Below are positions 1-64,000 of a stretch of 64,000 bases of DNA, piece by piece. This stretch comes from Candidatus Berkelbacteria bacterium. GTDB taxonomy: Bacteria > Patescibacteriota > UBA1384 > JACPKC01. Where the stretch lies: the NCBI GenBank assembly GCA_016187225.1, contig JACPKC010000010.1, positions 67,541-131,540 of the forward strand, given 5' to 3'. Under the pieces are notes generated by a model, which did not search any database, was not told the DNA's origin, and saw only the letters and a list, made by a program, of their open reading frames with translations. The translations under genes were made by a program, and so were the position numbers. How positions within the stretch are numbered: the stretch's first letter is position 1; every line of letters begins with the position of its first letter.

Positions 1-484
1 CTTTGGGCAGGGTGTTTCTGTGACGCCGATGCAAATCGTGCGAGCCTGGGCGGCGCTCATCAACGGTGGCAAGCTTGTCACGCCGCATGTCGTCAAAGCG
101 GTAACGGGTGAGCGTTCGATCACTCTCGCCGCCGATGCGCCGATTAAAGAAGGCGTAATTTCACAAGAAACGAGTTCCAAAGTTCGTGGTATGCTTGAAT
201 CGGTAGTTAAAAATGGCCCATATGGCCGCACGCGCATTAAGGGTTATCGGATTGGCGGTAAGACCGGCACAGCTCAAATTGCCTCCGATCAAGGCGGCTA
301 TTCTGAGACCGATTACACCCATTCACTGATTGGGTTTTTTCCAGTTGATGAGCCCAAATTTCTAATCCTCGTAAAACTTGACAAGCCTAAAAACGCCGAA
401 TTCGCCGAAAGTACTGCCGGTCCTATCTTTCACGACATTGCTCAATATCTTTTTGGCTACTATAAGATCCCGCCCACAGAATGA
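1..484 (+). CDS. ftsI: Penicillin-binding protein transpeptidase, C-terminal fragment (FtsI/PBP2-like); 5' end lies outside the window
   Basis: KTG active-site box (GGKTGTAQIA); sits at the head of the dcw cluster directly upstream of murF; stop overlaps the murF start (ATGA). Confidence 0.65.
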   Translation, partial: FGQGVSVTPMQIVRAWAALINGGKLVTPHVVKAVTGERSITLAADAPIKEGVISQETSSKVRGMLESVVKNGPYGRTRIKGYRIGGKTGTAQIASDQGGYSETDYTHSLIGFFPVDEPKFLILVKLDKPKNAEFAESTAGPIFHDIAQYLFGYYKIPPTE

Positions 485-1647
485 GTATGAAAAAATTTGC
501 TAAATACATTCTTGAAAGCTTGCTTGCCTGGGGTGCGCATCGAACGATTAGGGTGCAAAAACCCTTGATTATCGGCATCACAGGCAGTTCTGGCAAAACT
601 AGCACTAAAGATGCTATTGGTCATGTGCTCAAATACACATTACACGACCGTGAAATAAATGTTGCGGAGGGCAATTTGAACACAGAATTTGGTTTGCCGT
701 TGGCTGTGCTTGGCCTGTCTAAACCAGAAACTAAACTTACTTGGTTGGAGGCTGGAATCAACGCTCTCTTGCTGGGCATGAGTCCAGTGCGCACGTCGCG
801 TTCGCCAATCTTAGTTTTGGAATATGGCGCCGAACAGCCCGGAGATATTCACCGTCTGGTTAAATTTGCCCGTCCCGATATTAGCGTGGTGACGAACATC
901 GGCGAAGCGCACACCGCCTTTCTCGGGTCGATCGAGGGAGTCGCGAAAGAAAAATCTTGGCTAGTCAAAGCACTGCCTAAATCCGGCATTGCAATTTTAA
1001 ATGGAGACGACAAGCGTGTCTGGGCAATGCGAGAATTTACACACTCAACGGTCGTTAAAGTGATAGGCAAGGGGCAAGATTTTGCTCGGTCAGCCGCACT
1101 TGCGGTGGCTGAATACGGTTTCGGAATTCAGGCGAAGAGTGCGCGCGCGGCGCTCAAAAGTTGGGAACCACCAGTTGGGCGGCTTCGCCTGCTAAAAGCG
1201 GTTAACGGCGCTTGGCTGTTAGATGATACCTATAACGCCAACCCGCTTTCAACCACTCTCGCTTTGTCTGAACTCGGACGTTTAGGGCGAGAGAAGAAGG
1301 CTAAGCGTTTGGTTGCGATTTTGGGCGATATGCTCGAACTTGGCTCTGAAGAACACCGGGCGCATCAGGGCATTGCTTTGCTTGGCGACCGGGTGGCTGA
1401 TCAACTCATTCTGGTCGGACCACGTTTTCGTCGAACTAAACTGGGAATCTGGTTTCCTGGCCCTATTCCAGCGGCCGCGTTTGTGCTCTCGCAAATTCAA
1501 AAAGGGGATTTGGTTCTCGTGAAAGGTTCGCAGAGTATGCGGATGGAAAAGGTAAGCGAAAGTTTGCTCGCCAATCAGCGTGAATCAAATCAGGTTCTTG
1601 TGCGCCAGACACGCTATTGGAAACAGAAACCGTACATTGCGCCCTGA
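481..1647 (+). CDS. murF: UDP-N-acetylmuramoyl-tripeptide--D-alanyl-D-alanine ligase (MurF), short N-terminus
   Basis: P-loop ITGSSGKTSTKD; GNLNTEFGLPLAVLGL matches the MurF NxxIGxPLT box; lies immediately before mraY as in canonical dcw clusters. Confidence 0.7.
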   Translation: MSMKKFAKYILESLLAWGAHRTIRVQKPLIIGITGSSGKTSTKDAIGHVLKYTLHDREINVAEGNLNTEFGLPLAVLGLSKPETKLTWLEAGINALLLGMSPVRTSRSPILVLEYGAEQPGDIHRLVKFARPDISVVTNIGEAHTAFLGSIEGVAKEKSWLVKALPKSGIAILNGDDKRVWAMREFTHSTVVKVIGKGQDFARSAALAVAEYGFGIQAKSARAALKSWEPPVGRLRLLKAVNGAWLLDDTYNANPLSTTLALSELGRLGREKKAKRLVAILGDMLELGSEEHRAHQGIALLGDRVADQLILVGPRFRRTKLGIWFPGPIPAAAFVLSQIQKGDLVLVKGSQSMRMEKVSESLLANQRESNQVLVRQTRYWKQKPYIAP

Positions 1648-1671
1648 CGCACGCCTGTTTAGGATGTAAAT

Positions 1672-2700
1672 ATGGAAAGTATCTCGCTTGCAATTAGTGA
1701 TCTCGCCTTTGTTTTTTGGCTCACAACGCTTTCATTTTTGGTAGCGATCGCCTTGACGCCCATCTTAACTGACTATCTCTATACTCATCGAGTTTGGAAG
1801 CAAATTAAAGACACGGCAATAACAGGTGAAAAGGCGCCGGTATTCTACAAACTGCATAAAGCCAAACAGGCGCGCAGGATCCCGACAATGGCAGGCATCT
1901 TAATTTGGGGCGTGGTTGCGCTGGTCACCTTGCTTTTCAATCTTGATCGTGCCGGAACTTGGCTCCCACTCTTTACCTTAGCGGCTGCCGGCGCGCTTGG
2001 CTTAATCGATGACTATATTAATATTCATGCTGGTAAGACAGGGATCAAGGGTATTCGATTTTGGCTCAAGCTTGGTCTTCAGCTCTTAATCGGCATCGTT
2101 GGCGCGTGGTGGTTCTACTCTAAACTCGGTTTTGATGTGCTCCATGTGCCTGGAGTGGGTGACTTTTCGATTGGCTGGCTATATATCCCACTCTTTATTT
2201 TAGTCATTATTTCATCTGCCAATGCAGTGAATATTACTGATGGTCTAGATGGTCTGGCGGGCGGTTTGTTGGCGATCACATTTACAGCTTACGCCGTTAT
2301 TGCGCTGACAGAAGGCAAAATCGAACTCGCTGCCTTTTGCGGTACAATCGTTGGCGCAGTTCTAGCCTACACATGGTTCAATATTCATCCAGCTCGTTTT
2401 TTTATGGGCGATACCGGTTCGCTCGCGCTTGGAGCAACTTTGGGTGTAGTTGCAATGCTTACCGATACCGCCTTACCTTTAATAGTGATCGGCGGTGTGT
2501 TTGTCGCTGAAACATTTTCAGTCATTCTTCAGCTGGTTTCTAAAAAGATTTTTGGACGGAAAATTTTTTTTTCGACACCCATTCATCATCATTTCGAAGC
2601 AATTGGTTGGCCCGAAACTAAAGTTACGATGCGATTTTGGGTGATCGGAGCTGTTTTTGCCATCCTTGGTCTCGTCATCGCTCTTTTTGGTCGAGGTTAG
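1672..2700 (+). CDS. mraY: Phospho-N-acetylmuramoyl-pentapeptide transferase MraY
   Basis: NAVNITDGLDGLAGG and MGDTGSLALG motifs; multi-TM; conserved dcw position. Confidence 0.9.
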   Translation: MESISLAISDLAFVFWLTTLSFLVAIALTPILTDYLYTHRVWKQIKDTAITGEKAPVFYKLHKAKQARRIPTMAGILIWGVVALVTLLFNLDRAGTWLPLFTLAAAGALGLIDDYINIHAGKTGIKGIRFWLKLGLQLLIGIVGAWWFYSKLGFDVLHVPGVGDFSIGWLYIPLFILVIISSANAVNITDGLDGLAGGLLAITFTAYAVIALTEGKIELAAFCGTIVGAVLAYTWFNIHPARFFMGDTGSLALGATLGVVAMLTDTALPLIVIGGVFVAETFSVILQLVSKKIFGRKIFFSTPIHHHFEAIGWPETKVTMRFWVIGAVFAILGLVIALFGRG

Positions 2701-2732
2701 AACTCTAGGTTGAGTTAACGTATAATAGTTAC

Positions 2733-4109
2733 ATGTTTCCCGATAGATTGCGACAGAGTCGAATCGGTATTTTAGGTTTTGGCGTGAATAACCGCGAATT
2801 GGCTCGTTGGTTAGTTCGTCATGGCGTTTCTAAATTAACAGTTTATGACGAAAATCCGGCCGTTACAGATGCACTTAAACGCCTTGGTCTGACTTCGATT
2901 CGAGTAGTTGCTGGCCCCGGCGCTTTCAAAAAAGTCGAAGCTGACGTTGCCTTTCGTTCACCTGGCATTCCACGCCATCGCCCGGAGTTTCAAGCGGCGC
3001 TTAAACGCGGCGTTGAAATCAGCTCGCAAACCGACCTTTTTCTAGAGTTTTGCCCGGCTCAAGTGATCGGTGTCACAGGAACAAAGGGCAAGGGGACAAC
3101 AAGCTCTCTTATAGCGCACTTGCTTGCCCAGGAGAAAAAATCGGGCGCCCTTCACTTGGCAGGAAATATCGGTCAAGATCCTTTTGAATTTTTAGATGCG
3201 CTGACAGCTCAAGATCGAGTCGTGTTAGAGCTTTCCAGCTTTCAATTAATCGATTTAAAGCATAGTCCAAGCGTTGCCGTGGTTTTGGCGGTATCGTCGG
3301 ATCATCTGGATCACCATTCAACACGTGAAGAGTATGTTGGCGCGAAGCAGAATATTGTTAAATACCAAAAATCGGACGACCTCGTGGTACTAAATTTAGA
3401 TAACGCAACCGCGCTCGCGTTCGGCGCCGCAACGCGCGCGCGCGCTTATTACTACTCGATCCGCAAAAGCGTCGATGTCGGCGCCTTCTATTCGAAAGAG
3501 ACAATTTATTGGCGTCAGCTTGGTCAGGAAATTCCGCAAGTTGTGGCGCACAGTGAAGATGTGTCTCTTATTGGAGAACATAATCGTCTAAACGTAGTCG
3601 CGGCGCTTACAACAGTGTTGGCTCTTGGTTACTCTCAAGATAAAATCGCGAGCGCCTTGCGTTCCTTTCCAGGTTTGTCGCATCGTCTCGAACTTGTTGC
3701 CGAGGATCAAGGCGTACGTTGGTACAACGATTCTTACGCCACCATTCCTGAAGCGACCATTGTCGCGCTCAATAGTTTTCAAGCGCCGATCCATCTCATC
3801 GTCGGCGGTTCGAATAAAGGCGCCGAGTGGCATGAATTGGGTGAGGCAATCGCGCATAGCCAAGTTAAGCAACTTTTAAGCATCGGCGAGACCGGGCCAA
3901 AGATCGCTGATGCGGCCCTGGAGGCTGGCTACGACAAAGCCCGGATTTTTGATGCCATAACCCTTGAGGCGGCTTTGCGACAAGCGCGGTCTCAAGCAAA
4001 ATTTGGTGATGTCGTTCTGCTTTCGCCAGCTTCGGCGTCGTTTGACCAATTTAAGAATGCCAGTCAGCGCGGTGAGATTTTTAAATCCTTGGTCAGAGGT
4101 CAAATATGA
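2733..4109 (+). CDS. murD: UDP-N-acetylmuramoylalanine--D-glutamate ligase MurD
   Basis: GVTGTKGKGTT P-loop; Mur ligase fold; dcw order mraY-murD-ftsW. Confidence 0.85.
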   Translation: MFPDRLRQSRIGILGFGVNNRELARWLVRHGVSKLTVYDENPAVTDALKRLGLTSIRVVAGPGAFKKVEADVAFRSPGIPRHRPEFQAALKRGVEISSQTDLFLEFCPAQVIGVTGTKGKGTTSSLIAHLLAQEKKSGALHLAGNIGQDPFEFLDALTAQDRVVLELSSFQLIDLKHSPSVAVVLAVSSDHLDHHSTREEYVGAKQNIVKYQKSDDLVVLNLDNATALAFGAATRARAYYYSIRKSVDVGAFYSKETIYWRQLGQEIPQVVAHSEDVSLIGEHNRLNVVAALTTVLALGYSQDKIASALRSFPGLSHRLELVAEDQGVRWYNDSYATIPEATIVALNSFQAPIHLIVGGSNKGAEWHELGEAIAHSQVKQLLSIGETGPKIADAALEAGYDKARIFDAITLEAALRQARSQAKFGDVVLLSPASASFDQFKNASQRGEIFKSLVRGQI

Positions 4110-5242
4110 GCTTGTCGCGTTTCCGTGGTTCGAATCGCGACAAGGTTGATTCTTGGTTGCTTTTGAGCGTGCTCATGCTCGTCGGCGTCGGTTTGATCAT
4201 GATTTCATCAGCTTCAGTCGTGCTTTCATCAGAATACTTCGGCTCGAATTATGCCTATTCAAGCAAACAACTCCTACATTTTGGAATTGGTCTAGTCGCT
4301 CTGATTGTCGGTGTACTGGTTGACTATCGTCTATGGCAACGTTTAGCGCCGGCTCTTCTTGGCGTCATAATTCTGTTATTGCTTGCCACCCATATTCCTG
4401 GGTTGGCGCAAACTGCTCAAGGCGCCCAGCGCTGGATCGAACTTGGGCCGATCCAATTCCAGCCTTCGGAACTTGTCAAGATCTTTGCAATTCTTTACTT
4501 TGCCGCTTGGCTCGCGGCAAAAGGCAGTCATTTATCGAGTTTAACGCGAGGCCTTGTGCCATTTATCACCGTCCTCGGGGTGATTACTTTGCTTATTTTC
4601 GCTCAACCCGATGCTGGGACCGCGATGGTGATTCTATTTACGGTAACGACGATGTATTTTATTGCCGGTGCGCCTTGGATGCATTTGTTCTACGCAGGAA
4701 TTTTAGGCGGTAGTTTGTTTGGGCTCTTGATTCTTTCGGCGCCATATCGGCTTCAGCGGTTTTTGGTGTTTTTGAATCCCTCTGAAGAAACTCTCGGCGC
4801 CGCTTATCACATCAACCAGGCTCTCCTTGCGATCGGCGCCGGCGGCATGTTTGGCGTGGGTTTCGGCCAGAGTAAGCAGAAATTTCTCTACTTACCCGAA
4901 CCGCACACTGATTCAATTTTTGCAATTACGATTGAAGAACTTGGTTTTTTGCGGGCAATGTTAATCGTTGCTTTGCTTATTTTCGTAATGTTGCGGGGTT
5001 ATCAAATCGCCCGGGTGGTTCAGGATCCTTTTGGTCGTTACGTTGCCGTAGGGATAACAAGCTTGATTGCCATTCAGACATTTATCAATATCGGAGCCAT
5101 GTTAGGTCTAATGCCGCTGACGGGTGTCACCTTGCCATTTATCAGCTATGGCGGTTCCTCGTTAATCTCCTTGCTTTTTGGAGTTGGGATTCTACTTAAT
5201 ATCTCTCGACAAGCAGTTTTGATCCCGAAAGGAATGCATTAG
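4106..5242 (+). CDS. ftsW: SEDS-family peptidoglycan polymerase FtsW
   Basis: About 10 TM segments; SEDS motifs (GAMLGLMPLTGVTLPFISYGGSS); placed between murD and murG. Confidence 0.8.
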   Translation: MSLSRFRGSNRDKVDSWLLLSVLMLVGVGLIMISSASVVLSSEYFGSNYAYSSKQLLHFGIGLVALIVGVLVDYRLWQRLAPALLGVIILLLLATHIPGLAQTAQGAQRWIELGPIQFQPSELVKIFAILYFAAWLAAKGSHLSSLTRGLVPFITVLGVITLLIFAQPDAGTAMVILFTVTTMYFIAGAPWMHLFYAGILGGSLFGLLILSAPYRLQRFLVFLNPSEETLGAAYHINQALLAIGAGGMFGVGFGQSKQKFLYLPEPHTDSIFAITIEELGFLRAMLIVALLIFVMLRGYQIARVVQDPFGRYVAVGITSLIAIQTFINIGAMLGLMPLTGVTLPFISYGGSSLISLLFGVGILLNISRQAVLIPKGMH

Positions 5243-5259
5243 ATGTGTTCCTCAATAAC
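5242..5259. repeat. Copy d (reverse orientation) of the recurring start-proximal element (GATGTGTTCCTCAATAAC)
   Basis: 22/26 match to the reverse complement of the murG/radA upstream element; immediately follows the ftsW stop codon. Confidence 0.6.
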
Positions 5260-5377
5260 CTTTATGTCTAAATCGTCTCGAATTTGGCTAAACCAAACGC
5301 TTGCCTCGGTCAGTGTAACTCTCGTTACGTCTCTCTCGGCTTTCATTCGTTTCGCTCAAATTCAAACCAATTTCGAG

Positions 5378-5406
5378 CATGAAATTATTGGGGAACACAT
5401 CTAATG
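5378..5406. promoter_or_regulatory. Copy a of the 29-nt start-proximal element CATGAAATTATTGGGGAACACATCTAATG, ending in the murG start codon
   Basis: 27/29 identical to the block ending in the radA start codon; forms an inverted pair with copy d, bounding a ~160-nt unit. Confidence 0.7.
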
Positions 5407-6480
5407 AAGCGCATGATCGTCCTTGCCGGCGGGGGAACCGCCGGACACGTTTACCCGGTTTTAGAAGTGATACAGGCGTTGAGAAACTTAGACCCACTGC
5501 TAGATTTTGCTTATATCGGAAATCAGACTGGCCCCGAGAGTCAGTTGGTGCGAGCAGAGCAGGTGCCATTTTATGGCATTCCGGCCGAAAAACTTCGGCG
5601 TTATTGGGATTGGCGCACCTTTCTTCTACCCTTTCGAATTTTCAAAGGCACAGTCGAAGCCTTTGGGCTTTTAAGGATGTTAAAAGCGCAAGCGGTATTT
5701 TGTAAAGGCGGTTATGTGTGCGTGCCAGTTGCCTTAGCCGCTCGCTTCTTGCGTATTCCGATAATTTTACATGAGACGGATTCGATCATGGGACTTTCAA
5801 ATCGCTTAGTGGCGCCTTTTGCGCAAGCGGTTGCAATTAGTTTTCCACGGCCATCACTTATCGAAGCTGGTAAAAATACGCGCATCGTTTATACCGGTAA
5901 TCCAGTCCGACGAGAATTTTTTTCTCAAAAAAAGATCGAGCGTGTCGATGATCGTCCCTGCCTTGTCATAGTTGGTGGTTCGCAAGGCGCACATGCAATT
6001 AATTATTTCATTCAAGTGATTTTGCCCAAACTGCTCGAGCGCTATCGAGTGATTCATATTACGGGGCCCCAAGAGTTTTCAAATTTCCGTCAATTTACTC
6101 GCACAGATGTTTACGAGCCGGTTGCTTACGCCGAGAAAATCGTTGATCTTTTAGCGCAGGCGGATTTAGTTATCTCGCGCGCTGGTGGCACAATCTTCGA
6201 ATTGGCCGCTCTCGGCAAGCCGACAATCTTAATTCCAATTCCTAATTCAGCCAACAATCATCAGCGCGTGAATGCGGAAATTTTACTAAGTCGCGGGGCG
6301 GCGGTTATGCTGAATGAGCGTCAGCTTCAGCCCGCTCAACTTCTGAAAGAAATTACTACCCTTTTTCGAGATTCGATGCGTCGACAGAAGATGGGTGAAC
6401 GGATTCGAGAATTTGCTAGACCAAATGCCGCCCAAGATGTGGCGACTTTAATTTTAAACTCGATCGAGGACCGAGCATGA
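5404..6480 (+). CDS. murG: Undecaprenyldiphospho-muramoylpentapeptide beta-N-acetylglucosaminyltransferase MurG
   Basis: GGGTAGHVYP N-terminal glycine-rich loop; GT28 fold; dcw context. Confidence 0.85.
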   Translation: MKRMIVLAGGGTAGHVYPVLEVIQALRNLDPLLDFAYIGNQTGPESQLVRAEQVPFYGIPAEKLRRYWDWRTFLLPFRIFKGTVEAFGLLRMLKAQAVFCKGGYVCVPVALAARFLRIPIILHETDSIMGLSNRLVAPFAQAVAISFPRPSLIEAGKNTRIVYTGNPVRREFFSQKKIERVDDRPCLVIVGGSQGAHAINYFIQVILPKLLERYRVIHITGPQEFSNFRQFTRTDVYEPVAYAEKIVDLLAQADLVISRAGGTIFELAALGKPTILIPIPNSANNHQRVNAEILLSRGAAVMLNERQLQPAQLLKEITTLFRDSMRRQKMGERIREFARPNAAQDVATLILNSIEDRA

Positions 6481-7733
6481 GATATCATTTAATCGGCATT
6501 AACGGTTCGGCCATGAGCGGGTTGGCTGAAATTTTGCGTGGTTTTGGCCATACAGTAACCGGCTCCGATCTTGCAACTACCGGCCACAGCGCAACTAATG
6601 TGACTGGCGCCGAGCGGGTTATTTACACACCCGCCATTCGCGAGTCATCTCCGGGTTGGGTTGAACTTGCAGTGGCGCGAGCACAAGGGCTTGAAATCTT
6701 GCGCGCCGATGAGCTTCTTGGAGAACTTACACGGGACGCCAAACTAATTGCCATCACGGGCACACACGGCAAGTCAAGCACAACAGCGATGGTTGCTAAA
6801 ATCTGTGTAGACTTGGGTCTAAATCCGACTGTCCTAATTGGCGCACCCATTCCTGCTTGGAAAGGAAGAAACTATCGACTTGGCAATCCAAAGTTTTGGG
6901 TGCTTGAGGCGGACGATTACGATCGTAAATTTTTGACCCTTACGCCTGACATCGCCGTCGTGACCAATCTTGAGGTTGAACATTTGGACGTTTATCGAGA
7001 CCTCGCCGATATTCAATCCGCGTTCGCGAATTTTTTGCAGAAGGTCAAGGTTGATGGCACAATTATTGCTCATACTGAATCCACGGTCGACGAAATTTTG
7101 ACGAATCTTCCGGTTAGAATTATTCATTATGGAGGGGCAAGCGATGAGTATGTGCCCGCACTTTTGCCAAAACTTAAAGTTTTAGGCGAACACCAGCGCT
7201 TAAATGCCACGGCCGCGCTCGCTGTTGCTGATGCACTTGGTCTCGATCTAGGCGTAGCCAAACGATCTTTGGCGGGTTTCACTGGAACAGGGCGACGATT
7301 AGAGTATCTGGGTGAAAAAGCGGGTGTGCTCTTTTATGATGATTATGGTCATCATCCAACAGAAATTCATGTAAGTTTATCTGCCCTGAAACAAGCATTT
7401 CCCAACAGACGTTTGGTTGTTGCTTTTCAAGCCCATCAGCATAGTCGAGTCAAAGCTTTGTTTAATAGTTTTACCAAGGCTTTTAGTAATGCAACGGTCG
7501 TTTACCTTATCGATATCTATACAGTTCCCGGTCGTGATGAAAATGTTTGTGTGGAGACGCAAGACCTTGCCGCGGCTATTAGTGCCGCTGGCACAGAAGC
7601 GCGCTATCTTGGTTCTTTGCAAGATCTCAAACGCGTGTTGCCCACCCTTGTGGATAGAGGCGATGTGTTTTTAACTTTGGGCGCGACCGATATTACGAGA
7701 GTCGGTCGAGATTGGTTGGGGAAAGATAAATGA
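6477..7733 (+). CDS. murC: UDP-N-acetylmuramate--L-alanine ligase MurC
   Basis: ITGTHGKSSTTAM P-loop; Mur ligase; ATGA overlap with murG. Confidence 0.85.
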   Translation: MRYHLIGINGSAMSGLAEILRGFGHTVTGSDLATTGHSATNVTGAERVIYTPAIRESSPGWVELAVARAQGLEILRADELLGELTRDAKLIAITGTHGKSSTTAMVAKICVDLGLNPTVLIGAPIPAWKGRNYRLGNPKFWVLEADDYDRKFLTLTPDIAVVTNLEVEHLDVYRDLADIQSAFANFLQKVKVDGTIIAHTESTVDEILTNLPVRIIHYGGASDEYVPALLPKLKVLGEHQRLNATAALAVADALGLDLGVAKRSLAGFTGTGRRLEYLGEKAGVLFYDDYGHHPTEIHVSLSALKQAFPNRRLVVAFQAHQHSRVKALFNSFTKAFSNATVVYLIDIYTVPGRDENVCVETQDLAAAISAAGTEARYLGSLQDLKRVLPTLVDRGDVFLTLGATDITRVGRDWLGKDK

Positions 7734-8713
7734 ACCAGCTTTATTCTAAACTTCAGCAGGAATTAAATGATCTCAAAGTTAATGAGTCGCTTGCACTTTT
7801 TTCCTATATGAAAGTTGGCGGTTCGGCTGATTATTTATATACAGCACGCACAACGGACGACCTGATCCAAGCTCTTCGCCTGGCGCGCAAATTTAATCTT
7901 CAATGGACAATTCTCGGCGGCGCAAGCAACGTTGTCATTTCCGACCAGGGGATTCGCGGTCTCGTAATTCGCAACCTCACCAATAATACTGGTTTTATCG
8001 TCGATGAAGGGCGAGCGATTGTCGATTCAGGTTTAAGTCTCGCGCGTTTTATTATGCTCGCAGCTCAACACGGCTTAGCTGGGCTCGAACCGCTTTACGG
8101 CATTCCAGGTACAGTCGGCGGCGCTCTCTATGGCAATGCTGGCGCGCATCAGACATCTATTAGCGATTATTTAGCTACCCTGACTGTTCTCACTGAAGCA
8201 GGTGAGATTGAGCAGTATGATAAGAGCTGGCTTAAACCTGAATATCGAGACACGGCGTTGAAATCCGCTCGCGCTCGGGGCGTAAAATCTGGCCCTGTAA
8301 TTTTATCGGCTCAATTTCAGTTGACACAGGCTAAACCTGAAGTGATTCTGAAACGCATTCGTGAATTCAATAGTTGGCGACTTGAGCATCAGCCGATTGG
8401 CGAACCGTGTTGCGGCTCTGTTTTTCGAAATCCCGATCCAAAAGTAAAAGAAAAAACAGCCGGTTTCCTTTTGGATACCGCAGGTGCTAAACAACTTAAG
8501 AATGGCGGGGCGCATGTTTCAAAGAAACACGCCAACTTTGTTGTTCACGATGGTACAGCAACCGCGTTTCAAATTAGAACACTCTTCGATAGAATGCGAG
8601 CACTTGTCCAAACCCAGCACGCTATCGCACTTCAGGAAGAGATTGAATATCTTGGCGACTGGAGCCTGACAGCTAAAGAGGGGAGTCACGATGCCCCAGC
8701 CGAATTGGCGTGA
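7730..8713 (+). CDS. murB: UDP-N-acetylenolpyruvoylglucosamine reductase MurB
   Basis: FAD-binding GGSADYLY / ILGGASNV motifs; dcw context. Confidence 0.8.
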   Translation: MNQLYSKLQQELNDLKVNESLALFSYMKVGGSADYLYTARTTDDLIQALRLARKFNLQWTILGGASNVVISDQGIRGLVIRNLTNNTGFIVDEGRAIVDSGLSLARFIMLAAQHGLAGLEPLYGIPGTVGGALYGNAGAHQTSISDYLATLTVLTEAGEIEQYDKSWLKPEYRDTALKSARARGVKSGPVILSAQFQLTQAKPEVILKRIREFNSWRLEHQPIGEPCCGSVFRNPDPKVKEKTAGFLLDTAGAKQLKNGGAHVSKKHANFVVHDGTATAFQIRTLFDRMRALVQTQHAIALQEEIEYLGDWSLTAKEGSHDAPAELA

Positions 8714-9485
8714 GCGTTATCGTCATCCTAAAATTTATCGCGCTACACCGACCTATGTCCAGCCGGTTAAGATTCGGCTTGACCCAAAATTAATCGGCAT
8801 GTCAGTCGGGTTGATTCTTTTCAGTGGTTTAATTTGGCTTATTCTCTTCTCAAAATTATTTATGATTCAGCAAATCGATATCGTCGGGACTGTTACGCCA
8901 GAAGTCCAAACCGAAATCACCAATCTGTATGGTAAAAATCTTTTAACTTATTCATCTGGCGGCATGGAGCGACGGCTCAAAGAGGCGCAATCATCAATTC
9001 GCGAGGTTCAGGTTTACAAAGGGCTACCTCGGACCTTGCGAATTGAAATTGCCGTTCGAACGCCGATCCTCGCTTGGCGATCCGGTGATACCACCTATCT
9101 TTTAGATGAACAGGGGATTGCTTTTCAAGCAGGCGTTGGTGTCGCAGTTGACGAACAAGGCAAATCGCTTATTACAGTTGTCGATAATTTTCGTCAGCCG
9201 ATTGTTTTGGGTAAACAGTTAGTCCGCCGCCAATTTATTACGATGGCAGCTGAATTGAGTCGCACTTTTCCAGTCCAATTCCCGTTGATAATTGATCGAT
9301 TGGAAGTTGGGCAAACCACTTTTGAACTCGTTGTTGTTACAAATGCCGGCTGGAAAGCGTATTTTGATACCACGCGTGATCTTGAGCCTCAACTCGAATC
9401 ACTTAAAAAAATCTTTGAAAACTTTCACGATGCAATTAAAGAGTACGTTGATTTACGCATCGTGGGTCGCGCTTATTATAAATAG
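8691..9485 (+). CDS. ftsQ: Cell-division protein FtsQ/DivIB-like (single TM plus POTRA-like region)
   Basis: N-terminal cytoplasmic tail, one TM, periplasmic beta-rich domain; sits after murB as in dcw clusters. Confidence 0.55.
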   Translation: MPQPNWRERYRHPKIYRATPTYVQPVKIRLDPKLIGMSVGLILFSGLIWLILFSKLFMIQQIDIVGTVTPEVQTEITNLYGKNLLTYSSGGMERRLKEAQSSIREVQVYKGLPRTLRIEIAVRTPILAWRSGDTTYLLDEQGIAFQAGVGVAVDEQGKSLITVVDNFRQPIVLGKQLVRRQFITMAAELSRTFPVQFPLIIDRLEVGQTTFELVVVTNAGWKAYFDTTRDLEPQLESLKKIFENFHDAIKEYVDLRIVGRAYYK

Positions 9486-9494
9486 GAGGACAAG

Positions 9495-10181
9495 ATGCAT
9501 TTGCCGGAAACGCTGCGGATTGAAGAAGAAGTTGTCGAATCATTTGGTGTCTCAAAAAAGTATACGATTCTGATCATTTTGATCGGCTTCGCGATTATTG
9601 TTTTGAGTCTTGTGATTGGTACGGTTTTGGAAGAGTCGATTGCGACCGCTGTTCAAACCTTTGGCCCGCTTGCGCCTTTAATTGCAACCTTGCTTTTTTT
9701 AGTGCCGATTGTCCTTGGACTCTATCTTATTGCACTCGGACTTTACTTCCAGTTAGCTTACCAGTATTTTTTAACCACTGAACGCGTTATTCAGTCGATC
9801 GGACTCTTTGCTAAAGATACAACCAGCGCTGAATATAAAGGCATTACCGATATCACTTTGCGCCAGGATTTGTTTAATCGCTTGATCGGCACCGGGACAT
9901 TGCTCATCAATACCGCTGGTGGCCCGATGGTCGAAATTAAATTGGTCAATATCGATCGGCCGAGTGAACGTAAGGAACTCTTGCGTCAACTTGCCCAGGC
10001 CTCGCACCGTGGCAAGAAGATCACGCGTGATCTGTACCGCAAGTTCAAGCACGCGACAGCAATGGCAACTAGAGAAGAGATGATAGCATCTCCAGAACAT
10101 CCATCAATCGAAGATTTACACAGCGATGGGATCGATGAATCAGATCGATTGAGAGCCGCTCAAAAGCGAATTGCGGAATGA
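9495..10181 (+). CDS. Membrane protein with a bacterial PH domain (bPH_2/YdbT-like)
   Basis: Two TM helices followed by TTERVIQSIGLFAKDTTSAEYKGITDITLRQDLFNRLIGTGTL, typical of bPH_2; strong RBS AGGAGGA. Confidence 0.5.
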   Translation: MHLPETLRIEEEVVESFGVSKKYTILIILIGFAIIVLSLVIGTVLEESIATAVQTFGPLAPLIATLLFLVPIVLGLYLIALGLYFQLAYQYFLTTERVIQSIGLFAKDTTSAEYKGITDITLRQDLFNRLIGTGTLLINTAGGPMVEIKLVNIDRPSERKELLRQLAQASHRGKKITRDLYRKFKHATAMATREEMIASPEHPSIEDLHSDGIDESDRLRAAQKRIAE

Positions 10182-10750
10182 GTTCTAGCTTATATATTCC
10201 AGTCATCTTGGGGACGATTCGTCCCGGACGTCTTTCAGAGCGAGTGGCGAGGCTTATTTATACCGAGTTGACAAAACTCTCAAATATTCAAACTGAACTC
10301 ATTGACATTCGTGCTTTGGATTTTGATTTCAAAAATGAAGGTCCGAGCGCCCGCATGCCTAAATTTTCTCGCCAAATGTGGCAGATGCACGGGTTAATTA
10401 TCGTGGCGCCTGAATATAATCACAGCTATCCTGGAAGTCTTAAAATGATTATGGATACCAATCTGGCAGAATATCGCGACAAAGCTGTCGGGCTCGTTGG
10501 GGTTTCAGATGGACCTTGGGGAGGCGCGCGCTTGGTTGAAAATTTGATCAACTACACGCAAACACTTGGCCTCAAGCCGCTTCGCACCGCGCTCTATTTT
10601 CCTCAAGCAGAGAAAATCATTGATCCAGAAGGGCAATTGGTCAATCCAAACTACTTGCCGAGAATAAATCGATTTTTCCAAGATCTTATCCTCCTCGCTC
10701 AAACTTTGGCGCCTATTCAAAAACACGCATCAAAGATAGAAGCACTATGA
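10178..10750 (+). CDS. NADPH-dependent FMN reductase-like flavoprotein
   Basis: Flavodoxin-like N-terminus (IPVILGTIRPGRLSERVA) and LIIVAPEYNHSYPGSLK motif of the FMN_red family. Confidence 0.55.
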   Translation: MSSSLYIPVILGTIRPGRLSERVARLIYTELTKLSNIQTELIDIRALDFDFKNEGPSARMPKFSRQMWQMHGLIIVAPEYNHSYPGSLKMIMDTNLAEYRDKAVGLVGVSDGPWGGARLVENLINYTQTLGLKPLRTALYFPQAEKIIDPEGQLVNPNYLPRINRFFQDLILLAQTLAPIQKHASKIEAL

Positions 10751-12486
10751 GCTCACTGGAACGTCACTGGTTAGCGCCCGATCGCGTTCACGCTGATCTC
10801 GTTCGTCAACTTCTGGCGAATCGTTCGATTACCGATGAAGAAAAATTCTTTAATCCGGATTTTGAACGAGACAGCCATGATCCGTTTCTCTTAACTGGCA
10901 TGGACAAGGCAATCTTGCGAATTCAGCAAGCGCTTTCAGTAAAAGAAGTAATCGCAGTCTTTGGCGATTACGACGCCGACGGCATTCCGGGGACTGCCCT
11001 GCTGGTTAAAATTTTGCGGTCTCATCAGGCAACCGTTATTCCCTACATTCCCAATCGTGAGAGGGAGGGCTATGGCTTAAATGAAGCCGCTTTACGGCAT
11101 CTAAAAGATCAAAAGGTTGCCCTAGTGATCACAGTTGATCTTGGAATTACGAATAGGCATGAAGTCAAATTTGCGACCGAATTAGGTCTCGATGTGATTG
11201 TGACCGACCACCACCACATCGAGGCTCAACAGCTCCCTGACAAGGCGATCGCTCTTTTGCATCCCGCTCTGCCGGGTTCGCGCTACCCTTTTGCCAATTT
11301 GGCGGGCGGCGGTGTTGCTTGGAAGCTGACTCAAGCGCTTCAACGCACAACCGGAATTCCTTCCCTTGCACAACTTAAGTGGTGGTTCGAGCTCCCAGCT
11401 ATTAGCACCGTTTGCGATATTGTTCCAATCGTCGATGAAAATCGGATGATTGTTCACTTTGGTATGAAAGTTCTGGCGCAAACTCGCAATGAGGGTTTGC
11501 GGGCACTTTACAAGACGGGTGGAATTGATTCCACCCGTCTCACAGAGAGAGTGATTGGTTTTCAGATCGGCCCTCGCCTGAACGCGCCGGGGCGGATCGA
11601 TCATGCGGCTCTCGCGCTCGAACTTTTATTAACAGAAGATTCTCTTCAAGCCCAGGAGATTGCCGCTCGGATTGAGCTCCAAAATCGCACTCGACAGGAG
11701 CAGTTGGAAGCGATGGTCAATTCAGCGCGTCAAGAAATCTTACAGAACAAATACTACGATCAGGCGGCAATCGTACTTTTAAATGAACATTGGTCGATAG
11801 GTCTAATTGGACTAGCCGCCTCGCGCCTAGTCGAACAGTTCCATCGCCCAATTATCCTGCTTGGCGCCTATGGGAAAGAAGCGAAGGGTTCAGGACGGAG
11901 TATCGACGGTTTCAATTTATTCGGAGCCATTCATGCTCAAAGCCGATTTTTAACGAGTTATGGCGGACACGAAAAGGCGGCTGGATTTCATCTGCCGATT
12001 AAAAATGTCAACAAATTCAAGGCTCGATTTATTGAACATGCGCGGATACATCTCACGTCCGACCAACTTTTGCCGACGCTCAAAACTGACGCTGAAATCA
12101 AACCTGATGAAATCACCAATGAGCTGGTGACGAACCTCATGCGTTTCGCGCCTCATGGGCCGAGTAATCCAAAACCGCGCTTTATCATCGGACCGCTCAC
12201 GATTGCGTCAGTGAAAGCTGTTGGCGCCGAAAGTCAGCATGTTAAGTTCAGTTTCAATGAGGGCGCACCAAATCAGCTTGAGGCGATTGGTTTTCGATTG
12301 GGTGAAAAAGCGAGGAGCTATACATCTCACGACCGTATTTATATCGTTGGGTCGCTCGAGTTCAACGAGTGGAATGGTCTTGACCGAATTCAAATTAAGG
12401 CCGACGATATTAAACTGGCTCAAGCGTGGGAGATAGAACAGAAATCGAGCGATAACTTGCTTTTTGATACGATAAACAAAAGTTAA
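10747..12486 (+). CDS. recJ: Single-stranded-DNA-specific exonuclease RecJ
   Basis: DHH motifs (VFGDYDADGIPGTALL, VTDHHH); DHHA1 GGHEKAAGF; length 579 aa. Confidence 0.85.
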   Translation: MSSLERHWLAPDRVHADLVRQLLANRSITDEEKFFNPDFERDSHDPFLLTGMDKAILRIQQALSVKEVIAVFGDYDADGIPGTALLVKILRSHQATVIPYIPNREREGYGLNEAALRHLKDQKVALVITVDLGITNRHEVKFATELGLDVIVTDHHHIEAQQLPDKAIALLHPALPGSRYPFANLAGGGVAWKLTQALQRTTGIPSLAQLKWWFELPAISTVCDIVPIVDENRMIVHFGMKVLAQTRNEGLRALYKTGGIDSTRLTERVIGFQIGPRLNAPGRIDHAALALELLLTEDSLQAQEIAARIELQNRTRQEQLEAMVNSARQEILQNKYYDQAAIVLLNEHWSIGLIGLAASRLVEQFHRPIILLGAYGKEAKGSGRSIDGFNLFGAIHAQSRFLTSYGGHEKAAGFHLPIKNVNKFKARFIEHARIHLTSDQLLPTLKTDAEIKPDEITNELVTNLMRFAPHGPSNPKPRFIIGPLTIASVKAVGAESQHVKFSFNEGAPNQLEAIGFRLGEKARSYTSHDRIYIVGSLEFNEWNGLDRIQIKADDIKLAQAWEIEQKSSDNLLFDTINKS

Positions 12487-12499
12487 GAAAGGCAACATA

Positions 12500-13132
12500 A
12501 TGTCTTATACATTACCTCAATTAGGGTACGCCTACGACGCGCTTGAGCCGGTGATCGACGCCCAGACCATGGAAATTCATCATAAAAAGCATCATCAAGC
12601 CTATATCGATAAACTCAATACTGTTCTCAAAAGCCAGGCTGATCTTGGTGAATACAACATTAATGCGCTGATGAGTCAGCTCGAATCGATTCCTGAAGAA
12701 ATACGAATGCTTGTTCGCAATCATGGCGGCGGTCATGCCAATCACTCATTTTTTTGGGAGATAATGTGCCCACTTCGTGACCGCGACGAGATGGCAGAAA
12801 AACAAGCCAAACAGATGCTTGCCAAAGTCTTAGAAGAAAATTTTGATAGTCTTGAAAAATTTCAAGCACAATTCACAGAAGCGGCGCTCAATCGTTTTGG
12901 TTCAGGTTGGACATGGCTCATGGTTAACAGTTTGGGCGATCTCGAGATCGCATCGACGCCAAATCAGGATAATCCCTGGATGGAGGGCAAGACACCGATT
13001 CTCGGTTTGGATGTTTGGGAGCATGCCTATTACTTAAAATATCAAAATCGTCGGGCTGACTATATCGAAGCCTGGTGGCAAGCAGTTAACTGGCCTAAGG
13101 CGGTCGAGTTTCTGAAATTAGCCCAGAAGTAA
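12500..13132 (+). CDS. sodA: Fe/Mn superoxide dismutase
   Basis: LPQLGYAYDALEPVIDAQTMEIHHKKHHQAY N-terminus and DVWEHAYYLKYQNRRADY metal-ligand box. Confidence 0.9.
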   Translation: MSYTLPQLGYAYDALEPVIDAQTMEIHHKKHHQAYIDKLNTVLKSQADLGEYNINALMSQLESIPEEIRMLVRNHGGGHANHSFFWEIMCPLRDRDEMAEKQAKQMLAKVLEENFDSLEKFQAQFTEAALNRFGSGWTWLMVNSLGDLEIASTPNQDNPWMEGKTPILGLDVWEHAYYLKYQNRRADYIEAWWQAVNWPKAVEFLKLAQK

Positions 13133-13140
13133 CATTGCAT

Positions 13141-13169
13141 CATAAAATTATTGGGGAACACATCGAATG
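13141..13169. promoter_or_regulatory. Copy b of the 29-nt start-proximal element CATAAAATTATTGGGGAACACATCGAATG, ending in the radA start codon
   Basis: 27/29 identity with copy a at the murG start. Confidence 0.7.
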
Positions 13170-14507
13170 GCAAAAACAGCGACAAGCGTTTTTGTTTGCA
13201 CCGAATGCGGGAGTGAAACTGCGCAGTGGGTCGGGCGTTGCGGCGCTTGCGGCACTTGGAATAGTGTGCGAGTAATGCGTGGCTTATTGAGCCGATCACA
13301 AGTTCATCACGTTGAGCATAATCTTGGGTCAATCGACTTGACTCCGCTTGCGAACGCTAAACTTAAGGCGGCTCCGGAACGAAGGAGATCCTTGCAAGAA
13401 GTTGACCGTGTGTTGGGTGGTGGACTAATGCCGGGGAGCGCCATTCTTTTGGCGGGTGAGCCTGGGGTTGGCAAGTCGACACTGCTTCTTGAGATCGCAA
13501 AATGCGTCGCAGTTCAGGGCGAGGTGCGGTATATTTCGGGCGAAGAATCGGTTTTTCAAGTGAGTGATCGCGCTCGGCGCCTTCAAGCTCTCGCGTCCCA
13601 ACTCGTAGCTATATCACTCACGAACGTTGATCAAATAATCGAAATTATGCGCCAAACGCCTCGGCCGGGGCTCGTGATGATCGATTCAATTCAAACCGTC
13701 TATGATCCTCAATTTCCTTCCACGCCGGGGAGTTTGGTTCAAGTTCGAGAATGTGCTCTCAAGTTAGTCGCTGAAATTAAACTCCTTAACATCCCACTTA
13801 TTCTAACGAGTCATGTTACCAAAGAGGGTACCCTGGCGGGGCCGCGCGCGCTTGAACATTTAGTCGATGTCGTACTCTATTTAGAAGGGGAAAGGACACA
13901 TGCTTTACGCATGTTGCGCGGCGTTAAAAATCGCTACGGCCCAACCGATGAGATCGGTGTTTTTCAGATGAAAGAGTCCGGACTCGAGGCAGTTGAGAAC
14001 CCATCGGCACGTTTTTTAGCCGATCGCGCCGAGAATACATCTGGGTCAGTAGTTGCGCCAATTATTGAAGGCACGCGACCCTTTTTAGTTGAGGTGCAAT
14101 CGTTGGCGACAAAAACGACATTTGGTTATCCTAAGCGTCGGGCGCTGGGTGTTGAGACTAATCGACTCGAGCTCATTCTTGCCGTCCTCGAAACCCGTGT
14201 CGGTCTGTGTTTAGCTGAATATGATATCTTTGTTAATCTTGTCGGTGGCTTTCGTGTGACCGAGCCCGCCGTTGATTTGGCAATCGCAATGGCCGTGGCT
14301 TCCGCCGTTACTAATCTACCGCTTGATCCACATCTCGCTGTTTATGGTGAAATTGGTTTAAGTGGCGAGATTCGCCCAGTAACTTTTGCTCTGCGGCGCA
14401 AAAAAGAGATGGAACGGCTTGGCTTTCACCCGCTGACCGGTAAGCGTTTGGTTGATATTTTGAATCAAGTTTTGCCTGGCTGGCAAAAAATCAAGGGCAG
14501 GGGATAG
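13167..14507 (+). CDS. radA: DNA repair protein RadA/Sms
   Basis: N-terminal C4 zinc finger ([23 protein letters not shown]); Walker [10 protein letters not shown]; Lon-like C-terminal domain. Confidence 0.9.
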
Positions 14508-14712
14508 AATCGTCGGGTGGCCAACAAGCATCGGCATCTGTTGGGGGCTGAATATCGGTGGTTGAAAGCGGCGGTTCGCCGATTGGTGTGATACTTGTCG
14601 CCCCGCCTACATTATTAGGCGGCTCTGCTTTGGGTATTGAAACCACGATCGTGATTAAAATGCCGAGAGCAAGAAATCCAATTAATAACCAGAATGAGAG
14701 TGGCCATTTCAT
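14491..14712 (-). CDS. Small single-TM membrane protein (73 aa), translationally coupled to the PBP1A gene
   Basis: ATG overlaps the PBP stop codon (TTATGA); one hydrophobic helix and a Pro-rich tail; no homology recognised. Confidence 0.3.
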
Positions 14713-17525
14713 AACGAGGGTGTAGCTGAATCTTGATATCGAACGCCAGTTGCTTGGTTGCCGGACGAATCAACGCTGATAAGTGTGAAGTAATACTTGA
14801 CCGCATTCGTCAGGCCGGTAACGGTATAGGTGCTGATTGTGTTTGGGTTTACTAGGACTTCAGTTGGATAGAGCGAGCCAATTTCGCTTGGCTTAGTTGA
14901 AAGATAAATGCGGACTCGTTCCAGATCTAGGTCAGTCGGATTCGTCCATGTTAGTTGAACTGCAGCATTGAGACCAGTGGCGTCGACATTGCTTACCGAT
15001 TCAGGTGGAGTAGCATCTGATCGAACAGTTACAGTTAAGGTTTGGCTAGTTGAGGCGCCATTTTGATCGTAAGTTGTGACGGTCAGCGTATGATCACCTT
15101 CCCCTAGATCAGATGCTTGCACTGTAAATTGATAAGGCGACACAGCATCAAAGCCTCGACCTTGACCATCTATCGCCAAGTCAACTGATCGGACTCCGAA
15201 GGTTGCACTCGCTTCCGCGGTAATGGTCACTGTTCCCGAAACTACCGCGCCATTGGTTGGCTCGAGAATATTAACGATCGGGATAGTGTCCTCGGTATAA
15301 TCAGTGTCAGTCTCAGTCGGCGGACTGCCAAGCTCGATTCCATTTGCTTGTGCCCAGGCAAGTACCGGATTCTCCCAACGCGGGTCGCCTGGTTTTTCAG
15401 AATGCAGAACGGTATAAGTTTTTTCCTCAACCAGACTTTGAGGCGTTAAGGATGTGGCGAGTTTACCGGTCAATTTGTTGATTTGAACTTTAACGTGAAT
15501 GTCGTCTTTCTCTTTCGGAATTTGCCACGGGGCAAAGAGATCGCTCACTAATTCGCCAGAGCTATCGGTTGGCAATTTGTTTGAAAATTTATCCACAGAG
15601 AGCGTTTTAAGTGTTTCCGGCTTCGTGAAGGTGCGATTGTCAGTTGGGTCAAGAGCGGCACTTAAATAATTGCGAAAGATTGGCGCCGCCACGACAGAGC
15701 CATCAGCGCCCTGACGCATCGGTGAATTATCGTTGTTACCAACCCAGACCGCGGTTGAAAGCCCGGGTGTGTAGCCAACGGTCCAGCCGTCGCGGAATTC
15801 CTGGGTCGTCCCGGTTTTGGCCGCGACCGCGCGATTTGGGAAATAGAGCGCCGAGCGCGGGCCAAAAATTGGAGTCCGAGCGTTGTTGTCGGAAAGAATG
15901 TTGGTAATCTGATAGGCAACGTTTGGGTCCAGGACTTCTTTTTCGCCCTTCCCAGGCCGGTGTTCTTTTAAAGTCCGGCCATTTGCGTCTTCCACTTTAA
16001 GAATTGAAACCGGTGGGCGGTAGGTGCCGCCGTTAGCGAAAACGGCAAACGCCGTGGCCATATCAAGCGGGCGCACCTCGCCGCCGCCTAAAACCAATGA
16101 TAAGCCGTAGCGTTCAGGTTGATTCAAAGTTGTAATACCCAGATCGTGGGCCGTCTTCAAGGTCTCATCGAGACCCACCAGCCATAGCATTTTTACGGCC
16201 GGGATATTAAGTGAATTTGCCAACGCGTGCCGAACTGTGACTGGCCCGCTGAACGATCCATTGTAGTTATTTGGCTCGTAGTTGCCAAAGTCAGTTTTTA
16301 CATCCCAGAGTACAGAGGCGGGATTGTATTTTTCCTTGAAACCTGTCGCGTAGACGATCGGTTTGAAACTTGAACCTGGCTGACGGGCGGCAAGGGTTAC
16401 GTTCACATTGCCGTCGTGTTCAGTGTCGAAATAGTTTGCCGATCCGACCATCGCTAGAATTTCACCAGTTTCAGGTTTAACCGAGACCAGTGCGGCGTTA
16501 TTTCCGCCCTGTCGACGAACATTTTCAATGCCTTTTGAGATTGCCGTTTGAGCGTCTCGCTGAAAGTCGAGATCGAGCGTCGTTGTTACACGCAGACCGC
16601 CTTCTTCCACCATCTGTTCACCAAATTCTTCCACGAGCTGTTCGCGGACATAGAAGACAAAGTGCGGCGCCTCAATCGAATCTCGGCGCGGCAAAACTGA
16701 AATCGGTTTCGCCAAAGCGATTTCAGTCTCATCTTTTGTGGCGTAGCCCAACTCAACCATGGAATTCAAAATCCAATCGCGTCGGATTTTGAGATCATCA
16801 GTATGCGTGCCATAAGGTGAATAATAGGTTGGTGCTTGAGGAATAGCCGCCAGCGTTGCCGCCTCATGAAGTTCAAGATCTTTAGCGTCTTTGCCAAAGA
16901 AAGCGCGCGAGGCAGCCTGAACACCATAGCTGTTCGAGCCATAAGGAATTTCGTTGAGATAAAAAGTCAGAATCTCGTCTTTGGAAAACATCGCTTCAAT
17001 CTCGAGCGTTAAGATTACTTCTTTAATCTTGCGGTCGAGAGTCTTTTTGTTGGTTAAGAGCGCGTTTTTAACATACTGTTGGGTGATCGTTGAACCGCCC
17101 ACTCGAGCGCCGGTGAAAACGTCTAAGAAAACGGCGCGCGCCAAACCTTTAAAATCGAGGCCAAAGTGTTCGTAGAATTTTCGATCTTCAGCTGTAATCG
17201 TGGCTTGTTTGATTGAAGAGGGGATATCCTTATCAGTTAAAATAGTGCGGTTTTGATCACCGTGGAGTTCGTACAAAAGCTCGCCGTCGCGGTCGTAAAT
17301 TTTAGTGGATTGAGCGGCTTCATACTTACGAATTTTGCCTGGTGTCGGCAAATCTTTAGAGTACCAAGCAAAGATCGCGGCCGTGGCGAACAAACTGACT
17401 ACGACCAACGCCTTCAGCGCCCGCCAAAAAAAACGCTTGTTCCAGCCCCGCTTCTTGAAAGCTTTTTGGACGCCTTTCTTGATTTGGCGAGGACGAATGT
17501 TGAGAGGATTATGAAAAACAGGCAT
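14709..17525 (-). CDS. Class A penicillin-binding protein (glycosyltransferase plus transpeptidase) with C-terminal Ig-like and fibronectin-III extensions
   Basis: GT51 motifs (TITQQYVKN, RKIKE); transpeptidase SSFKP, SLN and KTGTT boxes; C-terminal roughly 230 aa beta-rich (FN3-like WTNPTDLDLERVRIYLS); N-terminal TM. Confidence 0.85.
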   Translation of the reverse strand: MPVFHNPLNIRPRQIKKGVQKAFKKRGWNKRFFWRALKALVVVSLFATAAIFAWYSKDLPTPGKIRKYEAAQSTKIYDRDGELLYELHGDQNRTILTDKDIPSSIKQATITAEDRKFYEHFGLDFKGLARAVFLDVFTGARVGGSTITQQYVKNALLTNKKTLDRKIKEVILTLEIEAMFSKDEILTFYLNEIPYGSNSYGVQAASRAFFGKDAKDLELHEAATLAAIPQAPTYYSPYGTHTDDLKIRRDWILNSMVELGYATKDETEIALAKPISVLPRRDSIEAPHFVFYVREQLVEEFGEQMVEEGGLRVTTTLDLDFQRDAQTAISKGIENVRRQGGNNAALVSVKPETGEILAMVGSANYFDTEHDGNVNVTLAARQPGSSFKPIVYATGFKEKYNPASVLWDVKTDFGNYEPNNYNGSFSGPVTVRHALANSLNIPAVKMLWLVGLDETLKTAHDLGITTLNQPERYGLSLVLGGGEVRPLDMATAFAVFANGGTYRPPVSILKVEDANGRTLKEHRPGKGEKEVLDPNVAYQITNILSDNNARTPIFGPRSALYFPNRAVAAKTGTTQEFRDGWTVGYTPGLSTAVWVGNNDNSPMRQGADGSVVAAPIFRNYLSAALDPTDNRTFTKPETLKTLSVDKFSNKLPTDSSGELVSDLFAPWQIPKEKDDIHVKVQINKLTGKLATSLTPQSLVEEKTYTVLHSEKPGDPRWENPVLAWAQANGIELGSPPTETDTDYTEDTIPIVNILEPTNGAVVSGTVTITAEASATFGVRSVDLAIDGQGRGFDAVSPYQFTVQASDLGEGDHTLTVTTYDQNGASTSQTLTVTVRSDATPPESVSNVDATGLNAAVQLTWTNPTDLDLERVRIYLSTKPSEIGSLYPTEVLVNPNTISTYTVTGLTNAVKYYFTLISVDSSGNQATGVRYQDSATPSL

Positions 17526-17573
17526 AGATTTAACTCATTGTTATTCTACCACATTCTTCTTATACTACTCATC

Positions 17574-18752
17574 ATGACGACTCCTTACTGGCGTCTTGCC
17601 GCCGATAAGATTTATCCAAGCAAAGATAGGCTCGTTCGTACGTTGAAGGCGCGTTCGTTAAGGATCTACTTTGGCGCCGATCCGACTGCGCCTTTTCTCC
17701 ATCTTGGGCACACTGTGCCGCTTAAAATTTTACGCGAACTGCAAGAGCAAGGTCATCGGGTCGTAGTCTTGTTTGGTGATTTTACAACTCTCATCGGAGA
17801 CCCGTCTGGTCGCGACCAGAGTCGACCGACACTTGACGAACAAGCGATTGCGACTAATCTTTTGACCTATCGCGAGCAAGTTCTAAAAATTCTTGACCCT
17901 AAGAAAACAGAGTTTCGTTCCAATAGCGAGTGGTATTTGAACCCCCGTTCAAGCGGCGCGCTTAGAGAATTCCTGCGTCTTGGCCTAAACTTTACCGCGG
18001 CTCAACTTTGGGAAAGAGATTTATTTCAGGAGCGTCAGAAAAAGGGCCAGCCAGTCTCTTTAACCGAATTTATTTATCCTGTGCTTCAAGCTTATGATTT
18101 CATCGCCTTGGAGGCCGATGCGCAAGTCGGTGGCACCGATCAAACCTTTAACATGCTAGCTGGCCGGGATTTGGCGAAAAAATTAGGTAAAGGAGAAAAG
18201 TTTGTCATCACGACCCAACTTTTGCGTGGCACAGACGGGCACAAGATGGGTAAATCGTTTAATAACTTCATCGCGCTTACAGATGCGCCAAATGAGATGT
18301 ATGGCAAACTGATGTCGGTTCGCGATGAACTTCTCCCAGAATATTTTATGCTTGCAGTTGGCATTGATCCAAATGCATCCAAAGTGCGAACACTAATCGA
18401 TGCGAATCCGCGCGAAGCGAAAGCAAAAATGGCCTACGAAGTTGTAGCTTTTTATCATGGCGCCGACAGAGCTTTGATGGCTCAAAAAGCCTTTGATCAG
18501 CAATTTCAAGCAAAAGAATTGCCAGGCGAGATTGAAAATCGGACACCATCGGTAACCGGGAATGAAAAGCTTGCCTTTTACTTGGTTGACCTTGACTTAG
18601 CGACATCTAAAACCGAAGCAGGTCGCCTCATTGAACAGGGTGGTGTCAAAGTCGATGGCGCTGTTATTGCCGATCTGCACGCGCTGATCACGCCGCATGA
18701 CGGCATGTTGATTCAGGTTGGCAAACGACACTTTGTCCGCATAAAATTATAG
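17574..18752 (+). CDS. tyrS: Tyrosyl-tRNA synthetase, with C-terminal S4 domain
   Basis: HLGH and KMGKS class I motifs; S4-like LIEQGGVKVDG. Start trimmed from ORF-track 17253 to the in-frame ATG after the PBP gene start. Confidence 0.85.
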   Translation: MTTPYWRLAADKIYPSKDRLVRTLKARSLRIYFGADPTAPFLHLGHTVPLKILRELQEQGHRVVVLFGDFTTLIGDPSGRDQSRPTLDEQAIATNLLTYREQVLKILDPKKTEFRSNSEWYLNPRSSGALREFLRLGLNFTAAQLWERDLFQERQKKGQPVSLTEFIYPVLQAYDFIALEADAQVGGTDQTFNMLAGRDLAKKLGKGEKFVITTQLLRGTDGHKMGKSFNNFIALTDAPNEMYGKLMSVRDELLPEYFMLAVGIDPNASKVRTLIDANPREAKAKMAYEVVAFYHGADRALMAQKAFDQQFQAKELPGEIENRTPSVTGNEKLAFYLVDLDLATSKTEAGRLIEQGGVKVDGAVIADLHALITPHDGMLIQVGKRHFVRIKL

Positions 18753-18762
18753 TTGCGAGATC

Positions 18763-20451
18763 ATGACCCACTTTGAAAATCTTATCCATCGAGTTCGTTC
18801 ATTGCTCAGTGGTGAATGCCAGATCACATTCGAGATTCCAAGCAATCAATCGGCATGGTTTTCGGTGCCAATTTTCCACTTGGCTCAAAAGCGCAATCAG
18901 TCAGTCGCCGAAGTTGCCAAGACGATCGTCTCTAGACTGAACTCTCTCTCTGGAGTGCAAGCGAAAGTCGTCGGCGGTTATGTCAATCTTGCGCCAACTT
19001 CAAGTTTCGCGAGGCAAATCTTGGCTGAACTGTCGACAAGTAAATATCAGCCAGAATCTCGCACCGAAACAATCGTCATTGATTATTCAAGCCCGAACGC
19101 CGCCAAACCGATGAGTATTGGCCATTTACGTTCGACTGTGATTGGGGATGCGCTCAAGCGCATTTACCAGTTTCTTGGTTATCAAGTAATTGGAGTAAAT
19201 CATCTTGGCGATTGGGGCACGCAATTTGGCAAACTCCTTGTGGCTTATAAACGCCAGTTTGGCGATCTCACTCCACGGCCAGAGTTGACAGTTAAAGATT
19301 TACTTAATCTTTATGTGCAATTTCATACTGACGCCGACCAGGATCGGGCGCTTGCTGACGGGGCCCGGGCGATGTTTTTTCAATTGGAACATGAACGGCG
19401 TGCGCAAGGACAGGCGAGTGAATTGGTCGCGCTTTGGCGGCAATTGGTGGATCTCTCTAAGCAGGAACTTCAGAGTGTTTATCGGCGTTTGGGGGTGGAA
19501 TTTTCTGACGAGGCGATTAAAGGTGAGAGTGAATATGATCTCGAAGTTAAGCAAGTAAGAAAACAAGCTCAAGAGATGGGGATTTTAGAAACAAGCGAGG
19601 GCGCTCAAATTATTCAAGTTGGAGATGCTTGTCCGCCTTTGATTTTTGAAAAAACTGATGGTTCCACTACCTACGGCGCCCGTGATCTGGGCGCGCTTCT
19701 TTATCGCTTAAAGACATATCGTCCAGCGCAAGTTCTCTATGTGGTCGGAAGCGAGCAGTCACTTCACTTTCAGCAGATTTTTGAGGCGGCGACTTCACTT
19801 GATCTTCTAGGTGTGAGAACGAATAAAACTATCCTTAAACATGTTAAATTTGGCCTTGTTCGTCTACCCGAAGGCAAGCTAAGCACGCGTCAGGGTCGCG
19901 TCATTTTACTCGAAGATGTTTTGAATGAGGCGGTGAAACGGGCGCAGGCGGTGATAGAAGCGCGAGTCGAAGGGCAACCAGGGGACGAGCGCATTAGCGA
20001 AGCAGTTGGAATTGGCGCCCTTAAGTATTTTGATCTCATGCATAATTGTCGCCACGATATCCTTTTCAATTGGGAACGCATGCTCTCACTCAAAGGCAAC
20101 TCGGCGCCGTATCTTCAATATTCCTACACGCGCGCCGTCCAGATTTTAGCTAAGGAGAGCGACATCGAGCAAGAAGTAGGCGTCGTTCCGGTTGAACTTA
20201 TGCCTTATATTCGCACCTTGGCTAGATTCCCATTGATTATTGAGCAAGTTGCCGAGCAGTCCACGCCGCATACCCTTGCTCAATATCTAGGTGAAGTCGC
20301 GGCGGATTTTCATGCCTTTTATGAACGCTTCCCAGTTTTGCAGGCGAGCGCCAGTGATAAGACAGTGCGCTTAGCCTACGTTCGGGCAACACAAAAAATT
20401 CTTAAGATTGGCCTTAATCTTCTGGGTATCGAAGCGCTTGAAAGGATGTAA
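18763..20451 (+). CDS. argS: Arginyl-tRNA synthetase
   Basis: SSPNAAKPMSIGHLRS (HIGH-region variant); C-terminal DALR anticodon-binding region; 562 aa. Confidence 0.85.
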   Translation: MTHFENLIHRVRSLLSGECQITFEIPSNQSAWFSVPIFHLAQKRNQSVAEVAKTIVSRLNSLSGVQAKVVGGYVNLAPTSSFARQILAELSTSKYQPESRTETIVIDYSSPNAAKPMSIGHLRSTVIGDALKRIYQFLGYQVIGVNHLGDWGTQFGKLLVAYKRQFGDLTPRPELTVKDLLNLYVQFHTDADQDRALADGARAMFFQLEHERRAQGQASELVALWRQLVDLSKQELQSVYRRLGVEFSDEAIKGESEYDLEVKQVRKQAQEMGILETSEGAQIIQVGDACPPLIFEKTDGSTTYGARDLGALLYRLKTYRPAQVLYVVGSEQSLHFQQIFEAATSLDLLGVRTNKTILKHVKFGLVRLPEGKLSTRQGRVILLEDVLNEAVKRAQAVIEARVEGQPGDERISEAVGIGALKYFDLMHNCRHDILFNWERMLSLKGNSAPYLQYSYTRAVQILAKESDIEQEVGVVPVELMPYIRTLARFPLIIEQVAEQSTPHTLAQYLGEVAADFHAFYERFPVLQASASDKTVRLAYVRATQKILKIGLNLLGIEALERM

Positions 20452-20516
20452 AAGATCGTTGAGAAAGTCTTATTCTTGCTCGAATGAAGTGATAGCAAAG
20501 TCGAGAATCGTTCTAT

Positions 20517-22826
20517 TTAGAACCCAGCCTTATAGAGTTTATTTTCCGCCAATACCCAGAAGACTTTACCATCTTCGTCAACTGCGATTTGATCGAGAGC
20601 TTGGACCCCATCCAAAACATACTGATTTTGGAATCGTCCGTCAGAGCCGAGAACCACAATTCGTTCGCCATCGACAACGTAAATTTTGCCACCCTCGCGA
20701 GTCGTTAGAATTTGTTTGGGCGAGGTGAAGTTCGAGGCTGGCGCTGGAATGTCATGGATACGAAATTCAACTCTTTTTCCGCGATTGAGTTTAATTACCT
20801 CTCCAAGTTTTGAAAGCACATAGACGTTGCCATCAATTGCTAAGTCGATGCCATCGCTAATTTGCGTGCCGTCGGTGATAAATGCTTCGGGCGCCTGAAG
20901 GGCGCCATCCACAGATGGAAATTTCCAGATCTGGTTTTCAGAGGGCGCTAGAAGATAGAGATTATTGAAGAATGCGGCGAGACTTTGGCCCAGCTTTGTA
21001 TTTGCGCCTTGAGGATTTAGGGCATTAAGTGGGCCGCTAGCGTCGGTTAATTCATAAAGCGCGGGTTTGTCGGTGCTGACAAGCGCGCCAATTTTTTCAT
21101 CGTAGACGCCAATAGCAGTGATTTTTTCATTGGCGGGCGAGACGACAGATACTTGCTCGCCTCCATTCTCGGGCAAGGTTATGAGTTTGCTATTCTCGAC
21201 TATCGTCAGTTTATTATCCCAACGCGTTAAAGATGATCCCTGCTCAAATTCTGCCAAACTTGCTAAGTTTTTAAGGCGCGTGGTTTTAGTTAACTCGTCC
21301 AGGGCGGTTTGCGCTTCGTCGCGAACCTGTGTAGCGATTTCAGTTACCGGGGAATTTTCAAGCGTTGCAACGCCGGTGATAACTTCAGCAAACAGTGTCT
21401 GGGCTTTTTCAGTCTGATTGAAAATTTTGGCAAGCTTTCCTTCCTCTAACTTATCTTCTAGGTTCTGCAGTTGAGCAGTTGCCTCAACCCGTTTTTGCTC
21501 CTCGCCGCGACGAGTCGCGAGCGCGCGCAAGTTTATTCCAAGCAAAACTATTAAGATCGCGGCGAGGACAATAAAACCCGCCGAGCGCGAGGCAAAATTG
21601 ACTTTTAATAAAGTTGGCAGAGGAAATTTGGCGGTCGGATGAGTTTGTGGGACTTGATCGTAGACGTGCACTGCGCCCACGGTTCCCAAGTTGTCTGAAG
21701 ATGGGGCCGTGTAATCATGAATCGCGAACACCGACTTGCCAATCAGGCTTTCTGTTTTTGTCGGCGGAGTGGGTAGATCGCTTGAGGGGTGAGTTTTTGA
21801 CAAGACGTCTGGTGGCGCCGCTGGGCGCCGATTTTTTAATTTTTCAATTTGATCGCGAAGAGCAGGCAGGGTCTTTTCACGAAATTCCTGATGGTGAGTT
21901 CGTGACCAGTTCTTAAATTGTGCCAGCGTTTGCTTGCTTCGCGGAAGCGCATGAATTCGAAAGGCGGTGTCTAATCTTCGATCCCAAACTTTCAGCCATC
22001 CACCTGCGGTTAAAGCAATTTCGTGCAAACGTTTCAGCCCTGCCAGACCAGTCAGACGCCAGTCGCTTACGCCGTTGCTGTCGAGATAAAACACTTCGGG
22101 GGATCGAGTTAAAGTTTGATTGGCTTGGGATGCGAGACTGGGAGATTCCAGAAGCAAAGCATTCACCCAACGCCCCTTTTTGGTTTTTAGAATGTTTGTC
22201 AAATGGTGAGCCGCTGTGCCTAGATCGGGTACTGAAAAGACATTTGCCTTGAGTTCCGGCACAGAGCTAACAGTTAAAAGGCCGATACTCCCGAAAAGAA
22301 AACGATCGCCGGATTCGAGTTTACCCGAAAGCACCGTCGAAAAAGTCTTGTTTGGTGTATTCACTGGGCTCGATGAGTCAAAAACATTCGAGGCCTTGCC
22401 TTCGCGAATCAACCAGCCGTGGATCGTGCCACAGGTTGTAATATGAATCTCATCTTGGATAACCAAAATTAACACGGCATTGAGGTGACCAAGCCAATCT
22501 GTTTGACCTGTCTGTGCCAAGTGTCCGAGAGTTTCATTGATTTTTTTAAGCGCCGTTTCAAAATTCACAAGTGGATCGCGATCAGCGCCGCGAAAATACT
22601 CTCTCGACGCAGTGTTGATGAGAGTTTGGCCAATTTGAGAGTTTGGGAACCATGGGCTCTCAATCTCGACTAAGGTAAAAATTCGACCAGCGGCGTTTGC
22701 CTCTGGATCGTGAGATTCCTTGACCTGGGTAGTTACATATCGATCCGAGAGTTTAGCGCTATTTGTAATGCGTACGTATCGAAACGCATCATTCGTTTTT
22801 ATATTCGCTTGTGACTCTGATTCCAT
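20517..22826 (-). CDS. Hypothetical 769-aa membrane protein: cytoplasmic N-domain, one TM, coiled coil, C-terminal beta-propeller-like repeats
   Basis: Central TM (GFIVLAAILIVLLGINL); coiled-coil stretch; repeated Gly/Asp-rich beta-strand motifs at the C-terminus (IYVVDGERIVVLGSDGRF, VFWVLAENKLY). Confidence 0.45.
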   Translation of the reverse strand: MESESQANIKTNDAFRYVRITNSAKLSDRYVTTQVKESHDPEANAAGRIFTLVEIESPWFPNSQIGQTLINTASREYFRGADRDPLVNFETALKKINETLGHLAQTGQTDWLGHLNAVLILVIQDEIHITTCGTIHGWLIREGKASNVFDSSSPVNTPNKTFSTVLSGKLESGDRFLFGSIGLLTVSSVPELKANVFSVPDLGTAAHHLTNILKTKKGRWVNALLLESPSLASQANQTLTRSPEVFYLDSNGVSDWRLTGLAGLKRLHEIALTAGGWLKVWDRRLDTAFRIHALPRSKQTLAQFKNWSRTHHQEFREKTLPALRDQIEKLKNRRPAAPPDVLSKTHPSSDLPTPPTKTESLIGKSVFAIHDYTAPSSDNLGTVGAVHVYDQVPQTHPTAKFPLPTLLKVNFASRSAGFIVLAAILIVLLGINLRALATRRGEEQKRVEATAQLQNLEDKLEEGKLAKIFNQTEKAQTLFAEVITGVATLENSPVTEIATQVRDEAQTALDELTKTTRLKNLASLAEFEQGSSLTRWDNKLTIVENSKLITLPENGGEQVSVVSPANEKITAIGVYDEKIGALVSTDKPALYELTDASGPLNALNPQGANTKLGQSLAAFFNNLYLLAPSENQIWKFPSVDGALQAPEAFITDGTQISDGIDLAIDGNVYVLSKLGEVIKLNRGKRVEFRIHDIPAPASNFTSPKQILTTREGGKIYVVDGERIVVLGSDGRFQNQYVLDGVQALDQIAVDEDGKVFWVLAENKLYKAGF

Positions 22827-22845
22827 GTTGCCTCAATGTCTAACT

Positions 22846-22923
22846 TGGTCGGGGTGGGCGGATTTGAACCGCCGGTCTCCAGACCCCCAGCCTGGCGCAT
22901 TTGGCCAACTATGCTACACCCCG
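22846..22923 (-). tRNA. tRNA-Pro (anticodon GGG)
   Basis: Manual cloverleaf fold: 7-bp acceptor CGGGGTG/CACCCCG, anticodon stem CCAGG/TCTGG, loop CTGGGGG, T-loop TTCAAAT, 3' CCA encoded. Confidence 0.8.
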
Positions 22924-22961
22924 GTTTGGTGCCCAGGAAAACAAGTATAACAAAAGGAGGA

Positions 22962-23573
22962 TCAGCCTCCTATGAGAAACTGGGTAAGTCGAGTGACAGC
23001 TGAAACGAGTAAATCTCCGAGCGTCGTCGTTCTCAAGGCAATTAGAAGAAGGATGATAAGCAAAAAAGATGATGTTTCGAGCATTCGATATATTGGTTCA
23101 CCCAAGAAAGCTCGCAAGAACTTTGAGCCATCCAGCGGCGGTACGGGCAACAGATTAAAGAGCATTAAAAAGAGATTAAGTTGAATCATTAAGATGCCGA
23201 CCGTAGCGAGGTCAGATATTGGTATAACGCCGCTTCGGTATACAAGTGCGATTAGGCTGGCGAGGAGAAGATTGCTGGCTGGACCAGCGATGGCCACCAA
23301 GAATTCATCCAACGCTGGGCGGGTAAAGTATTGTGGGTTGACTGGCACCGGCTTGCCCCAACCAAATCCGAAAAAGAATAAGAAAACCGTGCCGAGCGGA
23401 TCGAGGTGGGCGAGAGGATTGAGAGTGACTCGACCTTGATTGCGGGCAGTTGGGTCACCTAATCGATCAGCAACATAGGCGTGAGCGCATTCGTGAACGG
23501 TAATCCCTGAAAGCAGGGCAAGACAAAAAGCGACAAAACCGAGTGGGTCAGTGAGAGCGTTGAGAAGAAGCAT
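22962..23573 (-). CDS. Site-2 protease family (M50) zinc metalloprotease, short form
   Basis: HExxH within a TM helix (ITVHECAHAY), downstream LDG motif, several TM segments. Confidence 0.65.
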   Translation of the reverse strand: MLLLNALTDPLGFVAFCLALLSGITVHECAHAYVADRLGDPTARNQGRVTLNPLAHLDPLGTVFLFFFGFGWGKPVPVNPQYFTRPALDEFLVAIAGPASNLLLASLIALVYRSGVIPISDLATVGILMIQLNLFLMLFNLLPVPPLDGSKFLRAFLGEPIYRMLETSSFLLIILLLIALRTTTLGDLLVSAVTRLTQFLIGG

Positions 23574-23672
23574 AATTTGAGAGGGTTAAGATAGTAGAAA
23601 TAACACCATCATAAGTTGCATAGAAACCTAAATTATGATAACTTAACTCACGTTTTCTTGAAAGGATACTGT

Positions 23673-23876
23673 ATGCATGTTACTCACCTCTACGCGCCAG
23701 TGGCTTGGGTTTGCCAAGTGTGTGGTAAGAAGCCAGTCGCTGGTCGGGATCGATCGCACTCTATGCGTCAATCACATCGCTCAATCCGACCAAATCTTCA
23801 ATCCTATAAAAATGGGAAAATTTGCACTCGGTGTCTGCGGACTCTGAAACGCAAAACTAACGCTAACACGGTGTAA
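23673..23876 (+). CDS. rpmB: 50S ribosomal protein L28
   Basis: CQVCGKKPVAGRDRSHSMRQSHRSIRPNLQ matches the L28 core (CQVTGK..RSHA...PNL); start placed at the ATG with RBS AAAGGA. Confidence 0.7.
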   Translation: MHVTHLYAPVAWVCQVCGKKPVAGRDRSHSMRQSHRSIRPNLQSYKNGKICTRCLRTLKRKTNANTV

Positions 23877-23881
23877 CTACA

Positions 23882-23907
23882 AAACCCCGCTTCTATGCGG
23901 GGTTTTG
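23882..23907. terminator. Bidirectional intrinsic terminator (10-bp stem AAAACCCCGC/GCGGGGTTTT, 6-nt loop)
   Basis: Perfect GC-rich hairpin flanked by A and T runs, between convergent rpmB and the minus-strand zinc-ribbon gene. Confidence 0.6.
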
Positions 23908-23929
23908 TGTAACGCTTGAGTAGTTAAAA

Positions 23930-24283
23930 CTACGCAGCTTTAGGCATATCCGTGCTTGCATCTGATGCACCTGCATCTGACCCCGAATCGGAGCCAGCCC
24001 CTTGATTGCGACGGGCATTGAAGCATTCGCCGCAGAGGACATCATCCCGCTTGGGCGGGAATGGCACTTGTCCTGGTTTACCGCACTGGGCGCAGACGAT
24101 GTCATACATCTGACCTCCGCCACCACGCTGTGAATCGCGCTCCGCGCGCTTTTTGGCGCGGCACTCTTTACAGCGAGTTGGGGCGCTCAAACCTTTAGTC
24201 GCGTAGAAATCTTGCTCACCTGCTGTCCAGGTAAACGTGTTCCCACAGTCTCGACAGGTGAGAGTTTGATCTTGATATTCCAC
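23930..24283 (-). CDS. Zinc-ribbon protein with two CxxC...CxxC pairs and an acidic Ser/Gly/Asp-rich tail
   Basis: CRDCG...CKEC and CAQCG...CGEC motifs; small (117 aa). Confidence 0.5.
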   Translation of the reverse strand: MEYQDQTLTCRDCGNTFTWTAGEQDFYATKGLSAPTRCKECRAKKRAERDSQRGGGGQMYDIVCAQCGKPGQVPFPPKRDDVLCGECFNARRNQGAGSDSGSDAGASDASTDMPKAA

Positions 24284-24427
24284 TGGAACCCTTTTTTATC
24301 CATAAAACTTGTTCGACCACTCAAGCGTCTTGCGACCGCGCAAGAACTTATTCGCAGTATAGGCGCGAATGCCCTAAAATGTCAACGTCTTGATTGTCAA
24401 TTTCTTGCCTGATACGCTACGAACATT

Positions 24428-25084
24428 ATGTTGCCCCAAGCTTTTCAGATTTTACTTAAGCGCAGAGTTATGAGCCAGACCACGCTTTTGAGCGGTCAAA
24501 CTCCTGCTAATCAACTCATGGTCGCTCGCAACATCGCTTCTATACTTAAAATCGCTCCAGTTGACACGCTTCTTGTTTTATCGCCGCCAAAAATCGCTGA
24601 CCTGCGTTCAATTCTAGAACGTCTCCAATTTAAGCCCTACCAATCAGAATATGTGCTGGCGCTTTTGATCTCGGTCGATCAATGGTCATCTGAAACAGCC
24701 ACGGCCCTGTTGAAAATTCTTGAAGAGCCGCCACCCCAGGCGCGCCTCGTTTTGTTTGCGCAGGACGAAGAGAGCGTTTTACCTACAATTCGATCACGAG
24801 CAAGCAGATTCAGGCTTCCTGTAACTTTTACGTCTCAAGAGCAGTCTTTGTCGCCCCTTGAAACACTTTTAAGCAAACCATTATCTTATCAAATGATGCA
24901 GACTGCTAAATATGCCGAGGAGTATTCAATTCCAGAAATTTTGAATTCTTGGCTTGTGCAGACTTCAAGCCGATCCCTTCAAGTTTATTTACTTACTTCT
25001 CTAACTGAAGTTGGAACACATCCGGTCAATAAACGCCTCTTTCTTGATTCATTACTCGTCAATGTTCCAGGAAGAAGAGTATGA
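24428..25084 (+). CDS. DNA polymerase III delta-prime-like clamp-loader subunit, truncated (no obvious Walker A)
   Basis: KILEEPPP and TIRSRASRF boxes typical of HolB/delta-prime sensor-2 regions; only about 200-218 aa. Confidence 0.45.
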   Translation: MLPQAFQILLKRRVMSQTTLLSGQTPANQLMVARNIASILKIAPVDTLLVLSPPKIADLRSILERLQFKPYQSEYVLALLISVDQWSSETATALLKILEEPPPQARLVLFAQDEESVLPTIRSRASRFRLPVTFTSQEQSLSPLETLLSKPLSYQMMQTAKYAEEYSIPEILNSWLVQTSSRSLQVYLLTSLTEVGTHPVNKRLFLDSLLVNVPGRRV

Positions 25085-25671
25085 TTCTTGAGATTCTAAT
25101 CATCGCGGCGATCATTGGCATGTTTATTATTTTGGCGCGGCGTCTGCCCGATGCACTTAAAGGTGAACAGGGTTCATTGCCGCCTCAAAACACACCCGCT
25201 CGTCCAGATTTTTTTACTAGAGCTCGAATTTGGTGGAAGACTGCTAAGCGAGAACAGTTGCGCCCGGCAAAATCACCAGTGGCTGTCGCTCAATCCGTCA
25301 AAGCGCCGAGCGAAGTGCTGACCGAAGATGTGCTCTTAAGAGAAGGCGATACTTACATGCAGGAGGGTAAGCTCAAGGAGGCCGAGCGGGCATTTTTAAG
25401 GGCGGTCGCCAAAAATCCTAAAAACCCCAAACTTTATAATCGCCTGGGTGCGATTTATCTTAAACAACGTAACTATTCAGATGCGCTCCAGGCATTTGAA
25501 GCCGCTCGCGATTTGGATTCGAGCAAAGCCTCGCGCCACTATAACGTCGCTCTCGCCGCCTGGCAGATGACTAATCTTTCCAAGGCTCGCCACTCGATTG
25601 CTCAAGCGATTAGCCTCGATCCGGTTTCGGCTAAATACCAAGAGCTTAAGCAACAGATTGAAGCGAAGTAA
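25081..25671 (+). CDS. Membrane-anchored TPR-repeat protein
   Basis: N-terminal TM, then at least three TPR-like repeats (AFLRAVAKNPKNPKLYNRLGAIYLKQRNYSDALQAFEAA). Confidence 0.55.
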   Translation: MILEILIIAAIIGMFIILARRLPDALKGEQGSLPPQNTPARPDFFTRARIWWKTAKREQLRPAKSPVAVAQSVKAPSEVLTEDVLLREGDTYMQEGKLKEAERAFLRAVAKNPKNPKLYNRLGAIYLKQRNYSDALQAFEAARDLDSSKASRHYNVALAAWQMTNLSKARHSIAQAISLDPVSAKYQELKQQIEAK

Positions 25672-26668
25672 TTTGTCCCTCGAGCAATTCAATGAGTTCG
25701 GATTCGTTTTCGTCAGCCTCAATCTTGAGAGATTCAAGATGAGCGAGAAATTCTTGACCCTGCCGCGCAACCTCGTCGCCAGTTGCGTAATTCAGTTTTG
25801 GATCTAAAAATTGCCGGTTACCAATTTTCATTGATATATATTCTCGATAAAAATACTCATTACTCTCTGCGTTCACTAAGAGTGTTTGGACCATTGAGTG
25901 TAGTTCTTCTTGGTGCTGTTTGAAATATTCTTCGATAAAAATAAACTCTTGCGCATGGCGCGCAAGTCGCGGCAAAGAATTTCGTAAAATATCCCAGATT
26001 AAGGCGTGGGATTTGCGTTTTTGAGGTGGAGCAAAGGTGCCATCTTCTTGAATCATAAGCGTTGGTTCAATGTAAATACCCGAAGTTTGATTCACCTCAT
26101 CTTCATTATTGAGCGCTTCTTCAAGCACCAATCGCCATTCCTGCCGAGCAGTTTCAAGAAAAGCGATCTGCTCCGTTGCTTTCCACAACCTGCCTTCTAC
26201 CGATGATTCTGGCTTTTTTATCACTTTCTTGACGCGCAACATATCCACATAGAGTTTTTCTTGGTTACGGATCTTTTCCAAATGCAGATTAAACTGTTTC
26301 TCGGCGATCTCTTGGTTGAACCAAGTTTTTGTGCCATGAGGAATGTCGCCCTGGAATGGCCCAACTTCTTCAATGTCATGCGTTGTCAGGAGTAGGGCAT
26401 AAAATTTTCTGTCGATTTTAAGCTCCGGAACGCCGGCGTGGCCTCGCAACTTATTCTCGCGCGTCAAACATCCAAGGCCGCGTCGCAAACTGCCCTTGTG
26501 ATGAGTGGCCACCGTTCCTTCATGAGGGTAGGGCGCCTCGCCATGAACATAAGGCGCGTAGCGTTTTTCTGTTTGCGCCGCCGGTGAATAAGCAGTTTCC
26601 TTAAGAAATTCCTCTTCTTCAGGCGTAAAGATAAATTGTTCAGGTGAAAATTTTCTCGATCCCTCCAT
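25646..26668 (-). CDS. Hypothetical protein, possible HD-domain phosphohydrolase
   Basis: H...HD spacing (HHKGS...LLTTHDIEEVG...DIPHG) reminiscent of the HD superfamily; otherwise unassigned. Confidence 0.35.
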   Translation of the reverse strand: MEGSRKFSPEQFIFTPEEEEFLKETAYSPAAQTEKRYAPYVHGEAPYPHEGTVATHHKGSLRRGLGCLTRENKLRGHAGVPELKIDRKFYALLLTTHDIEEVGPFQGDIPHGTKTWFNQEIAEKQFNLHLEKIRNQEKLYVDMLRVKKVIKKPESSVEGRLWKATEQIAFLETARQEWRLVLEEALNNEDEVNQTSGIYIEPTLMIQEDGTFAPPQKRKSHALIWDILRNSLPRLARHAQEFIFIEEYFKQHQEELHSMVQTLLVNAESNEYFYREYISMKIGNRQFLDPKLNYATGDEVARQGQEFLAHLESLKIEADENESELIELLEGQITSLQSVA

Positions 26669-26705
26669 CCCACCTCCTTTAGTTACCTAAAAAATAACAA
26701 ATATT

Positions 26706-26779
26706 TGGCAGGAGCTGGAGGAATCGAACCACCGACCGCGGTTTTGGAGACCGCTGTTATACCACTTAACTAAGCTCCC
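26706..26779 (-). tRNA. tRNA-Trp (anticodon CCA)
   Basis: Cloverleaf with anticodon stem GCGGT/ACCGC, loop CTCCAAA, T-loop TTCGATT; one T-T mismatch in the T-stem; 3' CCA encoded. Confidence 0.75.
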
Positions 26780-26789
26780 TTTCTAATTG

Positions 26790-26978
26790 TTAGGTTCGCG
26801 GTTTTGGATTTGGCAATTTTGTCTCGTTATGTTGAGTGTGTTTGCGGCACCAAGTGCAGTATTTTTCAAGCACAAGCTTATCAGTTGTGTTCACAACATT
26901 TTTTGACACCACATAGTTGCGTCGCTTACATTCGACACAAGTGAGATTAAATTTTTGTCGTTTGCCTTTTTTTGCCAT
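26790..26978 (-). CDS. rpmG: 50S ribosomal protein L33
   Basis: [27 protein letters not shown]...[12 protein letters not shown] zinc-ribbon L33; start trimmed to MAKKGK. Confidence 0.8.
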
Positions 26979-27010
26979 ATTCTTCCTTTCTTTGTCTTTT
27001 TCTACAAAAC

Positions 27011-27085
27011 TGGAGCCCACGGGCGGATTTGAACCGCCGACCTATTCCTTACCATGGAATTGCTCTGCCTCTGAGCTACGTGGGC
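27011..27085 (-). tRNA. tRNA-Thr (anticodon GGT)
   Basis: Cloverleaf: acceptor GCCCACG/CGTGGGC, anticodon stem ATTCC/GGAAT, loop ATGGTAA, T-loop TTCAAAT, CCA encoded. Confidence 0.8.
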
Positions 27086-27086
27086 T

Positions 27087-27173
27087 TGGTGCTGGGGGTA
27101 GGATTCGAACCTACGAAGGCGCTGGGCCGTCAGATTTACAGTCTGATGCGTTTGACCGCTTCGCTACCCCAGC
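27087..27173 (-). tRNA. tRNA-Tyr (anticodon GTA) with long variable arm
   Basis: Acceptor GCTGGGG/CCCCAGC, anticodon stem TCAGA/TCTGA, loop CTGTAAA, 17-nt variable arm, T-loop TTCGAAT, CCA encoded. Confidence 0.8.
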
Positions 27174-27181
27174 TTGTTATC

Positions 27182-27256
27182 TGGAGCCACCTGTCGGATT
27201 TGAACCGACGACCTTCACTTTACAAAAGTGTTGCTCTACCGCTGAGCTAAGGTGGC
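27182..27256 (-). tRNA. tRNA-Thr (anticodon TGT)
   Basis: Acceptor GCCACCT/AGGTGGC, loop TTTGTAA, T-stem GTCGG/CCGAC; A27:A43 mismatch in the anticodon stem makes the register slightly ambiguous. Confidence 0.65.
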
Positions 27257-27326
27257 AGGCAATTCTCCAGAAAAATAATACTAGCAAGGTAGAGAGGAAT
27301 ACTCAATGATGGGGGAGCTTATTTTA

Positions 27327-27391
27327 TACACTCTACGAACGTTAAATGATTAGAGAGTGTCTAGATACTCATTTAACGTTCGTAGAGTGTA
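27327..27391. promoter_or_regulatory. Perfect 23-bp inverted repeat (TACACTCTACGAACGTTAAATGA / TCATTTAACGTTCGTAGAGTGTA) with 19-nt spacer, carrying symmetric extended -10 boxes for divergent transcription
   Basis: The right arm runs into TGTATAAT followed by TTGACA-17-TATATT upstream of the + gene; the reverse complement of the left arm runs into TGTATAAAAT, which faces the minus-strand tRNA operon. Confidence 0.55.
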
Positions 27392-27454
27392 TAATTGACA
27401 GAAGTGGAGTATTCTGATATATTGCTAATGTACGAAGTGTTCTATGGAGGGAAA

Positions 27455-27961
27455 ATGGAAAAGAAGGATAAACAAAAAGACTTTCAACGTCTTTTCGATG
27501 AAATCGAGTTGCAAATTTTGTATGCCGAAACTCCAATTCAACTTTCTTCAGCGCTTGCAAAGATTACAAAAAACAATCGCTTAATCCAGCGAAATTTACA
27601 TCGTCTATATGATATCGCAAGCCCGGCACGGATTCTAGGGTTAGTCTTACGCGGTTACGAAATTCCTGATGCTCTAACGCGTCTAGAATCAAATCGTTCT
27701 TTGCTCGATCTAAATAGAACCCTAGAGACTCTGTCGAGAACAGCGCTTAAGGAGCAAATTTGGCTCATGCTGGCGCAACAACGTGAAGTTCTGCTTGCTC
27801 AAATAGAACAAGATTTAGAGACACTTGTGCTTAGGTCGTCTGATCAGCGAGCGATTGCAAGTAGAAAACAAATTTTACTTGCAACCTACGAGCTAATCCA
27901 GGAAAATACAAAAATTGCAGTTGAAAAGGTTTTTGGGCGCGCTTTGTCGGTGGAGGGGTGA
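27455..27961 (+). CDS. Hypothetical all-alpha protein (about 168 aa)
   Basis: ATG with RBS GGAGGG; predicted helical, no recognisable motif; preceded by a consensus sigma-70-like promoter. Confidence 0.45.
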   Translation: MEKKDKQKDFQRLFDEIELQILYAETPIQLSSALAKITKNNRLIQRNLHRLYDIASPARILGLVLRGYEIPDALTRLESNRSLLDLNRTLETLSRTALKEQIWLMLAQQREVLLAQIEQDLETLVLRSSDQRAIASRKQILLATYELIQENTKIAVEKVFGRALSVEG

Positions 27962-28370
27962 TGATAACCGTTATTGAGGAATTTGAAGAACTGATTGACC
28001 ATGGTCACGAGCATTTTGCGTGGATAGAACGCTTTATTGCGATCTATCTTTTTCATTTTGTGATCAATGTTCTAGCCTAAGGGGCTATCCCGAACAAGAC
28101 AGTTTTTCTTCGTTTCAGGTAACCGGCTGAAAACTATTATTCTTCGACTCTCCGTTTTACGGCATTTTTTGAATGTCTCAAACAAGAGCCAGAAGTATAA
28201 ACCCGTCAGTGCGGGCAGATTTTGTTATCGCGAGTGAACCGTAGCGATCCTGGTAGATTGTCGCGGTTGCAACCTCGTAATTTTCAGGATTGCTTCGTCG
28301 TCCTTGGCTCCTCGCAATGACGACAATGAGAAAGCCCTGATAAATAGGGAAACAGGGGATTGAAGGTGGC

Positions 28371-28389
28371 GTGGATAACTGTGGATAAC
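28371..28389 (+). promoter_or_regulatory. Two tandem DnaA-box-like 9-mers (cGTGGATAA, TGTGGATAA), centres 10 bp apart
   Basis: The second is a perfect reverse-complement match to TTATCCACA and the first is 8/9; both lie in a 930-bp ORF-free region with an AT-rich tract nearby. Confidence 0.35.
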
Positions 28390-28893
28390 TTTCACAATGG
28401 GGGAGTGAAAAGGGGATGCCGCGCCTAAACTGTTTAGGCGATTATATGGTGCATGAAAAAGTTTATAAGAGGGGAGTAAAGATTATTTAATGCTAGGGAA
28501 GTGCAAATTTTTTTTATTGTGTGTAATTTTTTATCCTACAAACTCTCCCCCGCTTTCAGCTTGTCGTCGTAAGTCATCCAATTTTTGATAGGCGCATGTT
28601 GCGTACGCTAAAAAACTCATTGATATTTTAGAAATAAAATACTACTCCCCTGCTCCAAATTTTTGCATCATTTGAGATCGTTAGGAAATTTATTTTCTGC
28701 ACCTCGAAAAGAGCGCCAGCGACGCTTTTGCAGAGAAGTCCTCGACTATATAAATAATTCTCGATGCGCTTCGCTTACTCGAACAAGAATACTTTTTAAC
28801 CATCAAAAACTTTCGACACGCCCGGACAAGAACCCAAGGCCAGTCTTGAGCAAAACATTTCTTGCTAATGGGCGGGAGACTTAAGACAGAGAG

Positions 28894-30546
28894 TTACTCG
28901 TTCCCGTGGAAGGGTCGGCGGATAATAAAGTATGAGACAATACCCGAAAGGATCGATGCTATCAGAAGAACAATGATTAGATTCGCTCCAGAACTTGCGA
29001 GTTTGACGGGTGCGCCTTTGCCGTCGGTTTTGGTTTGGACGACAACCGGTTCTTTTGCTGTTACTGCTTGTGTGCCAAGTATCTTCTCGCCTTGACGAAC
29101 TGTAATCGTATAATTACCGGCCGTCGTGTAGGTATGTTTCAAAGTTGTTGGGCAAGTGACGTTGCTTTGCACAATGCCGTCTCCAAAATCAACAGTTAAG
29201 TTGGTAATCGTATCGCCGGTGCAAGTAAAGGCAACTTCAAACGGCACTGTGCCTGTGGTTGGGGTCACTGCAAAGGTTCCTGTTGGGGGAGTGACGACAG
29301 TTTGAATTTGGGTTTGTGAAATTGTAAAAGAGGCGCTCTTGCTTTGAGTTTTATTTTCGGCCAAATAACTAACAGTCACAATATAGTTGCCTGAAGCGGC
29401 CGTCAGGCCGTCGGATTTTTTCTGATCCCAGGTCCAGGTCTTCGACTGGCCAATACTTAAATCGATGAGCGCTTGAGTCGAGATCGGCTCAAAGATCGCC
29501 GTGGAACCTTGCAGAATCTTAAAGGGCGCCCCATTCGGCAATTGAACCTTTGCTTCGCCAGTGTTTTTAAGCGTAAATTCCACCAGTTCAGCCGGTTTGT
29601 AGATGCTTTTCGAGGTTGTCAAGCTAACCGAAATTACTTTAGGCTTCTCAATGGGTTTGGGTTCTTCTTTGGGCTGTGTAGTCGTGACGGTTTTTGTATC
29701 GACAGTCTTACCATTGACGATCAGAGTGACTGTAAAAGTTCCCACCGAAGTATAAGTATGGGTTTCAGCGGCATTTGCATCGTCTAGGGTTGTGCCATCG
29801 CCAAAGTTCCATTTAATCTTGGGCGAGGCGCTACCGCCTTGCGGCGGTGTATAGGTGGCTGTTACCTTTAAGGGAATATTTCCCGTTGTTGGCTCGACCA
29901 CCATTGTGCCCAAATCATTTGGATCATGCAGAGCACTAAACGCAAAATCATCAATTCCAAAACCGTCAGTAGTGCCAGGAGCATTTTTCTTTAAGCGAAT
30001 CTCGGCAATGCCACTATCCGCAGTGGTGGCAGCAAGAGTGACTGGTGAGTTTACGCACTGACCACCCCCAGGAGCATTAACGGTCTTTGTAGCGATGCTC
30101 TTACCGTCAATATCAAATGCTTCAATACTTACTTCGGCATTGCCAGCATTCCCAATAGAAAAATTCATAGAATCACTGACACGCCCCTGGGTAAACTTTA
30201 TCACTAGAGGAGCGTATGAGCTTGGTTTTGCGATTAGAATATTTGGCTCCGACGGCACTTTGTAGCTTGGGCAAGCCGCACTTGCCCCAGACGCCGCAAA
30301 AAGCGTTGCACCGCTACCGCCGCCGTCCGGACTCAAAATCTCTACACCTTTGTCGGCATAGGCATCGCCAGCAATATCGCCTGAAGATTTATCATCCCAG
30401 TTGAGAGTGGTTTTTTCTGTCGCAATGTCGGCTTGTGAGAGCTGAAAAGTTTGAATGCTCCAATAGCCTAAACTCGCACTAAAAATTAGCGCGCTCACAA
30501 CCAGCGCTTGCCGCACTCTCAAGTATAACGGTGGTATTTTAGCCAC
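28894..30546 (-). CDS. Cell-surface protein with signal peptide, tandem PKD/Ig-like domains and a C-terminal TM anchor
   Basis: PKD signatures (WNFGDGTTLDD...HTYTSVGTFTVTL; VDFGDGIVQSN...HTYTTAGNYTITV); N-terminal signal/TM; C-terminal hydrophobic helix plus RRPF tail. Confidence 0.7.
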   Translation of the reverse strand: MAKIPPLYLRVRQALVVSALIFSASLGYWSIQTFQLSQADIATEKTTLNWDDKSSGDIAGDAYADKGVEILSPDGGGSGATLFAASGASAACPSYKVPSEPNILIAKPSSYAPLVIKFTQGRVSDSMNFSIGNAGNAEVSIEAFDIDGKSIATKTVNAPGGGQCVNSPVTLAATTADSGIAEIRLKKNAPGTTDGFGIDDFAFSALHDPNDLGTMVVEPTTGNIPLKVTATYTPPQGGSASPKIKWNFGDGTTLDDANAAETHTYTSVGTFTVTLIVNGKTVDTKTVTTTQPKEEPKPIEKPKVISVSLTTSKSIYKPAELVEFTLKNTGEAKVQLPNGAPFKILQGSTAIFEPISTQALIDLSIGQSKTWTWDQKKSDGLTAASGNYIVTVSYLAENKTQSKSASFTISQTQIQTVVTPPTGTFAVTPTTGTVPFEVAFTCTGDTITNLTVDFGDGIVQSNVTCPTTLKHTYTTAGNYTITVRQGEKILGTQAVTAKEPVVVQTKTDGKGAPVKLASSGANLIIVLLIASILSGIVSYFIIRRPFHGNE

Positions 30547-30721
30547 AATCCCTCCTTTTGCTAGTATTTTAATACTAAATGGTAAATACTAAATGGTAAA
30601 TAGCGAACGGACCGAGTATTTTGATTGCTTTGCAAGTAAGCGGTGGAAAACATCGCTCACATATTTTTTCGGTCTGCTACAATATATATAATTGTTAGGC
30701 TAAATGAATCTATGGAGGGGT

Positions 30722-31105
30722 ATGTCGTTTTTAGATAAACGTTCGTCAAGGCGAACCATTATTTTTTTGATCTTACTCATCCTGATTGCTGGAGCGATTC
30801 GTTATTTTACAATTAAGCCTCAAACTATTATCACGCCAACCACCGCAACCATTAATGAGCAACTGGCAGAAAAAACTGGCATAATCCGTTCATTTGATGG
30901 CGCGACCGTAAAAGTTACCGATCAGGAAGGCAATGAGCAAGCTTTTACTTTAACAGATGACGTTAGAATTCGCGTCACGAATGACGAGGGTATTTTTGTG
31001 GAAGGTAAAAAAGATGATTTTAAGGCCGGTCGCGCCATTTCCTATTATCTTTTAATCGGCATCTCGAGTCCGATGAGTAGTTCAGTTGATATCGTGAAGG
31101 AGTAG
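30722..31105 (+). CDS. Small membrane-anchored hypothetical protein
   Basis: RBS GGAGGGG; N-terminal TM (IIFLILLILIAGAI) and a soluble roughly 90-aa domain. Confidence 0.4.
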   Translation: MSFLDKRSSRRTIIFLILLILIAGAIRYFTIKPQTIITPTTATINEQLAEKTGIIRSFDGATVKVTDQEGNEQAFTLTDDVRIRVTNDEGIFVEGKKDDFKAGRAISYYLLIGISSPMSSSVDIVKE

Positions 31106-31107
31106 CC

Positions 31108-33114
31108 ATGACGCATGCTCGATTTTTAGCCCTTTTTGCTTTTGTTTGGGGATTGTTATTCTTAGGGTCGGCGCAAGCCCAGGTTTATGACCACCCGGGT
31201 TTGGGTCTTAAGGTGCCAGAAACTTCATGTTATACCTACCGAACTGGTGTTAGATTTGCCATAACTAATAGTTCTTCTATACCAATAATTGAGTCGAATA
31301 ATGATTCACAGTACGACTCATTCTATGCTTCATTAACAACGCCTGGCACAGGCGCACCAGCGAATAATTCAGTTTGTAACTTTGCAGTGCCGGCTGATAC
31401 CGCCGAAGTGAAATTACTTGCCATTCAACGGCCAGGAAGTCAACAAGCAATGCAACAATGGGCAAATTGTCCTAATTTACCTCAGTGGATGCAAAACATA
31501 TTTTGCCCCGGTGGCGCTAATCCAATGACTACGCCAGCTTCTATTAATTTCACGGGCGAATATCACAACTACGAGACCGGCAATCCTATCAATCCAAACG
31601 ATTTCACTCTTTATAAGCAAACTCAATATGCGCTGAATCCGGTTGTGCTCACAAGTAATAGCAATGGTATTGTCGACTTTTCAAACATTACTCCGGTGGA
31701 TGATCAGGTCTTGCCACCTCCGAATCTACCCACAGGCCGACCGTGGCAGTATCGAAATCAAAGAATCGGTATGAACAATGGGAGCAATGGGAATATTCAA
31801 ATCGCAACGGCTGGGTCGGTTTTCTACGTTAACATTCGCAAAGGTGCGATTCAGAGTCTACCGGGAAACTTTAATTTAAATTCTCCGACAACCTCATGTT
31901 CAGGCAACTCGCCTCGAGTAACATTAAATTGGGGATCATCGCAAAGCGCAACTTCGTACGCAGTTTACCGTAATAATGTGGCGCTTAGTTTGAATGTCAC
32001 AAGCCCTTGGACCGACAACTCCGTTGCGTCTGGCTCGCATACCTATAAAATTCGTGCTCAAAATTCAGTTGGCTATACCGAGAGCAACTCTCAATTAGTC
32101 AATGTGCCAACCTGCCAGCCTCAACCAGTATTATCCAGTGTTGCGATTAATCCACCTTTTGCCACAGTAATTACAAATAATATTGTGCAGTTTAGCGCCA
32201 ATTGCCGCGATCAGAATGGCGCCAACTTTAATGGCGCATCCGTGCTTTGGGGCGCGCAAAGAGGATCAATCAATCAATCAGGCCTTTATACTGCTCCGGC
32301 GACTGCGGGTTCCGATACCGTGACTGCCCAGTGCGCGGCTGTGGGCCAGAATCCAGTTACTGGCGCCGCGCCTGTGACAGTTAAAGGGGGGCAAATAACT
32401 GGGGATATCTTTGCCGAGGGCGATGTCAGCAATCTTAATATCGATCCGGATTCAGTTGTCTCATCGAATGGAAGCGTCACTGTGACTGGCACGAATAACA
32501 CAATTCAGCAATACGACAGCAATGCTTCTCAACAAGCAGATACTGTTATTCAAAAACTCATCAATGAGAAGGCCAATGTCCTTGGCGCTGGTAGTTCGGC
32601 AAGTTGCACTAATAGCAATAGCGGTAATTACACGCTCAATAGTGTCTTCAATCTAAATCCCAAACAAGCGGGCAATCCCAGTGACTCTGAAGAAAATGCC
32701 GCTAACCCAGAGGGCGGAGTTTGGTTTGTGCGTCACAATTTAATCATGCGCGGCGCTACCTTTAAGGGTAAAGGCACAATCATTGTCTGCGGAGATGTGA
32801 ATTTAATTTCACCTTCGAATGAGAAAACTATTGCTTACCAAGACGGTGGCACCGGCGATGATCTGGTTGGATTGATTAGCCTGAACGGCAATATCGATTT
32901 AAGAAATTATGATAATCTAGTCGGCGCTTATTACGCGCCAAATGGCACGATTGATGTTGGGCAGGGTAGTTCCTCGCTTGGGCTTTATATTGGGGAAAAT
33001 ATTACCCTTCAAGCCGCTGATGTGACTGTTGATTACGATGGTCGCATTACTAACGGTCCACCCCCAGGCTTCAGCAAATCCTTCGTACCCTCGCTTTCTG
33101 AGGTCGCGCCGTAA
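31108..33114 (+). CDS. Secreted 668-aa protein with Big_2-like Ig domain and an unassigned C-terminal beta-rich domain, possibly pilus-associated
   Basis: Signal peptide (FLALFAFVWGLLFLGSAQA); Big_2-like segment (VLSSVAINPP...QFSANCRDQNG); C-terminal module LVGAYYAPNGTIDVGQGSS...LQAADVTVDYDG; immediately upstream of pilN/O-like genes. Confidence 0.55.
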   Translation: MTHARFLALFAFVWGLLFLGSAQAQVYDHPGLGLKVPETSCYTYRTGVRFAITNSSSIPIIESNNDSQYDSFYASLTTPGTGAPANNSVCNFAVPADTAEVKLLAIQRPGSQQAMQQWANCPNLPQWMQNIFCPGGANPMTTPASINFTGEYHNYETGNPINPNDFTLYKQTQYALNPVVLTSNSNGIVDFSNITPVDDQVLPPPNLPTGRPWQYRNQRIGMNNGSNGNIQIATAGSVFYVNIRKGAIQSLPGNFNLNSPTTSCSGNSPRVTLNWGSSQSATSYAVYRNNVALSLNVTSPWTDNSVASGSHTYKIRAQNSVGYTESNSQLVNVPTCQPQPVLSSVAINPPFATVITNNIVQFSANCRDQNGANFNGASVLWGAQRGSINQSGLYTAPATAGSDTVTAQCAAVGQNPVTGAAPVTVKGGQITGDIFAEGDVSNLNIDPDSVVSSNGSVTVTGTNNTIQQYDSNASQQADTVIQKLINEKANVLGAGSSASCTNSNSGNYTLNSVFNLNPKQAGNPSDSEENAANPEGGVWFVRHNLIMRGATFKGKGTIIVCGDVNLISPSNEKTIAYQDGGTGDDLVGLISLNGNIDLRNYDNLVGAYYAPNGTIDVGQGSSSLGLYIGENITLQAADVTVDYDGRITNGPPPGFSKSFVPSLSEVAP

Positions 33115-33146
33115 TCCAATGTGCTATACTTTAAGCATACTTTCTA

Positions 33147-33809
33147 TTGAGGAGGGGCGTGTTAAGTTTCCAAAATGATGGCATTCAACCGGCTAAGACG
33201 CCGGCAAATGGAGCGGCAGGCCCAGCGCCTGTTCAACCAGCCAAATCTGCTCTTGACCCAAGTGTGGTAGCAATCAACCCGGAATCAAACGATTCGCTAA
33301 TCGCAATTTTTGCGGGTTTAAGTGTTGCTCTTAGTCTCCTCGGCGGTGTTGCGGCCTCATTTTTGCGGGCCCAAGCGAAAGGAGAAGCTGAAGCCTCAAG
33401 TCAAAAAGTGACGAGCCTTCAGCAGGAATTCGCCTCGGGCGATCTTAAAACTATGCTCGATAAGGCTGGTTTAGTTGAAAAACAGCTCGAGGTCACAAAA
33501 GAATTCTCTGCCGCCCTGCCTTGGCCAAAGCTCTTAAAAGCTCTAGCCGACAAAGTCCCTGGATCGGTTAAATTTACGGCCAATTCTTTTGAAACTGACA
33601 AGTCATTAAGAATTGACGGCTCGGCAAATAATTACGCCGAGGTAGCGCGACTCATGACCGCCATCGAGTCGACGGATGAGTTTTCGGAGATTGCGCTGAC
33701 GAGCGCAACTCTTTCTGAATCTGTCGACGGTAATTCGATTACTTTTTCAATCACGGCCAAATATGCGGCGCCAGTCGCTGGAGGGGATGATGGCGGAAAT
33801 ACAAACTGA
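33147..33809 (+). CDS. PilN-like type IV pilus assembly protein (bitopic)
   Basis: About 50-aa cytoplasmic N-terminus, one TM, periplasmic domain with PilN-like topology; sits upstream of a pilO-like gene and pilB. Confidence 0.45.
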   Translation: MRRGVLSFQNDGIQPAKTPANGAAGPAPVQPAKSALDPSVVAINPESNDSLIAIFAGLSVALSLLGGVAASFLRAQAKGEAEASSQKVTSLQQEFASGDLKTMLDKAGLVEKQLEVTKEFSAALPWPKLLKALADKVPGSVKFTANSFETDKSLRIDGSANNYAEVARLMTAIESTDEFSEIALTSATLSESVDGNSITFSITAKYAAPVAGGDDGGNTN

Positions 33810-34389
33810 ATCAACTAAACATAACACTTTGTTGTGGCTAATTTTAGGCGTGATTGGTTCAGCCGCGGCATTCTATTTATATACCTTGCCTCAAATTCGC
33901 GAGCTCAAGCTTTTGCGCACGCAGTCGGCGACGCTTGAGGCTGATCTTTCAAGCTTAAACGAAAAGAAAACCACTGTTGTTAAATTAAACGACGATCTTA
34001 AAAGGAGCACTGCGCTGACTGACAAACTTGCTCTGGCTGTGCCAGAGGATGAGGCTATCGATGAGCTCATTACTTCACTTGAAAAGATTGTTGAAAAAGC
34101 GGGCATTACTTTGTTGTCGGTTCAGCCGGCAAGCAATGTTGAAACAGGCAAGACAACCGCTATGCTTTCAACCCGAGGCTCATATTCCGGCACAACACTA
34201 TTTCTTGAATTTTTAGAAAAGAACCTTCGTCCGATTGGCGTCAATGATCTTGCACTCACAGCGACGTCGGATATTCAAGGCGCGTCGCTGATTAGCGCCT
34301 CATTCGAGATTACTCCTGCCCAGATTGCCAAGGCCGCACCGGCGGCAGAGACGTCCGCTCAAGACACAGAGACAAAAGGAGCCCAATGA
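33787..34389 (+). CDS. PilO-like type IV pilus assembly protein
   Basis: Short N-terminus, TM (LLWLILGVIGSAAAFYLY), coiled coil (LKLLRTQSATLEADLSSLNEKK), C-terminal alpha/beta domain; start chosen after the upstream stop overlap. Confidence 0.45.
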   Translation: MMAEIQTESTKHNTLLWLILGVIGSAAAFYLYTLPQIRELKLLRTQSATLEADLSSLNEKKTTVVKLNDDLKRSTALTDKLALAVPEDEAIDELITSLEKIVEKAGITLLSVQPASNVETGKTTAMLSTRGSYSGTTLFLEFLEKNLRPIGVNDLALTATSDIQGASLISASFEITPAQIAKAAPAAETSAQDTETKGAQ

Positions 34390-34637
34390 ATCGGCCCATA
34401 GTAATTGGCATCGGTTTAGGAGTGAATCTCATTCTTGCGGGTGTGACACTTTGGCTGATTATGCGCGCCGTGCCCATGACGTCGGATATTGAAAGCGCCC
34501 GGACAAAAGTTGAACCTGCGCCAAAATTTACGATCAAAGATATCGAGGCGCTTAAATTGGATGAAAAAACCCTGAATGGTGACTTGCCGATCTCGATTGA
34601 TGGAGTTGGGCGTGTCGATCCATACGCGGGGATTTAG
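34386..34637 (+). CDS. Small membrane protein (83 aa) within the pilus operon
   Basis: ATGA overlap with the upstream gene; one TM; could be a PilP-like accessory protein. Confidence 0.3.
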   Translation: MNRPIVIGIGLGVNLILAGVTLWLIMRAVPMTSDIESARTKVEPAPKFTIKDIEALKLDEKTLNGDLPISIDGVGRVDPYAGI

Positions 34638-34642
34638 CAATT

Positions 34643-37153
34643 ATGGTGAACCCTCAAGCCCAAAATAATTTGGAGATTCTCAAAAAAACGGCCGCTGAAC
34701 TCGGCCTTGAGCTTGTCGCACTCACCCAGGACACTCCTGAACAATCCGCCCTGGCTCTGGTGCCCGAAGCATTGGCGCGTCAATATCAGTTACTGCCTTT
34801 AACTCTTAAAGAGAAATCACTCACTCTCGTCTTAACTGATCCAGCGCTCTTGACAAAACCAGCGCCCAAATTTCTGCAGGAACTCAAGCAAAACGGGTAT
34901 CATCTGCGTTTGCAACTCACATCCAGCGAGGATTTTCAAACTGCTTTGGGAGCTTATCGACCACAAGTCAATGGCCAGAGGCCACTATCCAGAGTGAATA
35001 ACGCTCAAAGTCAGAACATGCAAGCGAAAACAACTGTGCAGGCAGGTCCTCAACCAGTAACTAGTATACCCCCAGTCGCTTCACCCGCACTTTCGGTGCC
35101 AGCCTCGGTGCATTCGGCGCAAGTCGAGTTAGTTATATTGAAAAGCAGAGAAGTGCCTTTGAACGTTTTAAACAAATTCCCCCAGGACGTGGCGAAAAAG
35201 TATCAGATGGTTGTGTTTGAACTTTCAGCCGACGGTCAGGAGGCATCCGTTGCCGCCCTTAAACCTAACGACCGTCGAATTCGAGAAATTCTCAAGTTTA
35301 TTGAGGCGCGAAACAAGGTTCGAATTCATTTATTCTCGGCGAGTAAAGAGGATATTGAAGGAGTATTGAAGCAATATGACACAGAGCACAGAGAAGACAA
35401 AAAACCAGCCCAAGCTCCAACGCCAATTTCTTCGATCTCTACTCCGCCTGCGCAGAAGTCAGCCATGGTTTCGGCGCCACTAAAGCCGAGTTTTGCGCCG
35501 ACAATTCTCACTCCTTCAGTGAAACCTAATTCTGTGTCGCGCATTCCACCCAAACCCGTTTCAGCGCCGCTCCCAGTTGTCCCCAAAAGACCTATCTTGT
35601 CGCCTTTGCCGACGCCGCTGGCGGCGCGGCCAGTTACGCCCATTGGGCCCAAAATCGGCGGCCTTACACCAGCTCAACCAATTGCGCCCGAGACGCCAAA
35701 TAGTTTGGGCACGACCGATCTTAAATCATACCAAGAAGCAATCATTCGTAATTCTGCCACTCTTCGAGATCCAAGTACGCCGGTTCCAACGGTCGAAGTT
35801 GGTGATTTACAACTCCCAACCAATCAACTTGGCGTGGGCGAGTTGCCGGAAGGACAAGCGCCGATTATGATAACCAATATCGGCGCAGAAGATAAAAATC
35901 TCGACATAGTTCTCGGCACGACCGTTGAAACTTCTGAACAACTTGAGCAAATTCTTAAATCTGGCATGGTGCCAAAAATTGTCGCCGCGATCGTGTTTTA
36001 CGCCACTGCCGTGGCCGCATCCGATATTCACATGGAGGCTGGTGAGAAAGAGGTTCGGATTCGCTTTCGTGTTGATGGCACTTTACAGGAAATTATCAAA
36101 TTGCCGGTTCAACTTTTGGCGCCGATTGTGTCGCGCATCAAAATTTTAGCCAAACTCAAAATCGATGAATCGCGCATCCCGCAAGATGGCCGTTTCGGGG
36201 TGATTGTGCAAAAGCGGGAAATTGATCTGCGAGTTTCAACCCTGCCAACAGTTTTCGGCGAAAAAGTGGTTATGCGGATTCTCGATAAAGAAAAAAGTTT
36301 GAAAAAACTCACTGAATTGGGTATTCAGGGTACTAATCTCGCTCGAATCCAGTCAGCAATCAAAGACCCCTTTGGTATCATTTTAGTGACTGGTCCGACC
36401 GGTTCAGGCAAGACCACAACACTTTACGCGATGTTAACTGAACTCAATACCGCAAGTGTCAACATTGTTACTCTCGAAGACCCGGTCGAGTATCAGCTTG
36501 ATGGCATCAATCAGACCCAGGTCAAGCCAAAAATCGGCTTTGGTTTTGCCGATGGTTTACGTTCAATTCTGCGGCAAGACCCGAACATTATTATGGTTGG
36601 CGAGATTCGCGATGGAGAGACTGCCGGCCTGGCAACTCAAGCCGCGTTGACCGGTCACCTGGTGCTTTCAACTTTGCATACCAACGACTCATCTGGAGCG
36701 CTTCCCCGGATGATCGATATGCACGTTGAACCATTCCTCCTAGCTTCTTCGGTGAATATCGTGATTGCCCAGCGTTTGATTCGTCGCTTGTGCTCAAAGT
36801 GTCGCCAGCCAGCCTCAATTCCGGCCGAAACTCTCACTCGCATTCAGCAGGAGCTCGCCTCGGCATTCGCTCCTGAACTTAAATCAGCGGCGAGTAAGCA
36901 ACTTTCTTTCTTCGGCCCAAATCAAAAGGGCTGCAATGTCTGTCATAATGGTTATAAGGGTCGGGTCGGGATTTACGAAGTTCTAATTACCAGTCCGGCT
37001 ATCGCCGATCTCGTTCTTGCTAAATCCGCCTCGTCCAAAATTGCGGCTAAAGCTCACGAAGAGGGGATGATCACACTTAGAGAAGACGGCATCCTTAAAG
37101 CCATGCAAGGTGAAACATCGCTTGACGAAGTCATTCAAGCCACCAGCGAATAG
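34643..37153 (+). CDS. pilB: Type IV pilus assembly ATPase PilB (GspE family) with duplicated N-terminal domains and a Pro-rich linker
   Basis: Walker A VTGPTGSGKTTTLYAML; Asp/His boxes; tetracysteine CSKC...CNVCHNGYKGR; two T2SE_N-like segments. Confidence 0.85.
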   Translation: MVNPQAQNNLEILKKTAAELGLELVALTQDTPEQSALALVPEALARQYQLLPLTLKEKSLTLVLTDPALLTKPAPKFLQELKQNGYHLRLQLTSSEDFQTALGAYRPQVNGQRPLSRVNNAQSQNMQAKTTVQAGPQPVTSIPPVASPALSVPASVHSAQVELVILKSREVPLNVLNKFPQDVAKKYQMVVFELSADGQEASVAALKPNDRRIREILKFIEARNKVRIHLFSASKEDIEGVLKQYDTEHREDKKPAQAPTPISSISTPPAQKSAMVSAPLKPSFAPTILTPSVKPNSVSRIPPKPVSAPLPVVPKRPILSPLPTPLAARPVTPIGPKIGGLTPAQPIAPETPNSLGTTDLKSYQEAIIRNSATLRDPSTPVPTVEVGDLQLPTNQLGVGELPEGQAPIMITNIGAEDKNLDIVLGTTVETSEQLEQILKSGMVPKIVAAIVFYATAVAASDIHMEAGEKEVRIRFRVDGTLQEIIKLPVQLLAPIVSRIKILAKLKIDESRIPQDGRFGVIVQKREIDLRVSTLPTVFGEKVVMRILDKEKSLKKLTELGIQGTNLARIQSAIKDPFGIILVTGPTGSGKTTTLYAMLTELNTASVNIVTLEDPVEYQLDGINQTQVKPKIGFGFADGLRSILRQDPNIIMVGEIRDGETAGLATQAALTGHLVLSTLHTNDSSGALPRMIDMHVEPFLLASSVNIVIAQRLIRRLCSKCRQPASIPAETLTRIQQELASAFAPELKSAASKQLSFFGPNQKGCNVCHNGYKGRVGIYEVLITSPAIADLVLAKSASSKIAAKAHEEGMITLREDGILKAMQGETSLDEVIQATSE

Positions 37154-37161
37154 GAGTTCCG

Positions 37162-38268
37162 ATGGTTGAGACGCAATCCACGCAAGCCATGTTGGGCGCC
37201 AACGATCGCTCACTTTCACCACATTTAAGCGAGATGCTTAAATTCGCAATTGAACATAGCGCTTCTGACTTACACATTCAAATCGGCGTGCCGCCAGTTA
37301 TCCGCATCGACGGCAAACTTCGCTCGGTGCCAGATCAGCCCCTTTATACTCAAGAATCGGCGGCCGCCGACGTGCTTTCGAGTCTAGGGACCGTGCAACG
37401 CGAACGCTTTGCGACCGAACGCGAACTCGACTTTTCTTTTACCTTTGAAACGATGCGCTTACGTTGCAATGTTTACTATGAAAAAGGCAACATCGTCGGC
37501 GCTTACCGATTAATTCCAACTCAAATTCGAACTGTTGAACAACTTGGCTTGCCGCCGGTTTTGGTTCAGTTAACCGAACACAAACAAGGACTCGTGATTA
37601 TTACTGGCCCAACTGGCCATGGCAAATCCACCACGCTGGCGGCTTTAATCGACCATATTAATCACAATCGCTCCGAGCACATTATTACAATTGAGGATCC
37701 AATCGAGTACATTTTCGCAAATCAGAAAAGCGTCATCTCCCAACGTGAAGTGGGCTTCGATACCAAAACTTTCGCCAATGCCTTGCGCGCTTCCATGCGC
37801 CAAGACCCGAATGTAATTTTAGTCGGTGAGATGCGCGATTTGGAAACGATGGCTTCAGCGTTAACGCTCGCTGAAACTGGTCATTTAGTTTTCACAACTT
37901 TGCACACCAACTCCTCGGCCGAAACCGCTGATCGCATTATCGATGTCTTTCCGCCGCATCAACAACAGCAGATTCGCTCTCAACTTGCCTCGGTTTTATT
38001 GGGCGTCATTTCTCAACGTCTCCTGCCTAAAATCAATGGCGGGCGAGTTGCGGCGGCAGAAATTATGCTGGGCACAACCGCCGTTCGAAATACCATTCGC
38101 GAGGGCAAGACTCATCAGCTCGACAATATTATTCTCACCGGTTCAGCCGAGGGTATGATTAATCTCGATGCTGTGCTTGCCGGTCTCGTTAATAAGGGGG
38201 AAGTTACAATTGACGATGCGATCAACTGGGCGCGCGATTCTAAACAACTCAAGATTAATATCTTTTAG
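37162..38268 (+). CDS. pilT: Twitching-motility retraction ATPase PilT
   Basis: Walker A ITGPTGHGKSTT; PilT signature AIRNTIREGKTHQL; 368 aa, no zinc-finger. Confidence 0.9.
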   Translation: MVETQSTQAMLGANDRSLSPHLSEMLKFAIEHSASDLHIQIGVPPVIRIDGKLRSVPDQPLYTQESAAADVLSSLGTVQRERFATERELDFSFTFETMRLRCNVYYEKGNIVGAYRLIPTQIRTVEQLGLPPVLVQLTEHKQGLVIITGPTGHGKSTTLAALIDHINHNRSEHIITIEDPIEYIFANQKSVISQREVGFDTKTFANALRASMRQDPNVILVGEMRDLETMASALTLAETGHLVFTTLHTNSSAETADRIIDVFPPHQQQQIRSQLASVLLGVISQRLLPKINGGRVAAAEIMLGTTAVRNTIREGKTHQLDNIILTGSAEGMINLDAVLAGLVNKGEVTIDDAINWARDSKQLKINIF

Positions 38269-38270
38269 TT

Positions 38271-39353
38271 ATGCCCGAGCCCGTAAAAAAACCCGCCCTC
38301 AAGTTCGAGATTGATATTCCTTTTTTGAATAATGTTTCAGTGAGAGAGAAGTCTTTTTTAGCGCGCCAGCTGGCCACGATGCTTGCAAGCGGTTTGGCGC
38401 TTAATCGTGCCGTGGCTATTCTCGTAGCTCAAACTCAAAACAAAACCCTTAAAACGGCGCTTCAGGGTATTGAAACAGATCTCGAGGGCGGCTTGCCGTT
38501 TTCGGGCGCAATTGCCAAACATCCAAAGATTTTTGACCGAGTTTTCGTGAACGTGGTAATTTCGGGCGAAAGCGTGGGGCGCTTGGCGGATGTGCTCAAT
38601 CAACTTGCCGACCAGCTTGAAAAAGATTCCGGCTTCATGAATCGAGTTAAAGGCGCTCTGGCTTATCCAGCCTTTGTCTTTGTGGCGATGATCGTTGTCG
38701 GCGCAATTACGATGGTTTACATCATTCCGCAACTTCAAAGTGTCTTCGAGGAAGCCGGCGCCGAATTGCCATTTTTAACTCGCATGATTATCGCTATAAG
38801 TCATTTTCTACAAAACTATTGGTGGTTAATTATTATTTTTGTCGTCGTAGGTTTAGCTGTTGGTCGCACATATTTTCGTTCCAAAGCGGGCGAGCGTCTC
38901 TGGGGGCTGATTCAACTTCACCTTCCAGGGCATCTTGGCTACGATATCTATATGGCCAGGTTTAATCGCACCCTGGGAATGCTCGTGCAAGCCGGCACAC
39001 CAATTATCGAAGCAATCAGTGTCACGGCGTCGGTGATGGATAATCTGCTTTATCGCGAGTATTTGGCGGCGGCGGCCGATCAAGTTAAACGCGGCGTCCC
39101 GCTTTCCGTGCCTCTTCAAAAAACCGCGCTTTTTCCGCTCATTGTTGGCCAGATGATCGCAGTTGGCGAGCAAACAGGTCGCCTCGATCAGATTCTCTTA
39201 AAACTCGCCGAGTATTATGAAGAGGAAGCAGATAGTAAAATCAAGCAATTAAGCAGTTTAATTGAGCCGATTGTAATCGTTTTGATCGGTGTTGGAGTGG
39301 GGATTCTTGTCTATGCGATCCTGGTGCCAATCTATAATATCGCACAGTTCTAA
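38271..39353 (+). CDS. pilC: Type IV pilus inner-membrane platform protein PilC (GspF family)
   Basis: Two T2SSF repeats; three TM segments; follows pilB-pilT. Confidence 0.85.
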   Translation: MPEPVKKPALKFEIDIPFLNNVSVREKSFLARQLATMLASGLALNRAVAILVAQTQNKTLKTALQGIETDLEGGLPFSGAIAKHPKIFDRVFVNVVISGESVGRLADVLNQLADQLEKDSGFMNRVKGALAYPAFVFVAMIVVGAITMVYIIPQLQSVFEEAGAELPFLTRMIIAISHFLQNYWWLIIIFVVVGLAVGRTYFRSKAGERLWGLIQLHLPGHLGYDIYMARFNRTLGMLVQAGTPIIEAISVTASVMDNLLYREYLAAAADQVKRGVPLSVPLQKTALFPLIVGQMIAVGEQTGRLDQILLKLAEYYEEEADSKIKQLSSLIEPIVIVLIGVGVGILVYAILVPIYNIAQF

Positions 39354-39870
39354 GGGTTTTACGCTTTTAGAGCTCATGATCGTTATCACGATCGGCGGTA
39401 TTTTAATTAGTGTTGTCGGCATGAATTTTTCGTCAACGCGAAGGCAGGCGCGGGACGCGGTGCGGAAAAGTGACGTTGAGGCGATTCAAACGGCGCTCGA
39501 GCTTTATTACAACGCTCACAATGAGTTTCCCAATTTCAATACCTGGGCAACGAGCAATAACTCGATCGGATCTGGCAATTGGGCCTCGCTTCAGCAGGAT
39601 TTAAGCCCATATTTAAGTTCAATGCCGACCGATCCGGTGAATGCGAGTGGAACTACGCCTGAAAATGGCGGGCTGGCTTACGGCTATCTATCCACAGCCG
39701 CCTATGGTTGCACTGGACAATGGTATGTTCTTGTTTATACACTTGAAGTTGAGAACGATCCCGCTTTAACTCGAAGCCCAGGGATTTCTACTTGCAACAG
39801 TCAAACGCTTAACGATAGCAACCTTGCAAGCGCTCCTTGGACGTTTTGGGTCGGTGTCTCTGGGAGTTAA
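39313..39870 (+). CDS. Prepilin-type protein (pilin/pseudopilin) with class III signal peptide
   Basis: KG|FTLLELMIVITIGGIL prepilin cleavage/methylation motif; start uncertain (overlaps the pilC 3' end). Confidence 0.6.
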   Translation: MRSWCQSIISHSSKGFTLLELMIVITIGGILISVVGMNFSSTRRQARDAVRKSDVEAIQTALELYYNAHNEFPNFNTWATSNNSIGSGNWASLQQDLSPYLSSMPTDPVNASGTTPENGGLAYGYLSTAAYGCTGQWYVLVYTLEVENDPALTRSPGISTCNSQTLNDSNLASAPWTFWVGVSGS

Positions 39871-39970
39871 AATATGCTAGAGTAATCAAAAGGTATTTAT
39901 CGATCGAAGTTGAGAACGTCTTGGCTCTATCGGACAAAAATTATCACTCACAATAATAAAAGGAGGCAGA

Positions 39971-40465
39971 ATGAATTTACATAGAAGTAAACAACGAGGT
40001 TTCACGCTCCTCGAGCTCCTCGTTGTGGTTGCGATTATCGCGATTTTAGCCGCGGTGATTGTGGCAAACTTAAACTCGGCGCGAAGTAAGGCAAATGATG
40101 CCAAGGTGAAGCAGGATCTCAATGGCGTCGATCAGGCACTTGCAGTTGCGACCGCTGACCCATCGGTTCTTGGATCGGCGCCTTTAAACGCCTTAAATAA
40201 TGGCGGCGGCGTTTTAGTTGATATCGACACCGAAACGGCGCTAACAGTTAATGGTTATCTTAAGACTTTTCCAATTCCACCATCGGGTATAACGCAATAT
40301 AACTATCGTAGCAACTATTCCAATGGGATTTTCGGCTATGTGTTGTGGGGTACACTCTCAACAAAAACTGGCGCAAACAATGACTGCTGGGTTATAAACA
40401 CCGGTAACGCTTTTCAGTCGAACGGCTGTCTTGCCGCCGATACAACTGGTGTAACACTTCCGTAA
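39971..40465 (+). CDS. pilA: Type IV major pilin (PilA-like)
   Basis: Strong RBS AAAGGAGG; leader MNLHRSKQRG|FTLLELLVVVAIIAILAAV; C-terminal Cys pair; stands alone with its own RBS. Confidence 0.75.
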   Translation: MNLHRSKQRGFTLLELLVVVAIIAILAAVIVANLNSARSKANDAKVKQDLNGVDQALAVATADPSVLGSAPLNALNNGGGVLVDIDTETALTVNGYLKTFPIPPSGITQYNYRSNYSNGIFGYVLWGTLSTKTGANNDCWVINTGNAFQSNGCLAADTTGVTLP

Positions 40466-40478
40466 TTTAAGAATTTTC

Positions 40479-41273
40479 ATGTCGGAGTTTGAGCAAGCGG
40501 TCAATTTTTGGCCGCTTGCGGCGATTTTTGGTCTGTTTTGGGGTTCATTCTTGAATGTTCTTGCTTTGCGCTGGGGTTCAAAGTATCGAGGCTTGACACT
40601 CGCAGAACGGAGTCACTGCCCAAAGTGCCAAAAAATTTTAAATTGGCACGAGCTTCTGCCCCTAATAAGTCTTATACTTTTACACGGCCGTTGCCGAGGC
40701 TGTCGAAAAAAAATTGACTTGCGCTATCCAGGCGTTGAAATTTTAACCGCAGTTTTTCTTGGGGGAATAGTTTTTAAGTATGGGTTGTCAGCTCAAGCCT
40801 TAACTCTGTCAGTTGCCGGGAGTTTGCTTTTGATCGCGGCGCTAGTTGATTTTGAAACTCAAATTTTACCCGATTCTTTAGTTGCAAGCGCTTTCGTTTT
40901 AACTCTCCTTGTAACACTTTTACTGGGTCAATCAGCGCTTGTGAATCTAGCGTTTCCAGTTTCCAGTTGGTGGCGGGGCGCCTTAACCGGCGGGTTGATC
41001 ATCGGCGCGATTTTTCTTCTTACGCGTGGGAAGGGGATTGGTTTTGGCGATGTTAAATTAGCGACCGTGCTCGGATCAGTAGTCGGTATGAGCGGCGCCC
41101 TACTTATGTTGTGGAGCGCGTTTATTTTGGGCAGTCTTGTGGGCGGAACACTTCTACTTCGTCGCCGCGCAACCTTAAAGACCGCTCTTCCATTCGGCCC
41201 CTTTTTATTTGCTGGCTGGCTGATCGCGCTTTTTTGGGGTCGTGACATCATTGCATGGTATACTCAATTATAA
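40479..41273 (+). CDS. pilD: Prepilin peptidase PilD (A24 family)
   Basis: N-terminal CPKC...CRGC zinc-finger; multi-TM with the conserved Asp-containing GFGDVKL box. Confidence 0.85.
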   Translation: MSEFEQAVNFWPLAAIFGLFWGSFLNVLALRWGSKYRGLTLAERSHCPKCQKILNWHELLPLISLILLHGRCRGCRKKIDLRYPGVEILTAVFLGGIVFKYGLSAQALTLSVAGSLLLIAALVDFETQILPDSLVASAFVLTLLVTLLLGQSALVNLAFPVSSWWRGALTGGLIIGAIFLLTRGKGIGFGDVKLATVLGSVVGMSGALLMLWSAFILGSLVGGTLLLRRRATLKTALPFGPFLFAGWLIALFWGRDIIAWYTQL

Positions 41274-41292
41274 TATTGACGGGTAATAAGTT

Positions 41293-41796
41293 ATGCGTAA
41301 AAACGATACTAATCAGGGTTTCTCGCTTATCGAACTCTTAATCGTCATGGTTATTATTGGTATGTTGGCAACCGTCGTTACTATTTCGTCTTCAGCCTCA
41401 AGGGCGCAGGCGCGCGATAGTCGCCGCAAATCCGATGTCCAGACCGTGGCCGCGGCGCTTGAAACTTATCGAGTTGAGAACAAAGTTTACCCAACCGAGA
41501 ATAACTTCTCCGGAAGCTGGGACGACCTCAAAGTCGTGCTTTTCCCCGATTTTATTTCCGAATGGCCCGACGATCCACAAGGCAATGCCAGTCAATATGG
41601 CGAGGGGTATGTGTACGCAACCGACTCGCTTGGTTCGGCTTACGCGCTTGACGTCACCTTAGAAGGGGATGAAGACGTAACCTTGCAACCCAACGAAATC
41701 GACGAAACTTTGACAGTTAATCCAGATGAAGATTTTTTCGTCACAGGTATCTATAGTTATGGCGGCGACACCCATTACCGCTTCAGCGGCCGGTAA
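41293..41796 (+). CDS. Minor pilin / pseudopilin (prepilin-type N-terminus)
   Basis: NQG|FSLIELLIVMVIIGML motif. Confidence 0.65.
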   Translation: MRKNDTNQGFSLIELLIVMVIIGMLATVVTISSSASRAQARDSRRKSDVQTVAAALETYRVENKVYPTENNFSGSWDDLKVVLFPDFISEWPDDPQGNASQYGEGYVYATDSLGSAYALDVTLEGDEDVTLQPNEIDETLTVNPDEDFFVTGIYSYGGDTHYRFSGR

Positions 41797-42283
41797 GGGC
41801 TTTACCCTTATTGAACTTATCATTTCGATGGCGATCATCGTGATGCTTTTAGGTTTGGGAATTCCAGCTTTTCGACGCTATGGTTTACGAGCTGATCTAG
41901 AAAATGCAGGTGTGACTTTAGCCACTAATATCTTTCGGGCGCGCACTTTAAGTTTGGCGCCCGAAGCGAGCAAAGAAGGTAATATCACGGCCTACGGCGT
42001 TGCTTTTGATGCTCTGAATAATAAATACCGCATTGCGCGCTTTAGTGGCGAGGGGGCAAACGTTCAAGAAGAAAGCGTCGTCGATCAATTTCTTTTACCC
42101 AATCAGGTCGCTTTTTCGGTTGCGCCTGCCGAGCCGATTCTTTTTCCGCTTGCTCTTCAAGGCGAGCCGGCCCAGCTGCCCGCGGATAGCAACCTCGCTC
42201 TTTTACACACTCGACTCGCCCAAAACAACTCGCGGACTATAAACATCAATCAAGTTACCGGTCAAGTCAGCTTAGAGGAGTAA
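41759..42283 (+). CDS. Minor pilin (GspH/FimT-like)
   Basis: GKG|FTLIELIISMAIIVML motif; start uncertain (overlaps the upstream gene). Confidence 0.55.
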   Translation: MAATPITASAAGKGFTLIELIISMAIIVMLLGLGIPAFRRYGLRADLENAGVTLATNIFRARTLSLAPEASKEGNITAYGVAFDALNNKYRIARFSGEGANVQEESVVDQFLLPNQVAFSVAPAEPILFPLALQGEPAQLPADSNLALLHTRLAQNNSRTININQVTGQVSLEE

Positions 42284-42284
42284 A

Positions 42285-42905
42285 GTGAAGACAGCTTTCA
42301 ACGCGCCACCGGCGACAAGAGGTTTCGGCTTGCTTGAGGTTGTGCTCGCAACCGGTATTTTGGCGCTCGTTGTTACTGGCGCAGTGGCGCTTTTGAATGG
42401 CGCCTTGCGCCGAGCGAATTTGTCAGCCGAGCGAACGACGGCTATGAACCTTGCGCAAGAGGGGATTGAGCTTGTTCGAGCCGCTCGCGATATCACCTTC
42501 ATTGACGATGAGAATAATGCTTGGGATGCAAATTTACCGATCTCAACCGATGAAGGCACTTTGCAAGCGGCTGGTAGCGATCCTTATGGAATTGCTTATG
42601 TGCTTGTACCGGGAAGCGGTGGTCTTTATGCATGGCAACTTAGAAAAAATTACCCGCCCACAGCATTCATTGGCGGTGGGATCGCAAATGGCATCCAAAC
42701 CATCCCACTCAATGATATCGATTACCAGCGTGAGGTTTATGTAACCGTGCCATCACTTGGTTACGTTACGCAGGCTGGCTTGCCAAATGGCGTCACCGAT
42801 GACGATATTATCCGCAAGATTAAGGTAATTGTGCGATGGGGAGATAGCGCCGGGCAGGCGGTTGAGTCGATTACTTATCTCACTAATTGGCGAACGGGAA
42901 CGTGA
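42285..42905 (+). CDS. Minor pilin (PilV/PilW-like)
   Basis: TRG|FGLLEVVLATGILALVV motif; GTG start. Confidence 0.5.
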   Translation: MKTAFNAPPATRGFGLLEVVLATGILALVVTGAVALLNGALRRANLSAERTTAMNLAQEGIELVRAARDITFIDDENNAWDANLPISTDEGTLQAAGSDPYGIAYVLVPGSGGLYAWQLRKNYPPTAFIGGGIANGIQTIPLNDIDYQREVYVTVPSLGYVTQAGLPNGVTDDDIIRKIKVIVRWGDSAGQAVESITYLTNWRTGT

Positions 42906-43492
42906 TGACCAAAGGCTTCACTCTTATAGAGGTGCTTATTGCTTCATCGATTTTTGTTGGAGTGCTAATGATCGGCACAATCTCTTTCAGTTCAACAAGC
43001 ACAAAAAGTGAAGAGGTGAAGCACATTCAAACCACAGCGCAAACCGCGAGATTGATTGCCGAGGCGATTTCACGCGATGTGCGAGCCTCTACCGGTGAGA
43101 AAGCGCCCGATGGCACATATCTGCAGTATCCTTTTACGCTTTTTAGTAACAATCAAAAAGTAACCTCTCTCGTATTGGGCGTAGCGAGTGGCGACGCACT
43201 CGAAATTGCGCGCTACGATCCGACTACGCAAGCTATCGTTACAAAGAAATATGCCGTAACTCTAAATGGCAATGGCGAAGAAATTTTTTCGGTCAGTAAA
43301 AATGGGGGAGTGGCCGAATCGCTTCTTCCAACTGGTTACTCAATTCAAGGCGTCTATTTTTGGGCTGTAACGCATGAACTTGCGGCCGATCGTTTTTATC
43401 CTTTTGTGAAATTCAGTTTTGCTGTTGTTCATAATGAGTCGGGCACTTCACAAAGAATCAGCTCGGCCGTTGCCACGCGGGAACTGTTCTAA
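42905..43492 (+). CDS. Minor pilin (prepilin-type N-terminus)
   Basis: MTKG|FTLIEVLIASSIFVGV motif; ATGA overlap with the upstream minor pilin. Confidence 0.6.
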   Translation: MTKGFTLIEVLIASSIFVGVLMIGTISFSSTSTKSEEVKHIQTTAQTARLIAEAISRDVRASTGEKAPDGTYLQYPFTLFSNNQKVTSLVLGVASGDALEIARYDPTTQAIVTKKYAVTLNGNGEEIFSVSKNGGVAESLLPTGYSIQGVYFWAVTHELAADRFYPFVKFSFAVVHNESGTSQRISSAVATRELF

Positions 43493-43644
43493 ACACAGTT
43501 GATATCCGCGTATCATTACGAGGAGCCAAGGGCGACGGAGTAATCTGGTAAAGATTACCGCATAGTCGAAAAGTCTCGACAAATTTGAGCAGAAACATGT
43601 ACACTCGGCGGAGTTTTGTAATCTTTCCAAGGAGGTAAGTTGTT

Positions 43645-44778
43645 GTGCGTATTTTCTTCATTCTGGCTTTCAGCCTCCTCTCGGCCGTGCCTACCTGGGC
43701 GAAGCTAAGCGAGCAGGAGGTCCGAGCTGTTCTCATCGGAGTGGAAGAAGACAATTTAAACGATCGCTATAGCGAGTCGTGGTGGACACGAGAATTTCGT
43801 CTTTTCAGTGGCACGAACGACGAGTGGTCGCTTGATTCTTACACTCGACAACATGTGCAAAAAGAAATCAGTCGACTCCGGAGTGGCAAAACTCCACTCC
43901 GTATCTGGGAGTATGATCCAGGTCATGCGATTGTAGTCATTTACCATCTCTGGGATAAAGATCAATCCAGGCTTGTAACGAGTTCAATCGCGCACCTTGT
44001 GCGAGAGGAGGGTCGCTGGAAACAGTCGGCAAGTTCCGGAATCTGGTTGAATTATAGTGTCCTCGGTTTCCCGCGAGCAACTCCAGCTTATCTTGATCAG
44101 GATTTCGCAAAGTCTAAAAGGAACTTCTTGAACAAGAAACCCAAGAAGACTTTGGTGACCGCGGCTCAAAAAGCGCTTAAAACACTTATCCCAAAGTACG
44201 ATCTGGGGGGAACATTGTCTTCGAGTAAGTGTCTGCGTGTCATACTTTGCGAGGGTTGGAACGAGCAACGTAAAAAGTCAACCATCAAACTTTTAATTGA
44301 GCTCAATCAACCACTTACTTCAAACACATACTCAAAATACGTCTTGTTCGAGGTTGGATTGGACGACCTGGCAACAGGGAAAACGCTTGTCGTGCGTCCA
44401 CTCGATGAAAATGGAATTTTTGATTTCCCAAAGGTAGCGATTTCATACGAACTAGCCCCTCAAGTTGCGTTTGGGCCGACACGCCAGGCGCTTGCCGAAG
44501 CGAAAGGCGCGTATAAACAGGGGTGTGTTTTGTTTGCATCCTGGTGCGCCCTGAACCGACTCGATCGCGTTCAGACCTACTTTTCTTCTGACAAGCAGGG
44601 GAAAGTATGGTGGCAGGCGGCTTTCCCATTCGCCAAACTAACGTGGCAGAATGTCGAGCTCGTTGAGTTTAGCTCCGCCAAGGTCAAGCTCATCTTGCCC
44701 ACCCGGCACGGAAAAACCGCGGTTGTCTTAGTGAAAGAAGGTAATCGTTGGCGCGCCCAGTCGGTCGACAATGAGTAG
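43645..44778 (+). CDS. Secreted hypothetical protein (377 aa)
   Basis: GTG start with RBS AAGGAGG; signal peptide (FFILAFSLLSAVPTWA); no recognisable domain. Confidence 0.45.
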   Translation: MRIFFILAFSLLSAVPTWAKLSEQEVRAVLIGVEEDNLNDRYSESWWTREFRLFSGTNDEWSLDSYTRQHVQKEISRLRSGKTPLRIWEYDPGHAIVVIYHLWDKDQSRLVTSSIAHLVREEGRWKQSASSGIWLNYSVLGFPRATPAYLDQDFAKSKRNFLNKKPKKTLVTAAQKALKTLIPKYDLGGTLSSSKCLRVILCEGWNEQRKKSTIKLLIELNQPLTSNTYSKYVLFEVGLDDLATGKTLVVRPLDENGIFDFPKVAISYELAPQVAFGPTRQALAEAKGAYKQGCVLFASWCALNRLDRVQTYFSSDKQGKVWWQAAFPFAKLTWQNVELVEFSSAKVKLILPTRHGKTAVVLVKEGNRWRAQSVDNE

Positions 44779-44809
44779 ATGAGTGGCGGGGCAGGTCGCT
44801 CAATTTTCC

Positions 44810-44834
44810 AGGCCCCACAAGGGCCTTTTCTTTT
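44810..44834 (+). terminator. Intrinsic terminator (AGGCCC-CACAA-GGGCCT followed by TTTTCTTTT)
   Basis: GC hairpin plus U-tract directly after the 43645..44778 gene. Confidence 0.5.
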
Positions 44835-44869
44835 ACAGCTCACCCGAGCTTGTTATACTGCCACCATCT

Positions 44870-45304
44870 ATGCAACCCCTTGAGTATATTGTTAACACCG
44901 ACGGCGGCGCCCGTGGCAACCCAGGCCCCGCTGGCGCGGGCATTGTCATCCAAACCCAAACGGGCGAAATTTTAAGTGAGCTTAAAAAATCACTCGGCAC
45001 GCTCACGAATAATCAAGCCGAATACTGGGGCGTTATTTTTGCCCTTGAAGAGCTCAAGCAGTTTATCGTGAATGATATTGCGCCAGTTCGTTTCCATCTC
45101 GATAGCCTGCTCGTAGTTGAACAACTCAAGGGAAACTATAAAATCAAGAATGAAGGTTTAAAGCCGCTTTTTTGGAAAGTAAAAACTTTAATCGACGAAC
45201 TTGGTGTCGTGGTGAGTTTTAAGCACATTCCGCGCCGGGAAAATACTCGCGCTGACGAACTCGCCAACCAGGCGATGGATGAAGTAGATAGGTCACGAAC
45301 GTGA
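44870..45304 (+). CDS. rnhA: Ribonuclease HI
   Basis: TDGGARGNPGPAGAGIV...NNQAEY...D....H..R..NTRADELAN catalytic DEDD/H pattern; start trimmed to MQPLEYIVNTDGG. Confidence 0.75.
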   Translation: MQPLEYIVNTDGGARGNPGPAGAGIVIQTQTGEILSELKKSLGTLTNNQAEYWGVIFALEELKQFIVNDIAPVRFHLDSLLVVEQLKGNYKIKNEGLKPLFWKVKTLIDELGVVVSFKHIPRRENTRADELANQAMDEVDRSRT

Positions 45305-48171
45305 AAAATATGCCGACGAGTAAATTGCAATCAGAAAAAAACGCAATTGTTCTTGCTGAAGAAAAAGTTTTAGATTTTTGGCGCGCCAAAAAGATTTTTC
45401 AAAAATCTCTCGAAGCACGAAAGAATGCCGAGCGGTATGTTTTTTATGATGGCCCGCCTTTTGCGACCGGCACTCCGCACTATGGCCACATCCTTGCCAG
45501 CGCCATTAAAGATGCTGTGCCACGTTACCAAACGATGCGGGGCAAGTACGTCGAGCGCCGTTGGGGGTGGGATACGCATGGTTTACCGATCGAGAACATA
45601 GTTGAGCGAAAACTTGCAATTTCGGGTCGAAAAGAAATCGAAAAAATTGGCATTGGAAAGTTTAACACAGCCGCCCGCGCGCAAGTGCTTGAGTATGCGC
45701 GGGAATGGAAAAAAACAATCGAACGCATGGCGCGTTGGGTTGATTTCGATGGTTCCTATAAAACAATGGATAACAGTTACATCGAGTCAGTCTGGTGGGC
45801 GTTTAGTCAGCTTTATGACAAGGGTCTTATTTATGAGAGCACGCGTGTTCTACCTTATTGTCCACGTTGTGAAACTCCAGTGGCTCAATCTGAAATTGCA
45901 ATGGATAACAGCTACAAGAAAATTAGCGATCTTTCAGTCTATGTCGCGCTTGAACTTAGCGACCGTCCGGGCACGTATCTAGTGGTCTGGACAACGACGC
46001 CTTGGACCTTGCCGGGCAATACTGCGGTTGCAATTGGTAGCGACATCGACTATGTGCTTGTCGAGCAAGGCCATAAACAGTATTTTGTCGCGGTTTTTGC
46101 GAAAGAAAAACTTTTTCCAAATTCAAGCGTGATCGAGCAAAAACGCGGGCGTGACCTTGTGGGTCTCTCATATAAACCGCCCTTTGACTATTATTTGGAG
46201 CGAGAATTTCCCAACAAAAAAAATGCTTGGAAAATCTACGCCGCTTCATTTATAAGCAATCAAACGGGGAGTGGACTCGTGCATATTGCTCCGGCTTTTG
46301 GCGAAGAAGATATGGAGCTTGCGCGCACCAAAAACTTACCGTCTATTTGGCACGTGACAGGGCAGGGTAAATTCGCGCTCGAAGTCAAAGATTTTGCCGG
46401 TTTCGATGTTAAACCTAAAAACAATCATCAGCGCACTGATGTGGAAATTATCAAATATCTATTCGCAAAAGAAATCCTGTTTAAAAAAGAAATCGTTATT
46501 CACCCTTATCCGCATTGTTATCGTTGTGAAACGCCGCTTTATTACTATGCAATTCCAGCCTGGTTTGTGAAGATTCAGGCAGCTAAGCCGCGACTTGAAG
46601 AGCTCAATGAAAAAATTCACTGGGTGCCAACTCATCTCAAGCATGGCCGTTTCCTAAAAAGTATGCGTGAGGCGCCTGATTGGAATATCTCGCGCAATCG
46701 TTACTGGGCTTCTCCACTTCCAATTTGGAAGTGTCCAAATAGTCATCTCACGATCGTTAGATCTATAGCGCATCTGCGAGAATTAAGCGGCTTAGAATTG
46801 TCTGATTTGCATCGTCCGCATATCGATGCTGTCACTTTTGCCTGTCCTACGTGTCAGACAGAAACCAAACGTGTCCCAGAGGTTTTTGATTGTTGGTTTG
46901 AATCCGCCTCAATGCCATTTGCGGCCGTCCACTATCCTTTTGAAAACAAAGATTGGTTTAAAGCCAATTTCCCGGCCGACTTTGTCGTTGAATATATTGC
47001 ACAAACCCGTACTTGGTTTTACTACATGCATGTTTTATCGACACTTTTATTCGACGAAGCGCCGTTCCGCCACGTGGTCACGACGGGTAATGTTTTAGCG
47101 CAAGACGGTCAGAAAATGTCAAAATCAAAACAAAATTTTCCTAATCCTTGGCAGATTTTTGATACCTATGGCGCGGATGCTCTTCGTTATTATCTCTTGG
47201 CCTCGCCGCTCATGAAGGCGGAGGATCTGAACTTTTCCGAAACAGGTGTCCTAGAAATTTACAAGCGTAACTTTCTTCGACTCAAAAATGTTCTTTCATT
47301 CTATTCTCTCTATCCTGCTGAAATTGAGGGCCAAGCGCCAAACGCACAATCAGCTAATATTCTTGATATTTGGATTTTGGAGCGTCTTCAGGAAAGCGTA
47401 AGCTTAATTACGAATGCCATGGAGCATTACGAGTTGGATTCAGCATTTAGGCCGGTCGAAACTTTGGTTGATGATCTTTCGGTTTGGTACCTGCGTCGTT
47501 CGCGGGAACGCTTAAAAGATGATTCTCCTGGCGCTCGGCTTACTTTAAGAGAGGCTCTGCTTAAAATGAGCCTGCTCTTGGCGCCTTTTGTGCCTTTTAT
47601 CGCAGAAGAAATTTTTTTACAACTGCGTAGTCCAAAAGACTCGGAAAGTGTGCACCTAGCTGACTGGCCAGTCAGTCGCTCGGTCGATCAAAAAATTCTT
47701 GATCAGATGGCAACGATTCGTCAGGCGGTCTCGCTTGGGCTCGAAAAGCGGAGTGCGCTCAATCTTCGCGTTCGTCAGCCTTTAAGTTCGGCTAAAATTA
47801 TGGGTCTGCCTTTTAAATTAAACGAACATTATGCAGAATTAATGCGAGCTGAACTTAATGTTCAAAATCTCGAATGGCACACCGGCGAAAAACTAACCGT
47901 TGAACTTAACCCACTCCTCACCGACGAGCTTCGTGTTGAGGGTTTAACGCGCGATCTTATCCACGCCATTCAAATTCTTCGTAAAAATGCTCAACTTAAA
48001 CCCAACGAACAAGTGCTCATCGCAATTCATGGGGTTGGCGATCAATTCTTAGATATGAAGCAAAAACAAACTCAAATTGAACAAGCAACTCATGTTCGCA
48101 TTGAGTGGCGAGCAAGCAGTAGTCAATACTCTACGACCGTCGATAAATTGACGATCATGCTCGAGCGATGA
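45301..48171 (+). CDS. ileS: Isoleucyl-tRNA synthetase (type 2-like, 956 aa)
   Basis: HIGH region PHYGH; KMSKS; editing domain; DWNISRNRYWASPLPIW box; no C-terminal zinc-finger of the type 1 enzyme. Confidence 0.8.
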   Translation: MKNMPTSKLQSEKNAIVLAEEKVLDFWRAKKIFQKSLEARKNAERYVFYDGPPFATGTPHYGHILASAIKDAVPRYQTMRGKYVERRWGWDTHGLPIENIVERKLAISGRKEIEKIGIGKFNTAARAQVLEYAREWKKTIERMARWVDFDGSYKTMDNSYIESVWWAFSQLYDKGLIYESTRVLPYCPRCETPVAQSEIAMDNSYKKISDLSVYVALELSDRPGTYLVVWTTTPWTLPGNTAVAIGSDIDYVLVEQGHKQYFVAVFAKEKLFPNSSVIEQKRGRDLVGLSYKPPFDYYLEREFPNKKNAWKIYAASFISNQTGSGLVHIAPAFGEEDMELARTKNLPSIWHVTGQGKFALEVKDFAGFDVKPKNNHQRTDVEIIKYLFAKEILFKKEIVIHPYPHCYRCETPLYYYAIPAWFVKIQAAKPRLEELNEKIHWVPTHLKHGRFLKSMREAPDWNISRNRYWASPLPIWKCPNSHLTIVRSIAHLRELSGLELSDLHRPHIDAVTFACPTCQTETKRVPEVFDCWFESASMPFAAVHYPFENKDWFKANFPADFVVEYIAQTRTWFYYMHVLSTLLFDEAPFRHVVTTGNVLAQDGQKMSKSKQNFPNPWQIFDTYGADALRYYLLASPLMKAEDLNFSETGVLEIYKRNFLRLKNVLSFYSLYPAEIEGQAPNAQSANILDIWILERLQESVSLITNAMEHYELDSAFRPVETLVDDLSVWYLRRSRERLKDDSPGARLTLREALLKMSLLLAPFVPFIAEEIFLQLRSPKDSESVHLADWPVSRSVDQKILDQMATIRQAVSLGLEKRSALNLRVRQPLSSAKIMGLPFKLNEHYAELMRAELNVQNLEWHTGEKLTVELNPLLTDELRVEGLTRDLIHAIQILRKNAQLKPNEQVLIAIHGVGDQFLDMKQKQTQIEQATHVRIEWRASSSQYSTTVDKLTIMLER

Positions 48172-49265
48172 GGTTCCAACTCTTGCGCTTTATCGACTGG
48201 TACCTCGTCGGGATAGTTTTAATTTTAGTAGTTGGTGGTGTGGCGATGATCTACAGTCTCACTTTTGCCCGCTCCGGTTCCGAACTCGCTTTCACACAAG
48301 GCGCGTTCGTGATTTTGGGCTGGATCACGGCGTCCATTTTGGCAGTTTTTGATTACCGCCGACTGCGTTCGTTCAGTCTGCTATTGTATCTTGCAGTTGG
48401 CTTACTGCTCTTGGGCGTTACGTTTTACGGTACGGTCGTTTTCGGTGCGCGTCGCTGGATCGAGATTGGCGCATTCCAACTCCAACCATCTGAATTGTTC
48501 AAGCTAGTCGCGGTCATCTTAATTGCCCGAGTCCTCGCCGCTCGCTTTGGCGCGATTCGTTTTAGAGATTTATTTGTTGTTAGTCTCTTATTAGGTCTTC
48601 CGATTACTCTAGTGCTGAAACAGCCGGACTTAGGGACAGCCGGTGTTATATTTTTAACGTTCGTAATAATTCTGACGATCGCAAAACTGCCGCGCTCGCT
48701 TTGGGTTAGCATCGGCCTAAGCCTGCCCATCCTTATGTTGGCGATTTTTTTGAATCTTAAAGACTATCAAATTGACCGGGTTCAAGTTTTCCTCAATCCT
48801 GCGTCCGATCGTTACGGCTCTGGCTATAACGTCCTTCAGTCCTTAATTGCAGTTGGCAATGGCGGTCTGTTTGGTCAGGGACTGGGTCAGGGAACGCAGA
48901 GCCAGCTTGATTTTTTACCCGTCATTCATACCGACTTTATCTTTGCCGGCATGGCTGAAGCAGTTGGCTTTTTTGGCTCTTTTGCCTTTCTCGTACTTTT
49001 CGCCGCTTTAATCATTCGAGCGCTAATGATTTCTCATCGAGCGCCGGATGCATTTGGTTCATTCTTGGCCTTTGGCATCGCTAGCCTGTGGTTCGTTCAA
49101 CTGGCGATTAATGTGGGGATGAATTTAGGGCTTGCGCCCGTAACAGGCATCCCACTTCCTTTCATCTCTTACGGAGGCACCGCGATTGTGTGTAATTTTA
49201 TCGCACTGGGGATTCTTGAAAGCATTGCAATTCGGTCACAGCAAGGTTATTTTCGCACATATTGA
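48168..49265 (+). CDS. rodA: SEDS-family peptidoglycan polymerase (RodA/FtsW paralogue)
   Basis: Ten-TM SEDS topology and conserved C-terminal GLAPVTGIPLPFISYGGTA; second SEDS gene in the window. Confidence 0.7.
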   Translation: MRFQLLRFIDWYLVGIVLILVVGGVAMIYSLTFARSGSELAFTQGAFVILGWITASILAVFDYRRLRSFSLLLYLAVGLLLLGVTFYGTVVFGARRWIEIGAFQLQPSELFKLVAVILIARVLAARFGAIRFRDLFVVSLLLGLPITLVLKQPDLGTAGVIFLTFVIILTIAKLPRSLWVSIGLSLPILMLAIFLNLKDYQIDRVQVFLNPASDRYGSGYNVLQSLIAVGNGGLFGQGLGQGTQSQLDFLPVIHTDFIFAGMAEAVGFFGSFAFLVLFAALIIRALMISHRAPDAFGSFLAFGIASLWFVQLAINVGMNLGLAPVTGIPLPFISYGGTAIVCNFIALGILESIAIRSQQGYFRTY

Positions 49266-49349
49266 CCGGATTGGGAGAAAAGTATATTCTAATGGAACGC
49301 TCCGCGAGAAATTTTTTATATTGATGAATTAGTAATCCTCTGGAGAGAT

Positions 49350-49634
49350 ATGAAAAAAGCTCAAGCTAAAAAAGTAGCGATTATCGAAACCGGCGGCAAG
49401 CAATATCTTGTCCAGCCAGGCGATACCCTTAAGGTGGAACTGATTAGAACGGAGAAAAATCAACTTACTCTCCGCGATCTCTTGGCCAACAAAAATGTGA
49501 CCGCAACCATTTTAACAGAAGGTCGTCATCCAAAAGTCTCCGGTCGCATCTTTCGCAATAAAGTCCGTTCCTCGCGTTTCCCTCGTGGCCATAAACAGCG
49601 CTATACTGCTCTTAAAATCGAATCAATGATTTAA
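49350..49634 (+). CDS. rplU: 50S ribosomal protein L21
   Basis: AIIETGGKQYLVQPGD...GHKQRYTALKI matches the L21 GGKQ..V..G and GHRQ.YT..KI boxes. Confidence 0.65.
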   Translation: MKKAQAKKVAIIETGGKQYLVQPGDTLKVELIRTEKNQLTLRDLLANKNVTATILTEGRHPKVSGRIFRNKVRSSRFPRGHKQRYTALKIESMI

Positions 49635-49645
49635 GAATACGTATC

Positions 49646-49834
49646 ATGATCCGCCCCATTGCATATCTTCGAGAAAGTTACGACGAATTACGGAAGGTGA
49701 AATGGCCAAGTCGCGAAACTACGATTCAATACACTTTAACCGTGATTGGCGCTGTTATTCTCCTGACAACTTTCTATGGCTTAATCGATTTTGGCCTTTC
49801 AGAAATTATCAGCCGGATGCTTAACCGTAGCTAA
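49646..49834 (+). CDS. secE: Preprotein translocase subunit SecE
   Basis: 62 aa, KVKWPSRETTIQYTLTVIGAVILLTTFYGLIDF single TM; immediately upstream of nusG. Confidence 0.75.
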   Translation: MIRPIAYLRESYDELRKVKWPSRETTIQYTLTVIGAVILLTTFYGLIDFGLSEIISRMLNRS

Positions 49835-49843
49835 AGAGTCAGC

Positions 49844-50482
49844 ATGACAGACATTTTTGATCAACCAGAAGAATTAGATTCCGAAACCTTAATCGGTGAA
49901 ACTATTAAACATGCAAGTCGACGGCCGCGACCTTCGCTTCTTGGGCAGAAACAAGCCGGTGAGCGCGGTTGGTATGTGATTCACACCTACACTGGCTACG
50001 AGGATCAGGTAGCCGAAACTCTCCGCCAGCGTATTGAATCACTTGGCATGGACGACAAGATTTTTGATGTGATCGTGCCAGTCGAGAAACAGATTGAGAT
50101 TCGCAATGGCAAACGCCGGACCGTTGAGCGCAAAATTTTTCCGGGTTACGTTTTGGTTGAAATGCTAGTGACAGACGACTCATGGTATGTTGTCAGAAAT
50201 ACTCCGAACGTTACTGGCTTTATTGGCTTGGGTGTCCGTCCAACGCCGATTCCGCTTGCCGAAGTTGATCGAATAAAAAAGAGAATGGGCGTTGAAGAAC
50301 CCAAATATCAGATCGATTTCACAATCAACGATCTTGTAACAATTACCGATGGTCCACTTAAAGGTTTTCAGGCGACTGTGAGTGAGATTGATGAAGAAAA
50401 AGGGAAAGTTAAGGTTCTCGTCAACATGTTTGGGCGTGAAACGCCCGCTCTACTCGATTTCTTACAAGTTAAGAAAGTTTAG
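49844..50482 (+). CDS. nusG: Transcription termination/antitermination factor NusG
   Basis: NGN domain ([14 protein letters not shown]...FPGYVLVEM) and KOW domain ([22 protein letters not shown]). Confidence 0.9.
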
Positions 50483-50501
50483 TAAATCTCAAAGGATGAC
50501 T

Positions 50502-50927
50502 ATGGCAAAAGCAATTAAGACCATGATTAAACTCCAAATTCCCGCTGGCAAGGCTAATCCGGCGCCGCCTGTTGGAACGGCTCTCGGGCCGCACGGCGTA
50601 AATATTATGGATTTTTGCAATCAATTTAATGAGCGCACCAAGCAACTTGGCAACACAATCATTCCGGTTGAACTTACGCTCTATGTGGATAGAAGTTTCG
50701 ATTTCATCCTTAAACAACCACCAGCCGCCGTCCTATTGCGTCAAGCCGCTGGTGTTGAAAAAGGAGCAAGTGAGGTTGGTAAGCAAAAAGTCGGTAAAAT
50801 TTCCCAAGCTAGACTTCGTGAATTAGCCGAGCAAAAAATGTCCGATTTAAATGCAAACGATATCGAATCAGCTATGAAAATTCTGACTGGCACCGCTCGC
50901 TCCATGGGAATTGAGATCCAGAACTAA
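50502..50927 (+). CDS. rplK: 50S ribosomal protein L11
   Basis: [39 protein letters not shown] canonical L11 N-terminus; RBS AAAGGA. Confidence 0.9.
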
Positions 50928-50942
50928 AAGAGGCTGTCAGGA

Positions 50943-52037
50943 GTGGAAAGAATTACGCCAGCCGAAAGAGCCATCTGGGCAGCGTTTGCGAGCGATCTCT
51001 ACTTCGGTCCAACTCATCTGAACGAACTTCTGGCATTGAATGAAACGTTGCAGAGCATTTGGGAAAAACCCGAGCATGAGCTCAAAAAAATTCCTATCCG
51101 ATCGGCCACTCTTCAAGCGATCGTCAAATTACGGACGAACGTTGATCCTATAAAAGTTCTGACTAACCTCCAGAAACAAGGAATTAAATTTATTACTCGA
51201 TTCGATGCCGATTACCCGGCGCTTCTTGGTGAGATTACTGTTCCGCCAGTAGTATTATATATACGCGGAAAATTAGAAAACAAAAATCATACGAACGTAG
51301 CAATCGTAGGCAGTCGACGCATGACAACCTATGGCAAGCGGACGGCTGAATATATCAGTCGGTCGCTCGCACAGAGCGGCATTACGATTGTATCTGGGCT
51401 CGCGCTTGGTATCGATTCGGTTTCTCACAAGGCCGCACTGGAGGCAGAGGGAATTACCTGGGCAGTTTTAGGTTGCGGATTAGATCAGATTTACCCATCC
51501 AGCCATACCCAATTAGGCGAAAGAATTTTGTCGAATGGCGGCGCTTTGATAAGTGAATTTCCGCCTGGTACGCCAGCGCTCCGCCACCATTTTCCGATCC
51601 GCAATCGTATTATTGCTGGCTTGTGTAGCGCAACAATTATTGTTGAGGCGACCGAACGCTCGGGGACGCTCAGCACTGCGCGCGCGGCCTTGGACGCAAA
51701 TCGCGAAGTTTTTGCCGTGCCTGGCTCGATTTTTTCACCCAATTCAGTTGGTTCTCATGCACTCCTCAAATCTGGAGCTGGGCTTTTACATACTCCAAAT
51801 GACATTCTCGAAGCGCTCGGCCTTGAAATGAAGTCATCGGATCGTCCAGTTACACAACTTACGAGCGTAGAAAGTGTAATTTTTGCCACCCTTTCACATG
51901 AACCGATGCTTCTCGACGACCTGATCACTGCCACCCAACTGACGTCGAGTGCGATTGTTAGCACTTTAACGTTAATGGAAATCAAAGGTCTTGTTCAAAC
52001 GGCTGGGCAAGGGCGATACGTTCGATCGCACTCTTGA
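50943..52037 (+). CDS. dprA: DNA processing protein DprA (Smf)
   Basis: Rossmann-like VAIVGSRRMTTYGKRTAEYISRSLAQSGITIVSGLALGIDS; conserved dprA-topA adjacency. Confidence 0.85.
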   Translation: MERITPAERAIWAAFASDLYFGPTHLNELLALNETLQSIWEKPEHELKKIPIRSATLQAIVKLRTNVDPIKVLTNLQKQGIKFITRFDADYPALLGEITVPPVVLYIRGKLENKNHTNVAIVGSRRMTTYGKRTAEYISRSLAQSGITIVSGLALGIDSVSHKAALEAEGITWAVLGCGLDQIYPSSHTQLGERILSNGGALISEFPPGTPALRHHFPIRNRIIAGLCSATIIVEATERSGTLSTARAALDANREVFAVPGSIFSPNSVGSHALLKSGAGLLHTPNDILEALGLEMKSSDRPVTQLTSVESVIFATLSHEPMLLDDLITATQLTSSAIVSTLTLMEIKGLVQTAGQGRYVRSHS

Positions 52038-52075
52038 CGCATGAGTGCATCTTGCGTTTACTAGAACCCATTGTT

Positions 52076-54037
52076 ATGCCAGCCAAACATCTTGTCATTG
52101 TCGAGTCGCCTGCTAAGGGTAAGACGATTGAGCGCTATTTGGGCAAGGATTTTCACGTTCTGGCTTCATACGGACATGTGCGTGATTTGCCAGAGCATAA
52201 CCTTGGTGTTGATGTCGAGCACAAGTTCAAACCAACGTATGTCATTCCGCAAAAAGCTAAGAAAACGATCAGCGCCTTAAAGACTGCCTTAAAGGGCGCT
52301 GACTCCCTTTATTTGGCAACAGACTATGATCGAGAAGGCGAGGCGATTGCCTGGCACATTCTTGAGGCGCTTAACCTCGAAAAGATGAAAATTCCTGTCG
52401 CTCGGATTACCTTCCATGAAATCACAAAATCGGCACTACAGGCGGCGATTAAAAAGCCGCGGTCTCTCGATCTTAACTTAGTTAATGCCCAACAGGCGCG
52501 ACGGATTCTCGATCGTCTAGTCGGTTATACTTTAAGTCCGTTTTTGTGGAAAAAAGTAATGAAAGGTCTTTCGGCGGGGCGCGTGCAATCAGTTGCAGTG
52601 CGTTTGGTCGTTGACCGAGAGCGCGAGATTAAGGCTTTTGTGCCCCAAGAGCACTGGAGTCTTGAAGCGCTTTTGGCAACACGCAAAAAGGAAGAATTTC
52701 GAGCGTCGTTGGCTGAATTTAAGGGGAAGAAGCTTGATAAACTTGGAATTAAAACCGAAAAAGAGGCGCGCGCGCTTGAATCGGCGTTGGCTGGTGTGAC
52801 TTACCAGGTTAAGTTGGTTGAAGAAAAAGAAATCACTAAACGCCCTTCGCCGCCGTTTACAACCTCCACTCTCCAGCAACAGGCCTCGCATCGTTTGCAT
52901 TTTTCAGCCAAGCAGACCATGAAGCTTGCTCAGGATCTATATGAGGCCGGTCACATTACCTATATGCGTACCGACTCAACTAATCTGGCTGGCGAGGCTA
53001 TTTCTGCCACCCGAGGATATATCGAAAAAACATTTGGCGCAAATTATCTTCCGTCTGTGCCTCAATACTACCGAACAAAAAGCAAAGGCGCTCAAGAAGC
53101 GCATGAAGCCATCCGCCCAACCGATGCAACCAAACAGAGTTCGGATTTAAACTTGCCTTCTGATAAACATGCAAAACTTTATGAATTGATTTGGCAGAGA
53201 ATGATTGCTTGTCAGATGGCGCCCGCGCGCCTTAAAGCGACGACCGCCTTAATTCAGGCTGGAGAAGGAATTTTTAAGGCGCATGGCAACGTCGTGGCTT
53301 TCGACGGTTATCTAAGGGTCTGGCCGAGTGATCGAACTGATTCAATTCTACCCAAGTTAGCATCGAATGATTCGCTCACCCTACAAGAATTTTTTACAGA
53401 ACAGCATTTTACCGAACCGCCGGCTCGTTATTCAGAAGCAACTCTCGTTAAGGCGCTTGAGGAACATGGCATTGGTCGACCGAGCACTTACGCGCCAATC
53501 ATCAGCACAATTCAAGATCGAGGCTATGTTCAGCTATTTGAGCGTCGTTTTCAGCCGACTGAAACCGGCGAGATTGTGACTAATCTGCTCGTTGAGCATT
53601 TTCCTGAAATTGTGGACTTAACCTTCACCGCCTCAATGGAAAAAAAGCTCGATCAAGTCGCTGAAGGCGAACAGGATTGGACTAAACTTCTAGGTGATTT
53701 TTACACACCTTTTGACCACAAACTTGAAGTTAAGCAAAAGGAAGTTGAAAAACTTGATCTTACTGAAAAAACCGACAAAACTTGTCCAAAATGCGGCAAG
53801 CCACTCATTATTCGTCGGGGCCGATTCGGTCGATTTTTAGCTTGTACGGGTTTCCCAGAGTGTCGGCATACTGAAGCCATTGTGGAAAAAACAGGGATTC
53901 AATGCCCTGAATGTGGTCAGGGCGAGCTCATCGAAAAGAAGACTCGTCGAGGTAAGACTTTTTGGGGCTGTGAGCGGTACCCAGAATGCAAACATGCCAC
54001 TTGGAATGACCCGCGTAGTCATGAATCATCTTCCTAA
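52076..54037 (+). CDS. topA: DNA topoisomerase I
   Basis: Toprim LVIVESPAKGKTIERYLG; active-site Tyr region; C-terminal C4 zinc ribbons (CPKCGKP...CTGFPEC; CPECGQG...CERYPEC). Confidence 0.9.
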   Translation: MPAKHLVIVESPAKGKTIERYLGKDFHVLASYGHVRDLPEHNLGVDVEHKFKPTYVIPQKAKKTISALKTALKGADSLYLATDYDREGEAIAWHILEALNLEKMKIPVARITFHEITKSALQAAIKKPRSLDLNLVNAQQARRILDRLVGYTLSPFLWKKVMKGLSAGRVQSVAVRLVVDREREIKAFVPQEHWSLEALLATRKKEEFRASLAEFKGKKLDKLGIKTEKEARALESALAGVTYQVKLVEEKEITKRPSPPFTTSTLQQQASHRLHFSAKQTMKLAQDLYEAGHITYMRTDSTNLAGEAISATRGYIEKTFGANYLPSVPQYYRTKSKGAQEAHEAIRPTDATKQSSDLNLPSDKHAKLYELIWQRMIACQMAPARLKATTALIQAGEGIFKAHGNVVAFDGYLRVWPSDRTDSILPKLASNDSLTLQEFFTEQHFTEPPARYSEATLVKALEEHGIGRPSTYAPIISTIQDRGYVQLFERRFQPTETGEIVTNLLVEHFPEIVDLTFTASMEKKLDQVAEGEQDWTKLLGDFYTPFDHKLEVKQKEVEKLDLTEKTDKTCPKCGKPLIIRRGRFGRFLACTGFPECRHTEAIVEKTGIQCPECGQGELIEKKTRRGKTFWGCERYPECKHATWNDPRSHESSS

Positions 54038-54629
54038 AAGCATCCAACGAGTCATTGAAGAATTGAGCAAACTGCCGGGCATCGGGGGGAAAACTGCCGG
54101 TCGGTTGGCATTTTATCTTGTCCGTCAGCCCCCAAGTCAGAGCGAGCGCTTGGGGCAGGCTCTGATCGAGCTACGAACTCAACTTAAATTTTGCTCAAAT
54201 TGTTTTAATATTACCGAGCTCGATCCCTGCTCAATCTGTGCCAATGCTCGGCGTGATCAAACTTTACTGTGCGTTGTAGAACAGCCGCTCGATACAGTCG
54301 CTCTGGAAAAAACAGAGTATCAGGGACTGTATCATGTGCTTGGTGGTGTTATCTCGCCGATTGAAGGTGTTAGTCCAGATCAGTTAAGAATTCGGGAACT
54401 AATCATTCGTCTTGAGAGTTCATCCAGAATCAAGGAGCTCATCATCGCGACCAATCCCTCGCTTGAAGGGGAGGCGACTGCCTTGTATTTGCAAAAACTG
54501 ATAGCCGATCAAGGTCTCAAAAAAATTAAGTTGAGCCGAATTGCTCATGGCTTGCCAGTTGGGGGAGACCTTGAGTATGCTGACGCCGTTACACTCACAC
54601 GCGCAATTGAGGGGCGCCGTAGTTATTAA
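54021..54629 (+). CDS. recR: Recombination protein RecR
   Basis: HhH (LPGIGGKTAGRLAFYL); C4 zinc finger (CSNCFNIT...CSICAN); Toprim; start trimmed to MNHLPKS. Confidence 0.85.
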   Translation: MNHLPKSIQRVIEELSKLPGIGGKTAGRLAFYLVRQPPSQSERLGQALIELRTQLKFCSNCFNITELDPCSICANARRDQTLLCVVEQPLDTVALEKTEYQGLYHVLGGVISPIEGVSPDQLRIRELIIRLESSSRIKELIIATNPSLEGEATALYLQKLIADQGLKKIKLSRIAHGLPVGGDLEYADAVTLTRAIEGRRSY

Positions 54630-54657
54630 ACCCGTTTATAGCGGGAGAAGGAGGGGA

Positions 54658-54825
54658 ATGGCAGCGTATTTTTGCAGTGAATGCAACTATGAAACCGAAG
54701 AGAAACAATGTCCGCTCTGCGGGGGCGCAACCGAGATTCTAGACGTAAAAGACGATCCTTTGCTTGGTCAACTTTCACAGCATCCCCAGTATGCATTCGA
54801 TGATGAGGAGCAAACATATATCTAA
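54658..54825 (+). CDS. Small zinc-ribbon protein (55 aa)
   Basis: Strong RBS GGAGGGG; CSECN...CPLCGG two CxxC pairs; acidic tail. Confidence 0.45.
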   Translation: MAAYFCSECNYETEEKQCPLCGGATEILDVKDDPLLGQLSQHPQYAFDDEEQTYI

Positions 54826-56225
54826 AATTATTTAACACTGCAACGCAGAAACTTGAGTCGTTCAAGCCAATTCGTCCGAATGAGGTAGGTCTTTATGCGT
54901 GCGGCCCAACGGTCTATCAGTTTGCCCATCTGGGTAATTTTCGCACCTACCTTTTTGAAGATTGGCTCCGTCGCGTTCTTGAGTACCACGGATATGCCGT
55001 CAAGCACGTGATGAACATTACCGATGTCGGGCATTTGGTGAGCGATGCCGACTCGGGAGAAGATAAGCTTGCCCTCGCCGCCAAGAAAGAGGGAAAATCC
55101 GCTTGGCAAATTGCCTCGTTCTATACAGACGCTTTCTTTTTTGACACTGATCGGCTGAATATTGAACGGCCGCACAGTACGCCAAAAGCAGCCGATCACA
55201 TCAAGGATCAGATCGCGCTCATTCAACAACTCGACGCAAAAGGCTTTATCTATCAAACGAGTGATGGCGTCTACTTTGATATTCAGAAGTTCCCCGGGTA
55301 TGCAATCTTAGGTGGCCAATCACTGACTGATCTTGAGGCCGGCGCGCGGGTTGAAATTAATCCAGACAAGCGCCATTGGGCAGACTTTGCCCTGTGGAAG
55401 TTTTCTCCTTCTGATACTAAGCGGGATATGGAATGGGAAAGCCCGTGGGGGACTGGGTTCCCCGGTTGGCATCTTGAATGTAGCGCCATGAGTGTCAACG
55501 AGCTTGGTCAACCGTTTGATCTTCATGCCGGTGGCATTGATCACATTTTTCCACATCATACGAATGAGATTGCTCAAAGTCAGGCGGCCACGGGCCTGCC
55601 ACTGGCAAATTTTTGGCTCCATGGCGCGTTTATGCTTGTTGATAGCCAAAAAATGGGTAAATCCCTCGGCAACACTTTTACGCTTCAAGATATAGTTGAG
55701 CGTGGGCACGCGCCGCTGGCTTTTCGCTACCTCGCTTTGCAAACCCACTATCGCAAACAGTTAAACTTCACCTGGCAAGCGCTTGCAAGCGCCGAGCAGG
55801 CGCTTTTCAAGCTCTCGGCGTTGGCGGAATGTTTGCCAGAACAGGGGAATAAAGTGCCGGTGGAAATTGAAGAGAATTTTCGAGCGTTCATTGCCGACGA
55901 CCTAGCTCTCCCTCAAGCAATCGCGCTTTTTTGGGAGGTCTTGAAATCCAATCAACCTGATGAAGTTAAGGCTCAAGTGATTGTTCATTGGGATCAGATT
56001 TTCGGCTTGGGGCTTAAAGAAAAGTTGGGGCAAGGACAAAAGATCCCATTTGAAATTCAACGCCTGCTTAAAGAGCGCGACCAGGCAAGATTAAACAAGA
56101 ATTTCGTTATTGCCGATCGTTTGCGCCAGCAAATTGAGGAGCAAGGTTTTACGGTGCACGATAAAGATGCAGAGTCTTTCGCCACTCGAAATCCGAATGC
56201 CGATAGACAACCTTTCAACCATTGA
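54816..56225 (+). CDS. cysS: Cysteinyl-tRNA synthetase; start codon not canonical or not resolved
   Basis: N-terminus FNTATQKLESFKPIRPNEVGLYACGPTVYQFAHLGNFRTY (HIGH variant); GWHLECSAM; KMGKS. The in-frame region between the upstream TGA and the first ATG at 55008 encodes conserved CysS sequence. Confidence 0.75.
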   Translation: MYLKLFNTATQKLESFKPIRPNEVGLYACGPTVYQFAHLGNFRTYLFEDWLRRVLEYHGYAVKHVMNITDVGHLVSDADSGEDKLALAAKKEGKSAWQIASFYTDAFFFDTDRLNIERPHSTPKAADHIKDQIALIQQLDAKGFIYQTSDGVYFDIQKFPGYAILGGQSLTDLEAGARVEINPDKRHWADFALWKFSPSDTKRDMEWESPWGTGFPGWHLECSAMSVNELGQPFDLHAGGIDHIFPHHTNEIAQSQAATGLPLANFWLHGAFMLVDSQKMGKSLGNTFTLQDIVERGHAPLAFRYLALQTHYRKQLNFTWQALASAEQALFKLSALAECLPEQGNKVPVEIEENFRAFIADDLALPQAIALFWEVLKSNQPDEVKAQVIVHWDQIFGLGLKEKLGQGQKIPFEIQRLLKERDQARLNKNFVIADRLRQQIEEQGFTVHDKDAESFATRNPNADRQPFNH

Positions 56226-56282
56226 CAGAAGAAAAGGTATCTGCTAGATTTTCACGTTCGTTAATGATATAAATAAATAGAA

Positions 56283-56309
56283 ACCAGTGGAGGGCCGCTG
56301 GTTTTTTTG
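56283..56309 (+). terminator. Intrinsic terminator after cysS (ACCAGTGG-AGGGC-CGCTGGT followed by T7)
   Basis: GC-rich hairpin followed by a 7-T run, about 60 nt after the cysS stop. Confidence 0.55.
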
Positions 56310-56461
56310 TTCTTTCTCGCGTTCTGACTAGGAGCCGCGGAGAGTTGTCGGAGAGCGTTGCTCAAAGACAGTGCCCCTCCTTCCCGGCTGCCCCTCGGGT
56401 CTGGTTCCAGCTTGCTGGCGCCGGCCTGGTCAGAACATGGGGAAGAATAAAGAGGAAGCTA

Positions 56462-59434
56462 ATGTCAGAAAATCACGAGCAATCGAGAGCTAATCCAACG
56501 CCTGAAGGTTCGCATCAAGTTGAGAGTCAGGCAATTTCGCATATCCAAAATGCAATTCCTGAATATCAGCAGAATACGCCAAGTTTCGTAGCGTACAACT
56601 CGCACACTACTCAATCTATTGCTTCTGTTCGCGCTCAAATTGCAAACTACACTGAAAAACATCGCTTGAGTCAGGAAGCGCTTGCTATCCCGCGCGCGAG
56701 CATGCTTGGCAAAATTAAACAATCGCTCACGGTTCCCGCCACACCCGAACACCCAACTCGACTCCAGACTTTTTCCTCAAAGTTTCGAGAGTTTTGGCAC
56801 AAATCAAGCACGCGGTGGGCGCGTTTCGGCGCTGGCGCCGTTGCGACCGGTACAGCCTTCGTGGGCGTTGCCACAGCTAATCCGGTTTTAATTGGTCTTG
56901 GTTTAAGTGGCCGAGTCGCGCTTTCTGGAGCGGGCGCTTTCGCCACCTCTCAAACTTCTATGGAGGGCCGCGATTTGCGCCGTGAAACTAACACCAGCGA
57001 AAAACTCTCACCAATTCGTTGGCTAAAGGGTATCTTTAATAAAAACGCGCTTGCTTTAACTCCTCGAGAGCTTCAATCGATGCAAGTTGAGGAAAGGCAG
57101 GAGCGTTTAGGCAAAACTCTTGCAACGGCCCGAGCAATGGGCGCCGGGAATGTTTTTGATGTTACCAGCCAGCCAACGGCTCTTGAGCAACTCGTCACTT
57201 ATTCTCTGCATACCACGCGCCGGGTTGAACAAGTGCGCCAGGCGCTTCAGAATCGTTTAGAGAGAACTAAATCGAAAGATGCCGGAGTTCAAGCGCAGGC
57301 GCTTCAAAAGTTTGATCAATACAAACTCAACGCAACTCTAAATCGAATTCATATTCACCGATCAAAGTTTTTTGATAATCAAGAAGCCAAGATCGAGCGT
57401 GAAAATTTTGTTCAAGCGGTGGAAAATCATGCAGTCAACAATTTGGTTGAGGCTAAGCAGACTGCTAAAAAGCGCACCTGGATTGCCGCCGCATGGGGCG
57501 CGGGTGCGGCTTTGGTAACGGGATTAACGGGTTTAAAACGCATTGAAACGGCTGAACTTTCCTCCAATTACGGCGAAGGTGTTGGGCCGGCGCTCAAACG
57601 TCTAGTCGAAGGAATTAAGAACATTCCGGGCAATCTAAAAGCGATGGCTGAACGCATCTACGACGATTATTTGCGGCCGACGCCAGAAGTGACGGTTCCC
57701 CCTGCCAGTATTTCTTCTACCGTTCCTGAAGTCATTGGCAGTTACGCTTATCAAAAATCACTCTTGCAAGCCATCGAGAAGGCGCGTGAAACTGGCACGA
57801 ATGCGCCAATTTGGCAAGCGCTCACTGATCTTAAGAAGCAGGGAATTGTTTTAAGCGATGTCTTGACAGCAGACAATAAGAACGAACAGGGTCTCTCTTT
57901 CATTGATTACCTCAAGTTAAACGTTGATCGTTTTCAATCGCCAGAGGAACAGCCGGCGTTGCACAAGCTACTTTCCAGTCAGATCGATGCTCATGGCATC
58001 AGTTCAAGCTATGTCAATGAAAGTCATATCAACTACGCCAACGCGCGCGGTATCAGCACAACTCTTCACGGCAAAAAACTTGAAGCGATGTTCGATAGTC
58101 ATGGCCGTGTGGCGGATTTAGAACTTGGCGGCGTCAATCGTCCGGATCTAATTGAATATATCTCAACTAGCGATGGCCGCTTGTGCTTTGATGAAGTTGC
58201 TTTTAGCGCCGATCACCCGATGCCGGAAGTTGCGCGTCGAAATCCTTTTGCTTTGCCGCAACTGGTTCAAGATGAAATGGTACAGGCAACCGGTAAATTG
58301 CCAGCCACCGACGTTATTGAGCAGCCACAACCGATCGATGCTTTTATTGGGGCGCATAAAGGCGTTAAATACTATGAATATAACTTTGGTGATCATGAGC
58401 TAGTGACTTTCACGCAACCGAGTGGAACATTTGAAGTTTGGGAAAAAGTTGATCTAGGCGTGCGCGGAGTCGGCATTCAACCGGCGGCCGAATTTAGGGA
58501 AATTTTTCAGGGCGCGGAACTGCCAAAGCCAGATTATGGCGTTGAGTATCAGGGCGAGTATCAGGTTTCATTTGAGAATGACTTTGGCGGTCCGATCACG
58601 GCCGAGCGAGTTGCTGGTTTCAGTCAAGAAGAGTTAGCGCACTTCAAGAAAGTGGCCGCCGATCGAGAATCGATCACTCGGTTCTTGAGTCGGCACAGTA
58701 TTGAGAGCCAAAATTTCTTTGTGAATGCGGAATTAGTTAATAGCAAGAATGCGGCTGATGGTACCTGGACAACGTTCTATAATCCAAACGCCCAGTTTGG
58801 TAGCCCCGATACCGGTGTAAAGATTCGTTTCGACGAAGTTGGTCAGGTACAAGAAGTCAAAATGGCCCACATTCCAGTGAACGTTGAGGAAACCCGTCGC
58901 CTCGATGCCTATGTGAGCGAAATGGCCCGTCAGGCGGAGCAGAGTGGTACTGGCGTGAACACTGCCGAAACCGCACGGCTCGATGATGCAGTTCGCGCAC
59001 TGGCTCGCGGAGATCAGGCCAAAGCCACAGTTACTCCAGTTGCTTCGTTTGTAACGAACTCAATGGTGAATACATCGGTTCTGGATGCGCGACCTGAAGT
59101 TGTAGCCCCGCCTATTCAACAAGATGTTATCCATGAGCCAGTAGTAAAGGTTCCAGCGCATACTGATTTTCAAACGTCGATAATGTCGCCTGCGATAGAG
59201 CAGGTTCAGACTCAAAATGAACTTCCTCGAATCGATCTCGCGCCTGAAATTGCGCAACCAGAAGCAATCACTTCAAGCGAAGTACCATTTATGCAAGTCA
59301 TTCCTGAATCGGTTAACGAGACATCTCAAGCGCCGCGCTTGCCTGTAATTTCAGAAAATGTTGAACCGGCTGGATCGGTAGGAGAGAGCGGAGTTTTGCC
59401 GGTGATTCAAGTTGATTCCGAACTCGAAAAATAA
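56462..59434 (+). CDS. Large hypothetical protein (about 990 aa) with two Gly/Ala-rich TM hairpin segments and an acidic Pro/Val/Glu-rich C-terminus
   Basis: ATG with RBS AAGAGGAAG; hydrophobic Gly-rich segments (GAGAVATGTAFVGVATANPVLIGLGLSG; WIAAAWGAGAALVTGLTGL); no recognisable catalytic motif. Confidence 0.5.
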   Translation: MSENHEQSRANPTPEGSHQVESQAISHIQNAIPEYQQNTPSFVAYNSHTTQSIASVRAQIANYTEKHRLSQEALAIPRASMLGKIKQSLTVPATPEHPTRLQTFSSKFREFWHKSSTRWARFGAGAVATGTAFVGVATANPVLIGLGLSGRVALSGAGAFATSQTSMEGRDLRRETNTSEKLSPIRWLKGIFNKNALALTPRELQSMQVEERQERLGKTLATARAMGAGNVFDVTSQPTALEQLVTYSLHTTRRVEQVRQALQNRLERTKSKDAGVQAQALQKFDQYKLNATLNRIHIHRSKFFDNQEAKIERENFVQAVENHAVNNLVEAKQTAKKRTWIAAAWGAGAALVTGLTGLKRIETAELSSNYGEGVGPALKRLVEGIKNIPGNLKAMAERIYDDYLRPTPEVTVPPASISSTVPEVIGSYAYQKSLLQAIEKARETGTNAPIWQALTDLKKQGIVLSDVLTADNKNEQGLSFIDYLKLNVDRFQSPEEQPALHKLLSSQIDAHGISSSYVNESHINYANARGISTTLHGKKLEAMFDSHGRVADLELGGVNRPDLIEYISTSDGRLCFDEVAFSADHPMPEVARRNPFALPQLVQDEMVQATGKLPATDVIEQPQPIDAFIGAHKGVKYYEYNFGDHELVTFTQPSGTFEVWEKVDLGVRGVGIQPAAEFREIFQGAELPKPDYGVEYQGEYQVSFENDFGGPITAERVAGFSQEELAHFKKVAADRESITRFLSRHSIESQNFFVNAELVNSKNAADGTWTTFYNPNAQFGSPDTGVKIRFDEVGQVQEVKMAHIPVNVEETRRLDAYVSEMARQAEQSGTGVNTAETARLDDAVRALARGDQAKATVTPVASFVTNSMVNTSVLDARPEVVAPPIQQDVIHEPVVKVPAHTDFQTSIMSPAIEQVQTQNELPRIDLAPEIAQPEAITSSEVPFMQVIPESVNETSQAPRLPVISENVEPAGSVGESGVLPVIQVDSELEK

Positions 59435-59540
59435 TCTTTGAGAGTCTTAGAGCTTTTCACTTTGTGTGTAAAGCTTGATAGGCGTTCAAAGCGGAACGTT
59501 AAAAATTTAGAAAAAATAAGAAGGAAGGGGGTACTCAAAG

Positions 59541-60455
59541 ATGGGTACTCGTAAAAATGGGAACGTTTTTTTTCTTATCGTCGCGCTGGTGGTGAGTGTG
59601 ATGACGATACCAGTGTTCGCACTGGGTTTTCTCGGGCCAATCCTGACTTTCGGGATGTGGTTAGCCGAACAGTTTCGTGACCAGCACCATCGGGCGGAGA
59701 CTCATTCGCCGACGGTTTCATTCGTAATTCAGGTGCCTGACAAGTATCGTCAGCGCGCCGATGAATTTCGGATCGAAACCGACATGGTGATAATCCCGCC
59801 AAGCGAGTCGGGCTACACGTACCGACTCATTAAGGAAGATGGTGGGATGCTTTGGCCAACGACCGTCCGCGTCTGGACTCCGACTTCGGGGTATGAGATT
59901 GAAAAGGTCGAACTGCGGGAGGGGAACCACGTTGTCGATAAGATCGAAGGCAAGCGACTGAAGGCGATGAAGTATTTCGACCTTCAGTTGCCAGATTCGG
60001 TCGGTAACGCGCGGGGTTCGCCCGACCACTTCGAAGTGGTCTTCTACCTTCCGGACGATGAGGAGGAGCGCGTGTCGTGTTCCTTCAGTGTTTTGGCGCT
60101 GACGATCTACGACTGGTATCTGCAGTACGATGAACTGCAAAACCAGCGGATTGGGCGCCGAATGGCTGAAACGCCGCGCCAACTCCACCCTGAGCGGACC
60201 GAGACGGTGACGGTAATCGTTGAGACCGAGACCGGTCTGACGGTTATCGACACCGTAGGGGTGAATCCGCAGGACCGGGCGGCAATCGCTTTCTCGGAGA
60301 AGGTTCAGCCGGGTGTCTATCGCATTCGGGTCAAACCGGGTGCGGTCCGCATCGGTCTGGACCGGCCCGGAGTGGCGACTCCGCCGCCGATTCAAGACGG
60401 TTTCTACGCCGTCGCGCCTGGGTCGCAAACCCAGATCACATTGAAAGGGAGGTAG
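59541..60455 (+). CDS. Hypothetical membrane-anchored protein (304 aa) in a GC-rich island
   Basis: RBS AGGAAGGGGG; N-terminal TM pair; GC about 58-60%, well above the window average. Confidence 0.45.
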   Translation: MGTRKNGNVFFLIVALVVSVMTIPVFALGFLGPILTFGMWLAEQFRDQHHRAETHSPTVSFVIQVPDKYRQRADEFRIETDMVIIPPSESGYTYRLIKEDGGMLWPTTVRVWTPTSGYEIEKVELREGNHVVDKIEGKRLKAMKYFDLQLPDSVGNARGSPDHFEVVFYLPDDEEERVSCSFSVLALTIYDWYLQYDELQNQRIGRRMAETPRQLHPERTETVTVIVETETGLTVIDTVGVNPQDRAAIAFSEKVQPGVYRIRVKPGAVRIGLDRPGVATPPPIQDGFYAVAPGSQTQITLKGR

Positions 60456-60460
60456 AAAAG

Positions 60461-61237
60461 ATGAAAATTTTTTTCATCTTGTTAGCAGTTTTTTTTCTGG
60501 CGGGTCTGCCCACCAGTGCGCGTGGGTATTTGGTACCCGGCAAGAACCCGCAGTCGCCGGCGATCCGGAACGCGGGCAACGAAGTGACGGCGCTCCGGAT
60601 CGCCCAGGAGAAGGGCTGGCGGGTCTACCAGTTGCCCGTCAATACCTACGTGGGTAACTACGGCGCTTCCGGCGAGTTTGTCCGGGGTGTCTTGCCCAGG
60701 GGCGCCTGGATGGGCACAGACGGTACCCACGAGTACGTCGTGGGTTATACCGACGGCCGAGGGGTTTGGCGTGGGTGCGGAAACCTGACCGATCGCATCC
60801 CACCGCCGCCGCCAGTGCGCATTCCACCACCATCGCCGCCGAAGCCGCCGCCCCTCATCCCCTTCATACCGATCACTTCGGGTCTCGTGGTGACTCACGA
60901 GTGGCGGGGTGAGAAGAGTGGCGCGGCGACCGCCAGCGAGTTCTTAACTCGCAACCCGGTTCAAGCGCCGACTATTGTCGGGGATGCCAAGGTGAGCATC
61001 AGCCAGGTGCAAACCCAGGCTCAACCCCTGGCCTTCCCAGACTTTAATATTTCGGCTTTGTCTTCGGCAAACGCCGAAACCGGGCCGATCCAAAACAACA
61101 ACTCCGCCACCTCCCAGGCGAGTAACGTGAACACCGTGCCGATCGGTGTGAACACCGGGCCTGGGAGCGTGACGGTGACTGGGAGTGGCGCGGGTACGCA
61201 AACCGCGCCCACCCAGCAGAACAATTTGATCAGATAG
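60461..61237 (+). CDS. Secreted Pro-rich protein (258 aa) with C-terminal QNNNS-TSQ-SNVN-VNTG module
   Basis: Signal peptide (FFILLAVFFLAGLPTSA); PPPPPVRIPPPSPPKPPPLIP linker; C-terminal module shared with the downstream repeat protein; 6-nt gap to the upstream gene. Confidence 0.5.
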   Translation: MKIFFILLAVFFLAGLPTSARGYLVPGKNPQSPAIRNAGNEVTALRIAQEKGWRVYQLPVNTYVGNYGASGEFVRGVLPRGAWMGTDGTHEYVVGYTDGRGVWRGCGNLTDRIPPPPPVRIPPPSPPKPPPLIPFIPITSGLVVTHEWRGEKSGAATASEFLTRNPVQAPTIVGDAKVSISQVQTQAQPLAFPDFNISALSSANAETGPIQNNNSATSQASNVNTVPIGVNTGPGSVTVTGSGAGTQTAPTQQNNLIR

Positions 61238-61399
61238 CAACAAGGAGGAGTTGCTGTCTGACAGAGTCTTACCCCGAGCTTCGGCTCGGGGGATATTTCC
61301 TCTAGTCAAATCATGTTGACTGGAGGAAAGTATCAATTGAGGGCGTGCGCTGGTCGAAGCGGGCGAGAGTGCAAATATCGGAAAGGTGGTGAATAAACT

Positions 61400-62230
61400 A
61401 TGCAAAAATCTATCGCAATCGTTGCGTTTGCCTTGATGGTGACAGCTGGATCCTCAAGTGTATTCGCGGCGACCGTGCAAAATAACAACAGCTCTACGAG
61501 TCAGAGCCAGAACACTAACGCCGTTACAACGGTTGTTAATACTGGCAGTGGCTCCGCGGCTGGTTCAAGTAGTTCGGCGAGCGCCCAGGATTCGTCAACG
61601 AATCAATCGAACGAGAGGCAATCAACTTCGACTTCGCAAAGTTCGGGCACTGCGACTACAGGTTTGGTGCAAAATAACAATGTTAGCACCAGTCAAAGCC
61701 AGAACGTAAACGCCACCACAACGGTTGTTAACACCGGCAGTGGGAATGTGAGCGGCTCGGCGAGCGCCAGTGGCGGTCAAGCGTCAGAAACAACGCAAAG
61801 CAACTTTGCTTCTGGAAACAGCCAAAATCGGACCGAAAATAACAACAGTTCGATTAGCCAAAGCCAGAACGTGAATTGCGGCACAACCGTTGTCAATACC
61901 TCATCAGGTGATGCCTCTGGTGCGTGTGCGGCGGCAGGTAGCCAAACGGCAACTACGACACAGTCGAACACAACCGAACAGACTCAAACGAAAAAGAATG
62001 AGACCAAGATTGAACAAGCCCAATCAGTGGCACAAGCAACTTCAGTGGCTGGTGTTCCAACCACAACCACTCAAGTCCCGCCGGTTACAACCAAAACCGA
62101 GCTTCCGAAAGAGCTCCTGAAGACGGGTGCAAATACGGTTGCTCTCGCGCTTGGTAGCGCAGTGATCTCAGCCGGTGGCGCAGCATTCGCTCGTCGCAAG
62201 CAGATGGTCGCAGATCTCATCGTTGGCTAA
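61400..62230 (+). CDS. Surface protein with three roughly 58-aa Ser/Thr/Asn-rich tandem repeats and a sortase-type C-terminal sorting signal
   Basis: Signal peptide; three repeats of VQNNN(S/V)STSQSQN(T/V)NA.TTVVNTGSG...; C-terminus LPKELLKTGANTVALALGSAVISAGGAAFARRKQ (LPxTG-like motif, hydrophobic helix, basic tail). Confidence 0.55.
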   Translation: MQKSIAIVAFALMVTAGSSSVFAATVQNNNSSTSQSQNTNAVTTVVNTGSGSAAGSSSSASAQDSSTNQSNERQSTSTSQSSGTATTGLVQNNNVSTSQSQNVNATTTVVNTGSGNVSGSASASGGQASETTQSNFASGNSQNRTENNNSSISQSQNVNCGTTVVNTSSGDASGACAAAGSQTATTTQSNTTEQTQTKKNETKIEQAQSVAQATSVAGVPTTTTQVPPVTTKTELPKELLKTGANTVALALGSAVISAGGAAFARRKQMVADLIVG

Positions 62231-62255
62231 TGCTAACGGTATGTTTTAAGGGGCC

Positions 62256-62281
62256 AAAACGACGCGGAAACGCGTCGTTTT
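62256..62281 (+). terminator. Intrinsic terminator (AAAACGACGCG-GAAA-CGCGTCGTTTT)
   Basis: Perfect 11-bp stem with GAAA tetraloop and trailing T run directly after the repeat-protein gene. Confidence 0.6.
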
Positions 62282-62321
62282 GCGTTGAAGGAGGGGGAGC
62301 CATCTGGTACACTACCGAACC

Positions 62322-63305
62322 ATGGAAGAGCAATTCGATGAGGGTAAACTCAAACTCTACGATCTTCTCAAACTCGGAGAGAAAGAAACGTTGATCCGGA
62401 CCATCGAAGCCGAAATGGCACTGCCGGAGTTTTGGGCTGACCGAATCCGCGCTGAAACTCGTTCAAAAGAGCTGGCGAGTGCCAAATCACTCATCGAGGA
62501 GTGGGAGCGCGCAGAGACTCCAGAGAGTTTACGAACGTTAGAACTCAAAGCAGTGTTGGCCGGCCAGTACGATGCCAGCAACGCAATCGTCTCGCTTCAT
62601 GCCGGTGCTGGTGGCACTGAAGCGCAGGATTGGACGAGTATGCTCAAGCGAATGGTAGAGCGCTGGGCGGAGCACAAGGGATTTTCAGTGACCCTGCTTG
62701 ATGAATCCCGCGGCGAAGAAGCCGGACTCAAATCCGCAACGCTCAAGATTGAGGGGCCATACGCCTATGGATACCTCAAGGCTGAAGCTGGGGTTCACCG
62801 TCTTGTCAGGATCTCTCCGTTTGATTCCGATAAAGCCCGCCATACATCATTCTCGCTCGTAGAAGTTGTACCGGAACTACGCGAGGTAGGGGATATAGAG
62901 ATCGACGAAAAAGATCTACGGATCGATCTCTTCCGAGCCGGTGGCCATGGTGGTCAGAATGTGAATAAAGTAGAAACGGCGGTTCGCCTTACACATATTC
63001 CGACCGGAATTGTTGTAACATCACAGAACGAACGATCACAGGCACAGAATCGAGAGTTGGCAATGAAGGTGCTGATTGCAAAGCTACAGGTACTTGCCGA
63101 ACAGGCACATCTCGACAAGATCTCTGAACTGAAAGGTGAGCATCGGAAGGTAGAGTGGGGGAGTCAAATTCGTTCATACGTCCTCCAGCCGTACCGGCTG
63201 GTGAAGGATGTTCGAACGGGTCATGAAGAGTCTAATGTTGATGCCGTGCTCGATGGTAATCTCGATCCATTTATAGAAGCGTATCTCGAACAACAGGTAA
63301 AATAA
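62322..63305 (+). CDS. prfB: Peptide chain release factor 2, without the programmed +1 frameshift and short at the N-terminus
   Basis: SPF motif (VRISPFDS) and GGQ motif ([20 protein letters not shown]); 327 aa; no CTT TGA shift site upstream. Confidence 0.8.
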
Positions 63306-63338
63306 CCAACAAAAGACGAATAGAAGAAAGGAACATCA

Positions 63339-63641
63339 ATGCCAGGCATGTTTGACCAAGCGAAAGCGCTCCTTAAGGCGCGGAAGGCCCAGCAAGAGTT
63401 AAAAAAAACCGAGATTGAGGCGAGTGGGGGAGAGGGTAAGGTATTGCTCGTTTTTACCGGAGATCTCAAGCTGAAATCGATTACTCTTGACGAGTCATTG
63501 CTTGCGCCAGAGCGTAAAGCCGAGCTCGAGCGCTTACTCAAGGACACTTTTACTCAAGGTATGCAGGAAACCCAGCAAGTGGCGGCCGATAAAACGCGGG
63601 GCGTGATGCGCGATCTCGGCATGAATATCCCGGGGATGTAG
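63339..63641 (+). CDS. ybaB: Nucleoid-associated protein YbaB/EbfC family
   Basis: 100 aa; MPGMFDQAKALLKARKAQQELKK...VAADKTRGVMRDLGMNIPGM typical of the YbaB family. Confidence 0.8.
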   Translation: MPGMFDQAKALLKARKAQQELKKTEIEASGGEGKVLLVFTGDLKLKSITLDESLLAPERKAELERLLKDTFTQGMQETQQVAADKTRGVMRDLGMNIPGM

Positions 63642-63669
63642 TGCTAGATGTGTTCCCAATAATTTTATG
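63641..63669. promoter_or_regulatory. Copy c (reverse orientation) of the 29-nt start-proximal element; its terminal CAT is the complement of the pth ATG
   Basis: Reverse complement reads CATAAAATTATTGGGAACACATCTAGCAC, 24/25 identical to copies a and b. Confidence 0.65.
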
Positions 63670-64000
63670 AAAATAATCGTTGGATTAGGAAATCCGGATA
63701 TATTCTACGAACGCACAAGGCATAACATCGGTTGGCTGGCGCTCGATGTTTTGCGTAAGCAGTTGGTTTTAGAGCCAGATTGGCAAGTATCAGAGTGGGC
63801 CGAAAGCGAAAAATTTGAGGCTTTTATCGCAGAGGCGCATTTTAAAAAAGAAAAAGTCTTACTCATCAAACCGACTACTTTCATGAATAACTCCGGTCGA
63901 AGCGTTGAGCGGATTCGAGCCTTTTATCGTTTGGCGCCTGAACAAATTTTGGCTGTTTATGATGAGCTTGCTGTTTCCCTGGGTAGTATCCGGATTCGTT
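63667..64000 (+). CDS. pth: Peptidyl-tRNA hydrolase, 5' portion (continues beyond the window)
   Basis: MKIIVGLGNPDIFYERTRHNIGW canonical Pth N-terminus with catalytic His. Confidence 0.85.
   Translation, partial: MKIIVGLGNPDIFYERTRHNIGWLALDVLRKQLVLEPDWQVSEWAESEKFEAFIAEAHFKKEKVLLIKPTTFMNNSGRSVERIRAFYRLAPEQILAVYDELAVSLGSIRIR

Follow-up and report, generated by a model that had tools for sequence, protein, structure and literature searches.

A probable MITE-like palindromic element at the ftsW-murG junction of a Candidatus Berkelbacteria genome

Bacterial MITEs are A+T-rich sequences of <200 bp with terminal inverted repeats, 5'-TA-3' termini and a target-site duplication, and they form long stem-loops (PMC2229807, PMC10969869). 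The Correia elements of Neisseria (CREE/NEMIS) are ~100-200 bp long, possess terminal inverted repeats of ~24-26 bp, TA termini and a TA duplication, and are often found directly upstream of genes, being co-transcribed with their neighbours as long hairpins (PMC2229807, PMC10969869). The repeat described here, from a 64,000-nt stretch of a Candidatus Berkelbacteria genome (hereafter the window), is similar to them in all these respects. They differ in that Correia elements have been shown to contain promoters and an IHF site and to be cleaved by RNase III, and in that the Berkelbacteria family is located in stop/start junctions inside operons and is traversed by an ORF. Correia elements are not known outside Neisseria, and a sequence relation is therefore not expected. 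RUP of Streptococcus pneumoniae and other MITEs derived from IS630/Tc1-mariner are small and non-coding as well, have inverted ends and insert into TA with TA duplication; the mobility of RUP-type MITEs has been attributed to a transposase that acts in trans and recognises the same ends (PMC2229807). Nevertheless, the parent of RUP (IS630-Spn1) is known, whereas the Berkelbacteria family is linked to IS630 through its TA flank alone, and RUP contains stops in all six frames, whereas one frame is open in the copies seen here. The Rickettsia palindromic elements (RPE) are likewise palindromic repeats (100-150 bp) of a reduced genome, whose survival depends on in-frame insertion compatible with translation (PMC10969869). 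In contrast to RPEs, which are intragenic and form part of a protein, the copies seen here are intergenic and lie exactly at a stop/start boundary, although, to judge from two further ORF products (P0124 and P0125), copies of the Berkelbacteria type may also occur within longer ORFs. The REP/REPIN sequences mobilised by RAYT occur as inverted hairpin doublets and as lone singlets regarded as remnants, a pattern resembling the one full unit and two lone arms of the window. However, REP itself is a short palindrome with a conserved GTAG, whereas a single arm folds here at 0 kcal/mol; unlike in a REPIN, the spacer is conserved and 110 nt long, and the TA flanks are no REPIN feature.

The window carries four copies of a block of ~25 nt (Table 1). 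A preliminary description had placed this block at the starts of murG, radA and pth in both orientations, with two inverted copies bounding a 160-nt unit between ftsW and murG, and both statements were confirmed. The frequency check against shuffles gave three matches to the 18-mer core (≤3 mismatches) in the 64-kb window versus 0.04 expected, and three were reached in none of 100 shuffles; the fourth arm copy, which has an indel, was detected by fuzzy search rather than by the 18-mer count. A "partial copy" reported in the holB-like gene turned out to be only a 10-mer (GGAACACATC, 25013-25022), treated as chance with ~0.1 matches expected per 10-mer. A motif shared to the left of the two left arms (ATCCCG..GGRATG) was dropped (p = 0.2 in shuffles).

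Table 1. Features of the full-length element and of the lone arms, with their positions in the 64-kb window.
Feature	Position	Strand	Remarks
Full-length palindromic element, 160 nt (GATGTG...CACATC)	5242-5401	+	Inverted arms; hairpin on both strands; homologues; empty sites
Left flanking TA, putative target-site duplication	5240-5241	.	Forms the ftsW stop TAG (5240-5242) with the first G of the element
Left arm, terminal inverted repeat, GATGTGTTCCTCAATAACCTTTATG	5242-5266	+	ATG of the annotated 46-codon ORF at its end
Right arm, CATGAAATTATTGGGGAACACATC	5378-5401	+	Followed by TA, then murG ATG (5404-5406)
Right flanking TA	5402-5403	.	Completed to TAA, the stop of the internal ORF, by the first base of the murG ATG (TAATG)
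46-codon ORF + TAA, hypothetical protein HYW32_03125 (MBI2589984.1, NCBI), P0121	5264-5404	+	Runs through the right arm
Lone right arm, CATAAAATTATTGGGGAACACATC	13141-13164	+	Followed by GA, then radA ATG (13167-13169)
Lone left arm, GATGTGTTCCC-AATAATTTTATG	63647-63669	+	Preceded by TA (63645-63646); inner ATG is the pth start

The unit between ftsW and murG is palindromic as a whole. Its left arm is the reverse complement of the repeat, with two mismatches in the 18-mer core; the repeat finder returned the inverted pair as arms of 50 nt (5237-5286 and 5357-5406, 74% complementary), and the terminal stretches 5237-5258 and 5385-5406 are complementary at 21 of 22 positions. The inner imperfect inverted repeats noted in the preliminary description are present as well (CTCGAATTTGG at 5277-5287 and CCAATTTCGAG at 5367-5377). 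On both strands the stretch 5237-5406 folds as a single rod, with RNA folding energies of -59.4 kcal/mol for the plus strand (z -7.7) and -66 kcal/mol for the minus strand (z -7.1) and a z-score of -5.7 for the DNA fold. The murG ATG pairs with the last codon of ftsW at the base of the -59 kcal/mol stem. Each of the four single arms gives 0 kcal/mol, which is no better than shuffles, and has no self-complementarity. The GC content of the element is 41%, versus 48% for the window, and it encodes no transposase, its sole ORF having 46 codons. A conserved inner block of the element reads GTTTCGCTCANATNCNANCCAATTNCG.

The flanks can be read as CAT-TA-[element]-TA-ATG. Removal of the element together with one TA gives ...GGA ATG CAT TAATG AAG..., i.e., a normal overlap of ftsW and murG. 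In four related Berkelbacteria (L136, L138, L148, L149), ftsW and murG overlap by 4-8 nt and the unit is absent, with no spacer between the genes; FtsW is 376-379 aa long in these relatives versus 378 aa here. Furthermore, sodA and radA are adjacent also in L149, with a spacer of 6 nt and no arm, versus 34 nt here. The genomes with these empty sites are only distantly related (MurG 52-56% identical), and the comparison shows a derived insertion but not a recent one. We propose that the full copy inserted into the TA of the TAATG stop/start overlap of ftsW and murG and duplicated this TA. The first base of the element would have converted the left TA to a TAG stop for ftsW, and the right TA would have left the native murG ATG directly behind the element. 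Note that a TA duplication comprises just 2 bp, which is weak evidence taken alone and could be a coincidence. Given its placement within this junction, the element would be co-transcribed in the dcw operon as a long hairpin.

A second full-length copy is present on a 161-kb contig of the same genome. It was recognised by its ORF product P0122 (HYW32_01570, MBI2589696.1), which is 83% identical to P0121. The documented set thus comprises two full copies (P0121, P0122) plus two lone arms. In addition, two independent Logan assemblies end inside the element (5351-5369), within the stretch encoding identical residues in both copies (F27-H39, nt 5342-5380), which fits a repeat collapse.

Homologous elements were recovered via their ORFs, by a profile search of 1.84 billion proteins that yielded ORFs read through related elements. 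DNA of three of them (L140, L141 and L152, from two other genomes) aligned over the full length with 69-71% nucleotide identity, although the hosts are very distant (MurC 39% identical; GC 54-58% versus 48%). Such an identity, ~70% over the full length between such hosts, requires either a recent horizontal spread or functional constraint. The element is 199 nt long in L140 and 160 nt in L141, and its GC content is 52% versus 54% for the host in L140 and 50% versus 57.5% in L141. The arm sequences vary between the genomes with complementarity kept, eight pairs being changed on both sides (compensatory changes), and the middle of the element consists of unrelated sequence in L140. The right ends of all three read ...GTC TA ATG, the ATG being a start codon. 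In L140 the left end is TCA TA|G, again a stop, with TA on both sides as in the window copy; of the flanks in L141 and L152, only the right one is TA, the left one being TC.

In the light of these results, the block (29 nt in the preliminary description) is probably the terminal inverted repeat of a non-autonomous palindromic MITE-like element, 160 nt long here. This reading follows from the TA flanks, the palindromic nature of the whole unit, the empty sites in four relatives, the second copy and the homologues beside unrelated genes. The element shares with bacterial MITEs the small size, inverted repeats, TA termini, presence/absence at orthologous sites, stable stem-loop and A+T-richness. 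A MITE-like mobile unit was one of three candidates proposed earlier, and is the only one that fits the TA flanks, the palindrome, the empty sites and the additional copies.

Could the element instead be a structured cis-regulatory RNA of cell-envelope operons, i.e., a conserved hairpin controlling downstream glycosyltransferase or mur genes? All three contexts for which DNA is available are in fact envelope-related (between ftsW and murG here, 3' of murC in L152, 5' of a GT4 glycosyltransferase gene in L140), and the structure is conserved with compensatory changes. However, the palindrome of the antisense strand is as good or better in all three genomes folded, as for a DNA palindrome rather than a sense-strand RNA, and the stems are near-perfect over the full length. 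The TA flanks, the second genomic copy and the absence from four relatives also speak against such an RNA. Among the Rfam 15 covariance models, only tRNAs matched the window at the gathering score, and 5200-5450 gave chance-level scores (E >2). We consider a regulatory RNA very improbable.

The internal ORF spans the distance between the arms, as described before, but comprises 46 codons and a TAA (5264-5404) rather than 45 codons (5265-5402). Immediately behind the ftsW TAG there is an in-frame ATG (5243), and the ORF would extend to this position if that ATG were used. This is the one frame open across the element; the other five contain 2-6 stops. Counted by codon position, the differences between the ORFs amount to 19/12/12, 16/11/11 and 19/14/11, so third positions are not enriched in changes, and no Pfam domain was detected in the product, which is hydrophobic in its middle. 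As judged from these comparisons, the ORF is without a protein-coding signature and the element is non-coding. Its annotation in NCBI and the hydrophobic middle would suit a true gene for a small membrane protein in the ftsW-murG spacer, and a well-conserved 24-nt repeat near three gene starts would suit operator sites of a global transcription factor, one of the candidates of the preliminary description. But the hydrophobic middle is replaced by unrelated sequence in L140; moreover, the arm is not palindromic, does not fold and changes between genomes together with its partner arm, to which it stays complementary, and the only common theme of the flanking genes is their position at operon junctions. 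Both proposals are hardly credible.

A further idea, which would add to the MITE-like reading rather than replace it, is a relay of translational coupling. Ribosomes terminating at the ftsW UAG would restart at the AUG at 5243 or 5264, translate a meaningless ORF and thereby melt the hairpin; having terminated at UAAUG, they would begin anew on murG. In another version, the ftsW stop would simply be brought opposite the murG start by the base of the hairpin. In agreement with this, the window copy has TAG|ATG at 5240-5245, TAATG at 5402-5406 and, from the one to the other, a single open frame. The ORF of L141 and L152 runs from an ATGA overlap with the murC stop to TAATG; in L140 an in-frame ATG follows the upstream TAG by 21 nt and the ORF again ends in TAATG. 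The frame stays open although the amino-acid sequence is not conserved. Furthermore, free initiation at murG should be hard with its ATG paired to the last ftsW codon at the stem base. On the other hand, ascertainment is strong, since all relatives were found through their ORFs and the window copy is the only unbiased case, for which the chance of an open frame is ~0.04-0.07. Besides, the frames of P0124 and P0125 extend beyond the element without a stop at TAATG. We therefore regard the relay as conceivable but doubtful.

The lone arms at radA and pth also need to be accounted for. The radA arm occupies most of the 34-nt sodA-radA spacer and is followed by GA. The pth arm, the reverse complement of the repeat with a 1-nt deletion (GGG for GGGG), is flanked by TA and fills the 25-nt spacer between ybaB and pth, the upstream gene encoding YbaB/EbfC. 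The pth ATG (63667-63669) is complementary to the inner CAT of this arm, and the Pfam match of Pth begins at residue 3. The earlier suggestion that either end of the repeat can supply a start codon applies to the inner end, since the inner ATG is part of the element and serves pth and the internal ORF. It fails for the outer end, where the ATGs of murG and radA stand 2 nt beyond the repeat and correspond in position to the start codons of relatives. The start codons of murG and radA are part of the target and not of the repeat, and only the pth ATG is within the arm. In terms of a MITE-like element, the two single arms would be remnants of earlier insertions at the same type of site, directly 5' of a start codon, left by deletion. 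However, the inner ends of both lone arms are nearly identical, straight after CAT/ATG, which is not predicted by random deletion and speaks against this reading. The apparent reuse at start codons would result from the sites where such elements can land and survive in a compact genome, together with the ATG at the inner end of every arm of the family.

The preliminary description also considered a portable promoter and translation-initiation cassette. In such a cassette, each arm would offer an outward-facing -10-like box (CATAAAAT), with GGGG as a weak Shine-Dalgarno sequence, and would be kept to drive murG, radA and pth. The right arms of radA, L140, L141 and L152 have a conserved TAAAAT or TAAAGT, promoters are present in the ends of the Correia elements of Neisseria, which lie immediately 5' of genes (PMC10969869), and some use is hinted at by the fact that a compact genome keeps lone arms in its very short spacers. 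Nevertheless, the promoter scan revealed no sigma-70-type site at murG, radA or pth; in the murG arm the box reads TGAAAT, its critical second base being G, and no -35 box lies within a usable distance. As a Shine-Dalgarno sequence GGGGAA is poor and poorly placed, with 10 nt between the GGGG and the ATG (L141 has CCGAGC in place of the GGGG), whereas other genes of the window have GGAGG at 4-8 nt; the pth orientation lacks any purine-rich stretch. A terminator scan of the three sites gave only a weak terminator-like stem at the pth arm (9 pairs, 3 of them G-C). A cassette as the primary nature of the repeat is thus improbable, although the arms may possibly have acquired a role in promoting transcription or translation initiation.

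If the block is indeed a MITE end, movement would have relied on a TA-targeting transposase supplied in trans. No transposase family matched the proteins of the window, several of which have no Pfam match, and no full-length parent element with matching ends was found among these proteins or in the plasmid, phage and viral collections; blastn of the unit against the plasmid and phage collections gave no match, and the two conserved inner blocks gave 0 matches and 6 partial chance matches in viral contigs. An nhmmer profile of the element revealed no further copies in ~0.85 Mb of loci, including ~80 kb from relatives. The exact 18-mer had 11 single matches in the genome contig collection, all in unrelated taxa and about the number expected by chance. 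In metagenome contigs the pattern ATTATTGG(N0-1)GAACACATC was dominated by a conserved coding stretch (...YGNAIIGNTS...), and none of the matches listed had the CATAAA flank. The most promising match, longer by GAATGG (L019/L130), is intragenic (...LDYWEHIEW...) and was discarded as a coincidence.

We assume a new MITE family of a known kind, possibly with a role in preserving translational coupling. A bolder version would be a family specialised for operon stop/start junctions in compact genomes of the Candidate Phyla Radiation, which lands in the TA of TAATG-type overlaps, regenerates the upstream stop, leaves the downstream ATG and keeps translational coupling through a content-free pass-through ORF or through stop and start held at the hairpin base; we regard this version as speculative and rather unlikely. 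Descriptions of mobile repeats are rare for the Candidate Phyla Radiation with its tiny, gene-dense genomes, and our literature search found no report of MITEs in them. The element breaks short-read assemblies, yields spurious "hypothetical protein" calls (HYW32_03125, HYW32_01570) and could be used as a strain marker. The locus implies that a 160-nt hairpin is tolerated inside the essential cell-wall (dcw) operon if it is located exactly on a gene boundary. If the pass-through ORF does maintain coupling, the family would be a neat case of selfish DNA adapted to operon architecture, and such "translationally transparent" DNA would explain the spread of the element between very distant hosts inside essential operons.

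The 29-nt block is present at murG, radA and pth and on the ftsW side, as the preliminary description had it, in two forward and two reverse copies (see the table below), and we take it to be a terminal inverted repeat belonging to a new MITE-like family. With 3 or fewer mismatches, its 18-mer core has 3 matches in the window (0.04 expected) and is above chance there; a fuzzy search of the window recovered a fourth block copy once an indel was allowed. The "partial copy" reported for the holB-like gene is a 10-mer only and is best taken as chance. The exact 18-mer has 11 scattered matches in the genome_contigs collection, which is chance level. Among the matches listed by a metagenome scan for the block, an unrelated conserved coding stretch dominated, and one tempting metagenome match was a coding coincidence.

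Copies of the 29-nt block in the window and two related elements in other genomes
Feature	Position	Strand	Remark
Forward copy, CATGAAATTATTGGGGAACACATC	5378-5401	+	ends 2 nt before murG ATG (5404)
Forward copy, CATAAAATTATTGGGGAACACATC	13141-13164	+	ends 2 nt before radA ATG (13167)
Reverse copy	5242-5266		overlaps ftsW TAG stop
Reverse copy	63647-63669		1-nt deletion; pth ATG inside copy
Element of locus L152	551-2076 region, GCA_900206355.1		directly after murC
Element of locus L140	4829-6168 region, GCA_964485965.1		directly before GT4 glycosyltransferase

The inverted repeat between ftsW and murG exceeds the 29-nt ends (50-nt arms, repeat finder), and 5237-5406 folds as a single rod (+ strand RNA, -59.4 kcal/mol, z -7.7; - strand RNA, -66 kcal/mol, z -7.1; as DNA, z -5.7). 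At its base, the stem pairs CAT TAG, the final codon of ftsW plus its stop, with the murG start region (CTA ATG). A lone arm, when folded, has no structure of its own.

Directly outside GATGTG...CACATC there is a TA on each side. Removal of the element plus one TA leaves ...GGA ATG CAT TAATG AAG..., a common one-base stop/start overlap. In four related Berkelbacteria loci the two genes run into each other by 4-8 nt, leaving no spacer; FtsW there has 376-379 aa (378 aa in the window), and a total of ~80 kb of DNA from these relatives contained no element. Furthermore, the sodA-radA spacer is 6 nt in L149, a relative with the same adjacency, vs 34 nt in the window, most of it the lone arm. These orthologous sites, in distant relatives, would fit the suggested mobility at some time in the past and mark the 160-nt unit (5242-5401) as an insertion. 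The window MurG is 100% identical to an NCBI protein from a Candidatus Berkelbacteria (CPR/Patescibacteria) assembly, and the MurG ranking next reaches only 52-56% identity.

A search with the product of the element's ORF (HYW32_03125) found, besides itself, HYW32_01570 (83% identical), which another contig of this genome (161 kb) encodes. At 5351-5369, inside the element, contigs end in each of two independent Logan assemblies of the organism (SRR12113424, SRR12113420), and the contig ends (L001/L002 start, L134/L135 end) share only a 19-nt overlap. The break zone lies inside the stretch where both genomic copies encode identical residues, as expected of a collapsed repeat, and we infer such a collapse, involving the second copy, as the origin of the breaks.

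When 1.84 billion representative proteins were searched with a profile, four further ORFs read through related sequences came to light. The DNA comparison of the family covers three loci (L140, L141, L152), whose elements share 69-71% nucleotide identity with the window copy in alignments that span the whole element. Their hosts are very distant from the window organism (MurC 39% identical; GC 54-58%, window 48%). The relatives' arms (GACCTGTCCCGAAATAA... / ...TTATTCCGGGGCAGGTC) are unlike the window arms and still mutually complementary, with both sides changed in 8 of the base pairs between the arms. All three right ends read ...GTC TA ATG, the ATG being the next gene's start; on the left, TCA TA|G in L140 is the upstream gene's stop, and the flank is TC, not TA, in L141 and L152. 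The middle of the L140 element is longer and unrelated, and both sub-terminal blocks are kept; the L140 contig also carries a Bro-N domain gene. The context is envelope-related in 3/3 loci (window, L152, L140), which could be coincidence or reflect a preference for operons with tight coupling.

Bacterial MITEs are <200 bp and A+T-rich, with terminal inverted repeats, TA termini and duplication, and a long stem-loop (PMC2229807; PMC10969869). The element matches them in size, inverted ends, TA termini, A+T richness and stem-loop, hence the MITE-like reading; the MITE-like mobile unit, one of the explanations proposed at the outset, is favoured by TA flanks, palindrome, empty sites, second copy and distant relatives. 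The closest analogues include the Correia elements of Neisseria and RUP, a TA-duplicating MITE. No transposase was found among the window proteins, and plasmid, phage and viral collections gave no match to the element.

The window contains other repeats. A second short intergenic family, TCATTGCGAGGAGCCAAGGACGACGAAGCAATCCTG (28281-28320, -) and TCATTACGAGGAGCCAAGGGCGACGGAGTAATCTGG (43513-43552, +; 40 nt, 83% identical), forms small hairpins, ATTGC...GCAAT or ATTAC...GTAAT, the difference being compensatory. A near-perfect hairpin at 27324-27394 (29-nt arms, 97% complementary, 13-nt loop; repeat finder), between tRNA-Thr (27182-27256, -) and an ORF starting at 27395, could be a bidirectional terminator or operator. 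Three diverged direct repeats (61479-61899; ~64 nt, 75% identical, 165-192 nt apart) lie inside an ORF without Pfam match (61400-62230). A type IV pilus cluster (33147-43492) encodes PilN, PilO, two T2SSE ATPases, a PilC-like T2SSF protein, several N-methyl pilins and a prepilin peptidase; next comes an RNase H / RVT_3 domain gene (44783-45304).

A portable promoter and translation-initiation cassette, also proposed, finds no backing as what the element primarily is: a consensus scan detected no sigma-70-type promoter at the murG, radA and pth sites, and L141 does not keep GGGGAA, which is placed 10 nt from the ATG (other genes of the window have GGAGG 4-8 nt from the start). TATAAT occurs 6 nt before the murD ATG (2733; region 2690-2735), and CATAAAATTAT, a string common to this upstream region of argS and the element arm, 12 nt before the argS ATG (18763; region 18720-18765); these two may be promoters of leaderless or very short-leader mRNAs. 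The element has no Rfam match. Its antisense RNA is more stable than the sense RNA in 3/3 genomes (window 5242-5401, -58 vs -50.6 kcal/mol; L140 4831-5029, -87.7 vs -71.8; L141 327-486, -74 vs -45.3), a pattern that speaks against a sense-strand RNA structure under selection; its cause may be mutation bias or a strand-specific function.

The internal ORF exists, but spans 5264-5404 (46 codons) rather than 5265-5402 (45 codons); an in-frame ATG (5243) directly follows the ftsW stop, and the TAA overlaps the murG ATG. A domain search of its product found none. Differences within the family (19/12/12, 16/11/11 and 19/14/11 by codon position) are not concentrated at third positions, so the encoded sequence appears unconstrained and the ORF not to be a protein gene. 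That the frame nevertheless stays open would fit a pass-through ORF by which translational coupling is relayed past the hairpin to murG. Each copy for which DNA was obtained has one open frame that reaches TAATG from the upstream stop or close to it; this frame starts at TAG|ATG in the window, in an ATGA shared with the end of murC in L141 and L152, and at an in-frame ATG 21 nt past the upstream stop in L140. We consider such a relay rather unlikely, however. Because the relatives were all detected via their ORFs, the window copy is the sole unbiased one, and its frame would be open by chance with a probability of ~0.04-0.07; in P0124 and P0125, two products read through related elements, the frame continues beyond the element.

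For the MITE-like family, the single arms before radA and at pth would most simply be remnants of past insertions. The radA arm has right-end geometry (arm, 2 nt, ATG) and the pth arm left-end geometry (TA, arm), with pth in place of the internal ORF; both end right after CAT/ATG, which would not be expected of random deletion. The link to start codons could have two sources, namely insertion or survival at a TA immediately 5' of an ATG, and the ATG at the inner end of every arm. This insertion geometry is interesting and unproven. The block itself is real and now explained: it belongs to a new family within a known kind of element, and for the host lineage such repeats are hardly described in the literature.

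Follow-up and report, generated by a model that had tools for sequence, protein, structure and literature searches.

A perfect inverted repeat between a tRNA-rpmG operon and a Berkelbacteria-specific gene as a probable inverted duplication of a conserved promoter-proximal element

The window analysed here, a 64,000-nt stretch of a metagenome-assembled Candidatus Berkelbacteria genome, contains a long perfect inverted repeat between a minus-strand tRNA operon and a plus-strand protein-coding gene. What is this palindrome, and how did it come to lie between two divergent transcription units? The initial annotation had read its two arms as symmetric extended -10 boxes for the two units, and had also considered an operator shared by them or a cruciform-prone element. 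To answer the question, the extent of the repeat, the promoters beside it and the corresponding regions of related genomes were compared. The features first needed are the following.

26706-27256, minus strand: cassette of tRNA-Thr(tgt), tRNA-Tyr, tRNA-Thr(ggt), rpmG (26790-26978) and tRNA-Trp, inverted relative to most relatives
27324-27349: left arm of the repeat, an exact reverse-complement copy of the 26 bp of the right arm, absent in the related locus L012
27350-27368: spacer of 19 nt (13 nt when the arms are taken as 29 bp at 97%)
27369-27394: right arm of the repeat, which aligns with the element upstream of TTGACA in ten orthologous loci
27455-27961, plus strand: 168-aa gene (NCBI HYW32_03260), member of a Berkelbacteria-specific family with an all-helical model
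27961-28080, plus strand: 39-aa ORF, overlapping the stop codon of the 168-aa gene by 1 nt

The repeat and the units that flank it

The two 23-bp arms first noted, TACACTCTACGAACGTTAAATGA at 27327-27349 and its exact reverse complement at 27369-27391, are both present, and the perfect repeat is longer than had been noted, extending over 26 bp on each side (27324-27349 and 27369-27394). If one mismatch is allowed, the arms grow to 29 bp (97%; 27324-27352 and 27366-27394) with 13 nt between them. The whole repeat, arms plus spacer, covers 71 bp. Within the spacer, AGAGTGTCTA (27354-27363) is a 9/10 direct repeat of the right-arm end, and the spacer region also holds an off-centre 16-bp quasi-palindrome, GAGTGTCTAGATACTC (27355-27370). 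The earlier judgement that such a repeat is unlikely to arise by chance was borne out: none of 100 dinucleotide-preserving shuffles gave a match at ≤3 mismatches. It is the longest, and the sole perfect one, among the inverted repeats within 120 bp in the window, and a search for further copies of the 23-mer detected no third copy in the 64 kb at ≤3 mismatches. As single-stranded DNA the repeat folds at -27.2 kcal/mol (z = -9.8 versus shuffles). A scan of 27324-27394 for intrinsic terminators gave none, the stem being A+T-rich and lacking a downstream T-run, and in Rfam the repeat gave only sub-threshold matches to generic-hairpin microRNA precursors (29 bits versus a gathering threshold of 86, and 28.5 versus 90). 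Because both promoters (see below) point away from the repeat, the hairpin is expected to be absent from any transcript.

The placement of the repeat between two divergent transcription units was confirmed, as was the composition of the minus-strand operon, tRNA-Thr(tgt)/Tyr/Thr(ggt)-rpmG-tRNA-Trp; tRNAs were the only Rfam matches in the window. The 168-aa gene, on the other hand, had been called a hypothetical orphan, a label that no longer fits. A single-sequence search with its product returned only the gene itself; tblastn on contigs fetched via L33 homologues recovered orthologues at 32-43% identity, and a profile search added further ones. The gene belongs to a conserved Berkelbacteria family with 23-43% protein identity. 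An ORF of 33-49 aa follows the ortholog in six relatives (L002, L003, L005, L014, L016 and L017). In members of the family, seen only in Berkelbacteria-like contigs, the motif LRGYExP is invariant and EQFWLMxAQQ is conserved. The AlphaFold model of the 168-aa protein was confident and all-helical (pLDDT 89, pTM 0.84). Since a PDB fold search with this model gave no significant match (best E = 0.56; no helix-turn-helix-like match), and the family had no match in Pfam or NCBIfam, the predicted fold may be undescribed.

The orientation of the tRNA cassette differs among relatives. Relative to the same flanking orthologous genes, which are common to the window and L003 (delta', TPR, the 340-aa gene, the 168-aa gene and the PKD protein), the cassette in the window is inverted with respect to that of L003 (2702-3305). 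L012 (72-278) has the orientation of the window, and eight other relatives have cassette and 168-aa gene pointing the same way, which makes the inversion a derived state of the lineage of the window and L012. In the window, 37 nt free of any terminator (26669-26705) separate tRNA-Trp from the start of the minus-strand 340-aa gene (25646-26668), and transcription of the tRNA operon may now run on into this gene. Where the cassette is uninverted, relatives carry a perfect 14-bp terminator hairpin after tRNA-Trp (L003, 3305-3336; L017, 424-454). On the other side of the 168-aa gene, about 930 bp (27962-28893) lack any ORF longer than 73 aa, versus 80-210 bp in relatives, and this stretch had no match in Rfam or among plasmids. 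Two DnaA-box-like sites stand in tandem here, TGTGGATAA (28370-28388), and a run rich in A+T lies near 28500-28535. A replication origin near 28370-28388 was considered and rejected, as there is no GC-skew turn and the gene orientation does not fit.

Promoters of the two divergent units

The two units have promoters of their own.

27395-27423, plus strand: sigma-70-type promoter of the 168-aa gene, with TTGACA at 27395-27400, 17 nt, and TATATT at 27418-27423
27278-27306, minus strand: predicted promoter of the tRNA operon, with TTGAGT at 27306-27301, 17 nt, TGc, and TAGTAT at 27283-27278

The TTGACA-17-TATATT promoter had already been noted, two positions upstream of its correct place (as 27393-27421); it is real and conserved in ten loci, with 11/12 consensus matches and a TG before the -10. 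On the minus strand, TTGAGT-17-TGc-TAGTAT is the best sigma-70-type site upstream of tRNA-Thr(tgt). It lies outside the left arm, its -10 ends 21 nt before the 5' end of tRNA-Thr, and its TGcTAGTAT (27286-27278) is a true extended -10. The same type of promoter tops the scan at a similar distance in four relatives (L002, TTGTAC-17-TACAAT; L003, TTGTCT-17-TAGAAT; L004, TTGTAG-17-TACAAT; L012, TGgTATGAT). The tRNA-operon site and its counterparts in the four relatives thus resemble known extended -10 (TGnTATAAT) promoters. In L003 (3405-3419), L012 and L017, the leader of the ortholog, from the -10 to the start codon, shares a conserved CAACGTAGGAGGG that extends past the ribosome-binding site; the leader of the window is different.

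Could the arms nevertheless act as mirror-image -10 boxes, TGTATAAT on the right and TGTATAAA on the left? The repeat does lie between two divergent units, TATAAT (27390-27395) and TATAAA, its mirror image, both make good -10 hexamers, and in most relatives a TAnnnT-like hexamer (TATGAT, TATAGT or TATACT) ends on the first T of TTGACA. In L012, the minus-strand tRNA -10, TATGAT, mirrors the TATGAT directly before the TTGACA of the other gene through an 8-bp perfect inverted repeat, AATCATAC (290-297) and GTATGATT (368-375), although about 0.4 such repeats are expected by chance in this region. The details of the arms argue against this reading. An extended -10 has TG at -15/-14, one base before TAnnnT. 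In TGTATAAT, which had been described as a perfect TGn extended -10, the TG abuts TATAAT and is out of register for TGnTATAAT: positions -15/-14/-13 read G/T/G instead of T/G/n, so that the TG stands at -14/-13. The minus-strand TGTATAAAAT next to the left arm is present as noted, but the arm supplies no extended -10 there either. Nor does a -35 hexamer lie 16-18 nt upstream on either side; the hexamers 17 nt upstream, ACTCAT for the right arm and AATCAT for the left, each match TTGACA at 0/6 positions. With the TG one base too close and no -35, the arms differ from extended -10 promoters on both counts, and the promoter scan listed no promoter that uses either arm. The -10-like hexamer of the right arm can be accounted for by its parts, the conserved half-site TGTAT, then two variable positions and the T that opens TTGACA, and L017 reads TGTGAT at this position, without the essential second-position A. 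Better promoters, conserved across relatives, stand at 27395-27423 and 27306-27278. The proposal of symmetric extended -10 boxes is accordingly abandoned; we infer that neither arm is the -10 of either transcription unit, and the tRNA operon, as far as its sequence indicates, does not need the left arm for its promoter.

The element upstream of the -35 hexamer and its inverted copy

If the right arm is not a -10 box, what is it? Ten orthologous upstream regions were anchored on the -35 hexamer for comparison. All ten have an exact TTGACA, a 17-nt spacer, a TAnnnT -10 and a GGAGG ribosome-binding site. Over the 28 bp upstream of the -35, the mean information content in these ten loci is 0.84 bit per position, compared to 0.29 bit further upstream and 0.43 bit in the promoter spacer. 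A MAFFT alignment recovered the same conserved block. The right arm ends at the base immediately before the -35 hexamer and is, judging from these alignments, almost exactly the window's copy of an ancestral promoter-proximal element of ~28 bp. With the transcription start taken as ~27430, the element spans about -63 to -38 and is centred near -50.5.

The closest relatives have the element as a compact quasi-palindrome of 26 bp, AyACAT-N4-CG-N2-CG-N4-ATGTAT, separated from TTGACA by 2 nt. Symmetric pairs number 10/13 in L012 (ATACATAAAACGT/TCGTACTATGTAT), 11/13 in L003 (ACACATAGTACGT/ACGTTCTATGTAT) and 9/13 in L017 (ATACATTGTGCGT/TCGTATAATGTGT); among the window's own 26-mers, a symmetry of at least 9/13 has a background frequency of 0.0013. 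Dyad symmetry above background is thus found at one fixed position in these three loci, which are also the only ones among 25 fetched loci that match the exact quasi-palindrome pattern. The corresponding sites of the window are the following.

27367-27392, plus strand: the window's ortholog of the 26-bp operator-like site, ACTCATTTAACGT/TCGTAGAGTGTAT, with 7/13 pairs symmetric
27326-27351, minus strand: inverted second copy of that site, apparently created by duplication

The distance of 2 nt to TTGACA is kept in the window, L012, L003, L017, L002 and L005. In the distant relatives L002, L005, L006 and L015, the conserved bases are kept and the symmetry is lost. The element follows the gene, not the tRNA cassette, being present in every cassette arrangement seen: with the tRNA-L33 cassette directly upstream and co-directional (L003, L017 and L013), with another gene intervening before the cassette (L002, L005, L006 and L015), with the inverted cassette (the window and L012), and in L014, whose fetched stretch has no tRNA genes.

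On the basis of its sequence, the conserved element is most likely a putative operator for a dimeric DNA-binding regulator of the promoter of the 168-aa gene. As with the operators of dimeric factors beside -35 hexamers, a 26-bp quasi-palindrome stands at a fixed distance of 2 nt and is conserved despite protein identities of 23-43%. The likeness has limits, since the site is predicted from sequence, its symmetry is lost in distant relatives, and its head-to-head duplication in the window departs from the ancestral state. The loss of symmetry in distant relatives, where the bases themselves persist, means that the element could alternatively be an asymmetric, UP-like promoter element. No recognisable regulator gene lies beside the site. 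Autoregulation by the 168-aa product has no support, because the product has neither a Pfam or NCBIfam match nor a helix-turn-helix-like match in the PDB.

Among known operators, CIRCE, the HrcA operator, has the consensus TTAGCACTC-N9-GAGTGCTAA. The outer arm ends of the repeat, TTATACACTC ... GAGTGTATAA, resemble it superficially. Unlike CIRCE, however, the arm ends have an extra base per half, and the outer 10-mers stand 51 nt apart versus a 9-nt spacer. Relatives have ATACAT/ATGTAT without CACTC/GAGTG, and the downstream gene is not a chaperone gene.

Motifs derived from the locus were also searched for elsewhere in the window. AACGTTCG-N5-TGTATA, AYACAY-N4-CG-N2-CG-N4-RTGTRT and ATACAY-N3-ACGW were enriched over shuffles, and all extra matches of the half-site-like motifs fall inside plus-strand ORFs. 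Sites of the half-site-like motif AYACAY-N3/4-ACGA-N-CG occur at 634-652 and 12319-12337, with more at 1039, 12046, 46741 and 51852; those at 634 and 12319 encode the same peptide, Y-T-x-H-D-R, in the ORFs 481-1647 and 10747-12486. A regulon of binding sites in the window was set aside, as the extra matches are all coding and point to coding bias or a paralogue motif. TGTATAnTTGACA was likewise dropped as a general promoter feature, its sole other match in the window having 2 mismatches, which is the chance level.

The left arm has a different history. It lies 19 bp from the source element, and the copied stretch stops exactly at the edge of the -35. The two operator-like sites stand head-to-head with their centres 41 bp apart, about four helical turns, which puts the centre of the left site about -67.5 from the predicted transcription start of the tRNA operon. 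The closest ortholog of the 168-aa gene (43% identity, 181 aa) is carried by L012 (GCA_016198525), in the arrangement of the window, with the ortholog on the plus strand and, diverging from it on the minus strand, tRNA-Tyr and tRNA-Thr(tgt). The intergenic region there is 146 bp versus 198 bp in the window; it lacks the long repeat, and only a 12+12 bp dyad was found. Because L012 has the same divergent arrangement and no long repeat, the left arm is, from this comparison, read as a lineage-specific addition. Beyond the block of operator and promoter, the window and L012 share no alignable intergenic DNA, and because 26/26 bases of the two arms match amid such unalignable DNA, the left copy appears to be young. 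Alternatively, the arms could owe their perfection to selection or hairpin-templated correction, not to youth.

L012 bears directly on the notion of a palindromic operator. The initial annotation had tied the palindrome to both units, and had named relatives that keep the units without it as evidence to the contrary; L012 is such a relative. Taking the right arm as an operator remains reasonable, given its conserved dyad abutting the -35, but a single operator coordinating the tRNA/L33 operon and the gene is at odds with a locus that has both units and no long palindrome. Together with the register and -35 evidence given above, this makes it unlikely that the arms are mirror-image -10 boxes or one shared operator.

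Wider sampling of relatives added little. By its L33 (84% identity), L009 is the closest relative, but its 729 bp stop short of the repeat region. A scan of genome contigs for more relatives returned only L002 and L005, already among the fetched loci. In metagenome contigs, a protein-pattern scan gave no relatives, and a DNA-pattern scan gave 8 chance matches, none with a homologous gene nearby.

Origin of the palindrome and what it may mean

We consider it probable that the palindrome arose recently, and in this lineage alone, as an inverted duplication of a conserved cis-element. In the course of events that we propose, a dimeric regulator would bind the conserved element at the promoter of the 168-aa/39-aa operon, and a short-range replication template switch at the pre-existing quasi-palindrome would have made an inverted copy, leaving two head-to-head operator-like sites between two divergent promoters. 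Template switching at quasi-palindromes is an established mutational mechanism, able to make short inverted copies (PMC7202029, PMC9435742). As in the cases described there, a short inverted copy adjoins its source at an imperfect palindrome, a long perfect palindrome has taken the place of a weak dyad, and the copy is missing from a related lineage (PMC7202029, PMC9435742). The locus agrees with this mechanism in that the copy adjoins its source, the ancestral dyad is present and the sister lineage L012 is without the copy. It differs from classical quasi-palindrome template switches, which correct a few bases within the arms, in that a 26-bp copy was added with a 19-nt spacer. In this genome, the event is reconstructed from its product rather than observed, and no simple fold-back path giving exactly this junction could be derived from the present sequence.

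The extra copy may allow cooperative binding, may extend the reach of the regulator toward the tRNA operon, or may be neutral; most likely it is neutral or nearly so. A stronger version holds that the head-to-head pair forms a bidirectional control module that also acts on the tRNA-Thr/Tyr/Thr-rpmG-tRNA-Trp operon. The putative regulator, normally governing only the 168-aa/39-aa operon, would then gain the tRNA operon through the new inverted site, perhaps by looping over four helical turns or through cruciform extrusion under the supercoiling of divergent transcription. We regard this as distinctly unlikely; if true, the locus would offer a view of regulatory rewiring very soon after the template-switch mutation behind it.

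A purely structural role is very unlikely in our estimate. According to the twin-domain model, negative supercoils accumulate between divergent promoters, and a cruciform or hairpin selected to absorb or sense them could tune both units. The repeat sits exactly between the divergent promoters, its arms are perfect and its stem is very stable (-27.2 kcal/mol, z = -9.8). Spacers of 13-19 nt, however, disfavour cruciform extrusion, and the spacer here is of that size. L012, in the same divergent arrangement, lacks the long repeat; no transcript is expected to contain the hairpin; and copying of an older conserved element accounts fully for the arm sequence.

Still less is to be said for a remnant of a mobile element, whether MITE- or REP-like or made of abutted transposon ends, or for a junction scar of the inversion of the tRNA-L33 cassette, both of which we hold to be highly improbable. 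In favour of such origins, the arms terminate in TA/TA, as a TA target duplication would leave them, tRNA clusters are common rearrangement sites, and the right breakpoint of the cassette inversion must fall within an interval that also holds the repeat. Dispersed copies, by which MITE or REP elements are known, are lacking at ≤3 mismatches in the 64 kb, no match was found in collections of viral contigs, phage records or plasmid records, and the right arm is orthologous to a conserved promoter element, hence not inserted DNA. The inversion scar is rejected, because L012 shares the inversion but not the repeat; moreover, at 43% protein identity, a neutral scar that old would not still match at 26/26 bases.

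An assembly or sequencing artefact is scarcely credible: chimeric inverted duplications do occur in amplified or long-read data and the source genome was assembled from a metagenome, but the repeat spans just 71 bp in the interior of a contig of 320,597 bp, and a second assembly pipeline (Logan, run SRR12113420, L001) yielded an identical sequence over 3734 bp with the repeat included, an agreement that is not fully independent because the two assemblies probably share reads.

The repeat is thus real and striking but of a known kind, neither a pair of extended -10 boxes nor a mobile element. If its reading as an inverted duplication is right, the palindrome exemplifies a short template-switch event that left an inverted duplicate of a regulatory site in a very small bacterial genome, and represents no new kind of promoter or mobile element. 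The more useful by-product is the conserved element of 26-28 bp that abuts a consensus promoter across Berkelbacteria. This element and its operon are the parts most deserving of follow-up: the element is one of few candidate operator motifs seen in uncultured Berkelbacteria, and it marks a clade-specific, predicted strongly expressed two-gene operon that stays beside the tRNA-L33 cluster.

Follow-up and report, generated by a model that had tools for sequence, protein, structure and literature searches.

The window, a stretch of 64,000 nucleotides from a MAG of Candidatus Berkelbacteria, a tiny groundwater bacterium, contains between positions 30704 and 43492 a co-linear, single-strand cluster of genes that profile searches assign to PilN, PilO, an 83-aa membrane protein (orf83), PilB, PilT, PilC, PilD and six prepilins (Table 1). 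The open reading frames lie exactly where the sequence-only reading had placed them, and the profile matches confirm a genuine cluster of type IV pilus genes, upholding its description as a secretin-less locus with both PilB and PilT as well as the pilN, pilO and minor-pilin assignments (N_methyl, TIGR02532, XpsI and PilV for the last of these). From orf133 to PilC, genes overlap or are separated by gaps of at most 32 nt; within the explanation that we favor below, 30704-43492 could quite plausibly be one operon with its promoter in the 157-bp divergent spacer. The pilus locus per se is ordinary, since type IV pili are well known in the Patescibacteria radiation. The novelty is the 668-aa protein encoded near its head, not the pilus itself.

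Table 1. Coordinates and supporting matches of the features discussed
Feature	Position	Strand	Evidence or remark
recJ	10747-12486		present in window
radA	13167-14507		present in window
550-aa surface protein	28894-30546	-	N-terminal signal or anchor; C-terminal TM anchor
Divergent intergenic region	30547-30703	+	likely operon promoter
Sigma-70-like site	30656-30683		CTCACA-16-TACAAT with TG; consensus match only
orf133, single-pass membrane protein	30704-31105	+	beta-rich ectodomain, about 90 aa
668-aa secreted modular protein	31108-33114	+	identical to NCBI HYW32_03275
C-terminal domain (CTD), 243 aa	32383-33111	+	beta-solenoid module (model), single long helix
PilN-like	33147-33809	+	PF05137 E 1.6e-10
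PilO-like	33763-34389	+	PF04350 E 3.9e-6, above cutoff
orf83, TM protein	34386-34637	+	C-terminal motif LPI...G(R/K)xDP(F/Y)
PilB extension ATPase, 836 aa	34643-37153	+	T2SSE E 4.5e-132; MshEN E 6.2e-18
PilT retraction ATPase, 368 aa	37162-38268	+	T2SSE E 6.6e-45
PilC platform	38271-39353	+	T2SSF, two stretches, E 1.1e-55
Prepilin 1	39289-39870	+	N_methyl E 1.9e-8; TIGR02532 29.3 bits; cleavage SSKG↓FTLLE
PilA, candidate major pilin	39971-40465	+	N_methyl E 1.6e-10
PilD prepilin peptidase/N-methyltransferase	40479-41273	+	A24_N_bact E 4.4e-25; Peptidase_A24 E 1.8e-13
GC-rich 12-bp hairpin and T-run, directly after pilA	40493-40519	+	pattern scan only
Minor pilin 1, GspG/H-like N-terminus	41293-41796	+	N_methyl E 9.4e-9
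Minor pilin 2	41726-42283	+	N_methyl E 3.6e-5; TIGR02532 23.7 bits
Minor pilin 3, PilV/GspI-like N-terminus	42285-42905	+	XpsI E 6e-7; PilV E 6.5e-6
Minor pilin 4, GspJ/PilW-like N-terminus	42887-43492	+	TIGR02532 22.5 bits, above cutoff
dprA	50943-52037		present in window
recR	53880-54629		present in window

The retraction ATPase, platform and prepilin peptidase of type IVa machinery are all encoded, and PilB joins a T2SSE domain to an N-terminal MshEN/T2SSE_N domain, as PilB-type assembly ATPases do. Its MshEN N-domain is duplicated (two stretches) and accompanied by a Pro-rich linker and a Cys4 motif. PilT has no N-domain; its AVRNTIRE motif was seen by reading the sequence. The cytoplasmic N-terminus of PilN is long, Pro/Ala-rich and without the INLLP motif. 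A Pfam search with orf83 gave no match; members of its family follow pilO in nine Berkelbacteria-type loci, and analogous proteins occur in PilM-type loci. All six prepilins share the motif G↓F(T/S/G)L(I/L)E and keep Glu5 (6/6), that is, the class III signal (G↓FxLxE) with Glu5 of type IVa prepilins. N_methyl scores above its Pfam cutoff in four of the six and TIGR02532 in five; minor pilin 3 (RG↓FGLLE) falls under the N_methyl cutoff, and minor pilin 4 reaches 21.1 bits against a cutoff of 21.2. Prepilin 1 probably starts at the ATG at 39313. The pilA gene, preceded by a 100-nt spacer, does have the strong ribosome-binding site of its own that had been ascribed to it (AAGGAGG, 6 nt 5' of the ATG), and the hairpin predicted after it may act as an attenuator.

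The 668-aa protein and its genomic context

The 668-aa protein, previously read as secreted, indeed begins with a Sec signal peptide (aa 1-22; MTHARFLALFAFVWGLLFLGSAQA↓Q), which is followed by an orphan N-region (aa 23-245), an Fn3-like domain (aa 250-335), a Big_2-like Ig domain (aa 340-425) and the CTD (aa 426-668). It has no significant Pfam match of its own and no N_methyl match, and it shows neither the prepilin signal nor the pilin fold of the ComZ/PilX type. The full-length AlphaFold model has pLDDT values above 90 over aa 250-650 and under 50 over aa 23-245; by Foldseek, the tandem Fn3-like and Big_2-like Ig domains resemble LigA and SbsC (E about 3e-6). For the beta-rich C-terminal module that had been proposed, AF2 gives a beta-solenoid (pLDDT 82, pTM 0.83) whose tail is of low confidence; the domain ends in YDGRITxxPPPGFSxxFVPxLSExxP. 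The final 18 residues are strongly conserved yet disordered in the model, as would be expected of a partner-binding peptide. The sole Foldseek neighbors of the CTD are ice-binding-protein-type solenoids and the ComZ solenoid (6qvi), all PDB matches being weak (E >1e-3).

A search of 1.84e9 cluster representatives yielded 93 CTD relatives at E<=1e-3, 43 of them at E<=1e-10, and the domain is nearly always the C-terminal end of its protein. Every family sequence that was read (40 fetched plus the window protein) has a Sec signal, while lengths range from 364 to 1224 aa and the domains N-terminal to the CTD vary (Big_9, cadherin-like, DUF11, BACON, fn3, FG-GAP, Big_2 and PKD-type). DUF7305 (PF23981) matches 12 of 41 family members at E<=0.01 (best E 1.2e-8). 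Scores relative to its gathering threshold of 27 bits are 11.4 bits for the window protein (E 0.31), 24.1 bits for the L005 orthologue and, as a weak match, 17.5 bits (E 0.004) for a protein resembling pilins that is encoded within the L022 pilin cluster. When the CTD profile was compared by hhalign with pilin-borne DUF7305/PilX_N proteins of other Patescibacteria, probabilities reached only 3-20%. The CTD is a rare family that appears distantly DUF7305-like.

In 10 of 11 informative contexts, which are not independent because they are phylogenetically related, the CTD gene lies at most three genes upstream of pilN-pilO (the window, L005, L017, L082, L083, L084, L085, L087, L089 and the P0039 contig); P0065, a family member encoded in L081, does not adjoin pilus genes. 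Identity among the CTDs of the pilN-adjacent proteins is only 30-48%, and their N-terminal parts are unrelated. We also checked for an unrelated enzymatic fold and for a lack of synteny with pilus genes, and neither was found.

Two further genes belong to this neighborhood. The first gene of the operon, orf133, stops 2 nt before the 668-aa gene and matches no Pfam family. Proteins with the same architecture are encoded 5' of the CTD gene twice in L082 and also in L083, L084, L085 and L087, with weak sequence similarity (E 6e-6 against a nine-sequence set), and L082 has two tandem copies of the whole pair of small TM protein and CTD protein. The divergent 550-aa gene encodes, as proposed earlier, a PKD-repeat surface protein with two PKD stretches (PKD_4 E 9.4e-16) and a TM anchor, and PKD proteins hold the corresponding position in L083 and L089. 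Its N-domain (aa 41-228) resembles an internal domain of the CTD proteins P0020, P0046 and P0048 from other genomes (E 4e-24 to 7e-29), which points to a common pool of adhesion modules.

Absence of PilM and secretin

Pfam searches found neither PilM nor a secretin among window ORFs of at least 110 aa, nor PilP among those scanned; a PilM HMM run on every window ORF of at least 40 aa gave no match, and neither PilM nor a secretin lies within 10 kb beyond either window end. Thus, of the PilM-PilN-PilO alignment complex, PilN and PilO are present and PilM is missing over about 84 kb around the locus. The sequence-only reading had taken the absence of pilM and pilQ as consistent with a monoderm envelope. 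Both absences are confirmed, and the argument holds for the secretin, as PilQ and PilP are not expected in a monoderm. It does not hold for PilM, which is cytoplasmic and present at 47 of 80 related Patescibacteria PilB loci; Saccharibacteria T4P-1 and T4P-2 also have it (PMC11623550). The absence of PilM here is a lineage-specific peculiarity. Likewise, the locus had been called complete, and PilN, PilO, PilB, PilT, PilC, PilD and the prepilins are indeed there, but whether this amounts to completeness is debatable, PilM being standard in monoderm T4P.

The loci with a CTD gene upstream of pilN-pilO share several traits. None of them has PilM, and the N-terminal INLLP motif occurs in 0/6 of their PilN proteins versus 37/40 of those linked to PilM, which argues against mere relocation of PilM. 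Their PilB is mostly at least 797 aa long, and every minor pilin is small, about 150-225 aa, with Glu5 kept throughout in the window.

A possible pilus-associated adhesin and its alternatives

We suggest, with moderate confidence, that the pilus encoded here is T4aP-like, retractile and of monoderm type, and that it is equipped with a non-pilin adhesin resembling PilY1, the adhesin step being the one that we infer. By homology, PilD processes the six Glu5-bearing prepilins, and the PilA filament, primed by the four small minor pilins, is extended and retracted by PilB and PilT on the PilC platform; PilN, PilO and the 83-aa protein form the membrane alignment complex, and a secretin is not required. 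In this operon type, in which PilM is missing, PilN has lost the N-terminal INLLP peptide, normally the dock of PilM. A further MshEN domain, on a Pro-rich tether, has been added to PilB, and two genes to the operon head, orf133 and that of the Sec-exported modular protein. The latter may be a pilus-associated adhesin like PilY1/PilC, whose CTD solenoid and flexible tail would couple it to the pilus, most likely at the minor-pilin tip, where no cap pilin of large size or without Glu5 is present here. With its variable N-terminal region (Ig, Fn3 and orphan domains), the protein could then bind a host or substrate surface, and retraction by PilT would draw the cell onto its partner. Through the 668-aa protein, exchangeable adhesion domains are probably connected to the pilus; the putative place of this protein on the filament is read from genomic context and the structural model. 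A tip or adhesin partner had been proposed before: the synteny with pilus genes stands, and the role of a tip adhesin is plausible. The gene adjoins pilN-pilO, not the minor pilins among which pilY1-type genes usually lie, and this neighborhood counts against an adhesin, as do the Foldseek and hhalign values, the DUF7305 miss and the position of P0065.

It is also conceivable, though rather doubtful, that the CTD protein, together with orf133, belongs to the envelope as a fixed part of the pilus base. Its solenoid and tail would then attach to the ectodomains of PilN/PilO, to the cell wall or to an S-layer, and the protein would make up or guard the opening by which the filament crosses the wall, as a monoderm substitute for the PilP/PilQ of pilMNOPQ. 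This idea is consistent with the gene heading the pilN-pilO block, where alignment-complex genes cluster, with its coupling to a small membrane protein, and with its co-variation with other traits of the pilus base (PilM missing, PilN altered at its N-terminus, PilB long). However, such highly variable, adhesin-type N-terminal domains and lengths would be unexpected in a base component, the CTD gene is duplicated in L082, and other Patescibacteria of like envelope type manage without it.

The adjacency to pilN-pilO, kept despite low CTD identity and unrelated N-terminal parts, and the loss of INLLP both speak against the view that the CTD and PKD proteins are ordinary surface adhesins with no physical link to a conventional pilus whose PilM is encoded elsewhere. 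We consider this unlikely, while noting that many Patescibacteria PilB loci have no PilM within 10 kb, so that PilM can be encoded at a distance, that P0065 lies away from pilus genes, and that the structural links of the CTD to tip pilins are statistically weak. It would be tempting, given the Sec signal, the conserved domain, the operon linkage and the GspG/H/I/J-like N-termini of the minor pilins, to regard the CTD protein as a T2SS-like or TcpF-like client, exported by Sec and then driven by the pilus or a pseudopilus across the wall or S-layer, with its C-terminal domain as recognition module. This seems very improbable: there is no outer membrane to be crossed, PilT, typical of retractile pili and not of T2SS, is kept, and the data give no sign of release of the CTD protein.

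Comparison with known systems

Among the closest known systems, T4P-1 of the Saccharibacteria member Nanosynbacter lyticus TM7x is likewise a pilus of monoderm Patescibacteria with PilB, PilT, PilC, PilD, PilN and PilO, a small single major pilin, several minor pilins and no secretin, and it serves host binding and twitching (PMC11623550). It differs in having PilM1 and PilM2, of which there is none around the Berkelbacteria locus, and in its candidate tip adhesins, which are pilins with extra domains (PilX1, PilX2) and not a Sec-exported non-pilin (PMC11623550). In addition, no gene of the CTD family stands upstream of pilN in TM7x, and TM7x-type PilB, judged from related loci, is about 590 aa long with a single N-domain, as opposed to 836 aa here.

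The ComG systems of Firmicutes resemble the locus in their monoderm setting, PilB-like ATPase, PilC-like platform, prepilin peptidase and several small pilins. However, ComG (ComGA/GB/GC-GG) works without PilT, PilN and PilO, all three of which are present here and make the system T4aP-like rather than ComG-like; the proposed label of a competence-type pilus is not warranted. The ComGC/D/E/F models matched the N-terminal helix only, with scores far below their cutoffs. The window does encode dprA, recJ, radA and recR, as reported, but recJ, radA and recR serve housekeeping repair and lie at a distance of 7-24 kb from the operon, and neither comEC nor comEA occurs in the window. The argument for competence is weak; DNA uptake via the pilus is possible, with no specific indication of it.

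PilY1/PilC are tip-associated adhesins of Pseudomonas, Neisseria and Myxococcus. Like them, the 668-aa protein is a non-pilin that starts with a Sec signal peptide, varies in its N-terminal part, is conserved in its C-terminal domain and is encoded in a pilus cluster, with a proposed seat on the minor-pilin tip complex and a proposed role in adhesion. The C-terminal domain of PilY1 is, however, a beta-propeller, for which the 668-aa protein has no Pfam match, whereas the CTD is modelled as a beta-solenoid without sequence similarity to it; and pilY1 lies within the minor-pilin operon, the CTD gene upstream of pilN-pilO. With DUF7305, the matches in CTD-family members span most of the profile, and the family differs by an extra N-terminal strand/helix segment and the conserved PPPGF...P.L.E..P tail.

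Triangular ice-binding-protein-like beta-solenoids proposed to sit at the tip are encoded in the type IV pilus loci of Thermus thermophilus (ComZ, 6qvi; PMC6561018) and of cyanobacteria (PilX; 10.64898/2026.02.12.705559). Their structural similarity to the CTD is weak (Foldseek E 0.15-0.28, TM about 0.3), and in both ComZ and PilX the solenoid forms an insertion in a true pilin that has a class III signal and helix at its N-terminus, whereas the 668-aa protein has a Sec signal and no pilin domain. A solenoid of like type, that of cyanobacterial PilX, has been proposed as a tip plug that replaces PilY1 (2026 preprint, 10.64898/2026.02.12.705559).

Layout of the pilus operon and its surroundings

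The ORFs that the sequence-only reading had assigned to a complete secretin-less type IV pilus locus are all present, with their coordinates unchanged. Pfam recognises PilN (E 1.6e-10), PilO (E 3.9e-6), PilB (T2SSE, E 4.5e-132, together with two MshEN stretches), PilT (E 6.6e-45), PilC (E 1.1e-55) and PilD, in which both A24 domains are matched. Six prepilins carry an N-terminal methylation motif, two of them marginal by Pfam. Five of the six pass NCBIfam TIGR02532, the sixth has an RG|FGLLE motif and PilV/XpsI-like N-terminal matches, and Glu5 is kept in all six. No secretin was found among the window ORFs (Pfam) or in the 10 kb past either window end.

From orf133, a small membrane protein gene, to PilC, neighbouring genes overlap or lie no more than 32 nt apart, and from PilC to the last minor pilin (43492) the gaps are below 20 nt, save for a 100-nt spacer upstream of pilA, which has an AAGGAGG ribosome-binding site. 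Because this spacing is tight and a promoter-like site lies within the 157-nt divergent spacer upstream of orf133, the genes from orf133 to the last minor pilin read as one operon. The hairpin that follows pilA could be an attenuator setting a high ratio of the major pilin to the products of the downstream genes.

Within the operon, orf83 has a conserved C-terminal LG(R/K)xDPF-like motif. Proteins of this type with such an end occur in the window and in twelve related loci fetched for comparison (L002, L005, L006, L010, L011, L013, L016, L017 and L082-L085), and the motif is common to PilM-less and PilM-containing Patescibacteria pilus loci; orf83 looks like a conserved, unnamed component of the machine. 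Its GRxDPF motif is similar to one at the N-terminus of PilP, which prompted a reading of orf83 as a minimal PilP; no Pfam model matches it, and this reading was set aside and is kept as a lead only.

Directly after the last minor pilin lies a gene for a 377-aa protein with a Sec signal, which matches no Pfam family and lacks relatives in all the fetched loci. In L002 a 308-aa protein occupies the same position; its N-terminus reads as PilX_N-like, without a Pfam match. In the window, L002, L005 and L017 the minor-pilin block has an RNase H-like (RVT_3) gene directly behind it, a conserved adjacency, and IleRS comes next in the window and L005. Elsewhere, a patch with 57% GC (about 47% in the rest of the window) encodes two secreted proteins with common repeats of the VQNNNSSTSQSQNxNxxTTVVNTGSG type and no Pfam match, the second of which has an LPxTG-like end (ELLKTG, TM segment, RRK); this compositionally odd patch may encode a sortase-anchored repeat surface protein. 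Two further large ORFs match no Pfam family at E<=1. About 6-11 kb past the right end of the window (16185-20984 of L090), two adjacent large genes with DUF8128 and TrwB/VirD4-type coupling-protein domains may belong to a DNA-transfer or conjugation-like system of this genome.

Coordinates of features in the window
Feature	Position	Strand	Remark
dcw cluster (PBP fragment, mur genes, ftsW)	20-8713		opens the window
Large ORF, 769 aa	20517-22826	-	
tRNA-Pro	22846-22923	-	
Four tRNA genes (Trp, Thr, Tyr, Thr)	26706-27256	-	
550-aa PKD protein	28894-30546	-	divergent neighbour of the operon
orf133	30704-31105	+	heads the operon
668-aa protein	31108-33114	+	secreted, modular
orf83	34386-34637	+	TM protein between pilO and pilB
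Hairpin with T-run (12 bp, 7 GC, strong)	40493-40519		found by pattern; directly after pilA, inside start of pilD ORF
377-aa Sec-signal protein	43645-44778		
RNase H-like (RVT_3) gene	44783-45304		
Large ORF, 1029 aa	56345-59434		
GC-rich patch, two repeat proteins	60461-62230		

The solenoid family at the head of the operon

The 668-aa protein has the same sequence as NCBI HYW32_03275, and the window belongs to a metagenome-assembled genome of Candidatus Berkelbacteria. A word-index homologue search with the whole protein gave Ig-domain matches only; with its conserved C-terminal 243 residues (aa 426-668; CTD) it gave nothing, not even the parent protein (negatives of this tool call for caution with low-complexity Gly/Asn/Ser-rich queries), and with a 27-sequence profile it gave two proteins only. 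The family came to light in an exhaustive HMMER search with the C-terminal 243 residues as query, and it is rare, with 93 cluster representatives among 1.84 billion. A metagenome locus scan gave no confirmed relative. In all 40 fetched members a Sec-type signal peptide leads into a variable N-terminal part and then the conserved CTD, and total lengths range from 364 to 1224 aa owing to the variable part, which holds adhesin-type domains (Big_9, cadherin-like, DUF11, BACON, fn3, FG-GAP and Big_2). The CTD is nearly always the extreme C-terminus, ending in ...YDGRITxxPPPGFSxxFVPxLSExxP.

Of 41 members, 12 have a CTD that matches Pfam DUF7305 (best E 1.2e-8); the window protein itself falls below threshold. 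AlphaFold, given a 27-sequence alignment, models the CTD confidently as a beta-solenoid flanked by one long helix (pLDDT 82, pTM 0.83), with the conserved tail disordered. The full-length model adds Fn3-like and Big_2-like domains (pLDDT >90), and residues 23-245 have no confident AlphaFold model and no relative even within the CTD family. Foldseek against the PDB returned no match below E 1e-3; the weak neighbours it gave were ice-binding proteins (E 0.015-0.1) and, with probability 0.57-0.87, the solenoid of ComZ, a tip pilin of Thermus. For ComZ and cyanobacterial PilX, a 2026 preprint (10.64898/2026.02.12.705559) reports a triangular solenoid of this ice-binding-protein-like kind and proposes it as a tip plug replacing PilY1. 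Comparison of the CTD profile with PDB sequences gave chance-level matches only, to T4 gp5 beta-helices. Homology of the CTD to pilin-borne solenoids is not established, because hhalign gave 3-20% probability when the CTD profile was compared with pilin-like DUF7305/PilX_N proteins from L022, L076 and L078, loci of other Patescibacteria.

Contexts found by the family HMM and by per-protein look-ups place the CTD gene directly upstream of, or no more than three genes from, pilN-pilO-orf83-pilB in the window, L005, L017, L082, L083, L084, L085, L087, L089 and the contig of P0039, a CTD-family protein of another genome; one member (L081) is located elsewhere, and two contigs too short to judge were left out. 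The proposed tie of the 668-aa protein to the pilus is therefore not refuted: the CTD gene is syntenic with pilN-pilO in these loci, and no enzymatic fold was found. In most of them the CTD gene is preceded by one for a small single-pass membrane protein whose ectodomain is beta-rich, and in L082 this pair is duplicated in tandem. Furthermore, the N-domain (aa 41-228) of the 550-aa PKD protein matches an internal domain of three CTD-family proteins of other genomes (P0020, P0046 and P0048; E 4e-24 to 7e-29), which suggests that adhesion modules are shuffled between the TM-anchored PKD protein and the CTD-bearing protein.

PilM, PilN and PilB

No PilM was found in the window (Pfam, PilM HMM) or in the 10 kb past either end. 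In other Patescibacteria, PilM fills the slot upstream of pilN (PF11104, E 1e-43 to 1e-50 in L010, L011 and L013). The 668-aa gene lies in this slot, and we considered it as a disguised PilM; this was rejected, as its product starts with a Sec signal peptide, lacks an actin-like fold and is not matched by the PilM HMM. Because many loci keep pilM away from the pilus locus, its absence from the locus alone is weak evidence. The N-terminus of PilN, where an INLLP-type motif docks PilM, provides an independent test of PilM loss, separate from locus content. For comparison, species-representative genomes were scanned for PilB and the best 80 of 598 confirmed relatives were kept, nearly all of them from Patescibacteria and a few with other taxon labels.

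Among the CTD-type loci (pilus loci with a CTD-family gene), which are phylogenetically related, so that these counts are not independent events, the PilM HMM had no match (47 of the best 80 PilB loci had one); the INLLP-type motif was present in 0 of 6 PilN, which have long Pro/Ala-rich cytoplasmic N-termini instead (where a PilN-sized ORF comes just after pilM, 37 of 40 have an INLLP-type start); and PilB length followed the same split, with 7 of 8 loci encoding a PilB of 797-1120 aa in which the MshEN domain is duplicated and all 47 PilM loci one of 568-655 aa. PilB reaches 1120 aa in L082 (6075-9437) and 915 aa in the P0039 contig, both CTD-type, and therefore the N-terminal expansion varies and exceeds one duplication. 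The missing PilM had been taken to fit a monoderm envelope, which is mistaken because PilM is cytoplasmic and normal in monoderm systems.

Together these loci form a coherent operon type that lacks PilM, encodes a long PilB and has at its head a rare family of DUF7305-like solenoid proteins, putative adhesins. This variant is distinct and apparently undescribed: the literature searched holds no mention of DUF7305 and no description of this arrangement.

Role of the CTD protein and comparison with known pili

By homology, PilA forms the filament, processed by PilD, extended by PilB and retracted by PilT, above a PilC/PilN/PilO base and primed by four small minor pilins. That the CTD protein works like PilY1/PilC we regard as evenly poised. 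Its conserved C-terminal solenoid and tail would bind the conserved machine, and its variable N-terminal domains the variable target. A location at the tip is favoured by a solenoid type resembling that of tip pilins, by the lack of a large or Glu5-less cap pilin in these loci, by a tail that is conserved yet disordered and by a pool of adhesion modules that the neighbouring PKD protein shares. Counted against it are the adjacency of the gene to pilN and pilO, the weak structural statistics and the profile comparisons with pilin-borne DUF7305 proteins, which established no link; the main rival, which we think rather unlikely, is that the protein is static, at the pilus base or in the wall.

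A bolder reading, and an improbable one, is that a Berkelbacteria-centred lineage rebuilt both ends of the machine, with PilM-independent coupling inside and a split cap outside. Inside, PilM would have been lost and PilB, through its second, Pro-tethered MshEN, would make direct contact with the extended cytoplasmic tail of PilN, coupling the motor to the alignment complex independently of PilM. Outside, the K-type cap pilin would have been 'split', its solenoid now residing on a protein exported by Sec; the conserved C-terminal PPPGF...P.L.E..P tail of this protein would dock it on the tip of Glu5-bearing minor pilins, and host-binding domains, which the neighbouring PKD protein would share, could be swapped by simple shuffling of N-terminal domains.

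It had also been argued from dprA, recJ, radA and recR, all within the window, that the pilus is of competence type. We do not retain this as a specific reading. RecJ, RadA and RecR are general repair proteins and their genes lie 7-24 kb from the operon; dprA is 7.5 kb downstream, with RNase H, IleRS, a second FtsW/RodA-family gene, nusG and the L11 gene in between; and ComEA and ComEC were found neither in the window (Pfam) nor in the 10 kb past either end. DNA uptake is possible, as for other T4aP, and the window gives no specific argument for it.

Ultrasmall Patescibacteria are thought to find and hold their hosts mainly by means of type IV pili. If true, a conserved docking module with freely varying adhesion domains in a pilus operon would be a direct candidate for the determinant of host specificity in Berkelbacteria and allies, and the CTD profile would offer a sequence-based way of predicting host range from metagenomes. 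Likewise, a natural PilN/PilO without PilM, accompanied by a compensating-looking change in PilB, would inform how type IV filament machines in general couple the motor to the alignment complex.

Nearly all Patescibacteria have type IV pili, and in the best 80 PilB loci PilT, PilC, the pilins and PilD are arranged much as in the window. Those of Saccharibacteria have been dissected experimentally and comprise PilB, PilT, PilC, PilM, PilN, PilO, PilD and many divergent pilins (PMC11623550). In kind, the window locus is an ordinary type IV pilus of Patescibacteria, secretin-less and T4aP-like rather than ComG-like.

Follow-up and report, generated by a model that had tools for sequence, protein, structure and literature searches.

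In curli, the nucleator CsgB and the major subunit CsgA are encoded by adjacent genes and have imperfect Q/N-rich repeats in common. The chaplins of Streptomyces are a pairing of another kind; the long ChpA-C are sortase-anchored and carry two chaplin domains, and the short ChpD-H are secreted and carry one (PMC5618241). Amyloid signalling motif pairs, for example fungal HET-s/NWD2 and bacterial BASS, match a short C-terminal motif of one protein to a motif near the N-terminus of the neighbouring gene's product (bioRxiv 10.1101/2020.01.06.895854). Additionally, genomic islands and recombining surface-antigen loci are marked by atypical GC3 and codon usage, sharp edges and surface-exposed products, and several unalignable gene types may be found at one fixed slot. 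Here we compare with these systems a Berkelbacteria locus in which a GC-rich two-gene operon, A-B, stands next to a gene, C, whose repeats match a module of B. The whole 64-kb stretch of DNA that was analysed is referred to below as the window.

The locus is a conserved slot, yet it holds a hypervariable, fast-evolving cell-surface cluster of a small uncultivated Berkelbacteria clade (Table 1). Its order is cysS, a promoter-like site and leader RNA, (big), X, B, C and prfB, where X is the position upstream of B. Each of the six related lineages (L087, L092, L094, L091, L001 and L090) has an X-B pair downstream of cysS, and prfB comes next in L087, L092 and L094, the lineages whose contig extends that far. 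A profile of the B head family, run against 1.84e9 representatives, gave seven true matches, all in this same cysS-prfB slot. One apparent relative of B (L006) was a false lead, the C-terminal helix of a LuxR-type regulator resembling 'ALRIAQEKGW'. A metagenome scan gave one further locus, L005, which is a duplicate, and the contigs L087/88/89, L092/93 and L001/2/3 are likewise duplicates, 100% identical within each set. No relative was found when GTDB species genomes were scanned with the B head profile, and in a CysS scan for a close genome the best match was only 54% identical.

Table 1. Features of the cysS-prfB locus in the window
Feature	Position	Strand	Description
Promoter-like site (TTGACA, 17 nt, TAGATT)	56222..56250	+	Predicted; directly after the cysS stop, heading the locus
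Structured leader RNA	56315..56444	+	Predicted 18-bp closing stem, three-way junction, unpaired CCCCUCCUUCCC stretch
'big' gene	56462..59434	+	990 aa, N-terminal membrane segments; GC3 0.45 (normal)
Gene A	59541..60455	+	304 aa; N-terminal hydrophobic segment of 34 residues (anchor or hairpin in the membrane), beta-rich body
Gene B	60461..61237	+	258-aa secreted protein: signal peptide, head domain, proline-rich linker, variable region, tail module
B head domain (aa 23-115)	60527..60805	+	Alpha/beta fold ending in invariant GCGN-T motif
B proline-rich linker	60794..60871	+	RIPPPPPVRIPPPSPPKPPPLIPFIP
B tail module	61091..61168	+	QNNNSATSQASNVNTVPIGVNTGPGS; matches gene C repeats
Terminator-like hairpin	61272..61291	+	CCCCGAGC-TTCG-GCTCGGGG; 35 nt past the B stop; consensus match only
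Gene C	61400..62230	+	276-aa surface protein, signal peptide; GC3 0.51
Gene C QNNN...VNTGSG modules (three)	61478-61555, 61670-61747, 61835-61912	+	
Gene C LPXTG-like sorting signal	62102-62227	+	After Thr/Gln-rich spacer

The initial annotation described A-B as an island within a surface-protein locus. The setting was correctly recognised, and atypical composition is indeed present; an insertion is another matter. The slot is filled in all seven sampled lineages, and neither mobility hallmarks nor an empty site in related genomes were found: no integrase or transposase was recognised among the ~50 annotated ORFs of the 64-kb window, no tRNA gene lies beside the operon (the nearest are at 22.8-27.3 kb of the window), and no direct repeats flank A-B. 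The locus shares with genomic islands and recombining surface-antigen loci its atypical GC3 and codon usage, sharp edges, surface-exposed products and a fixed slot filled by several gene types that do not align with one another, but it differs from them in having no integrase, tRNA target or direct repeats and in being occupied in every relative. It also differs from surface-antigen loci that recombine between conserved flanks in that its own flanks, 'big' and C, are poorly conserved, and from both kinds of system in that the same GC3 offset recurs in a second lineage. Phage and defence-system readings were rejected. A diversity-generating retroelement was also rejected; nucleotide identity between the modules of B and C is no higher than 51-58%, there is no long near-identical repeat, and the sole RVT_3 match is an RNase H-like ORF (44783-45304).

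The 304-aa start of gene A, upstream of which lies an RBS (AAGGAAGGGGG), is backed both by alignment with the X gene of L094 and by the Logan gene call, and the gap between A and B is 5 nt and not the 6 nt first reported. That the two genes have no recognisable homologues, as had been stated, is true of the domain and structure databases, where A and B have no Pfam, NCBIfam, PHROG, PADLOC or PDB matches, but not of sequence collections at large: B belongs to a small metagenomic family, and A has one homologue, X of L094 (41% identity). The latter came from genomic-context comparison, a word-indexed protein search with A having returned only A itself. The X position holds three mutually unalignable gene types. 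In profile-profile comparison, nothing beyond a weak beta-sandwich-like stretch at the C-terminus (probability 41%) links types 2 and 3, and type A matches neither; sequence matches to the PDB were marginal only (titin Ig for X type 2, PHIKZ042 for type A).

The signal peptide, proline linker (RIPPPPPVRIPPPSPPKPPPLIP) and tail module that the initial annotation had read in B were all found. An AF2 model of the head domain (pLDDT 89.5, pTM 0.82), which superseded a poor model of full-length B (pLDDT 44), has no Foldseek match in PDB or BFVD (viral). The head is 57-58% identical to those of L001 and L090 and 43% identical to that of L094, and across lineages the kind of linker in B goes together with the kind of X gene upstream of it. 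The sorting signal of C in the window reads LPKELLKTG-ANTVALALGSAVISAGGAAFA-RRK, which is not a clean LPXTG; its orthologues in L087, L092 and L094 have a canonical LPKTG or LPATG, then a hydrophobic segment and then RRK, and an unusual extension that ends in LI.G is conserved in all C proteins. PF00746 scores 14.9-17.6 bits, below its cut-off of 20, in the orthologues only, and the NCBIfam NPXTG anchor model gives a weak 14.1, below its cut-off of 23.5, on C of the window. A word-indexed protein search with C gave no scoring match because of its low complexity. Sortase is common in CPR bacteria and occurs in over half of their genomes (PMC6744442). There is no sortase gene within the 64-kb window; peptidoglycan synthesis is encoded there.

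How closely do B and C correspond? The B module is, as first described, present three times in the downstream gene and written there with different codons; its GC3 is 0.85 in B versus 0.50-0.54 in the C copies, at 50-65% amino-acid and 51-58% nucleotide identity. The term paralogue, however, was too strong, as B and C have in common only this one module of ~26 residues, which is a conserved and co-varying trait of the locus. The B tail of the window aligns with its own C with a Smith-Waterman score of 130 (z 13.9 against shuffles), and in four of five lineages, representing three module types, the B tail matches the C repeats of its own lineage (z 13.6-22). Against the C proteins of other lineages, z falls to about 0-3, except between two lineages that have a module type in common. 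Nucleotide identity between B and C modules (62-73%) is below amino-acid identity, and the match is therefore kept at the protein level and not by recent gene conversion. The identity of the B tail to its own C is 81-88% in L087 or L001, versus 50-65% in the window.

From these features, read at the level of sequence and by analogy, we infer that B docks on a probably wall-anchored C through the matching module. C would be exported and then probably fixed to peptidoglycan via its LPXTG-like signal; B, exported without an anchor, would dock on C because its C-terminal Q/N-rich module copies the repeats of C, perhaps by homotypic beta-strand co-assembly of the modules as in chaplins or CsgB/CsgA. 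The proline-rich stalk may hold the 95-residue head off the wall, and the head could be the functional, perhaps host-contact, end. A would be a partner anchored in the membrane, its translation probably coupled to that of B. The resemblance to chaplins lies in a multi-copy, probably wall-anchored protein paired with a secreted single-copy one, in the restriction of the LPXTG-like signal to the multi-copy protein, and in the proposed tethering of the secreted partner by co-assembly of like modules. Unlike chaplins, the proteins described here have no PF03777/DUF320 (no Pfam match for B or C at E <= 0.1); their module is Q/N/S/T-rich and not hydrophobic, and B, with its 95-residue globular head and proline stalk, is closer to an adaptor or display protein than to a fibre subunit. 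With curli the locus shares a Q/N-rich repeat in neighbouring genes and a sequence matching that suggests templated beta stacking, but there is no curlin repeat (PF07012), there are no csgEFG-type outer-membrane secretion genes in the window, anchoring would be by a sortase-type signal, and B has one module and not five. As in amyloid signalling pairs, a short C-terminal motif is matched near the N-terminus of the neighbour's product and the motif type co-varies within pairs, as the Smith-Waterman z-scores of B tails with own and foreign C proteins show. Those pairs, however, are cytoplasmic, are known from multicellular bacteria and have NLR and Bell domains, whereas B and C have signal peptides and lack NLR (NB-ARC/NACHT), Bell or HeLo domains.

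The non-coding features of the locus are predictions. The TTGACA...TAGA(C/T)T arrangement follows cysS in other lineages too, with a degenerate second hexamer in L094, L001 and L090. Downstream of it, the predicted leader RNA is new, conserved among the lineages and supported by covariation: compensatory changes occur in 21 of 42 pairs, 89% of cells are paired versus 33-47% in slid controls, and none of 500 shuffles reaches the score. With the covariance model R1 the RNA is matched at 128 bits (E 1e-29), and the MFE z-score is -3.3. Rfam gave no match at the gathering threshold in the window or in six related loci, and the L087 copy had none at E <= 1. The unpaired CCCCUCCUUCCC of this RNA resembles an anti-Shine-Dalgarno sequence. 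The start of 'big' is probably the ATG at 56462 rather than the mechanically called TTG at 56345, and the Logan gene call likewise has 990 aa. This gene has one homologue, a 939-aa gene of L094 (33% identity over 84 aa), and no known domains or family matches. Past B, the terminator-like hairpin probably marks the operon end.

The GC-rich stretch is a genuine, sharply bounded two-gene operon. The region 59541-61237 has 58.8% GC versus a mean of 47.5% (sd 1.8, maximum 52.4) over 590 other 1697-nt windows (z = 6.2), and the highest-GC 1-kb bin of the entire window is 60001-61000 (61.5%). GC3 is 0.672 in gene A (z +5.0) and 0.737 in gene B (z +6.5), against a background of 47 other ORFs in the window with mean 0.461, sd 0.043 and maximum 0.614; the contrast reported in the initial annotation is thus borne out. 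Almost every codon family is shifted in A and B, although among the glycine codons GGC is down and GGG and GGT are up. Expression-linked codon bias was ruled out as the cause, the ribosomal-protein genes of the same genome having a normal GC3 of 0.42-0.48.

Could the excess be a by-product of something simpler? If it came from a Pro/Gly/Ala/Arg-rich or low-complexity protein with no codon shift, a reading that the proline richness of B and its GC2 of 0.53 might encourage, GC3 should be ordinary. Instead, the GC3 predicted from amino-acid make-up with background codon usage is only 0.457 for A and 0.466 for B, so the shift is synonymous; four-fold-site GC is 0.69 in A and 0.76 in B, and A is shifted too though it is not low-complexity. 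The excess is therefore not the amino-acid effect that had been named as grounds for dismissing it, and we consider this reading refuted, its probability being negligible. Nor do we give any appreciable weight to the idea that real minus-strand genes place constraints on the sequence and lift GC in the third positions of the sense frame. The antisense ORFs noted at the outset (59718-60428, 60482-60898 and 60944-61405) exist, with 236, 138 and 153 aa in the codon-aligned frame, but they follow from the rarity of TTA, CTA and TCA codons in A and B (0.7-0.8 per 100 versus 4.0 in the background). Conservation between the window and L094 runs pos2 > pos1 > pos3 in the sense frame (0.63, 0.55, 0.39); that frame also has signal peptides, a domain modelled with confidence and indels that stay in frame, all in its support, and the antisense 'GC1' in L094 would be an implausible 0.89. 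Mis-assembly, in which a fragment of another, higher-GC organism was joined into the contig, might be suspected, as the source is a MAG and the composition edges are sharp, yet it too is very improbable. An independent Logan assembly (run SRR12113424) yields an 88-kb contig that is 100% identical to the window over 50461-64000, across both junctions; the same gene order is found in six other lineages, of which L087, L092 and L001 were each recovered identically from two or three samples or assemblies, and the segment contains exactly the genes expected at the slot.

Two causes were offered earlier, a higher-GC donor and a local regime, and each is plausible. Our tentative preference, held with slightly less than even confidence, is that A-B, lying in a hypervariable surface locus, was replaced by recombination with DNA of a higher-GC member of the same clade. 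The slot being fixed, nothing would have been inserted; an allelic or xenologous copy would have taken the place of the former one, so that the operon would still have its donor's synonymous codon usage. The codon usage of A+B favours this reading in being donor-like (r = 0.84 and 0.83 to the ordinary genes of L094 and L092, versus 0.44 to those of its own genome), and since background GC3 across the clade spans 0.46-0.79, suitable donors exist. Offsets of both signs are predicted by exchange between genomes of different GC and not by a one-way force; relative to its genome, operon GC3 is offset by +0.25 in the window, by +0.24 to +0.25 in L094 and by +0.13 in L087, shows no offset (0) in L092 and is as low as -0.10 in L091, or, in sd, +5 to +6.5 for the window and L094, +2.3 to +2.8 for L087, about 0 for L092 and, in L091, -3.5 for X and -1.2 for B. 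Mosaic affinities point the same way, as A aligns with the X of L094 only, the B head is nearest L001/L090 and X has three types, and the poorer match of the window's B tail to its own C is as expected for a recent arrival. Against replacement, the operon of L094 is likewise offset by +0.24, its steps being just as sharp, and third positions between the window and L094 are saturated (0.39-0.41 identity; CysS 0.38); transfer would therefore have to have happened twice, independently and each time over precisely the length of the operon. Homologous replacement by DNA of very different GC also has no obvious conserved flanks to work with, since 'big' and C hardly align between lineages, and no donor closer than 57% (B) or 41% (A) was found in about 15 billion proteins. 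Incongruence of the B and CysS trees was downgraded as proof of transfer, the unrooted topologies being compatible; the argument rests on relative distances. Vertical inheritance under a persistent, operon-confined force that raises synonymous GC we hold to be possible, if doubtful; the force might be selection acting on the A-B mRNA, or GC-biased gene conversion if the operon is a hotspot of recombination. It would account for a big-A-B architecture common to the window and L094, with an offset of +0.24 to +0.25 and steps exactly at the operon ends ('big' is near genome background in both), and for an offset that, with synonymous sites saturated, a single ancient transfer cannot have left behind. 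In six of seven lineages the GC3 of X-B equals or exceeds background, and B and X favour Arg over Lys in all of them. Furthermore, C holds its own GC3 set-point (about 0.5-0.68) whatever the genome, being near background in the window and about 3 sd below it in L094 (-3.2 sd) and L092, so gene-specific regimes exist at the locus. On the other hand, with X of L091 3.5 sd below its genome and L092 showing no offset, such a force must be specific to the type-A operon. Gene conversion tracts should yield gradients and not steps at gene ends, highly expressed genes of the window's genome show no GC3 rise, and the fall of GGC alongside the rise of GGG and GGT is not a simple AT-to-GC push.

A more sweeping proposal, which we think unlikely to be right in its entirety, is that the locus is an undescribed secreted CPR 'module-matching' display system in which anchored C would capture B, with its new-fold head, by amyloid-like, sequence-specific stacking of the Q/N-rich module, the leader RNA with its anti-Shine-Dalgarno mimic would exert control, and the GC3 excess, rather than being imported, would be kept by an operon-specific force, e.g. 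hotspot gene conversion under diversifying selection for host contact. The A-B operon offers a clean natural case for telling lateral replacement from GC-biased gene conversion. In composition it stands out strongly in each of two genomes that are saturated relative to each other at synonymous sites. Life attached to other cells is assumed for CPR bacteria, Berkelbacteria included, and to our knowledge their surface machinery is almost wholly unannotated. The locus brings together, as one concrete unit open to testing, a probably anchored repeat protein, a secreted partner with a tail that matches those repeats wherever the comparison between lineages is informative, a hypervariable membrane partner and a dedicated leader RNA. 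If the module pairing is templated (amyloid-like), the principle of curli and chaplins would extend to the CPR radiation, and the modules might be read as address labels for surface display.

The compositional shift that the initial annotation placed at genes A (59541-60455) and B (60461-61237), with NCBI locus tags HYW32_03410 and HYW32_03415, on a 320,597-bp contig of a Candidatus Berkelbacteria MAG, is real: 59541-61237 has 58.8% GC, compared with 47.5 ± 1.8% (maximum 52.4%) in all other 1697-nt windows (z = 6.2), and the richest 1-kb bin, 60001-61000, reaches 61.5%. Could this excess simply reflect amino-acid composition, with normal third-position GC (GC3), the outcome that the initial annotation itself set as a refutation? 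Own-genome codon usage and amino-acid composition together predict a GC3 of only 0.46 for these genes; A has 0.672 and B 0.737, against 0.461 ± 0.043 for 47 other ORFs (z = +5.0 and +6.5), and the shift is therefore synonymous. Nearly all codon families are affected (e.g., AAC rises from 0.34 to 0.78, CTG from 0.11 to 0.39 and AAG from 0.35 to 0.76). As ORFs, the long antisense stretches reported across A and B likewise exist, because TTA, CTA and TCA codons are scarce; in comparison with the one homologue of A, identity is highest at codon position 2 (0.63), followed by positions 1 (0.55) and 3 (0.39), i.e. conservation follows the sense frame. Mis-assembly of the stretch is unlikely, since an independent 88-kb contig from the Logan assembly of run SRR12113424 is 100% identical across 50461-64000.

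What these genes form is a hypervariable surface operon in a conserved chromosomal slot, with a composition foreign to its genome, rather than the island and paralogue first proposed. A profile of the B N-terminal domain, run against 1.84 billion representative proteins, recovers seven true members (228-275 aa; all have a signal peptide and carry the domain at residues about 23-119), and all seven occupy one slot, in the order NusG, L11, DprA, TopA, RecR, small zinc-ribbon ORF, CysS, [big], X, B, C, PrfB, YbaB, Pth, L1, where X is whichever gene directly precedes B (A in the window), C is a downstream surface-protein gene and 'big' is an upstream gene present in some lineages. The slot is thus filled in 7 of 7 sampled lineages, and within the 64-kb window the operon is without a nearby tRNA gene, a recognisable integrase or transposase, or a flanking direct repeat; the island reading was accordingly given up. 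The claim that there are no recognisable homologues holds in that A, B, C and 'big' have no Pfam, NCBIfam, PHROG, PADLOC or PDB sequence match, but fails for B, which has these relatives. The proteins fall in no described family. Among GTDB species genomes, the best relative has a CysS only 54% identical, with none closer. Five tRNA genes in the window, four of them tightly clustered, are unrelated to the operon, and a 50-57-aa ORF is kept between recR and cysS in all lineages; the one copy read, that of lineage L087, is Cys-rich and zinc-ribbon-like.

A confident AlphaFold model of the B head from eight sequences (pLDDT 89.5, pTM 0.82) has two helices and six strands, with no Foldseek match in PDB or BFVD (best E-values 1.0 and 0.24); a lone Cys, within the motif GCGN-T, is among the invariant residues of the head. 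The near identity of its segment ALRIAQEKGW to the C-terminal helix of a LuxR-type response regulator (980-1084 of L006, a high-GC metagenome contig) was judged to be chance or convergence, a false lead. Gene X comes in three mutually unalignable types; the two type A copies are 41% identical, and 'big' is common to these two lineages alone. The B linker varies with X type, being proline-rich in types A and 3 and of the 'VFGPTVYPTAPMP' form in type 2. Gene A has an N-terminal hydrophobic stretch of 34 residues; in L094 the corresponding stretch separates into what looks like a cleavable signal peptide and, after it, another hydrophobic segment. For A, the NCBI start (284 aa) is less well supported than one at 59541 (304 aa), which has an RBS and aligns with L094.

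GC3 of the operon and its genome in seven lineages, with X type
Lineage	X type	Background	X	B
Window	A	0.46	0.67	0.74
L094	A	0.64	0.89	0.87
L087	2	0.56	0.68	0.70
L092	2	0.79	0.81	0.82
L091	2	0.64	0.54 (-3.5 sd)	0.61
L090	3	0.52 (CysS only)	0.61	0.56
L001	3	about 0.42 (94 codons of CysS)	0.61	0.61

The C protein combines a signal peptide with three QNNNxSTSQSQNxNxxTTVVNTGSG modules and an LPXTG-like C-terminus. The window's C ends in LPKELLKTG, a hydrophobic segment and RRK, apparently with a 4-residue duplication inside the motif; L087, L092 and L094 have a clean LPKTG or LPATG. In all lineages, RRK is followed by an unusual conserved extension of 9-10 residues ending in LI(V/L/I)G, and the combination with LPxTG may be a clade-specific sorting-signal variant. 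When the last 70 residues of each B were aligned to each C, own pairs gave a strong diagonal (z = 13.9 in the window, 13.6 in L087, 15.0 in L092 and 22.0 in L001, the four on which it rests, the L094 pair being too low in complexity to judge), and off-diagonal scores stayed near zero, the exception being the window and L087, whose modules are both of the QNNN type. With three module types on the diagonal, the B tail therefore tracks its own neighbour C, and we set aside the view of B as a paralogue. In L087 and L001 the B and C modules are 81-88% identical in amino acids but only 62-73% in nucleotides, which argues that the match is maintained on the protein and not by recent gene conversion; the window's match is weaker (50-65%).

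What, then, raised the GC content of A and B? Operon GC3 is uncoupled from genome GC3 across lineages. With a GC3 of 0.42-0.48 in ribosomal-protein genes, codon selection linked to expression is unlikely, and incongruence of the B and CysS trees was rejected, as the unrooted topologies are compatible and only relative distances differ. The cause is narrowed to two recombination-linked alternatives. Lateral replacement of A and B is a plausible explanation that we hold at somewhat short of even chances: operon offsets go both ways among lineages, codon usage in A and B correlates with that of higher-GC relatives' ordinary genes at r = 0.83-0.84 versus 0.44 with other genes of the window, affinities are mosaic (A is similar to no X but that of L094, and the B head is closest to L001 and L090), and in the window B is a poor match for its neighbour C. 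However, an offset of the same size (+0.24) is seen in L094, with boundaries just as sharp at both ends of the operon; the 'big' flank is near background in both lineages, and third positions are saturated between the two, such that one ancient transfer cannot account for both offsets.

These same observations favor a persistent operon-specific force that raises GC3, a possibility we regard as somewhat less likely than replacement. Consistent with it, C keeps its own GC3 (about 0.5-0.68) whatever that of the genome, and in L094 and L092, whose genomes are richer in GC, it is a negative outlier (about -3 sd). Gene-specific regimes therefore exist at the locus; recombining genes in bacteria are also GC-enriched (PMC4450053). 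Replacement and a local force are not mutually exclusive, because both depend on frequent recombination at the locus.

Directly 3' of cysS, every lineage carries a TTGACA-17-TAGA(C/T)T promoter-like site and then a conserved RNA, roughly 130 nt in the window, that forms a three-way junction closed by an 18-bp stem. Compensatory changes occur in 21 of 42 pairs, pairing is found in 89% of cells compared with 33-47% in slid controls, and the covariation score was reached by none of 500 shuffles; an unpaired, anti-Shine-Dalgarno-like CCCCUCCUUCCC (CCUCCUU) stretch is retained. The RNA has no Rfam family match, and its covariance model matches at this locus only, with no hit elsewhere in the window or at 80 further cysS loci, most of them from CPR bacteria. 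It lies just upstream of the 'big' RBS in the window and L094, and 100-250 nt before X in the other lineages. The RNA probably serves the locus as a cis-regulatory leader, a new candidate confined to this clade and locus. Given the overlap with the RNA, the mechanical TTG start of 'big' is wrong; from the ATG, 'big' encodes 990 aa, has an RBS and agrees with the Logan gene call. A 180-aa antisense 'gene' in the public annotation of L092, called across the leader region, is probably spurious.

Coordinates of features in the window and in related lineages
Feature	Window	L001	L087	L090	L091	L092	L094	L095
dcw-type peptidoglycan cluster	20-8713
Class A PBP	14709-17525 (-)
tRNA genes	22849-22923, 26709-27256 (-)
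Type IV pilus cluster	33147-41273
RNase H-like ORF	44783-45304
Small recR-cysS ORF			6806-6958		5238-5399	130-303	4125-4292	4198-4365
Promoter-like site plus leader RNA	56222-56444
Leader RNA	56315-56444	529-624	8704-8834	1627-1722	6920-7050	1827-1971	5830-5958
Antisense 'gene'						1583-2125 (-)
'big' starts, TTG / ATG	56345 / 56462
Gene A start region	59541-59600
Gene C	61400-62230					4814-5536	11151-12098
C sorting-signal region	62102-62230		11835-11951			5414-5536	11982-12098

Elsewhere in the window, a type IV pilus cluster encodes PilN, PilO, an MshEN-domain PilB-like ATPase, a PilT-like ATPase, PilC, a pilin with an N-methylation motif and the prepilin peptidase PilD. A small ORF with matches to RVT_3 and RNase H encodes an RNase H-like protein, not a reverse transcriptase; no DGR-type repeats were found with it.

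The window also holds a dcw-type cluster for peptidoglycan synthesis (Mur ligases, MraY, FtsW, MurG, MurB) and a class A PBP with C-terminal Big_7 domains; the organism thus builds a wall, and sortase substrates could be linked to it. We propose that C would be fixed to this wall, that B would dock on C through homotypic module stacking, with its proline stalk carrying the head on display, and that A may be the membrane partner. Module sharing between B and C recalls CsgB/CsgA and amyloid signalling motif pairs (bioRxiv 10.1101/2020.01.06.895854), and the architecture of multi-module C plus B is that of long and short chaplins (PMC5618241); a Pfam search found the defining domains of none of these systems in the B and C proteins. 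In how it works, the B-C system would come closest to pairs of an anchored and a secreted protein that share a module, as the chaplins do.
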